DNA of 29,972 bases from IMG/VR virus record IMGVR_UViG_3300026196_000019, positions 1 through 29,972 of that record; one strand, 5' to 3'. The notes under the pieces were generated by a model, which saw only the letters and a list, made by a program, of their open reading frames with translations, made no database searches and was not told where the DNA came from. The position numbers and the translations under genes are program-made. The DNA comes from a virus (Duplodnaviria > Caudoviricetes). This document shows positions 1 to 29,972 of the stretch, piece by piece; position 1 is the first letter of the stretch, and the number at the start of each line of letters is the position of its first letter.

Positions 1-3000
1 TTCTGATCACCCTGAACATAGTGCGTTTCGGCGGTGGTAGGGTCATACGCCAGCGTGCTTTTGTCCTTCGGGTTCCCCGGCGCATCCACATTGTAGAGGT
101 GTAGGGTCTTCCCGTTAATATCCCATGGGGCGTAATACTCCAAGGATTCAGCCGGTACGTTGTGACGCTTGGCTATGTCGGCGCGGGCGGCGGTGTCTAT
201 TTCTGGGGATACCGCTTCGGACATGGAATATCTGGAAGGGCGAATGGGAAGAGGGACTTCCCCTGAAAAAAATCTCTTTATGTCATTGATGACCCTGGTT
301 GCGGGAATGCCTTTGTCATACTTTCTCGAGAAAGACCGCGCTGGGGACAAATAATATTGGTCTTTAAGTTCTCCAAGCCCATCTTCAAGGTCAACAACAA
401 CCTCTCCTTTGTGCCGGTCTATAATCTTTCGGATAACTCGGTATTGCTCAGGGGTAGGCTCTTTGGCGATATCCATAGACCCGGAATTATCATCCATTCG
501 GATATACCCATAAGCCATGAGCTCTTTCATTCCCCGCGCCCCCCCGGCCTCGCGGTGATCGTAGGAGCGGGTTCCAGGTTCCCCGCCCTCGCTCTTTCCT
601 GACAGGTCTATCATGGAGCCATCTTTAGCAATATATCCAGCTTCCCTCAGATCGTTGGTCTTCCCAAGCTCTTTAATCCGCGCCCACTCAATATTCTTAA
701 AATCCTTCTTAGATTTAAGGGTCGTTTTTCTTTTTTCTACCGTCGCCTTGGCTTTTCGATAGGCCTTAACCCAATCCTCATTGACCAACTTCCCGTTTCT
801 TTTTTCAATTAATCCCTTTACGTCTTTACCGCCCCTGACATCGTACCCCATGGATTTCAAGGTTTTGTTCATGTTCGCCAAAACCTCTTTGGTAAGCGTT
901 TTCGTGTCTATAATCTTTATTGTGGCTTCGGACATCGTGTAGAGGGGCGTTGTCATTCCTCCGCCTATTGGGGGTTTTCCCCATTCCTTCCGGCTCATCT
1001 CCCAAGGTTCCTTCCCCTCCACCTTCCCGGCGTCGGGTGCTTCCCCCATCTTCGCCTTTGCGTTGTCAACTGACCGTTGGACCATATCAAGGTACGCCTG
1101 GTCACGTTTTTTCCCGTTGAACATCCCCGATTTCAGGATTTGTTCACCCTCTGCGATACTGTTCTTGATCTCTTGTATCTTAGCCGGGTCGGTTTCGACT
1201 TTATTCCCGGCGTCGGGTGTGGTGGGCTTTCCTTCAAGCGGTATCTCGGTCAACTTTCCGTCTTTGCCTGAGAAAGTGAGGGACTTGAAAACAACCTCTT
1301 TTCCTTCAAACGATTTATCCCCAATGTATTTCTTGCCTTCCCCTTTCTTGACATAGGCGATGGTAGCGTGTGGCTTATAATCAGGGTATGTGTCGGTGAC
1401 CTTCAGGTTATCGGCAATCTTTTTATTGAGAGCATGGAGTTCAGAGCTTTCGATATCCACCTTGACAACATCATAGGCATCGGATTCAAAAATAGACACC
1501 TTGCCCATTTTTGCGGTAATCGGCCCTTGGCCGGAAAGAAGTGGTTCAACCTCTTTAGGGTCCACGGTATCCAATCCGTATTTGACGGTTATGTGGGGTT
1601 CTTCTTCTCTTCCGTATGATGGGTCTTTCGGGTCTTCGTAAATTTCAGAATCAGGTATTTTCTTACCGAAGGATTGAAGGGCTTTAGATTCCTCTTTGGG
1701 GATGTCAACCTGTGTGCTGCTGAAGTCGTGAACCTGGCCCTCTGCCTTTTCCTTAACCTCTCCCCCCCATTCCCCGTTCTCGTCGATCCTCGCGCCCTTC
1801 GCTGCCTCTGGTGGGGGTTCTGGTGCCATGTTCTCGGGTGACGCGGCTGGTTGCTCGGGTTGCTCCCCTAACTGCTCTGTATTGCCAATCGTAGATTCGC
1901 CTATATACGGTATTGCGTCTTCGATACGACCACCAGGGAATTCAGCATCAAATAGCTCTGGGTTGGTTACGAGTTCCGCAAGAACAGCAGGGTCGTACTC
2001 TGCCATGCGTTGGGCTTGGGTTTCTCTGGCTAATTTTGAAGCATCTTCAAGAGCTTTTGCTTGTTCCTTTTGCGCCTTTGATACCCTGTCTTGGATACGC
2101 TTCTGCTCATCAGGCGTAAGGAATTGCGATTTTAGCAGGGATTCGTATGTGGTTTCGGTTTCTGGGTTAAGGATGTCTTGTGTGTATTCATTGATGGTGG
2201 TATTGCGTTTCAGTTTGTTTAGAGCGTCAATAGTTCTGTCTGCCGCTTTTTGGTCTTCTGGTCGAATTCCGGTTGTATCAATTTCACCTGATGCTTTTGC
2301 GAGCAGGCGTTCCTTTTTTATAGCTTTGGGGTCGGCTGGTGGGGGTGGGGTTGTTGTGTCTTCTGTCCCTTGTGTAACGTTCGGGACGGCACCACCTAAC
2401 CCAGCACCCATTAAGAAACCTTGAAGGCCACCTTCTATAGATGCTTCTTCTACTCCTTCCCAAATATCTTGTTCTGGATTAACAAACTTCTTGGTTTGAA
2501 TATTCTTTTCAAGGGCCTCATATCCACTTTGGGGCGTTTCTTGTAGTAGCTCTGCTCCACCTGCTGTAGCCATTTTCCTTGCGATTCCACCAGTGGCTTC
2601 ACCGCCCATTATTTTTCCTATATAATGACCGGATACGCTACCAAGCAACCCCGTCATTCCAAAAACCATCGCGCCAGATTTAATGGCCGCATGGTCGGCT
2701 ACAAGTTCACGGGATTTCTTTTCTCTTTCCTTGTCCGAAAGACCTTCGCCATCAAGTCCTGCCCATGCTGTTTGATATTCCTTTGTTTTAGACAGCACAT
2801 CAATGGGTGCTTTCTCAACGAGGTCATAAACGTCTTTTCCAGCTTCAAAACCAGCTACAGACCCTTCACCTATAAATCCTCCGATTACACCGGCTAAACC
2901 TTTAGATATAGTACCGCTATTTACCAAAGCAGATTTTAGCAAATTCCCTGTTATAGCGGCTCCGGTTCCCATTCCTACCGCCGTGCTAGGTGCGGATTCT

Positions 3001-3623
3001 AAAAAGCTACCCGCTATTTTTGCTGGGCTTTTCCAGGCGTCACCTTGGAATAGGCTTTTAAACTTTTCAATAGGTTCATCGGACCATGTTGCGCCAGTAT
3101 CCTTGGTATATTTTAACTGCTCTGCTTTTCTCATAGCAGGGGATAATTCTGATCTTGTCTTTTTCCCTCTTTCCTTATAGTAATTTTCGGTCCATTGACC
3201 CAATGCGTCTAAGGCGCCTTCTCCGCTTTCTGTGAATAGCCGGGTAGGGTCATAATTCCCCGCAATATCAATAGCCCTTCCAACACTTTCACCGAAAGCG
3301 TCTAAACCTAGAGCTAATTTTCTTGGGTAATCTCCGAATGTTGTTCCTGCATCATCAACAGGCGCAACAGGCTCAGTATCCACAGGAGCCGGGGCGTAAT
3401 TCGGAGGGTCCTGTTCAAATTCACCGAACGCTGGCGCTTGCTCTGGTTCTGGATCAGGTTCTTCGTCGAACAGGTAGTCGAAATCCCAACCATTGTACGC
3501 CCTGCCACCGTCAGTAGGGTCTTCGTTTTGAGAAGACTCTCCGCCAAAGAGGGAATCAAAATCATACCCGTTATATGAATCTTCCTGTGAGTTATCAAAT
3601 AAATAGTCGAAATCGTATGCCAC
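1..3623 (-). CDS. Giant internal-virion (ejection) / large polyvalent protein, 3'-partial (>1207 aa); not in the supplied ORF track
   Basis: Manual translation: GTG at 3623 with GAGGT RBS upstream, frame open to the window edge (MAYDFDYLFDNSQEDSYNGYDFDSLF...GDQ). Gly/Ala-rich hydrophobic stretches in the N-terminal third, followed by several globular modules. Lies after the nozzle and two internal-protein-like genes. Confidence 0.9.
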   Translation of the reverse strand, partial: MAYDFDYLFDNSQEDSYNGYDFDSLFGGESSQNEDPTDGGRAYNGWDFDYLFDEEPDPEPEQAPAFGEFEQDPPNYAPAPVDTEPVAPVDDAGTTFGDYPRKLALGLDAFGESVGRAIDIAGNYDPTRLFTESGEGALDALGQWTENYYKERGKKTRSELSPAMRKAEQLKYTKDTGATWSDEPIEKFKSLFQGDAWKSPAKIAGSFLESAPSTAVGMGTGAAITGNLLKSALVNSGTISKGLAGVIGGFIGEGSVAGFEAGKDVYDLVEKAPIDVLSKTKEYQTAWAGLDGEGLSDKEREKKSRELVADHAAIKSGAMVFGMTGLLGSVSGHYIGKIMGGEATGGIARKMATAGGAELLQETPQSGYEALEKNIQTKKFVNPEQDIWEGVEEASIEGGLQGFLMGAGLGGAVPNVTQGTEDTTTPPPPADPKAIKKERLLAKASGEIDTTGIRPEDQKAADRTIDALNKLKRNTTINEYTQDILNPETETTYESLLKSQFLTPDEQKRIQDRVSKAQKEQAKALEDASKLARETQAQRMAEYDPAVLAELVTNPELFDAEFPGGRIEDAIPYIGESTIGNTEQLGEQPEQPAASPENMAPEPPPEAAKGARIDENGEWGGEVKEKAEGQVHDFSSTQVDIPKEESKALQSFGKKIPDSEIYEDPKDPSYGREEEPHITVKYGLDTVDPKEVEPLLSGQGPITAKMGKVSIFESDAYDVVKVDIESSELHALNKKIADNLKVTDTYPDYKPHATIAYVKKGEGKKYIGDKSFEGKEVVFKSLTFSGKDGKLTEIPLEGKPTTPDAGNKVETDPAKIQEIKNSIAEGEQILKSGMFNGKKRDQAYLDMVQRSVDNAKAKMGEAPDAGKVEGKEPWEMSRKEWGKPPIGGGMTTPLYTMSEATIKIIDTKTLTKEVLANMNKTLKSMGYDVRGGKDVKGLIEKRNGKLVNEDWVKAYRKAKATVEKRKTTLKSKKDFKNIEWARIKELGKTNDLREAGYIAKDGSMIDLSGKSEGGEPGTRSYDHREAGGARGMKELMAYGYIRMDDNSGSMDIAKEPTPEQYRVIRKIIDRHKGEVVVDLEDGLGELKDQYYLSPARSFSRKYDKGIPATRVINDIKRFFSGEVPLPIRPSRYSMSEAVSPEIDTAARADIAKRHNVPAESLEYYAPWDINGKTLHLYNVDAPGNPKDKSTLAYDPTTAETHYVQGDQ
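193..935. repeat. Degenerate 32-bp in-frame direct repeat (193-224 and 904-935) flanking one protein module
   Basis: GTGTCTAT-N13-GCTTCGGACAT at both sites, 711 nt (237 codons) apart; encodes MSEAxxxxIDT twice. Confidence 0.6.
1024..1219. repeat. Exact 16-bp direct repeat (1024-1039 and 1204-1219)
   Basis: TTCCCGGCGTCGGGTG twice, exactly 180 nt apart and in frame (encodes PDAG linker). Confidence 0.85.
1236..1730 (-). other. 2H phosphoesterase (Acb1-like) domain inside the giant protein
   Basis: Two HxT motifs about 75 aa apart: GREEEPHITVKYGL (His at 1595) and YPDYKPHATIAYVK (His at 1370), with the intervening VSIF..DVVKVDIESSELHALN pattern. Confidence 0.85.
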
Positions 3624-3635
3624 TGAGCTACCTCA

Positions 3636-5093
3636 TCAATACCAGCCGTAGTCTCCGCCTTCATCCATATTGTAATTGTCTGGGGATAACCTTTTGTCCT
3701 GCCAACTTTGAGCCTCCGCCCATTTCATACGTTCTTCCATCATTCGCTCTTCTTCCATCTGCCGCATCAGTTCTTCGTCTTCTGAAGCCAGTTCGGGTTC
3801 GTAATCTGGCGCATCCGAAAAACCCTCTGGCGTCAACCCACGCCGTGCGCCCCAATCTGAATTCCAAGCGTCCTTTGCTGAGTTAAGCCCCTCGCTAGCA
3901 CTTCCATACACATCCTGTGCCAACCTACCAACATCTCCGAAACCCTTTCCCTCGTACCCAGTGTAAGGTTCACGAACGGGCTCTTGGGGCGTAGGAGCAA
4001 GCGTCTTTTCAGGGACATAACCCCCAACATCGTAATTTTCAGGGTACTGTATTTTGCCGGAAACGGGGCCGTACCCAGACGCCCCTGCTTCTTGCGGTTG
4101 GGGGTCTGGTTTTGTTTCGGTTGGTTGAGCATCAACGGTATCCATCCCGTCCATCATACCTGGGTCAGAACTTCCGTAAGAAGGCCCTTTTTTACCAAAC
4201 TCCCCTTTAGTCATATCGTACAGGTCGCCAGGAGAAACTACTTTACCCGTTTCCCATGTATTAAATTTTCCAGGTTTCGGTCGTTTCGCAATGTAATTTC
4301 CATCGTCAGTAGGTTCAAATATCCATTGTTTGGGGTTGTCAGGGTTTCCTCCGGTGATTGCGATGGTTCCTTTCTTAGCGTCCCCTGGTCTAGCTTCCCC
4401 AGTAACTTCTATGGTTCCACCACCGTATTTTTCAGTCTTCTTGCCTTTCTTATCATCCTTATTGAATTGTTTCAGGACTGATTCGGCAATGGCACGGCGA
4501 ACTGACCCTGTTTGTGGTTGCCTACCTAGTTGGGCGTCAAACGCTGAAACCCGGCCAAGCGCCTGCTGTACCACCCAATCGTTCTTTTCTTTGGCGGTCA
4601 TCTTCTTTGCTTGTTCTGTGTCGGCGTCCCAATTATCAGGGGTTTCCGCTAACCCACTGTCAATCTGTTTCCTTATATCCTCAGCGTTGGCCATGACTTC
4701 TTTGCGGTAAGCGGCTTTAGATTTTTTGCCACTTTCATCTTCCGCAACGATAGAATCACGGTACTCTTTTTCAGCCGCGGCGCGGGCCTTGGCTTGCTCC
4801 CTCTGCAAACCCTCAATGTACTTGAAGTAGTCAGAAGCCCCACTACCATATATACCATATACCTTCGGGGCCATGGGGCTACTATCATAAGACGCGCTCA
4901 TCATGGACATTGAGTTGGGTTGCACGGTGTATCCGCCCATCGTGTTGGCAGGTCCTACGCTCCCGGTTGTTGGGGTAGACTGAACGTATTTTCTGGCAAA
5001 CGCCCCCCAACCCTGCCGCGTCGGTGGTACGCCCTTCTTTTTGGCGTACTTGATATATGCTTCCAGCATTTGTTGTTCTTGGGGTGTTGCCAT
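3636..5093 (-). CDS. Putative internal virion protein (485 aa)
   Basis: Long ORF with AGGAG RBS; low-complexity, charged-helical and Gly/Pro/Tyr-rich; lies between nozzle and giant protein. Function inferred from position only. Confidence 0.7.
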   Translation of the reverse strand: MATPQEQQMLEAYIKYAKKKGVPPTRQGWGAFARKYVQSTPTTGSVGPANTMGGYTVQPNSMSMMSASYDSSPMAPKVYGIYGSGASDYFKYIEGLQREQAKARAAAEKEYRDSIVAEDESGKKSKAAYRKEVMANAEDIRKQIDSGLAETPDNWDADTEQAKKMTAKEKNDWVVQQALGRVSAFDAQLGRQPQTGSVRRAIAESVLKQFNKDDKKGKKTEKYGGGTIEVTGEARPGDAKKGTIAITGGNPDNPKQWIFEPTDDGNYIAKRPKPGKFNTWETGKVVSPGDLYDMTKGEFGKKGPSYGSSDPGMMDGMDTVDAQPTETKPDPQPQEAGASGYGPVSGKIQYPENYDVGGYVPEKTLAPTPQEPVREPYTGYEGKGFGDVGRLAQDVYGSASEGLNSAKDAWNSDWGARRGLTPEGFSDAPDYEPELASEDEELMRQMEEERMMEERMKWAEAQSWQDKRLSPDNYNMDEGGDYGWY

Positions 5094-5102
5094 GTTGGTC
5101 TC

Positions 5103-5942
5103 CTATACGATGTGCAATCTTCCAGATGCGTCTCGGTAATATCGTGACCCACCTATTGAGCTTTTTACAACAGGTGCGCTAGTTGTCCCGCCGGAAGAAT
5201 ATGATGGCTGTTTGGCGTATCTCTGCTCAAGAATTAGACGTGTGCGCTCGGCCTTTGCCGCGTTAGACGCATCAATCCTTGCTTGATTCTGTTGACTTAA
5301 CGCGTCTTGCCGTGCTTGTGCTTGCGCTGCCAAATTCGCAGCGTCCTGCGCCTTGTTATAATCAAATTGATTTTGGCTAAGTAAAAGCTGTGCGTCACGG
5401 TAGTCCGAATCCTCTTTTAACTTTGCTGCCGCCGCAACTTGTAAAGCCGTAAACTGTGACGAATTTTGATCCAAGTTCTGTTTAAATTGTGATCCAGATT
5501 GGTCCAATCCTCTATCAAATTGTGAACCAGATTGCGCCAACTGTTTTTCATTGAAAGCATTTGATATTTCAAGTTTCTTCTGCTCCAAAGCCCGGTCAAG
5601 GGCCGCTTGTTCTGAAGCATTCGTTACCCTCAATTTATCAAGCTCGTACTGCCGTTGAGCCATGTCCCATGCTTGGTCAGCTTGTGTTTTCGTTAATGCA
5701 AACTTTTCAGAGGTTAACCCGAAATCCCTGGCCGACTCAGCTTTTCTATTCTCTTCTGCGGTCTTAGTGAAATCGAATTGCTCCTTGGCACTTTTAGCCT
5801 GTAACCCCGCTGCGTATTTCTGACGCATCATGTCAGACACGGTAGTAGGGCTATTTCCAACCGCACCGTACTTCCCCCCCAATGACCGCGTGACGTTCTT
5901 TTCCATTGTTCCAGGGGTAAGCCCCCATCCAGATAGTGCCAT
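5103..5942 (-). CDS. Putative internal virion/ejection protein, coiled-coil (279 aa)
   Basis: Start moved from 6047 to ATG 5942 (MALSGWG), which follows AAGGAGGA and avoids overlap with the nozzle gene. Gln/Ala-rich helical protein with 11-aa repeats (QSGSQFDRGLD/QSGSQFKQNLD/QNSSQF). Confidence 0.75.
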   Translation of the reverse strand: MALSGWGLTPGTMEKNVTRSLGGKYGAVGNSPTTVSDMMRQKYAAGLQAKSAKEQFDFTKTAEENRKAESARDFGLTSEKFALTKTQADQAWDMAQRQYELDKLRVTNASEQAALDRALEQKKLEISNAFNEKQLAQSGSQFDRGLDQSGSQFKQNLDQNSSQFTALQVAAAAKLKEDSDYRDAQLLLSQNQFDYNKAQDAANLAAQAQARQDALSQQNQARIDASNAAKAERTRLILEQRYAKQPSYSSGGTTSAPVVKSSIGGSRYYRDASGRLHIV

Positions 5943-5952
5943 AATATCCTCC

Positions 5953-8900
5953 TTATTCCGGCCTCTGCGGCATGAAGTCAATGGTGAAACCGTACAGTTC
6001 CATCTCGGCCCCCAGCAGATCCGAATCAAATTCAAATGCGAACTCATCCCCTGTTTGCGTTACGTTCAAAGCTCCTGACACCATGCCGTATCCAGTGTTC
6101 TCCAAGGATATGTCACCAGCGTCAACACCCGTTGTTATCCCATCAGGGTACACCGTCACCCCGGCTACAGCACCGCTGGTCGTGTCGGCCTTGCCTTTTA
6201 TTTTAATCCTTCTCAAAGTGCTTGAATAATTTAGCGCGTCAGAGATAGTACCTTGAAGTGGAGATAAGGGAGACGTTTTAAACTTATGGGTTATCTTCGT
6301 CCCCGAATCGTCCGTGCCGGTGTTCGTCCTATAAACGTACCCCAGAAAACCTCCTGCGTACGTTAGGGATTCATTGGAAGACCCGATCACGTCAAGCCCG
6401 CAATTAGCCGCAGCCCCCCTCTGATAAAGGCCGTACCATTCGTCCGTCAGGTAGCCATACACCAGTTCCCTGTTCAATACCGATTGTGTGCCGCTTCCGC
6501 TCATGTTCATAGGCACCGCGAAATGTACCGTCTTTTCTTCATGGTCCACCCACGCGTATGACGTGTCTATGTATTCAGGCTCTATATACGGGCCGGATGA
6601 GGCGTTGAAATAATCCGATATCGGGTCGCTGATGTTTAGAATCGTCGAACCGTCCGTCATATATATTCCGTCAGCCGCCATGAAAATGGCCGACCTCACA
6701 CGAACCTGATCGTCGAATATCCTTACGCCACTGTCTATGGAAAGCAAAGCTTTTGGAGCAATCGCTCCAACCTTGTCAGACACTAGAACTGCTGTAAACT
6801 CTGCCGGGTTAATCCCCTCAAGAAAGTACGTCTGGTAAGGGTTCTTGGTTGACACTATCGCTGAAGTACCCAGCATGGTAATGGCGTTAACCTCTCCGCC
6901 GCCGAATATCGGAAGTGTCGCCCCAGAATAAGGGCCGTTAAGAATATGCGCGTACCCCTGCTGAGAATAGTCCAGCGTTCCAGCGCCTTCCGTCCCAGGC
7001 CACCACAAGGCGTTATTGTTATAATTGATAACCCCGTCATACTTGGGAATCGGGTCCGGTTTAGAAGCGAACGATACCTCCCAAACGTCCACGTCTGCGT
7101 CCAGCGCAACGCTCCATGACAACTGATACCAAAAATACGGGGTTCTAAGACCCCCAAGAACCGATTTAATTTCCCTGAACGAATCCCCGTCCCATTGAAT
7201 CATGCCCGTTTGGGCTAGAGAATCCGTTCCGTTGCTGGTTCCATCGACAAGCTCCCCTACGGATACCCACGAATCCCCGTCCCAGTATTTTACCGTGACA
7301 ACCGTTGCATCACTGTTTATGTGATCAGGGGCCATGCGGATAACAATCCCCTGCGCCCTTTCGTCGAAGCCGACATAAAGCTCTGAATCAGTAGCTAACG
7401 AATCCAGTGGCATGACGTTCGTATCGGTTCCGTCTGTCACCTCTGCGGTGTAATCTGCATATCCGGCACCCTGATCCAGAAGTACGCCAGAAGCCAGGAC
7501 TTGATAGCCGGACCACAGGTTCGCTATTTCTCCCATGTCTTCGCTGACGGTCACTTGGTAAATGTTGACGCCACTTGAAAGATTCCCGCTAGGAGTTAGC
7601 TTGTACCAATAAAGATCGTCACTTGTGCCAGGAAGAACTCTTGGGGTTTCACCCGAAGGACCCTTGTCCCATGACATTTCCCCGGATTGTGCCAAAGTCG
7701 CCGCGCTGATTATCGTACCGTCCACAAGGTTCCCAACAAGGTTCCAGGTGGAAGAACTACCCTGCCAGTAATAAACGGCCATGGTTTCCGTTTCGGAATT
7801 AGGCGTTCCATCTATATAAAAGTGTATCGCATTAACGGGCCTTCTGAACCCGACATAAACAGGGTCAAAGGTGGATGCCGGGTACGGAATGTATCGTGTC
7901 GTAAGGCTATTCCTTACTTCCTCATACCCGTCCGTTACACTCAACCCAGACGGAGGAACGGCTACGATGCTGGTAAGAGCGTCGAACTGTACTGTTTCAC
8001 CGAGAGGGGTAGAGTTGCACCCAAGGTACAGGCGAACATACGCAGTGGTCGCTGGCGATATGGCGGTTGCAGAATACTGTACCCACGTCCCCACTGTCGG
8101 TTCGTTGTTTTGCGTGGAAGCGGTTTCAAGAACAGTGCTACCAGCGTCCAAGAATTGCATTACGTGGGACGGGAACGGACCCCCAGAAGTGGTCGCAATC
8201 TGTACGTCGTCAAATTCAACTGGGTTTAGAAAGTCTGTAGAAGGAGCTTTCGCCCCCAGGTACAGGCGCACATAAGCACAAAGAACGGGAGTCGTTATGT
8301 TCTCTGAATACTGCGTCCATGTCGAATCCGCAGGGTTATTCTCCTGTGTGTCGAAGGTGGAAAGAACCGCTTTTGCAGCGTTAAGGTATTGTATCACATG
8401 GGACGGGTTGGTCTGGGGATACGCTTCGGATGTTGGGGCGATGGTTATGTCGTCGAATTCGACTTTTACACCAATCGACGAAGAGTTTGACGCCAAATAA
8501 ACCCGTATGTAACTAGTGGTTGCCGGAGTTGTAAATGTCTTCTGATATTGGGTCCATGTCGAGGCTGTTGGGCTGTATGTATCAGTTGCCGGTGTTGAAA
8601 TTAACGCGTCACCTGAAGTATATGCTTCAACGGTTATTGCCGGTGTACCAGAGATGTACGTTACATGAAGCTCCGCTTTATCGCTTGGGCTATACCCAAA
8701 GTCATCGGCCCATCTAATTGCGCCTGTGTCGCTCGAATTATCCTTTGCAACCCAAGTTGCGGCATTGCCAGAAGACCATCCAGACCTTGATGTCACGGTC
8801 TGCAATATGGAGGAGATGTCATCAGTGTCATATTGGGTGTCCGCAGTTTGTGTTGGAACAGCGTCCTGGGCTACAGCAGACGTAAGACTAAGAGCTTCAC

Positions 8901-10425
8901 ACGCAGCATATGATGCGGGTTGGCTTCCAGAATCCGCATTTTCAAAATAATAGTTTAGGTTGCAGTCCGCGCCTGTTGAATCTATCTTAGCGGTATATTT
9001 AACATACGCATCAGTAATCTCAGACCCTTGCGGAACTGTTATATTCTTAAAAGAAACAAAACCGTTGTAACTAACACCAGAACTGTATTTGCCAAAGCCA
9101 AAACTTTGTTCATCATTAACAAAGCCTGATGCGCTAGTCCAAGAACCATCGTCGGCATCCGCTGTCGGGTAGTAGGTTCCTGATCCAGCCGCGCCAGTGT
9201 ATACCCAAAAAGTGACCGTGTATTCTGTATTCGGTTCGACAGTAATGTCTTGGTAGCCACCAGCGGTAGAACTGCTTGCAGTTGTATTCTGAACCTCTAA
9301 ATCCTTAGACCCCCCGTGAGGCGAAGTCGTACCGCTCGTCAGAGTAGCGTTGTTCTCCGTCCATCCCGTAGTCCCAGATTCAAAAGTTCCATTCGTAAAA
9401 GCATAGCTCTGATAAATACGATACGCCCAATAACTCAGGGTGTAGCCCGTAGAAGCACTTACAGCGATGTCCTGGTAAATCCCAGCACTCTCCGAAGACG
9501 CAGCCGTAGGCGTCACAACCGCATCGTAAGTACCTCCGTGCGGTGACGTACTCCCCGTGGTTGAAGTGGCGTTGCTGTTAGTCCATCCAGTAGGCGGTGT
9601 TCCCCCCGTCTCAAAACCGGAGTTGGTAATGGAAGACGTTACCAGTGAATCCCTTCTAGCCCAATAACTGATGGTGTATTCCACACCGGGGGCCGCTGCT
9701 ATGTCCTGGTAAATCCCAGCTGTCGGGTCCCCTGCTGCCGTGCTCGTTATTTCAACATCATACGTTCCTGCTTTGGGATCTGTTGATGCTGTTACAGCAT
9801 CCGCATCGTTCTCCGTCCAGCCTGTAGGTGGGTCTCCGCCCGTTTCAAAACCGTCGTTCGTTATAGAAATGCTAGAAGGAGTGGCACCACCGATAACGAT
9901 CTTAAACCCGTCAGGATAAGCCGTGCCGCCGGACCACGCTATGGGGTTCGTTCCGCTGGCGCTACCTACCCAGTCGTCTCCTATGGCGTCTGAGAACATG
10001 TCGCCTGAATCGGCCGTAAGGGTGGCTTTAACGGTCCCGAACGTGGTTCCGGTATCAGGGGGGTCGTTGGTGGCGAGGTACAGCTTATCGTTCGTCTGTG
10101 CCATAAAGCAACGTGTACCGAATGTCGGGTTCACGTACTGGTGTAAACTGTCGATAGCATACGCACCGATAGCGGTGGAATTGTTCTTCTCCATCCCACG
10201 CCTGGGGGACCAACCAGCGGATATTCCGGGGGCGGGTCTTCGCATGTTCGTAGCCGAAACGATAGATCCCGGCTCAAGAGCTATGAACGGAGCCACGCGG
10301 TTCAATTTTTTAGTGAACGCTACGCTTTTGGAAAGGATTGGAGAATTGTCAGGGAATCCGCCACTGTCTTGCGCCAAGGCAGGAACAGCCAGTATCAACG
10401 CTAATAAAATTAGTTTTTTTATCAT
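5953..10425 (-). CDS. Tail nozzle / tail-tubular-B-like protein with signal peptide and inserted carbohydrate-binding-like domains (1490 aa)
   Basis: N-terminal LNRV..F..LEPG....ATNM...W.PRRG pattern, C-terminal beta-propeller-like repeats (KVGAIAP, AIFMAADGIYMTDG, NISDPI) and terminal KFKT..LRRIKI..FAFEF segment typical of podovirus nozzles; adjacent to adaptor genes. Confidence 0.75.
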   Translation of the reverse strand: MIKKLILLALILAVPALAQDSGGFPDNSPILSKSVAFTKKLNRVAPFIALEPGSIVSATNMRRPAPGISAGWSPRRGMEKNNSTAIGAYAIDSLHQYVNPTFGTRCFMAQTNDKLYLATNDPPDTGTTFGTVKATLTADSGDMFSDAIGDDWVGSASGTNPIAWSGGTAYPDGFKIVIGGATPSSISITNDGFETGGDPPTGWTENDADAVTASTDPKAGTYDVEITSTAAGDPTAGIYQDIAAAPGVEYTISYWARRDSLVTSSITNSGFETGGTPPTGWTNSNATSTTGSTSPHGGTYDAVVTPTAASSESAGIYQDIAVSASTGYTLSYWAYRIYQSYAFTNGTFESGTTGWTENNATLTSGTTSPHGGSKDLEVQNTTASSSTAGGYQDITVEPNTEYTVTFWVYTGAAGSGTYYPTADADDGSWTSASGFVNDEQSFGFGKYSSGVSYNGFVSFKNITVPQGSEITDAYVKYTAKIDSTGADCNLNYYFENADSGSQPASYAACEALSLTSAVAQDAVPTQTADTQYDTDDISSILQTVTSRSGWSSGNAATWVAKDNSSDTGAIRWADDFGYSPSDKAELHVTYISGTPAITVEAYTSGDALISTPATDTYSPTASTWTQYQKTFTTPATTSYIRVYLASNSSSIGVKVEFDDITIAPTSEAYPQTNPSHVIQYLNAAKAVLSTFDTQENNPADSTWTQYSENITTPVLCAYVRLYLGAKAPSTDFLNPVEFDDVQIATTSGGPFPSHVMQFLDAGSTVLETASTQNNEPTVGTWVQYSATAISPATTAYVRLYLGCNSTPLGETVQFDALTSIVAVPPSGLSVTDGYEEVRNSLTTRYIPYPASTFDPVYVGFRRPVNAIHFYIDGTPNSETETMAVYYWQGSSSTWNLVGNLVDGTIISAATLAQSGEMSWDKGPSGETPRVLPGTSDDLYWYKLTPSGNLSSGVNIYQVTVSEDMGEIANLWSGYQVLASGVLLDQGAGYADYTAEVTDGTDTNVMPLDSLATDSELYVGFDERAQGIVIRMAPDHINSDATVVTVKYWDGDSWVSVGELVDGTSNGTDSLAQTGMIQWDGDSFREIKSVLGGLRTPYFWYQLSWSVALDADVDVWEVSFASKPDPIPKYDGVINYNNNALWWPGTEGAGTLDYSQQGYAHILNGPYSGATLPIFGGGEVNAITMLGTSAIVSTKNPYQTYFLEGINPAEFTAVLVSDKVGAIAPKALLSIDSGVRIFDDQVRVRSAIFMAADGIYMTDGSTILNISDPISDYFNASSGPYIEPEYIDTSYAWVDHEEKTVHFAVPMNMSGSGTQSVLNRELVYGYLTDEWYGLYQRGAAANCGLDVIGSSNESLTYAGGFLGYVYRTNTGTDDSGTKITHKFKTSPLSPLQGTISDALNYSSTLRRIKIKGKADTTSGAVAGVTVYPDGITTGVDAGDISLENTGYGMVSGALNVTQTGDEFAFEFDSDLLGAEMELYGFTIDFMPQRPE

Positions 10426-11099
10426 TTGGGAGCTTGCTCAATCGGTACATTATATAGCTCTTGCTTTAGAGCGTTGAGTGCTTCCATATACATGGTGTAG
10501 AATTTGTCTGACTCTGCGTATCGGTGTTCTTTTTTGTAGGCCATGGCTGCGGCGTACCAGAATGTTAGCGGCTGATATTCGTTGGGGAGGTCCCCGATAG
10601 TCTGGGACTGTTTGGAGAAATAGACCTTTACGCTGTCCCCGTTTTCTGCCGAAGTGGGGAGCGGAAATATCCCGATTTTATCATCAAAATGATAATAGTA
10701 AATCGGAGGACCGGCTTTCATGTGGGGGAGATCTGATATCTGAAACGGTTCGACTCTTTTCAGACCGATATATTCACCGTCAGGGTTAAGGTAGATGGCA
10801 CCCCATACCTTTACAATATCAGTCACACCGTCTGCACCGTTGGTTACCAGATCCGTGTACTCATATTGGCTTGTTACCAATAGAAACGTGTCTGTGTCCT
10901 GAATGCACAACGCCCGTGCTGAAATCGCTTCCGTCGCCTCTTTAATCCAGTTGCCAAGCTCCGTGTCGCTCCAGAAAGAAGCGGAGCTTTCGTTCAATAA
11001 CGCCCGAACTTGAGTGATTGCCGTGGTACTGGTGTAATAATCCGCCCCGTACACAGTCGTTGAAAACAACAGAACTAATATAACAAGAAGTTTCTTCAT
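10422..11099 (-). CDS. Head-tail adaptor-like protein with N-terminal signal peptide (225 aa)
   Basis: ITQVRALLNE..FWSDTELGNWIKEA, L...QYEY, IGIFPLP, LPNEYQPL..YAAAMAY pattern of podovirus adaptor / tail-tubular-A proteins; GAGGTG RBS. Confidence 0.8.
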   Translation of the reverse strand: MKKLLVILVLLFSTTVYGADYYTSTTAITQVRALLNESSASFWSDTELGNWIKEATEAISARALCIQDTDTFLLVTSQYEYTDLVTNGADGVTDIVKVWGAIYLNPDGEYIGLKRVEPFQISDLPHMKAGPPIYYYHFDDKIGIFPLPTSAENGDSVKVYFSKQSQTIGDLPNEYQPLTFWYAAAMAYKKEHRYAESDKFYTMYMEALNALKQELYNVPIEQAPK

Positions 11100-11987
11100 T
11101 CAATACACCTCGCTCATAAGCCTGACCGAACCGGGTACGTTTTCTATGGAGTTTTCCAGGTTAAGCATGGCGCTCATGAAAAGCCCCCTGTACCTTTGTT
11201 CCTGTGCTTCCATATTCACTTTCCGTTCAAACACCTTCCACGCCACGTAATTCTCAAGAAGGCTTTCCTGAAGGTGTTCTGGTATTCCGTGAGGTCGTGT
11301 CTTGGCTGTGAATTCGCTCCCTGCCGATTCGTCAGTGGGTGCGGGGGTTACGGTAATGTAGGAGTAATCCGTAGCGATTGCGGTAATGGTGAAGTCCGTA
11401 TTGTTGCTGGTGGTCCCTGTAAAATCTATGGTTTGACCCACAGACATCAACCCGAAACCCACGGAAGCAGAAGAGGCGCTATCCGAAATCCTACTACCTG
11501 TTTCAGCGAATGATATGGTGGACGCGGCGTAGGAAGTCATATTGGTTGGTTTTCGGTAATAATAAGCCGTGAGAGTCTCAGCCGTGGACGGATACCCCTG
11601 GTAATAGAGCTTTGTCCCCCTTACCGCAGCCACAAGCACCCTGTTCGTGCTGTCAAGGTTGGAATACATCCTGAGTAATTCCGTGAACGAATTCAATATC
11701 TGAACTTCCAGTTCGGTTGTGCTGCTAACAATATAATACAGGTCCCTTCCAAAGTCCGAAGGCAAGTCAATGTAAGGGTTCGCCACGCTGGTTTCCAGGT
11801 CGTAGTCGGTTGCAAGCTCAGATAGTGGTGACGAAAATACCTGAGTATTGTCGGGGAACGTAATAAACATTCCACCTGCAACGTGTCGTTGGCCTTGGTT
11901 CAAATAATCCAATAGTCTAGCGGATGAAAAAGCCGCGTCTTGGATTATTTCTTTAACTCCGGTAATTAGATCGGTTTGTTTTGCCAT
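11100..11987 (-). CDS. Second head-tail adaptor-like protein with an inserted beta-rich domain (295 aa)
   Basis: DLITGVKEIIQD..LLDYLNQGQ, IDLPSDF, YYYRKP, IPEHLQESLLENYVAWK pattern; Ser/Thr-rich insert at about 11302-11540. Confidence 0.75.
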   Translation of the reverse strand: MAKQTDLITGVKEIIQDAAFSSARLLDYLNQGQRHVAGGMFITFPDNTQVFSSPLSELATDYDLETSVANPYIDLPSDFGRDLYYIVSSTTELEVQILNSFTELLRMYSNLDSTNRVLVAAVRGTKLYYQGYPSTAETLTAYYYRKPTNMTSYAASTISFAETGSRISDSASSASVGFGLMSVGQTIDFTGTTSNNTDFTITAIATDYSYITVTPAPTDESAGSEFTAKTRPHGIPEHLQESLLENYVAWKVFERKVNMEAQEQRYRGLFMSAMLNLENSIENVPGSVRLMSEVY

Positions 11988-11998
11988 GTTTTATACCT

Positions 11999-14314
11999 TT
12001 ATTTCGGAACTGCCGTCTTACTTTCAACCCATGTTTTCATCCAACCCGGCATCTCAGGTGCTTGCAAATTCATGGCATCAACCTCTGCCTCGGTGCGGTT
12101 TCGCTTTTGAATGAATTTTCCGGTATCGGGATCAAACGAAATGTCCGCTTTCAATTGTTTTTTGAATTTCCCGGTCCCCTGTTTGATTGTAACAGGGGTC
12201 ATTTTTACTGTAACTGAAACTTTCCATCCTTTGTCAACAGCATATTTGAATCCATCCGCCTTTGGCTCAACTTGCACATCCTCAGTAATTTCCACAGGCC
12301 CAAAGGCATCCTGTGCCGCGATCTCTATTTCAACTGTTTCAGCTAATTTCGCTTCCCTGAGTTTAGCAAGCTGAACCGTATTCCAATCCTGCTTCACTAA
12401 ATCGACATGTCCAGGTTCGTCTTTTCGTCTGAGATTGTAAGCATCAAATGTTTCCTCTGTGATTGTTCCGTCAAGCGTTTGCCAAAATATCACACCTAAA
12501 TACGGTTGCACACGTTTTCCTATCCAGTCAAGTCCGGGGCCATTTTGATAAAGCTCCTGCGGTGCATCAAGCGGGTGAGATGAAATCTGTGTATCCGTTC
12601 CAGCATCGTCTGTGAAATAGAATTCATTAGGCGTTGCCGTTTTGACCCATGGTTGACCATAACCAGCGGTGTCCGCGTTAGCCGATGCCTGCTCTTTCAG
12701 ACTCATTGTGCCTTCGATTGTTAGCTTTTGGTTTGGGTCTTCAAGCCCTATCCCGACATTGCCAGATTCATCAATTCGCATGGCTTCCGCATTTTCAGTT
12801 TCAAAAGCCATCTCATTATCGTTTCCAGTTCTGATTGATGCAATCGAAACACTGTTTGATACTGAACTGGAATCAGTAGAGTTAATGAACCTTAATCTTG
12901 ATCCTGTTCCTGTATCTGTTGCATTGTTCCGTAATTGCAACCCATCATAGATAGAACCAGCAGATGTATCGACAATCTCTAAGGTTGTATATGGACTCAT
13001 TGTGCCGATGCCGACGCTGCCGTCGTTGTAATAAATATTGCTGCCCGTCTGGGTCCAAAGCCCTGCACCACCGGTCTGATACCAATTGCTGCCATCGCAT
13101 ACTAAAATCCAACCACCGTAGGTCGATGATTTAGTTTCGTCTTCTGCGCTTTCCAGATAAATATCCTGGTTCCCGGTTGATTCAGCGTTTTCAATGATCG
13201 CGTCGTTTGTCGCGTCTACGATTACGACATAAAGAACCTGATCAGCTACCCCGCCCGTGAACCCGCCTATCGTTACGTTGTTGTCACCGGTATCTATTTT
13301 GACCACATTAGCCCCGGACACGTCCAGATTATCCGTAGGCCCGGTTGCGGCAACGGTCGTCGAACCGGTCGTAAGCACCCCTGAAAGATCCAAGCTCGTT
13401 CCCGTTGCCTCGCCGATGTCACCATTCTGAAATAGATCCGCACCGGTTCCGCTTTCGTCGGTTAATGCGCTTCGGAGATTCGCGCTTGAGGGGGTGGCGA
13501 GAAATGAAGCTACGTTTGCCCCCAACCCGCTTACTCCGCTTGATATTGGTAGCCCTGTGGCATTTGTAAGGGTCCCACCTGCAGGGGTTCCCAAAGCTCC
13601 GCCTACGAAATATGCTGCTCCAGTTCCCACTTCATCGCTAAGAACTCCGCGAAGTTGGGCACTGGCGGTTGGGGCGAAAAATGACAGATTATCTGTAGCG
13701 TTGGGCACTGCGTTGGATGATTCTGTAATAGCACCAGACGCTAGAGTCCCAGTGGTACTTAAGTTTTCGTTATCAAAAGATATTGAACCCGATGAATCAG
13801 ACACGCTTCCTGAATCAATCGTAATTGTTCCAGCATCCACTTGACCGGAAGAATCAATAGAAGTTACAGTGGTTGCACCAGCACCCAGCGTCCCAGTGGT
13901 TGAAAGATTCTCGTTACCGAAAGAAATAGCGCCACTGCTATCAGTTATGGACCCACTCCCAATAGTCATTGTTCCTGCGTCCACAGTAGCGCTTGCATCT
14001 AAAGAGGTGGAAGATATTGCGCCAGTTGATATCGACGCAGGTGCAAATGCACCAGATACATTCAAATCACCAGTTATAGCGAAAGTTGCCGTAGTTCCAT
14101 CATCCGTGACAGTCAGAAACGTGTTTGTCCCATCCGATAATTCCAAACGGTTATCGGTGGTTTCGTCATAGGAGAGATAAAAATTGAGGTCGGTGCCAAA
14201 GATGAGAGAATAATCGTCAGGGATTAGTACCCCCTGGTCGTGGATTTCGTAATTGTCAGCACAAGCAACCGAAGCCCAAAACAGACTTACCATTATAATA
14301 AGGAATCTTTTCAT
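11999..14314 (-). CDS. Tail fibre-like protein with N-terminal signal peptide (771 aa)
   Basis: Gly/Ser/Thr-rich mosaic with 48-aa tandem repeat, LR..L(S/T)DE.GTGA repeats, W.L.CDGSNWY and GNVGIG/GSVGIGT fibre motifs; ATGA overlap with upstream stop. Confidence 0.8.
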   Translation of the reverse strand: MKRFLIIMVSLFWASVACADNYEIHDQGVLIPDDYSLIFGTDLNFYLSYDETTDNRLELSDGTNTFLTVTDDGTTATFAITGDLNVSGAFAPASISTGAISSTSLDASATVDAGTMTIGSGSITDSSGAISFGNENLSTTGTLGAGATTVTSIDSSGQVDAGTITIDSGSVSDSSGSISFDNENLSTTGTLASGAITESSNAVPNATDNLSFFAPTASAQLRGVLSDEVGTGAAYFVGGALGTPAGGTLTNATGLPISSGVSGLGANVASFLATPSSANLRSALTDESGTGADLFQNGDIGEATGTSLDLSGVLTTGSTTVAATGPTDNLDVSGANVVKIDTGDNNVTIGGFTGGVADQVLYVVIVDATNDAIIENAESTGNQDIYLESAEDETKSSTYGGWILVCDGSNWYQTGGAGLWTQTGSNIYYNDGSVGIGTMSPYTTLEIVDTSAGSIYDGLQLRNNATDTGTGSRLRFINSTDSSSVSNSVSIASIRTGNDNEMAFETENAEAMRIDESGNVGIGLEDPNQKLTIEGTMSLKEQASANADTAGYGQPWVKTATPNEFYFTDDAGTDTQISSHPLDAPQELYQNGPGLDWIGKRVQPYLGVIFWQTLDGTITEETFDAYNLRRKDEPGHVDLVKQDWNTVQLAKLREAKLAETVEIEIAAQDAFGPVEITEDVQVEPKADGFKYAVDKGWKVSVTVKMTPVTIKQGTGKFKKQLKADISFDPDTGKFIQKRNRTEAEVDAMNLQAPEMPGWMKTWVESKTAVPK

Positions 14315-14631
14315 GGTTGCACCAAATGCCTCAATGCCTTAAAAGTCCAATCGTCAGTCGGAACAGCAACCCGTACCCTGATTGTATTGATGTTTTTGTC
14401 GATGGTGAGTAAAACGGTGGATGGAACAGTGCCTATATCTTTGATACGGCGAATAGCTTGTGACGGGGTTGAACTGGCGGTTTCGTCCCAATCGCCACGC
14501 AATTCCCCCGCCCGGCTATTGGTTCCATCGCTTATTCGGAAATCCCATACCGCTGAAACTCCGTTCGTGTCGGCAAAGCTGTCCACCGTTGAAGTTCCTG
14601 CGTCAATCGACTCGCTTATCGGTGTTGCCAT
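14311..14631 (-). CDS. Hypothetical, probably virion-associated beta-rich protein (106 aa)
   Basis: ORF with AGGTG RBS, translationally coupled to the fibre gene. Confidence 0.7.
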   Translation of the reverse strand: MATPISESIDAGTSTVDSFADTNGVSAVWDFRISDGTNSRAGELRGDWDETASSTPSQAIRRIKDIGTVPSTVLLTIDKNINTIRVRVAVPTDDWTFKALRHLVQP

Positions 14632-14638
14632 TAATCAC

Positions 14639-15139
14639 CTAGTCTGTAGTAGTAAATTCAATTTCAGGACCGTAGCTCGTTCCTGCTGCATTTGTGGCAT
14701 AAGCCCGCACAAAATAACGGGTAGAGGCTGAAAGGCCCGTCAGGTTGCTTGTGAAGGTCCTTGCGCCCGTACCGTCAGAGGTTCTGTCATCATCCGTATC
14801 TGGGGCATGGTCGGTTGACCAGCAAACACCGTATTCCGTAACAGTCGCACCACCATCGTTCGTGATGTTCCCACCGCTTGCTGCTGTCGTAGCGTCAATC
14901 TCAGTAACCGCAACGGTCTCAAGCACGGTTGGGGTATAAGCACCTTCAGGTCTTGGGTCTCTTACCGTCTGGCGATCTGCTTTGGGGCGGACGCGATAAT
15001 CTTGGACGGGACGGGGGCCATCAAAGCATGTACCCCTATGCACGATGAGATTGTCCCACGTCTTTACCATTTCGGTGTTGTAGCCTTTCATGCCACAAAT
15101 ATCGCAGCATTGAAAAAAACGTCCAGAATAGAATGTCAT
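14639..15139 (-). CDS. Zn-ribbon (CDICG) phage protein fused to a fibronectin-type-III-like domain (166 aa)
   Basis: N-terminal CDICG..KTWDNLIV..C..P....D.RP; C-terminal SGGNITNDGG.TVTEYGVCWST...LTGL..STRYFVRAYATN.AGTSYG FN3 signature. Confidence 0.8.
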   Translation of the reverse strand: MTFYSGRFFQCCDICGMKGYNTEMVKTWDNLIVHRGTCFDGPRPVQDYRVRPKADRQTVRDPRPEGAYTPTVLETVAVTEIDATTAASGGNITNDGGATVTEYGVCWSTDHAPDTDDDRTSDGTGARTFTSNLTGLSASTRYFVRAYATNAAGTSYGPEIEFTTTD

Positions 15140-15879
15140 GCTGCCTCTTCAGACTGATAGGTCACGTATTTCGGGTATAACGGAAGCCCATCCGTGAATT
15201 CCAGGTACGTTTCATCGCCGCGCTCGTAAGCGAACTCGATCCATTTCATTTTGGTGTCTTCAACCACTAAGGGCGGCTGGTCCCTATCCTCATGACCGTC
15301 CACGACTATCGCGTCCATAATGGCTTTCTCGATCTCAAGAGCTTCCTGCGTGACCGTCCATTCATTGGAATTGCCAAACTTATGCTCAAATTCAGTGCAT
15401 CCTCTTTTCAGGAATACCTCAACGTCCCTTCCAACAAACTCGTCGCACAAAGTCCTGACATACTTGCGGCATTCTTCCCCTTCTTCGATGGAATTGTTGT
15501 ACCAGTAGGCCCCGTAATTACCGCCCACCGTGTCTCGTTTTTCAATACCGGCTTTTGAATCGCGGTCTGACATTTGTTGCAAATCTACTATCTTGAATAG
15601 CTGCTTGACAGTTTTAGGTCGTGCCACCACCTTCCAGCACTCCTGGCATCTGGACGGTATGAAATTGCAATAGGGCAGCATTATGCTGTGAAACATCAGA
15701 CAGTTTCTATCGTCGGGGCTGTCGCTTCCCGAATGAACCCATGGGGTATCCCATATCAAGGCAGTTCTCATGCTTATTTTCTTATCTTCCGGCCTTATAT
15801 ACAACATACCGCTTTTGAACGCCGGTTTCAGAATTCTTAAAACATTGGTCGCTCTTGCTTTTGAGTAATTAAAGCTCAT
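15136..15879 (-). CDS. Hypothetical protein with Cys motifs (247 aa)
   Basis: Coupled ORF; FIPSRCQECWKVV, KAGIEKR, YGAYWY and LKRGCTEFE motifs suggest a folded, possibly metal-binding domain. Confidence 0.8.
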   Translation of the reverse strand: MSFNYSKARATNVLRILKPAFKSGMLYIRPEDKKISMRTALIWDTPWVHSGSDSPDDRNCLMFHSIMLPYCNFIPSRCQECWKVVARPKTVKQLFKIVDLQQMSDRDSKAGIEKRDTVGGNYGAYWYNNSIEEGEECRKYVRTLCDEFVGRDVEVFLKRGCTEFEHKFGNSNEWTVTQEALEIEKAIMDAIVVDGHEDRDQPPLVVEDTKMKWIEFAYERGDETYLEFTDGLPLYPKYVTYQSEEAA

Positions 15880-16067
15880 ACTCTATCTAACTCCCTCTCT
15901 GACCAAAATGCAGGTCCGTACTTTTTGTCCAGATATTTGCATTTGTCGAAATGCTCATCTGACATTCCTCTCAAGCCTTCCTTGCGGATATTCGCCTCTT
16001 GTTCGCTTCGGGTTTTTCCAAGGTTTTGTACCTTGTATTTCGTCTTGTCTATGATCTGAAATGTCAT
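15876..16067 (-). CDS. Hypothetical protein (63 aa)
   Basis: AAGGAG RBS; ATGA overlaps with both neighbours. Confidence 0.7.
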   Translation of the reverse strand: MTFQIIDKTKYKVQNLGKTRSEQEANIRKEGLRGMSDEHFDKCKYLDKKYGPAFWSERELDRV

Positions 16068-16414
16068 GCTAACTCCTTCAGATTTTCAATCGTTTGTGAT
16101 TCGGAGCCGAATACCCCTTCCATAACCGCCATGCCGTTTGAACCATCGCTCAGTTCTACAAACCCGGCAGACAGTACGGCGCTTAAATCCCTCTGCTTTT
16201 GAGCAGACAGGCCGTTGTATTCGCTTATGTCCATAGCTTCAAACACAACGTGGGAAGGCGTTGCAGGGTAAATCAGCATGGCGTGTTCAACAAATCCGTC
16301 ACCACCACATGACCCGCATGTGGATGTAGATTCGTCGTCACCCACCTTGCTGGTTCGATCACCACTGCCGTTGCAAAACTGGCATTTATAATGGATGGGG
16401 TATTTGGCTCCCAT
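16064..16414 (-). CDS. Hypothetical protein with DnaJ-type CxxCxGxG zinc finger (116 aa)
   Basis: CQFCNGSG and CGSCGGDG motifs; AAGGAG RBS. Confidence 0.8.
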   Translation of the reverse strand: MGAKYPIHYKCQFCNGSGDRTSKVGDDESTSTCGSCGGDGFVEHAMLIYPATPSHVVFEAMDISEYNGLSAQKQRDLSAVLSAGFVELSDGSNGMAVMEGVFGSESQTIENLKELA

Positions 16415-16424
16415 GATTCACTCC

Positions 16425-17366
16425 TTACGACGGTACAACACCAATCCCACCGGCTTCGTTAACCGCTGGCATGGTCCCGTACACATGGGTATTGGACGTA
16501 TCAGACCAATCCGTAATGTTGTACGCAACACAGTCTTTCAGCAGAATAATGCCGTGAGTCGGTTCGGAAATTGCAATCGTCAAGGTTTTGTCGTTGTCCA
16601 TGTTGGCAAACGTACACCCGTCAAATGTCACCAGGGCCGCTTCACCGCCAAGGTTTACCGCTGCCGCAACAAGTACGTGGCTTGCAGACGACGCATACGT
16701 GAAAATTCGGCAATCCTTGAAAAAGCTCATAGAGTTATTACCCTTGAACTCTATTTCGTATCCGGTCGTTGATGAGGCCACCGTTGTCCACTGACCGAAG
16801 GTACACCTTTCAAACATATTGTCCTGAGCGCCGGATGCCAGGGTCAACTCGTTGTAGGCGGCGGCCCCTACTGTGGCATGGAGAGGGCCAGCAAAGCCTA
16901 CATTGTAGAAATAATTTCGGTTTGAACTGACAATCGTGTTGTCAACGCTTGTTCCAGTAGAATTTTCATGCTGAATCTGGAAGTTGCTGAAAATATTTCC
17001 TTGCCCAGACACGGTAAGGATTGAGGTCATGGCGGCGCCCATTGTTAGCCTTGCCCGGTTTCCATAGGGAATTGGAGCCGTCAGGCCCACCATATGGGTG
17101 AAGGTATTGGACCACGTAACAGCCGCAGCGATGGAGTACGCGGTTCCGTTCCCGACAACATAGATCACATCGTTGTTACCGCTAACGGTCTTGCTGTATG
17201 CGTACTCAATGGTCTTCAAAGGTTTGTCAATGCTTGTCCCCGCATATCCGTCAGACCCGTTTACAGAGTCCACGAAATAAGCCGTACCGGGCATGGTCAG
17301 ACCCTGCCCACCCATCATTGGAATGCCGAAAGATGAAACACCGTTTGGATAATTTGTTAAGCTCAT
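16425..17366 (-). CDS. Head-fibre/decoration-like protein with pectin-lyase-like beta-helix (313 aa)
   Basis: N-terminal MSLTNYPNGVSSFGIP; YFVDSVNGSD..GTS...PLKTI..A...DVIYV beta-helix cap and periodic N.F.NC/DC repeats; downstream of the capsid gene. Confidence 0.75.
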   Translation of the reverse strand: MSLTNYPNGVSSFGIPMMGGQGLTMPGTAYFVDSVNGSDGYAGTSIDKPLKTIEYAYSKTVSGNNDVIYVVGNGTAYSIAAAVTWSNTFTHMVGLTAPIPYGNRARLTMGAAMTSILTVSGQGNIFSNFQIQHENSTGTSVDNTIVSSNRNYFYNVGFAGPLHATVGAAAYNELTLASGAQDNMFERCTFGQWTTVASSTTGYEIEFKGNNSMSFFKDCRIFTYASSASHVLVAAAVNLGGEAALVTFDGCTFANMDNDKTLTIAISEPTHGIILLKDCVAYNITDWSDTSNTHVYGTMPAVNEAGGIGVVPS

Positions 17367-17475
17367 AATTTTTTCCTTCTAGGAACACCCACAGGGCTAA
17401 TAGTCAGTTTTCGTCAACTATCGCTTGTCTGAGACTGCTCGGATGATTTGCACACCCGCTTACCCATTTGAATTG

Positions 17476-18303
17476 TTAATCCCCGCTTGGGGCGTGTGCT
17501 TGTAAGTAGTTTATTGCGTTGGTTAATAAGTCGGTTGAGTCTTTAAAGTTGCCGATAGCATGATTACAATTCTGGCATAATAACGCCCGAACAGACCCAG
17601 TTTCATGACAATGGTCAACTGCCAAGTCGAATGGTTTGTTAGACCTGGGATTTATTGCTGTTTCTGGATGTCCACAAATGGCGCATTTAAAGTTTTGAGA
17701 TTTAAGCATTCCGTTGTAATCATCCAATGTGATACCAAAGTTCCTTTTAAGGTCAGTATTTTTTACTTTAGCGGGGTTGCTCTTACGCCATTCCCTGCAA
17801 TACGCGGTTCGTCTCTCTCTGTCAGCCCCACCATCTTCCCATTCTCTCCACTCATATTTATCTTTGTATATTGGATTTGATGGGTCTATTACACAAAACC
17901 TATGTTTAGGGCTTGGGCGTTCTCCAACATCTTCAACGAATTGCCAGAATTCTTTCCATTCATCTGCAAAAATGACCTTTGGTGCTTTACGTTTTTGCCA
18001 TTGCCATGTTTTATATAAGGGGTGTTTTTCTTTAGACCCCCATCCTTTCGGCCTTGTCTGCTTTGTATCACCATGTCTTTTCCATCGACGGTAATGCTTA
18101 TCACACATATTCTGTGCTACGACAGGTCTATTGCAATAATCCAAAGAACACTTTTTTAAAAACTTTTCTGGGTTCTCTTTAGTTCCATTTCGCTTATAAA
18201 CCCTATTGCACACATTGCATAATCCATCCTCTACAATCGGCTTCTCTTCACCACAAAACGCACATATCTGAATTTTCGGGACACTTGTTTTTGGGATACT
18301 CAT
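17476..18303 (-). CDS. Free-standing endonuclease VII-family homing endonuclease (275 aa)
   Basis: FGITLDDY..ML.SQ..KCAICG...LAVDHCHETG.VR.LLCQNCN..IG.FKD EndoVII signature; N-terminal Cys/His zinc modules; visibly more AT-rich than its flanks. Confidence 0.92.
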   Translation of the reverse strand: MSIPKTSVPKIQICAFCGEEKPIVEDGLCNVCNRVYKRNGTKENPEKFLKKCSLDYCNRPVVAQNMCDKHYRRWKRHGDTKQTRPKGWGSKEKHPLYKTWQWQKRKAPKVIFADEWKEFWQFVEDVGERPSPKHRFCVIDPSNPIYKDKYEWREWEDGGADRERRTAYCREWRKSNPAKVKNTDLKRNFGITLDDYNGMLKSQNFKCAICGHPETAINPRSNKPFDLAVDHCHETGSVRALLCQNCNHAIGNFKDSTDLLTNAINYLQAHAPSGD

Positions 18304-18391
18304 AATGCTACTCCCTTCCGTAGCCCTTAAGATTTTTTAGGGAAGGGAGATAAGGGAATCTCCTTTTCGGCTGTACGGGCCTATCCCTAAA
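18304..18391 (-). promoter_or_regulatory. Putative structured 5' leader (three-way junction plus loop-RBS pairing) of the endonuclease gene
   Basis: Minus strand: TTTAGGGA/TCCCTAAA outer stem enclosing GGC..GCC and GGAGA-TTCCCTTA-TCTCC hairpins. The loop is complementary to downstream TAAGGG and to the AAGGGA RBS. Confidence 0.55.
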
Positions 18392-18418
18392 TGTTTAGCA
18401 ATTACAACTAATTATACG

Positions 18419-19330
18419 CTAAGCCGGACTCGACCCGAAAATGCCACGGGCGTCGCTCCAGCCGACTGCGTAACGGCTAGTCGCTTTAAACTTCGCGTTC
18501 TCCGTCTCCCAATCATTCTCAGTGCCGAAGGCGTCTTTACGCCTCTCAAACAATTTCATGCCGTGCATGGCATCGGTCTTGATAAACCAATTATTTGAGT
18601 CAGTTAAGAAATGATTTACAACGTATCCTTGAGGTATTTTACCTAACACCCTGATAGCGTTGATGTCGTTGTTCGCATTTCCGGGCTGCTGGATGCTCTT
18701 CAGAATCCTGGCCGCGTCAAACTCAAGCGCGGGAGGAATGATGAGCTTTTTGGGCAGGACCTTGATGGTCTTGCCACGGTCATCGGTGAAGGCCGCAATA
18801 TCAATGCAAGCCTGTTCCAATGCAGCGTCAGACAACTCAGCAGCGGTGGACAATTCGTTCCGCCACGTACCGCCCGATTTGTTTTTATGAGCCGTAGAAC
18901 AAAGCTCCAAACCGTCACCGCCCTCGTAGGACGCATTAAACGCCCGGTTGAGGACGTTGGCACACACGATCTCCCGTGTTTGCCTGATTGAAAACGCCAA
19001 AGACTGCGCCCGGTTAAGGCCAATCTCGGAGTATTGGTTGTCATCGTACATATTGCGCGTGATGATAAAACCTAACCCATAGGTCACATGGGTATATCTG
19101 GACACGAAGCCCTGTTCCATATCATCAAACGTAATCCCAGCGCCTTCAGGCACCACCGCAGCCAAGCCGAAGCCGGTTACGCCGATGTCCTCTTCAAAAG
19201 CCTTGGAACTGGTGTACTTGTCGAATATCTCAGGCCATTCCGGTGAGTATTCGTTGTACGCTTTCCCATAAATCGCATTGATCCCCGGCCACAGCAGTTT
19301 TGCGAAGGAGCCAGTAGTAATCGTTCCCAT
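18419..19330 (-). CDS. Major capsid protein (303 aa)
   Basis: FAKLLWPGIN, SSKAFEE, RYTH.TYGLGF.IT, A.VLNRAF..GGDG..L.ST.H, LIIPP.LEF.A.RIL.S, VNHFLTD...WF, WSD.RGIFGS motifs; follows scaffold and cement genes; GGAGG RBS. Confidence 0.93.
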   Translation of the reverse strand: MGTITTGSFAKLLWPGINAIYGKAYNEYSPEWPEIFDKYTSSKAFEEDIGVTGFGLAAVVPEGAGITFDDMEQGFVSRYTHVTYGLGFIITRNMYDDNQYSEIGLNRAQSLAFSIRQTREIVCANVLNRAFNASYEGGDGLELCSTAHKNKSGGTWRNELSTAAELSDAALEQACIDIAAFTDDRGKTIKVLPKKLIIPPALEFDAARILKSIQQPGNANNDINAIRVLGKIPQGYVVNHFLTDSNNWFIKTDAMHGMKLFERRKDAFGTENDWETENAKFKATSRYAVGWSDARGIFGSSPA

Positions 19331-19345
19331 AGTCTGCCTCCTTTC

Positions 19346-19954
19346 TTAAATTGCCGCAGTATCGCGGTTAAACGGGTGAGTTACCATCCTGACAAGCCAC
19401 TTTGCGTGGGCTGCACTTGACGCAATCGTGTTATCAGGTCTGTCGGAAAGAGCCACAAGCTGGACCGCACCGTTAGCTGCGGATGACGTGCTGGCGGTAT
19501 CGGAATCCAATTCAGCGGTTGAATACCCGGTTGTCGTGCTACCACCGCTATGGCTGGAAATAGCGAAGAATTGACCCACCGCAGTAACGGCAAGGTCTGC
19601 GGAAGCGTTGTCTTCCTGGATTTCAAACAGGACGTTGGGATCGTCCACGACTGCCACATACCCGGTGGCACTAGCCGCTGCATACGTTCTGTTGAGGTTG
19701 GTTACATCGACGGCCACATCTTTGCTGTTAGAGAAACCAACAGCAACACCGACCATCTGCCCTTTACCGGACGCCAGGATCGCGCAAGCCGGGGTGGTTC
19801 CATCGGCTGATGCGGTTCCTGCGTGTTTTACGGGAGTACCCTTGTAAATCGCGGTAGTACCGGCGGTGTAATACATCGTCACCTTTCCGTTCCACGGGGT
19901 CCCGTTGAGATACTTGACGGGTTTCAACCCGCAATCCCTATCTGCATTTGCCAT
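19346..19954 (-). CDS. Capsid cement/decoration-like protein (202 aa)
   Basis: MAN.D...GLKPV..L.G, IYKG.PV, V.DDPNVLFEIQ, TG.S..ELD motifs; directly upstream of the capsid gene. Confidence 0.75.
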   Translation of the reverse strand: MANADRDCGLKPVKYLNGTPWNGKVTMYYTAGTTAIYKGTPVKHAGTASADGTTPACAILASGKGQMVGVAVGFSNSKDVAVDVTNLNRTYAAASATGYVAVVDDPNVLFEIQEDNASADLAVTAVGQFFAISSHSGGSTTTGYSTAELDSDTASTSSAANGAVQLVALSDRPDNTIASSAAHAKWLVRMVTHPFNRDTAAI

Positions 19955-19968
19955 AATTTGCTCCTATT

Positions 19969-20490
19969 TTACGCACTGACACTGATGTCCATACCTCCGT
20001 ATGCCCCAGCGTCGTTTCTTGGTTGTTTCATCACATTTTCATCTTCCAGGATTTTGTCCTGGCGTTCCTTTTGGTCTTCCTCGTACCACTCAATGGGGAT
20101 TTCCATTAAAATCCCCTTCACGCCGCCGCCCACGCTTTTGGACACCGGCATACCCATCTGTGTTGCATCCCCGGCTCTGGGGTCTCCTGAAGGCAGGTCT
20201 TTCTTTTGGACGATCTCGTACCCGGCCTGTTGCTTGATGAGAATATTGTCATCCACATCATTGAAAACGTGCCTGTGATAACCCGGCCTTTCGGGGTATC
20301 TGAGGACATTCCTGGTCCCCAGCTTGACACGCGGGGGTCTCTTTCTTGCAATCGTCTTTAAAGCCCACCCGTCTTCGTCTTTGACCACTTCGGTCTGCGT
20401 TCCCTGTTTGGCAAGTTGCCCCTGTCTCATGAGGGCTGCTTTTTCGGTCTCAAACGGTTTGTCGTCTTTGGTTCTGATTATTTCGCTCAT
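19969..20490 (-). CDS. Head-module hypothetical protein (173 aa)
   Basis: RPGYHRHVFND..GYEIV..VGGG...ILMEIPIEWYEEDQ pattern, which I recall from genes lying between scaffold and cement genes. Confidence 0.75.
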   Translation of the reverse strand: MSEIIRTKDDKPFETEKAALMRQGQLAKQGTQTEVVKDEDGWALKTIARKRPPRVKLGTRNVLRYPERPGYHRHVFNDVDDNILIKQQAGYEIVQKKDLPSGDPRAGDATQMGMPVSKSVGGGVKGILMEIPIEWYEEDQKERQDKILEDENVMKQPRNDAGAYGGMDISVSA

Positions 20491-21392
20491 CCTATCTCTC
20501 CTATTTCTGCCAGTTGCTTGATGTAGTCCTTCATCTTCAACACCCCTAGCTTTTCAAAAGTCTTTGCTGTTTGAAGCTGTTCAGGGTTTAAATCTCTCTC
20601 CGTAAACTGGCGCTTTGCCCCGGTTCCCCGTGCGCCTTCGACGGGGTTTACTGTGGGGGTCTTCGGTTGTTGCTTCTGGAACTTTTCTGGGAAGGCTTTC
20701 TTCACCAGTTCCGTTACTGCCGTCAGCTTTCTTTCATACGGAAGGGCGTCATATTCGGGTAGATTGGCCATCTTGTCTGCGTATGCGGTCATGTCAGGGT
20801 CTCCCCCGCTACCTTTTACGCCGTACCAATCATGCTGGGACCTCCATTTATCAAACGCCTCTACGTGAGAAGGGTCCGGTTGGGGTGCCGTTTGCCTCGG
20901 AGTGTCCATTTCCATGCTGTTGTATTTATCCAGCATTTCAGACTCGATCTCGTCCACACGGTCTGCGTCCCCTTCTTCAATGGCTTCCCTTTTCTCCTTC
21001 CGCAGTCTGTCGATTTCCTTCTGCTGTTTGGCAATCTGAGCTTTGGACACCTTTTCAAAGTGATTTCTAAGGTCGTCAAAGCCCTTCTCCATGCGCTCCA
21101 TCTTGGTTCTGTTGTCTTTCAGGTGGCTCGACAAGGTTTCCTGGATGTCCTTTGAACGCTTGATAAATGTCGCTGCGTCCACGGTGTTCCCGAACTTGTC
21201 CGTCCCTCCATGGTGCCATCCTATTTCACGCGCTATATCCTCAATGGTCTCCTTCTTTGCCTCGGTTCCTCCCTCTCTTGGTTCTTCGTCTGTTTGATCG
21301 TCTTTTGGTTCTTCCGTTGTTTCTGGAAGTTCCGCTTCCGGCTCTGGGGTCGCTTCGACCTGTTCGTCTTCCATTACGGCTTCTATTGCCAT
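20487..21392 (-). CDS. Capsid scaffolding protein (301 aa)
   Basis: Start moved to ATG 21392 after GAGGGAG. Acidic N-terminus, AREIGW, long coiled coil, W...H.WY and C-terminal L.PE....A....G....YIKQL. Confidence 0.8.
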   Translation of the reverse strand: MAIEAVMEDEQVEATPEPEAELPETTEEPKDDQTDEEPREGGTEAKKETIEDIAREIGWHHGGTDKFGNTVDAATFIKRSKDIQETLSSHLKDNRTKMERMEKGFDDLRNHFEKVSKAQIAKQQKEIDRLRKEKREAIEEGDADRVDEIESEMLDKYNSMEMDTPRQTAPQPDPSHVEAFDKWRSQHDWYGVKGSGGDPDMTAYADKMANLPEYDALPYERKLTAVTELVKKAFPEKFQKQQPKTPTVNPVEGARGTGAKRQFTERDLNPEQLQTAKTFEKLGVLKMKDYIKQLAEIGEIG

Positions 21393-21404
21393 GCTCTCTC
21401 CCTC

Positions 21405-21454
21405 AAATAAAAAGCCCGATCCCACACGCTTTTCTTACGCGCCGAACCGGGCTT
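21405..21454 (-). terminator. Hairpin plus U-tract (intrinsic terminator/attenuator-like) before the scaffold gene
   Basis: AAGCCCGGTTC...GATCGGGCTT followed by TTTATTT on the minus strand. Confidence 0.6.
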
Positions 21455-21506
21455 CAAAATTCCCCGTTAGGGGGTTTATCCGTGACCGTTTATTTAGTTG
21501 TTGGGA

Positions 21507-21806
21507 TCATTTCACCCTTGCTACAACGTCCTCGTCATTCAGGATTCTCAGATTTCCGTCTTTCCGTTCCACAAGGAACCCGCCGTACTTCGCAAAAACG
21601 ATTGTATCCCCAACGGCCAAATCATCCCCATCAAACTGGATAGAACAGGAAGGGCCTATGGCCACCACCTCGCCCCTATTAACGGCGTTTTGTTCCTGGT
21701 CTCTGGTGCTATCGGGGAGGTATATCCCGCCTTCAGTTTTCTGTTTGATCTCTTCGGGTTTTACGATTAGCTTATACCCTTCTGGTTGCAACTCTATTTC
21801 ACTCAT
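21507..21806 (-). CDS. groES: Phage-encoded co-chaperonin GroES (99 aa)
   Basis: L.P.G..LIVKP, KTEGGIYLP mobile loop, GEVVAIGP, VGD..VFAKYGG, RILNDEDVVA. Confidence 0.95.
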   Translation of the reverse strand: MSEIELQPEGYKLIVKPEEIKQKTEGGIYLPDSTRDQEQNAVNRGEVVAIGPSCSIQFDGDDLAVGDTIVFAKYGGFLVERKDGNLRILNDEDVVARVK

Positions 21807-22026
21807 TCTCTTCCTCCGTAATTATTCTCTTTAGAGTTTCAATTCCTTGCACTTCCCCGCAAAATTTCGCTGTGTTACCGAATGTTTCCTCCATGCTTTC
21901 AGGGTTGTAATAATGGCCCTGTGCCATTGCGTACAAAAGATTCTGCTTGTATTCCTCTATGGCTTCCATCATCGCCATAGTGACGGGGTTGGCTTTCCAT
22001 TCCTGTACCGCTTCGGGGTTAACCAT
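21799..22026 (-). CDS. Hypothetical helical protein downstream of portal (75 aa)
   Basis: EWKANPVT...G.VQG pattern; coupled to neighbours. Confidence 0.75.
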   Translation of the reverse strand: MVNPEAVQEWKANPVTMAMMEAIEEYKQNLLYAMAQGHYYNPESMEETFGNTAKFCGEVQGIETLKRIITEEENE

Positions 22027-22262
22027 CAGGCACCACCGTACAGTCTGTTCTTTTGCGCCATGCGTTGTGCTAGAATCTGGTCATGTAATAGACCCAACCG
22101 CTTTTGCTCCATCTGCTTGTTGAATCTTCGGTTGCCGGGGTCAGGAGGGGTCATGCCGTATTTGTTCTTGAGCCATTCCAGGAACGCTTCTTCCATACCA
22201 ACAGACGGTTTGCCTCTAACTTTGGTCCTGTCCATGCTGTTCTCATACGGGTTTAATGGCAT
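22026..22262 (-). CDS. Hypothetical protein (78 aa)
   Basis: Stop/start overlaps with portal and with the next gene fill the gap exactly. Confidence 0.65.
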   Translation of the reverse strand: MPLNPYENSMDRTKVRGKPSVGMEEAFLEWLKNKYGMTPPDPGNRRFNKQMEQKRLGLLHDQILAQRMAQKNRLYGGA

Positions 22263-24385
22263 TATTCAGCACCCCCTAAAACGGTGTCGGTCAGTTTGCT
22301 AATCGCCTCTGATTGCATCTGTACCACTTTGGTCAGACTATCCAGCTTCTCCATGTGGTCGTCCTTCAGAGCTTGCGCCCGTGTGTTATCCGCTTGCGCT
22401 CTGGTGGAGTCCACACTGGCGTAGCTGCGCTCAGTATCAGACTTGATTTTCTCTATCTTGGCTTGCGTTAATGCCCCCTCTATCTGCACCCGCTGCTGAT
22501 CGTTCATGGCTTCCATGCGCTTGACTTCAAGCTCCCCTTCTTTCAGTGTTATCTCTGGGTCAGGGGGAGGTTCCACATTCTCAGGGGGTAGGATTTTGTC
22601 AATGTCCTCGATGTCAATGGCTTGCATGTACCGCTTTTGAATTTCACGATCATTCAGTCCAGACCCCAGCATTTCCACCAGGGCTTGTGCTTTCACCATC
22701 TTTTGTGTGCTGGTAAGCTCCGTCTCGTCAGATACCGGCTCAACGTCCATGTCCTTCTCATAGAAGTCGCTCATCTTGGCTTCTAGGTCGTCCAGGACGC
22801 TCTGGTACGCTTCCAAGGAAAGATAAAGCCTGTCAAGCCTACGAACCTTCCGGTATTCGCTCTTGAGTGAACGGTGTATCCTTTTATATATGGAACTGAA
22901 AACTTTCAGGCTTTGCTCAATGAGAGCCAGGATAGTGGTCGGACTTTCGTTTGCCCCTCTGGATTCGCCCGTTAGCACATCTGCTACAGAGCTTAAATCT
23001 TTGCTGGCTTCCATCATCAGATTCAGGAGGTTAAACAGCACACCAGACGGTTCCCTTACCGGAAGTGGGACTATGCCTTTCCGTAAATCGTCCCCGGTGT
23101 TGACAACGTGCTTCCATTCTCCTGCCCTGAAAGTGGATTCATCACCTCTCCCAAGGTTAATCCCTTTTCCAAGGAACCCTGATTGTCTGTTTGACAGAGT
23201 ACCAGCATCTAATAGTTGGTTAATAGTGGTGTTAATAGTGGCGTTCAAGTCACCTAGAAGCGCACCGTATCCCATGCCATAAAAATTACCGTCAAACGCT
23301 GGCATGAAGATAAATCTGGTGAAATACTGGACGGGTTCGATCTTTATAATCTCGCCTTTCTCGTTGGTGATAATCCCGTCAGCATCGTACCGTGCGGTGA
23401 TTCTGACCACCTGAGACGTGTCCTGGTGGACGGTAATGACATACGGCTCCTTGTACCCATCATTATCCAGGTCCCACCACCTGTGCTGCTCTAAGAAGGT
23501 GTGGGGGGCATCTTCATCGTTGGAGTCACGGGTCTCGTCCGTGGTCGGTTCCCCGAACTCTTTGTCGAGAAATACGCCTGACCGTGTGCGCTCTACGATC
23601 TCGTTAGGGGTTAGCTCAAATACATGGGTTAGCCTTGAGGCGCTTTCGATATTCTTTGTGGTGTAATGGACCACCAGATTGTCAGCGGTGATGAGGGGGG
23701 ATTTGACCTGTCTACTGGCGATGTCGTAATAGGTCTTCTTGAAGCAGCACCCGGTAACGGGTAGCATGACCAGCAATTCATCAAGGCTTGTTTCCCAATC
23801 CTCCACCTCTTCAAGCATCTGGTAGCTCATGAACGCCGATAACCGTGCCGCCCTTGCGTCCTTCTTGGGGGGTTCCGGCTTAGGCGTACCGACCATCTCA
23901 GTAGGCATCCCCTCATCCATGGGGGATATTTCCATCACTTGCGGGGGCGCTTCCACCTTCCCGATAACCTTGGCTTTTACAACGTCCCGGCCTTTGATGA
24001 TATTGCCGTATGCTCTGGCCGCAAACTGTATCGCTGCGGTAGCGATGGTGGGATAGTTGACATTCGCCGTGGTATCCCGCTGTTTGGAAGCAATCTGACG
24101 CGCTAACTCAAGCGCCCGTTCCTGTGTTCTTTCCCAATCTTTGCGGGAGTCCTTGTCAATGTCGTAATCTGAAACAACCCGAAAACCGATCTCCTTTAGA
24201 GTATCTTCGTCCAGGGTTTCAGCGATATTGTTCATCTCAAGGAAACCGTTGAGCATATCAATCATTTCCTCAGAAGCCGGTGGGTCCTCCACGATATTCG
24301 GGGAAGATAAAAGGACTTGCTCTTCCGGTAATGGCATCCCCGGTTGATTCTGAGGGGGTAGGATTGGTTCGATCAAATCAGGCAT
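22262..24385 (-). CDS. Portal protein (707 aa)
   Basis: NIAE.L, D..SRKDWE, YP.I..AAIQF.ARAY, A.R...FMSYQ, G..FKK.YYD, FYG.G.G.LL, NQLLDAGTLSN..GF, LIEQ..KVFS.I.KR.H motifs plus C-terminal coiled coil; downstream of terminase. Confidence 0.93.
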   Translation of the reverse strand: MPDLIEPILPPQNQPGMPLPEEQVLLSSPNIVEDPPASEEMIDMLNGFLEMNNIAETLDEDTLKEIGFRVVSDYDIDKDSRKDWERTQERALELARQIASKQRDTTANVNYPTIATAAIQFAARAYGNIIKGRDVVKAKVIGKVEAPPQVMEISPMDEGMPTEMVGTPKPEPPKKDARAARLSAFMSYQMLEEVEDWETSLDELLVMLPVTGCCFKKTYYDIASRQVKSPLITADNLVVHYTTKNIESASRLTHVFELTPNEIVERTRSGVFLDKEFGEPTTDETRDSNDEDAPHTFLEQHRWWDLDNDGYKEPYVITVHQDTSQVVRITARYDADGIITNEKGEIIKIEPVQYFTRFIFMPAFDGNFYGMGYGALLGDLNATINTTINQLLDAGTLSNRQSGFLGKGINLGRGDESTFRAGEWKHVVNTGDDLRKGIVPLPVREPSGVLFNLLNLMMEASKDLSSVADVLTGESRGANESPTTILALIEQSLKVFSSIYKRIHRSLKSEYRKVRRLDRLYLSLEAYQSVLDDLEAKMSDFYEKDMDVEPVSDETELTSTQKMVKAQALVEMLGSGLNDREIQKRYMQAIDIEDIDKILPPENVEPPPDPEITLKEGELEVKRMEAMNDQQRVQIEGALTQAKIEKIKSDTERSYASVDSTRAQADNTRAQALKDDHMEKLDSLTKVVQMQSEAISKLTDTVLGGAE

Positions 24386-24465
24386 CTATGAATTCCACCT
24401 TATGCTTTTTAACGCACGGTTAAGCCGTGCGGCTTTTTGCATCCCCTGATGCGGTGGTTGTCTGT

Positions 24466-24993
24466 TTACTTTCGATGCTGGGTTGTCCCTTCAACACCCT
24501 GCGACTGTCTGTCGGAGGTGCGGTGATTGAGCCAGTGCATGGCTTCTTCCAGTTTTGTCAGGGCTATCGCGTTTTCACGGCAGGAAAACGGCCCTGCCTG
24601 AAAAGAGCGCAAACGATCAATGACAATTGCGAGAAGGTCTTCCTGGTGACATCCGTTGACACCAAATTCCTTGACGGGGCCATTCTGAAATGAAACTTTT
24701 GCAAATTCCACCATCGTCTGATTTGCCAGATCGGACGTTTGCGGCTGCTCAATGACAATATATTCATGGCATGCTCCGCCTTGACCTGGCGCGTCTGTGA
24801 CGATGATTTTGGTAAAACGTTTGCTTCCAATGTTTAATTCTCTCATTTTAAAAATCCTTTCGTTTGTTGGTTTACAGATAACATGACGCTTTATCTTCTT
24901 ACCGTTTGGCAGTTTCACGATCACGGTTGCGTCATTCGTTTTGACGACTTCACCTTTTGCGGTTCCTGTTCCTAGCATGAATTCGGCTTTCAT
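24466..24993 (-). CDS. tad1: Tad1-family (Acb2/Tad1) nucleotide-signal sponge with a 49-aa N-terminal extension; internal start at 24846 gives a 126-aa Tad1
   Basis: PGQGGACHEY, FQNGPVKE.GVNG, DLLAIVIDRLRSFQAGPFSCRENAIALTKLEEA.HWLN.RT.DR...GVEGT closely follows the Tad1 sequence as I recall it; AAGGA RBS before MRELNIG. Confidence 0.88.
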   Translation of the reverse strand: MKAEFMLGTGTAKGEVVKTNDATVIVKLPNGKKIKRHVICKPTNERIFKMRELNIGSKRFTKIIVTDAPGQGGACHEYIVIEQPQTSDLANQTMVEFAKVSFQNGPVKEFGVNGCHQEDLLAIVIDRLRSFQAGPFSCRENAIALTKLEEAMHWLNHRTSDRQSQGVEGTTQHRK

Positions 24994-25511
24994 TGGGTTC
25001 CACGATTGAATTGTTCACTTGTTCCACCGTATGTGTCTGATCTTGTTTTGTAATTAAGACCTGCGCTCAATTTCTTATTCCTGTCAGGATTTCCATAAAG
25101 GTAATCCATATCAGTCCGTATTTTGTCCATTCGGTCTTTCGTATCCCAATATTTACGCATGTCCCGTTCATCAATCGGTATGCCTTTCATCTTCTTCAAC
25201 TCAAATTCACGCTCGATGTTCTGAAGCTGATTGCGATAAAACTTGCTATCCTTAGACAACTTCATTGCCTTTCCAAGTGCTTTTTCAGCAGAAGCTCTTT
25301 TTTTTGCAGCATTAGATGCTTCTGCCCCTGTCAGGGGTTGTCTCATCATCCCCATTGAAACTTCCCTGGACCTATATGGAATATCGAGCTTATCTTTGAG
25401 CAACATCCCTGGCCCGATTTCGTAATCATTTGCAAACTCACCGTATTCATTCACAGGCATTGTGAATTTAAACCCACCCCTTCTAAATCCAAGCCCTGGT
25501 GCCATCGCCAT
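24990..25511 (-). CDS. Hypothetical basic, Met/Gly-rich protein (173 aa)
   Basis: Start moved to ATG 25511, 2 nt after the terminase stop; ATGA overlap with the next gene. Confidence 0.7.
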   Translation of the reverse strand: MAMAPGLGFRRGGFKFTMPVNEYGEFANDYEIGPGMLLKDKLDIPYRSREVSMGMMRQPLTGAEASNAAKKRASAEKALGKAMKLSKDSKFYRNQLQNIEREFELKKMKGIPIDERDMRKYWDTKDRMDKIRTDMDYLYGNPDRNKKLSAGLNYKTRSDTYGGTSEQFNRGTQ

Positions 25512-25513
25512 AA

Positions 25514-26845
25514 TCAGTACCCCGTCACCGGGTCCACCCACTTAGGACCCTTGTATTCGTAATATCCGCTTTCGGTTTCATCCCAATCGTTCTGCTGGAC
25601 TTTCATAAAGAATGTTAGAGAAAGCGCGTCGCCAACGTCCGGGCTTGACAGTCCTCGCTTCTTCATGTCCTCTTTCTTTTCCAAAACCATCCGATCCGTG
25701 GGGTCAAATTTGTATTGAACGCTGGATAACTCGGATATCAATATCGGGTCATCCGGTATATCCCCACCATCCTGCAACCACTGCTTCATGGTGTCCCACA
25801 TCTCTGCCCGTTTGTTCTTATACTGTGGGTTATCGGCGGAGAACCCGGCATTGGCCCCCATGACGTTGCGGTATCTCAATTGTGTAAGGCGGTCCAGAAC
25901 ACCCGCCCCCAACCCCACCACATCCACAAAGGTCATGGTAGCGTTGTAATGGTTGATCGCTCCGGCCACATAATCCGTGAAGGTCATTAGATCCAAATCC
26001 CGGTACTTCTTAACAGCTATGGTGTGGTTTCCCTGGCGAACGTATATAACGCTCTGATCGTCCCCGAACCGGGCCACATCCACCCCGATCACAATGGGTG
26101 CCCATGAATAGGTTTGGGGTAAATTAGTGCGCTTGGTCGCCTTTATTACCGTATCTAAGGGGATTAAGACCTGCTCCGAACTGGCGCTAAAATCGCACAA
26201 TAATTCTTGACGGAATTGCGCTTCCGTCATATCAGACTTGGCGGTTTCTATCTGTTCTTCGCTTAGGACATTCGTAGTGTAACAGTCATATATTTTGGCA
26301 AACCAAGTGTCGTTTTTCAGGGCCTTGTTGTATAATTCAAATAATAGGTCATGACCTTTTGGGGTCCCTATGAAGATAGCCCAGCCGTTTCTGTCAATAA
26401 GGGTTGGTCTAAGCACCTCCCCCCATATGCTGGGCTTCATCTGCGCCACCTCATCAAGCACCACCCCATCATTGTACTGGCCCCTGAGAGAGTCCGGGTT
26501 ATCCGCACCGAATAGCCTTATTCTAGCTCTATCATTATTGATCGTAGGCACTTCAACCCAAAGCTCACTTTCATTTCGGCTTACTGTAGGGATTGGGTTG
26601 GTATAGTGTTTCAAATAATCCCAGGCGATGCTTTTAGCCTGACTGTATAGAGGCGCTACATAGGAATATTTTGGCCGTTCAAGCTCACAGTGGACGGCTT
26701 CCTTTATAAGATGGTTGATGCACAGGACGGTTTTCCCCAACCGACGATGCGCCACAAAAACAGCAAACTTGTACTGGCTTATTACTGAGTGAATTTCTCC
26801 CTGTATGGGCCTGGGCGAGTATGGGATGAGTATTTCTTTAGCCAT
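25514..26845 (-). CDS. terL: Terminase large subunit (443 aa)
   Basis: Walker A HRRLGKT, GADNPDSLRG, Walker B VVLDE, coupling GTPKG, nuclease GVDVARFGDD and SPDVGDA. Confidence 0.97.
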   Translation of the reverse strand: MAKEILIPYSPRPIQGEIHSVISQYKFAVFVAHRRLGKTVLCINHLIKEAVHCELERPKYSYVAPLYSQAKSIAWDYLKHYTNPIPTVSRNESELWVEVPTINNDRARIRLFGADNPDSLRGQYNDGVVLDEVAQMKPSIWGEVLRPTLIDRNGWAIFIGTPKGHDLLFELYNKALKNDTWFAKIYDCYTTNVLSEEQIETAKSDMTEAQFRQELLCDFSASSEQVLIPLDTVIKATKRTNLPQTYSWAPIVIGVDVARFGDDQSVIYVRQGNHTIAVKKYRDLDLMTFTDYVAGAINHYNATMTFVDVVGLGAGVLDRLTQLRYRNVMGANAGFSADNPQYKNKRAEMWDTMKQWLQDGGDIPDDPILISELSSVQYKFDPTDRMVLEKKEDMKKRGLSSPDVGDALSLTFFMKVQQNDWDETESGYYEYKGPKWVDPVTGY

Positions 26846-27078
26846 TAACCGTATGTTATCTGCGTTGTTGGTTTTAAAGTGTATCCACCGTATGGGGAAA
26901 CTCCTTGTGGCGGTCTCATCCCCTGTGGCTCCATAGACATCGTTGAGCCATACCCCTGATCCTCATCCTCAATGATGTCGTCCACGGTGTACCGACCAGG
27001 AGCCTTACCGTCCCGTATGGCTTGGATAATCTCCTGCTCAAAATCAGGTGGACCGTAATAATCCTTCAGCCTCGGCAT
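26845..27078 (-). CDS. Hypothetical protein (77 aa)
   Basis: Start moved to ATG 27078 after GGGGAGGG; TAATG overlap with terL. Confidence 0.7.
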   Translation of the reverse strand: MPRLKDYYGPPDFEQEIIQAIRDGKAPGRYTVDDIIEDEDQGYGSTMSMEPQGMRPPQGVSPYGGYTLKPTTQITYG

Positions 27079-27088
27079 ACCCTCCCCC

Positions 27089-27133
27089 AAAATAAAAAAA
27101 GCCCGAACTGCCATACAGACAATTCGGGCTTTT
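27089..27133 (-). terminator. Hairpin plus U-tract upstream of the packaging operon
   Basis: AAAAGCCCGAATTGTC-TGTAT-GGCAGTTCGGGCTTTT followed by TTTATTTT on the minus strand. Confidence 0.7.
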
Positions 27134-27202
27134 GATCCCCTTCCGGGTCAAAAACTACCGTTTTAATATGTTAACTCTAAGATTAACAGGTGATAAAGTT
27201 TA

Positions 27203-27355
27203 TCACTTCATCTTATGTTTGGCTCCGAATTCAACATCCCCCAGACCGCCTTGGGAGAAATTGAATGTAACACAGACCTTTCCTGTGAATTTCTCTTCCC
27301 GGTATCGGGTGAGGATAGAGAGCAATTTGTTAATCGTATTTTTGAGTGTATCCAT
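27203..27355 (-). CDS. Small protein (50 aa), possibly DUF2292/YezD-like; below the ORF-track cutoff
   Basis: MDTLKNTINKLLSILTRYREEKFTGKVCVTFNFSQGGLGDVEFGAKHKMK: a helix followed by F.G.V...F..G beta hairpin; fills the gap in the operon. RBS is weak. Confidence 0.6.
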   Translation of the reverse strand: MDTLKNTINKLLSILTRYREEKFTGKVCVTFNFSQGGLGDVEFGAKHKMK

Positions 27356-27376
27356 ATTTTATACAGCTACGCCCCT

Positions 27377-27700
27377 TTACTTCCCTGATAGATGTAACGC
27401 TTTATCGCGCAATCGTTTTATGATTGTACGCAGGTAAACACCCGTTATGTTTAAACTCCTTGATATTTCCTTTCTAGTTTCGCCCTCTCCTAGCCGTAAC
27501 AAAACAGCTTTTTCCATGTGTGAGAAGTACGCCCTCTCAACCCCCGTACCAGAATTGAAGATGCGTAATTCTTCCCCGCGGTAAAACATCGTGACGCCCT
27601 CATCATGCCAATCTACGTCATCCTGGCTTGCTGATAATTCCGCTTCTGGGCAGCAAAGCGTTGAACAGATACCTCGCTTATCACAGTCGTTGCAGAGCAT
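27377..27700 (-). CDS. Cys-rich N-terminus plus LuxR/sigma70-r4-type HTH; putative late transcription regulator (107 aa)
   Basis: CNDC..R.IC..LC.P and FSHMEKAVLL....GETRKEISRSLNIT...L...IKRLRDK; upstream of the packaging operon. Confidence 0.75.
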   Translation of the reverse strand: MLCNDCDKRGICSTLCCPEAELSASQDDVDWHDEGVTMFYRGEELRIFNSGTGVERAYFSHMEKAVLLRLGEGETRKEISRSLNITGVYLRTIIKRLRDKALHLSGK

Positions 27701-27715
27701 TGGATGCCCTCATAA

Positions 27716-27931
27716 TCAATACCCCGGATAAGAATCCACAATACCATTCGCTTCTGCGTTGTCAGACACCTTTCGCGCCCAATCTTCCAATCTGGCTACA
27801 CGGGCCACAAGAGATTTCTGGTCTCTGGACAACCCGCACACCGGGCAATGGTTCTGCTCAATAATCTGCCCTGTTTTACAGTCAAGGCACTTTATTATTT
27901 TTCCGCATTGGGGGCATTTCATGTTAATCAA
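27716..27931 (-). CDS. Small zinc-ribbon protein (71 aa)
   Basis: CPQCG, CLDC and CPVCG motifs. Confidence 0.7.
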   Translation of the reverse strand: MINMKCPQCGKIIKCLDCKTGQIIEQNHCPVCGLSRDQKSLVARVARLEDWARKVSDNAEANGIVDSYPGY

Positions 27932-28223
27932 CCTCGTGTTTTAAAAATTTCAATACCATCCCTAATTCTTCTCCCGTGAAGGTAAGCCTTTCACCTTTCG
28001 GAAGAATTACCCTCAAAAATTCCTCATCCAAACTGCCCCTTACGTCTATTTCGTAAAAAAAGGTGTACCCAATAGTACCTTCTTCGATTAAATTATACGT
28101 ATCCGTTTCAGCAGTAATATCATCAAAAACTGTCTCTTTTTGTTTATCTTGTCTATAATGATACCCCAAAGCAATTACAAATATTGCTAGGACAATTACA
28201 ACCGCTGTCTTGAAATACCTCAT
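27924..28223 (-). CDS. Small protein with N-terminal membrane anchor (99 aa)
   Basis: Start moved to ATG 28223 (MRYFKTAVVIVLAIFVIALGY), directly after the upstream stop, with GAGG RBS. Confidence 0.65.
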   Translation of the reverse strand: MRYFKTAVVIVLAIFVIALGYHYRQDKQKETVFDDITAETDTYNLIEEGTIGYTFFYEIDVRGSLDEEFLRVILPKGERLTFTGEELGMVLKFLKHEVD

Positions 28224-28224
28224 A

Positions 28225-28419
28225 TCATTCTTCCTCATGCCTAACACAAAGATGTGCCATACCCGGTAAGTCCCGTTCCTCCACAACAAACCGGACCATC
28301 GAACACCCGTGATCGGTGTCTACGTGGACCACATCACCGTAGGGGAAGCGGGGGGTATGTCTCCCGCCGTATAGCGCTGGGCCGAGTTGTTCCAGGGGAA
28401 TCTTGTATATTTTTTTCAT
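28225..28419 (-). CDS. Hypothetical protein (64 aa)
   Basis: Co-oriented, tightly packed, GGAGAG RBS. Confidence 0.6.
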   Translation of the reverse strand: MKKIYKIPLEQLGPALYGGRHTPRFPYGDVVHVDTDHGCSMVRFVVEERDLPGMAHLCVRHEEE

Positions 28420-28422
28420 GGG

Positions 28423-28902
28423 TTACTCTCCTCCAAAATCAGGCGGAACCGCTTTTCTCAAAGGGCCATCTTCCCATCCCCATGGTTTTCCCTCCCCGTC
28501 TTTCACTCTTTCCACAACCTTTTTCACCTCATCCATTATTCCGTGGTAGTCATCGTTTTCAGCCATTTCAGACATCTTTTCACGGGGTATTATTTCGCAC
28601 CTGCCACCAAAAACACATACACCACCATCGTAATCAGCCTGGTATTTACACTCATGGCTTTCAATGACCCGCCTTATCCCTGGTGCCAAGAAACAATATG
28701 GAACTTTTTTTGCCGTTGTTGTCTCTGGCTCATCTTCAACATATTCCACGGTGAACTCGTCTGCCTTTCCATATGTGTCACAACATGCGCTCCCATCTCT
28801 AAACCTCTCCCATGTATTTATCATACGGACAGATGCGTCACCCTTTTCCCCTTCATTGAGGGGGACAATGTATTTGATGGTTATAATTGCCGTCTTTCTC
28901 AT
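28423..28902 (-). CDS. Hypothetical protein (159 aa)
   Basis: Co-oriented, tightly packed, GGGAG RBS. Confidence 0.7.
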   Translation of the reverse strand: MRKTAIITIKYIVPLNEGEKGDASVRMINTWERFRDGSACCDTYGKADEFTVEYVEDEPETTTAKKVPYCFLAPGIRRVIESHECKYQADYDGGVCVFGGRCEIIPREKMSEMAENDDYHGIMDEVKKVVERVKDGEGKPWGWEDGPLRKAVPPDFGGE

Positions 28903-28905
28903 GAT

Positions 28906-29169
28906 CTACTCCCAAATCTCCCGGTATCGGGGATAATTCTCAAATGCCCTGTTCAGTACATCGGCAGCGATCTTATCCCAAGACGACGGTGTTGTAATGT
29001 GCGCTTGGTACTGTGCTTCGATGTCAACACAGTCTTGAACGCGTTCCCACGTCATACCCCATAGTTTTTCCCAATCGTCAGAATCGAATCTCCGGTACTC
29101 ACCATGCTCAGTTTTCACGGCTACATATCTTAATGATTCAACGTTTACTATCTCGCCAACCTCCATCAC
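28906..29169 (-). CDS. Hypothetical protein (87 aa)
   Basis: GTGA overlap with upstream gene; YRR....W....GMTWE pattern. Confidence 0.7.
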   Translation of the reverse strand: MMEVGEIVNVESLRYVAVKTEHGEYRRFDSDDWEKLWGMTWERVQDCVDIEAQYQAHITTPSSWDKIAADVLNRAFENYPRYREIWE

Positions 29170-29360
29170 TTCACCACCGTCAAATGGTTAGCCGTGTCGT
29201 CTTTGCATTTTGCAACAAATACCCACTCTGCCATAATCCCGACCACATCTCCCGCACTTCGGAATATCAGCATGTGGTCTTTCAATTCGCAGGTGTCGGC
29301 TGCAATTAAGAAATCTTCCTCAAAGGTTCTTATCAGGTATTTCGTTTGTGGCGTTCCCAT
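29166..29360 (-). CDS. Hypothetical protein (64 aa)
   Basis: AAGGA RBS; I.AD......LIF......V pattern of small beta-rich phage proteins. Confidence 0.65.
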   Translation of the reverse strand: MGTPQTKYLIRTFEEDFLIAADTCELKDHMLIFRSAGDVVGIMAEWVFVAKCKDDTANHLTVVK

Positions 29361-29421
29361 TTATATTTCTTCCTTTAATTTTCTTATCCAGTCCATGATG
29401 CCACTCATTTCATAGCGGGAC

Positions 29422-29748
29422 TCAATCCCCATTTTTCCACCTCCATACTGTAAGGTCATACACCGACCGCTTGCCATGACCACCTTGCTCAACTTGAGCG
29501 ACAACACAAGCGTCAATCAATCTCTGCTCTGCCCTGTAATATGTAGCCCTGCTCATCCCCCACTTAACCGCATCCGATGGACCAAACGAAACATGCCCCA
29601 ACGATTTGTTGATTACCCCAAGCTCATTGTCAAACAAGGAGTCAGCCATTAACACATACAGGTCTCTCGCCGCCGACCCCATTCCACGGTACTGAAGACT
29701 CCGTATTAAGCCCCTTTCAAGTTTGACGAAACTCTTTTTCTTCTCCAA
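29422..29748 (-). CDS. Winged-helix DNA-binding protein (108 aa)
   Basis: FVKLER.LI.S..Y..M...A..LY, F..SDA..WGMSRATYYRA...L, V.QGG.GKRSVY; TTG start after GGAGGGG. Confidence 0.75.
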   Translation of the reverse strand: MEKKKSFVKLERGLIRSLQYRGMGSAARDLYVLMADSLFDNELGVINKSLGHVSFGPSDAVKWGMSRATYYRAEQRLIDACVVAQVEQGGHGKRSVYDLTVWRWKNGD

Positions 29749-29825
29749 ATAAACCCCTCCCTACAAGGGGAAACCGGGCCGGGGGAGTTGTAGGGTCTCC
29801 CCCGATTACTGGAGCTACCACCCGG
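29749..29825 (-). promoter_or_regulatory. Putative structured 5' leader with loop-RBS pseudoknot
   Basis: CCGGG/CCCGG outer stem; CGGGGGAG-ACCCTACAA-CTCCCCCG hairpin whose loop pairs 8 bp with TTGTAGGG overlapping the RBS. Confidence 0.6.
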
Positions 29826-29863
29826 AACCACGCAAATCTGATACTATTTTTGAAAAAGTTTGT

Positions 29864-29935
29864 CTCATTTTTAGTACCAGACTCATAAGTTTAACCCAAT
29901 CTTCTTAATACCTGGTACTCATTTTGAGTACCAGA
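29864..29935. repeat. Direct plus inverted repeats (operator- or iteron-like)
   Basis: CTCATTTT(T/G)AGTACCAGA at 29864-29881 and 29918-29935; perfect inverted repeat CTGGTACTCA-TTT-TGAGTACCAG at 29912-29934. Confidence 0.75.
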
Positions 29936-29972
29936 TCAGGGGTACATCTATTGGTCTATATAGATAGACTCT

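Follow-up and report, generated by a model that had tools for sequence, protein, structure and literature searches.

The particle of tailed phages is, to our knowledge, regarded as assembled entirely in the cytoplasm. The closest described counterparts of the tail genes reported here are those of phages SU10 (gp11 and gp17), A4 (gp32 and gp31), T7 (gp11 and gp12), and P22 (gp4 and gp10), with which they share the adaptor family (PF24175), the gene order, and, from structural modeling, the nozzle fold. The available parts of the published descriptions place a single adaptor dodecamer between the portal and the nozzle in SU10, A4, and T7 (PMC9509320, PMC12002296, and PMC6702177), and in T7 the adaptor keeps the portal stable in its open state and DNA is retained by the nozzle gates (PMC6702177); the term "signal peptide" does not occur in the available part of the A4 text (PMC12002296). 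Unlike SU10, A4, and T7, the uncultured short-tailed phage represented by the window (the whole stretch of 29,972 nucleotides analyzed) has two adaptor genes, and some relatives, including L005, L021, and L027, have three. A second difference from SU10- and T7-type tails is that everything beyond the first adaptor carries a predicted export leader. A literature search found no description of tailed-phage tail parts with such leaders, and no cultured phage with a leader-bearing tail was found.

Organization and identity of the tail genes

The window and its twin record (G001) together give ∼41 kb of a genome that CheckV estimates at close to 73 kb (35.8 kb being scored as 49%), with the head and tail genes arranged as in Table 1. 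The first adaptor is, by gene order, the putative portal-proximal ring (ring 1), and the second adaptor (ring 2) would lie distal to it. In G001 the last internal protein is 2,876 aa long and is followed by four further small late leader-bearing genes, and the late operon ends in two small membrane proteins. The N-domain orthologues of the fiber (P0108, P0109, and L006:7155-9029) are likewise leader bearing. The leaderless 106-aa protein is possibly a cytoplasmic fiber socket. Its nearest named Atlas family is Mtd_N at 0.79, a weak lead.

Table 1. Genes and predicted leaders in the window
Feature	Coordinates	Strand	Support
Three putative internal (ejection) proteins, leaderless; last runs off window	3..5942	-	
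Nozzle (tail tubular protein B type), 1490 aa, inserted CBM_4_9-like repeats, predicted Sec leader	5953..10425	-	PF02018 x3
Nozzle leader, 18 aa, predicted cut ALA/QD	10372..10425	-	26/30 homologues pass heuristic
Second (distal) adaptor ring protein, 225 aa, predicted Sec leader	10422..11099	-	PF24175 E 3.1e-14, 54.3 bits vs cutoff 27; phrog_399
Adaptor-2 leader, 18 aa, predicted cut VYG/AD	11046..11099	-	Heuristic and homologue alignment
First adaptor ring protein, 295 aa, leaderless, ~75-aa insertion	11100..11987	-	PF24175 E 4.9e-10
Tail fiber, 771 aa, predicted Sec leader	11999..14314	-	phrog_9942, phrog_18345 tail fiber, E ~8e-10
Fiber leader, 19 aa, predicted cut ACA/DN	14258..14314	-	Heuristic
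106-aa leaderless protein; stop overlaps fiber start	14311..14631	-	94% / 80% identical in L004 / G003
Minor virion protein with Fn3 domain, leaderless	14639..15139	-	phrog_6977; PF00041 below cutoff
Major capsid protein, leaderless	18419..19330	-	phrog_371, PF25209; 55% identical to Alcaligenes phage vB_Af_QDWS535
Portal, leaderless	22262..24385	-	phrog_1216 E 3e-27
Terminase large subunit	25514..26845	-	phrog_2, PF03237

The preliminary description had named the leader-bearing genes as tail parts, and these identities hold, with ring 2 an SU10-type adaptor and the 1,490-aa protein a nozzle. PF24175 is above its cutoff for both ring proteins, and weak sequence matches of the adaptor in the PDB (E 0.004-0.02) are chains of portal adaptors and of tail tubular protein A. 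The C-terminal core of the nozzle aligns with nozzles annotated as "stabilisation protein" (hhalign probability 90.7, E 1.3e-6, 226 columns). The fold was modeled on orthologue P0085, which is 59% identical to the window nozzle over residues 1100-1490, and not on the 1,490-aa window protein itself; the model has a pLDDT of 86.8, with residues 1-25 at low confidence and a good body, and its best Foldseek matches are podophage tail chains (A4 9k09_U, E 1.4e-19; SU10 7z4b, E 3.7e-18), with further matches to tail chains of Pa223, VP1, crAss001, P22, and T7 (TM 0.3-0.5). The predicted structure of this orthologue has the platform and beta-propeller fold of a nozzle.

Predicted leaders in the window

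The three leaders lie where they were originally placed, on the minus strand, and the proposed starts are well backed, with the ATGs of the nozzle and fiber overlapping the upstream stop (ATGA) and that of adaptor 2 following the stop of 11987-11100 with GAGG 11 nt upstream. The claim that the adaptor domain begins right behind the predicted cut is borne out too, as PF24175 (SU10_adaptor) matches from residue 25 (profile position 4) with the cut at 18/19. Leaders were called with a self-written heuristic requiring a positive n-region, an uncharged 9-residue h-region of mean hydropathy ≥2.2, and a small residue at -1, which is passed by 11 of 6,639 internal pseudo-starts (0.17%). Of 28 genes called on the minus strand of the window, four pass, these being nozzle, adaptor 2, fiber, and gene 28238-27924; the portal, capsid, scaffold, cement, head fiber, first adaptor, and internal proteins fail, as previously described. 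Gene 28238-27924 codes for a single-membrane-helix protein and lies outside the structural block. The most hydrophobic 19-residue segment is at residue 1 in nozzle, adaptor 2, and fiber, and the mature parts of the three have no strongly hydrophobic segment beyond the leader.

The n-regions have a mean charge of +1.8, 66 of 68 adaptors have G, A, V, S, or C at -3, and a small -1 residue followed by conserved A/T-D/E/S is present in all 68, although the search itself required the small -1. Over the first 10 residues of the mature part, the net charge is zero or below in 62/62 adaptors and 26/28 leader-bearing nozzles, but 7 of the 14 leaderless nozzles have a positive value. By their n- and h-regions, -3/-1 residues, and nonpositive early mature region, the leaders fit predicted Sec/signal peptidase I (SPI) signal peptides. 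Tat and lipoprotein (SPII) signals were considered and rejected, with no twin-arginine motif or lipobox cysteine in any of 62 adaptors or 28 nozzles.

Conservation among relatives

The heuristic is passed by 62 of 76 adaptor-2 homologues, and the 14 misses comprise six with starts called inside the leader, one just under threshold, and seven leaderless sisters at 31-39% identity, six of which start at the alignment column of mature residue 3-4. Compared with the window sequence, the leader is 30% identical and the mature part 65% (60 adaptor comparisons); the letters of the leader vary, but the Sec/SPI pattern is kept. Of the four nozzle misses (Table 1), one has a visible leader, one is 5′ truncated, one has a late start call (its cluster mate P0268 has a leader), and the last carries a long extension that closes with a hydrophobic stretch. 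Among 31 loci selected because their adaptor or nozzle bears a leader, leaders are present on 34/35 ring 2 proteins, 22/23 nozzles, and 0/13 full-length ring 1 orthologues, an abrupt change from ring 1 to ring 2. Exceptions occur among the fibers, with G005 and L005 having leaderless genes at fiber-like positions.

The trait is not rare, being found in dozens of relatives, in two clades of leader-bearing adaptors, and in tails borne on several head types. Among the best 150 adaptor clusters (50% identity) 53 are leader bearing, a proportion that may be favored by the leader columns in the search profile. Leaderless relatives, which the preliminary description regarded as evidence against export, do exist, both among adaptors at 31-45% identity and among many relatives by head genes, but the nozzles there are leaderless too. 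Because nozzles are leaderless wherever adaptors are, the leader state switches for the whole distal module. On this comparative evidence, the leaders are real, and a large clade conserves them on one set of genes, ring 2 and nozzle and usually the fibers.

Proposed assembly route and alternatives

Since the outer tail parts have predicted Sec/SPI leaders, they are likely made outside the cytoplasm. The reading that we favor, at somewhat better than even chances, is that export carries the distal tail out of the cytoplasm and that it meets the heads once lysis has opened the inner membrane. The second adaptor ring, nozzle, and fiber, along with the four small late proteins, would likely be exported over the host inner membrane with their predicted leaders cut off, and ring 2, nozzle, and fibers may then preassemble in the periplasm; heads with the portal and first ring would likely be filled in the cytoplasm, and the periplasmic tail halves would dock on ring 1 when lysis breaks the membrane. 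The DNA-sealing and -releasing channel is predicted to be made with the inner membrane between it and the head and, if so, assembly is split over two compartments, heads must hold DNA without a nozzle, and the last step of maturation depends on membrane rupture or on a crossing step of a new kind. As nozzle gates hold the DNA in T7, heads that wait nozzle-free must be closed by something else, and no such seal was found. Candidate benefits are the prevention of early tail capping and the hiding of nozzle and distal adaptor from the cytoplasmic sensors Avs13 and Avs12, which raises the idea of an antidefense strategy in which sensed structural proteins are moved beyond such receptors; the sensor-evasion rationale is limited by the leaderless, predicted cytoplasmic ring 1, portal, and capsid.

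An unlikely alternative is that filled heads meet the exported tail parts before lysis, docking at or crossing the inner membrane so that virions mature in the periplasm, perhaps with an unusual exit. It draws on the same leader evidence, it solves the DNA-retention problem, and no lysin is detected by Pfam in the ∼41 kb of the window and twin record; if true, it would give a widespread head-tail phage group a membrane-spanning morphogenesis or egress route. However, we know of no way for a head to pass an intact membrane, and no accessory gene, and no membrane or pore gene, is common to the leader-bearing loci. The complete relative G005 (62,246 bp, CheckV 100%), with two leader-bearing adaptors and a leader-bearing nozzle, also keeps an ordinary Amidase_2 endolysin (E 2.8e-16) that has no leader, together with a lipoprotein gene and a holin-like gene of 61 aa. 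The unusual egress proposed in the preliminary description is weakened by these lysis genes, and its alternative, that the parts are kept apart until lysis, fits better than nonlytic egress, with the lysis evidence resting on G005, which has another head and another adaptor clade than the window.

It is improbable that the leaders are nontranslocated membrane tethers, with the tail built on the cytoplasmic face and cut free later. Head and tail would then stay in one compartment, and T4 proheads offer a precedent for membrane-bound assembly, but positive residues before and acidic residues after the hydrophobic stretch predict an N-in/C-out orientation, the h-regions are short with small residues at -3 and -1, and signal peptidase cuts on the outer membrane face.

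Slightly less probable again is that each gene yields two forms, a leaderless cytoplasmic one for virions and an exported one acting as a decoy or superinfection block. Phages do export nonvirion proteins with cleavable leaders, such as T4 RI and Spackle, and a Met is near the cut in 4/28 nozzles, but this is so in only 2/62 adaptors, codons 3-32 of the three window genes have no in-frame ATG, GTG, or TTG with a Shine-Dalgarno-like word, whereas the real starts have such words or stop-start overlaps, and the late operon, followed from terminase to its last gene, shows no additional nozzle gene that lacks a leader.

A similarly small chance, if anything a shade smaller, attaches to export serving glycosylation or disulfide bonding by host periplasmic enzymes. 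N-x-S/T occurs 38 times in the seven leader-bearing proteins of this genome versus 27.8 ± 4.6 expected (6 of 500 shuffles as high) and is enriched 1.19-fold in 30 leader-bearing nozzles, but the ratios are similar without a leader (1.11 in 6 nozzles; 1.16 in 26 virion proteins of the same clade), the adaptor-2 ratio is 0.88, the extended D/E-x-N-x-S/T motif gives 0.93 and 0.12, and cysteines per 100 aa are 0.41 to 0.82 in leader-bearing sets versus 0.75 to 1.17 in leaderless sets, with relatives not being independent samples. Neither rationale is supported by these sequence counts.

That the leaders are artifacts of wrong start calls or chance hydrophobic N termini is largely refuted and very improbable, for although the calls come from a home-made heuristic only, its chance rate is low, the leaders are conserved in dozens of relatives, the starts are coupled, and the boundary is all or none.

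Comparison with known systems

The closest cultured head module is that of Alcaligenes phage vB_Af_QDWS535 and the HTVC023P/CRP-901-type phages, with a portal 37% identical and, as in the window phage, a GroES gene in the head block. These phages differ in having one adaptor and a short nozzle, and 0/22 of their late open reading frames pass the leader heuristic; a search of 50,697 phage records gave no match to the window adaptor 2 or to two nozzle homologues.

Virion proteins with cleavable leaders are familiar from filamentous phages, in which M13 pVIII and pIII are handled by the host export machinery, keep a membrane anchor, and assemble around single-stranded DNA during extrusion. The window phage, in contrast, is a double-stranded DNA head-tail phage with no membrane helix in the mature nozzle, adaptor 2, or fiber. 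The T4 antiholin RI and Spackle are described, in the available parts of the sources, as exported nonvirion proteins with cleavable leaders (PMC8385771 and PMC7650644, respectively), and together with signal-peptide endolysins and spanins they likewise represent Sec/SPI leaders on phage late genes. These proteins act in lysis or exclusion and not as the particle's DNA-exit channel, and an assembly of tail and head in two compartments would likely be unlike that of the tailed phages studied so far.

Leader-bearing genes of the late operon

A minus-strand late operon of a tailed phage fills the window, in the order terminase, portal, GroES, scaffold, cement, capsid, head fibre, small genes, fibre, two adaptors (rings 1 and 2), a 1490-aa protein (the nozzle), and internal proteins. 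The preliminary description placed leaders on nozzle, ring 2, and fibre, and all three are present at the coordinates it gave, as is the claimed start support: in nozzle and fibre the start codon shares bases with the preceding stop, and a GAGG word precedes the ring 2 start. Codons 3 to 32 of all three genes lack a Shine-Dalgarno-backed in-frame start. Leaders are called by a home-made heuristic (positive n-region, uncharged 9-residue h-region with mean hydropathy of at least 2.2, small residue at -1). Four of the window's 28 called genes pass it: nozzle, ring 2, fibre, and, away from the structural genes, a membrane protein with a single helix. The background is 11/6639 internal pseudo-starts.

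The twin record G001 (locus L003), identical to the window across the 1500 bases compared, extends the operon further. Its four added leader-bearing genes and two small membrane proteins have no homologue among the compared loci; the 127-aa protein has an Fn3-like domain. The putative ejection protein contains an LPD38 domain and a 2H-phosphoesterase (Acb1-like, PF23474 above cut-off), by sequence possibly an injected anti-CBASS enzyme.

Features of the window and of related loci
Feature	Location	Remarks
Nozzle	window 5953-10425 (-)	1490 aa
Ring 2	window 10422-11099 (-)	225 aa
Ring 1	window 11100-11987 (-)	
Fibre	window 11999-14314 (-)	771 aa
Endonuclease VII/HNH	window 17476-18303	after capsid gene
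GroES co-chaperonin	window 21507-21806	head block; common to many head relatives
Acb2/Tad1 hairpin protein (PF24729)	window 24466-24993	lies in the terminase-portal interval; L083, L090, L094, and L102 have one too
Putative ejection protein, 2876 aa	L003:6422-15052	its start is window 3-3623
Four leader-bearing late genes (144, 256, 127, 100 aa)	L003:4446-6325	beyond window position 1, 3' of the 2876-aa protein
118-aa single-helix and 58-aa membrane proteins	G001	after the four leader-bearing genes; possibly holin-like
ORFs between rings 1 and 2	L022:728-1603; L023:2589-3320; L026:542-1423	unrelated ORF, inserted
Leader-bearing fibre-like genes	L098:13433-14804; L100:12225-19006	
Caspase-like peptidase C14	G005:46602-47459 (L131:1102-1959)	lysis block, between endolysin and lipoprotein

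Conservation of the leaders

The heuristic passes 62/76 adaptor-2 homologues and 26/30 nozzle homologues. Among the 14 adaptor misses, the start is called within the leader in six and the score is borderline in one; the other seven are leaderless sisters (31 to 39% identity), six of which start at the column of mature residue 3 or 4. The four nozzle misses trace to one leader that was missed, one truncated sequence, one start called late, and one long extension. Identity to the window adaptor is 30% in the leader versus 65% in the mature part. Net charge over mature residues 1 to 10 is zero or negative in 62/62 adaptors and 26/28 nozzles and positive in 7/14 leaderless nozzles, and neither Tat nor lipobox motifs occur in the 62 adaptors and 28 nozzles checked. 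Three orthologues of the fibre N-domain also have leaders. The leaders are real, conserved, and borne by essential tail parts; in all sequence tests run they are consistent with Sec export and signal peptidase I cleavage, and the proteins bearing them are very probably exported.

Identity of the tail proteins

The tail parts have known folds. PF24175 (SU10_adaptor) is above cut-off in both rings, and its ring 2 alignment begins directly past the predicted cut. Family searches gave no match to the core of the 1490-aa protein, whose predicted nozzle fold is read from its C-terminal part, which aligns (probability 90.7, E 1.3e-6) to nozzles annotated as 'stabilisation protein', and from a model of the compact orthologue P0085 (pLDDT 86.8, low confidence at residues 1 to 25), with top Foldseek matches to tail chains of A4, SU10, Pa223, VP1, crAss001, P22, and T7. 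The fibre has hits in two fibre families of PHROG. Nozzle residues 185 to 830 (approximately) form a variable array of CBM_4_9-like repeats. Homologue lengths vary between 843 and 1649 aa, and receptor binding may thus be a second role of the nozzle.

Ring 1 of the window clade has an insertion of roughly 75 aa at about residues 150 to 225, and L007 has a similar-looking one at a different position. Tandem pairs of leader-bearing adaptor paralogues (L005, L021, L027, L123, and L126) suggest three stacked neck rings; extra domains are fused to the adaptor in L126 and several cluster representatives. The ORF inserted between the rings in three relatives resembles a homing endonuclease, as judged by its start only.

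The boundary between the rings

Among 31 loci picked for a leader-bearing adaptor or nozzle, in which counts reflect co-occurrence and not prevalence, leaders are on 0/13 full-length ring 1 proteins, 34/35 ring 2 proteins, and 22/23 nozzles. The preliminary description asked whether relatives carry leaders on the same gene subset, and ring 2 and nozzle do so in these loci. In L079 the adaptor passes, and the nozzle, with a longer hydrophobic N-terminus, fails. Relatives lacking leaders, which the preliminary description would count against itself if close, do exist, both as the adaptor sisters and as capsid-found loci, but a leaderless ring 2 goes with a leaderless gene at the nozzle position (L009, L010, L036, L042, L044, L051, and L061). 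A capsid-gene search found 26 loci (15 annotated); the seven reaching the adaptor and next gene all have leaderless tails, and two further head relatives, L098 and L100, have leaders on fibre-like genes, with adaptor and nozzle outside the view. Other head types are combined with leader-bearing adaptors and nozzles in L113, L114, L116, L121, and L123.

A proposed assembly across the inner membrane

Export would mean that the inner membrane separates the two particle halves as they are made, with the split falling between ring 1 and ring 2. T4 heads, tails, and fibres can join spontaneously in lysates. We lean slightly toward membrane rupture at lysis as the simplest route by which the halves would join. 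The main difficulty is DNA retention, since in T7, as described in PMC6702177, the adaptor holds the portal open, with the DNA kept in by gates in the nozzle. This difficulty keeps alive joining before lysis, with heads docking at the membrane, which we regard as improbable.

As to why parts would be exported, Avs12 and Avs13 are reported to detect portal adaptor and tail nozzle in cells (PMC13581612), and export could hide these proteins from such sensors, although ring 1 remains inside. Glycosylation or disulfide formation is not supported, as sequons and cysteines lack specific enrichment.

Spread and history

An adaptor profile gave 2951 matches among 1.84 billion cluster representatives, with leaders in 53 of the best 150 (51 under a strict rule). 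Adaptor trees built without leaders (IQ-TREE, 52 rows; FastTree, 103 rows, being 99 of the best 150 passing a length and motif filter plus 4 added) both place the leader-bearing adaptors in two separate groups, and the one holding the window adaptor is nested among leaderless adaptors. The starred branches require at least two changes of leader state; with the root at the midpoint, two gains are possible, and so is an old gain followed by losses.

Lysis genes and comparison with known phages

Holin and endolysin genes were a proposed check. Pfam finds no lysin among the ORFs scanned from the window, G001, and G003, records that are 49% and 68% complete. Of eight loci from a motif scan, five, including one pair of twins, have leader-bearing adaptors and nozzles. 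One of these, G005 (CheckV 100% complete), has an Amidase_2 endolysin gene without a leader, together with genes for a lipoprotein and a holin-like protein of 61 aa. By this gene set, at least one such phage infects a walled bacterium and likely lyses it. G005 has a P22-like portal, and its adaptor belongs to the other clade, not the window's. L098 encodes a phage lysozyme. A host search found none.

Titles and abstract starts, a coverage that mostly excludes subscription papers, yielded no description of leaders on core tail proteins, and the predicted split of assembly was likewise not found described; 'predicted signal peptide' is absent from nozzle and adaptor papers among the matches listed, and the signal peptide mentioned in PMC8951688 belongs to an endolysin. 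Among cultured phages, Alcaligenes phage vB_Af_QDWS535 has the head closest to the window's; its late genes are without leaders.
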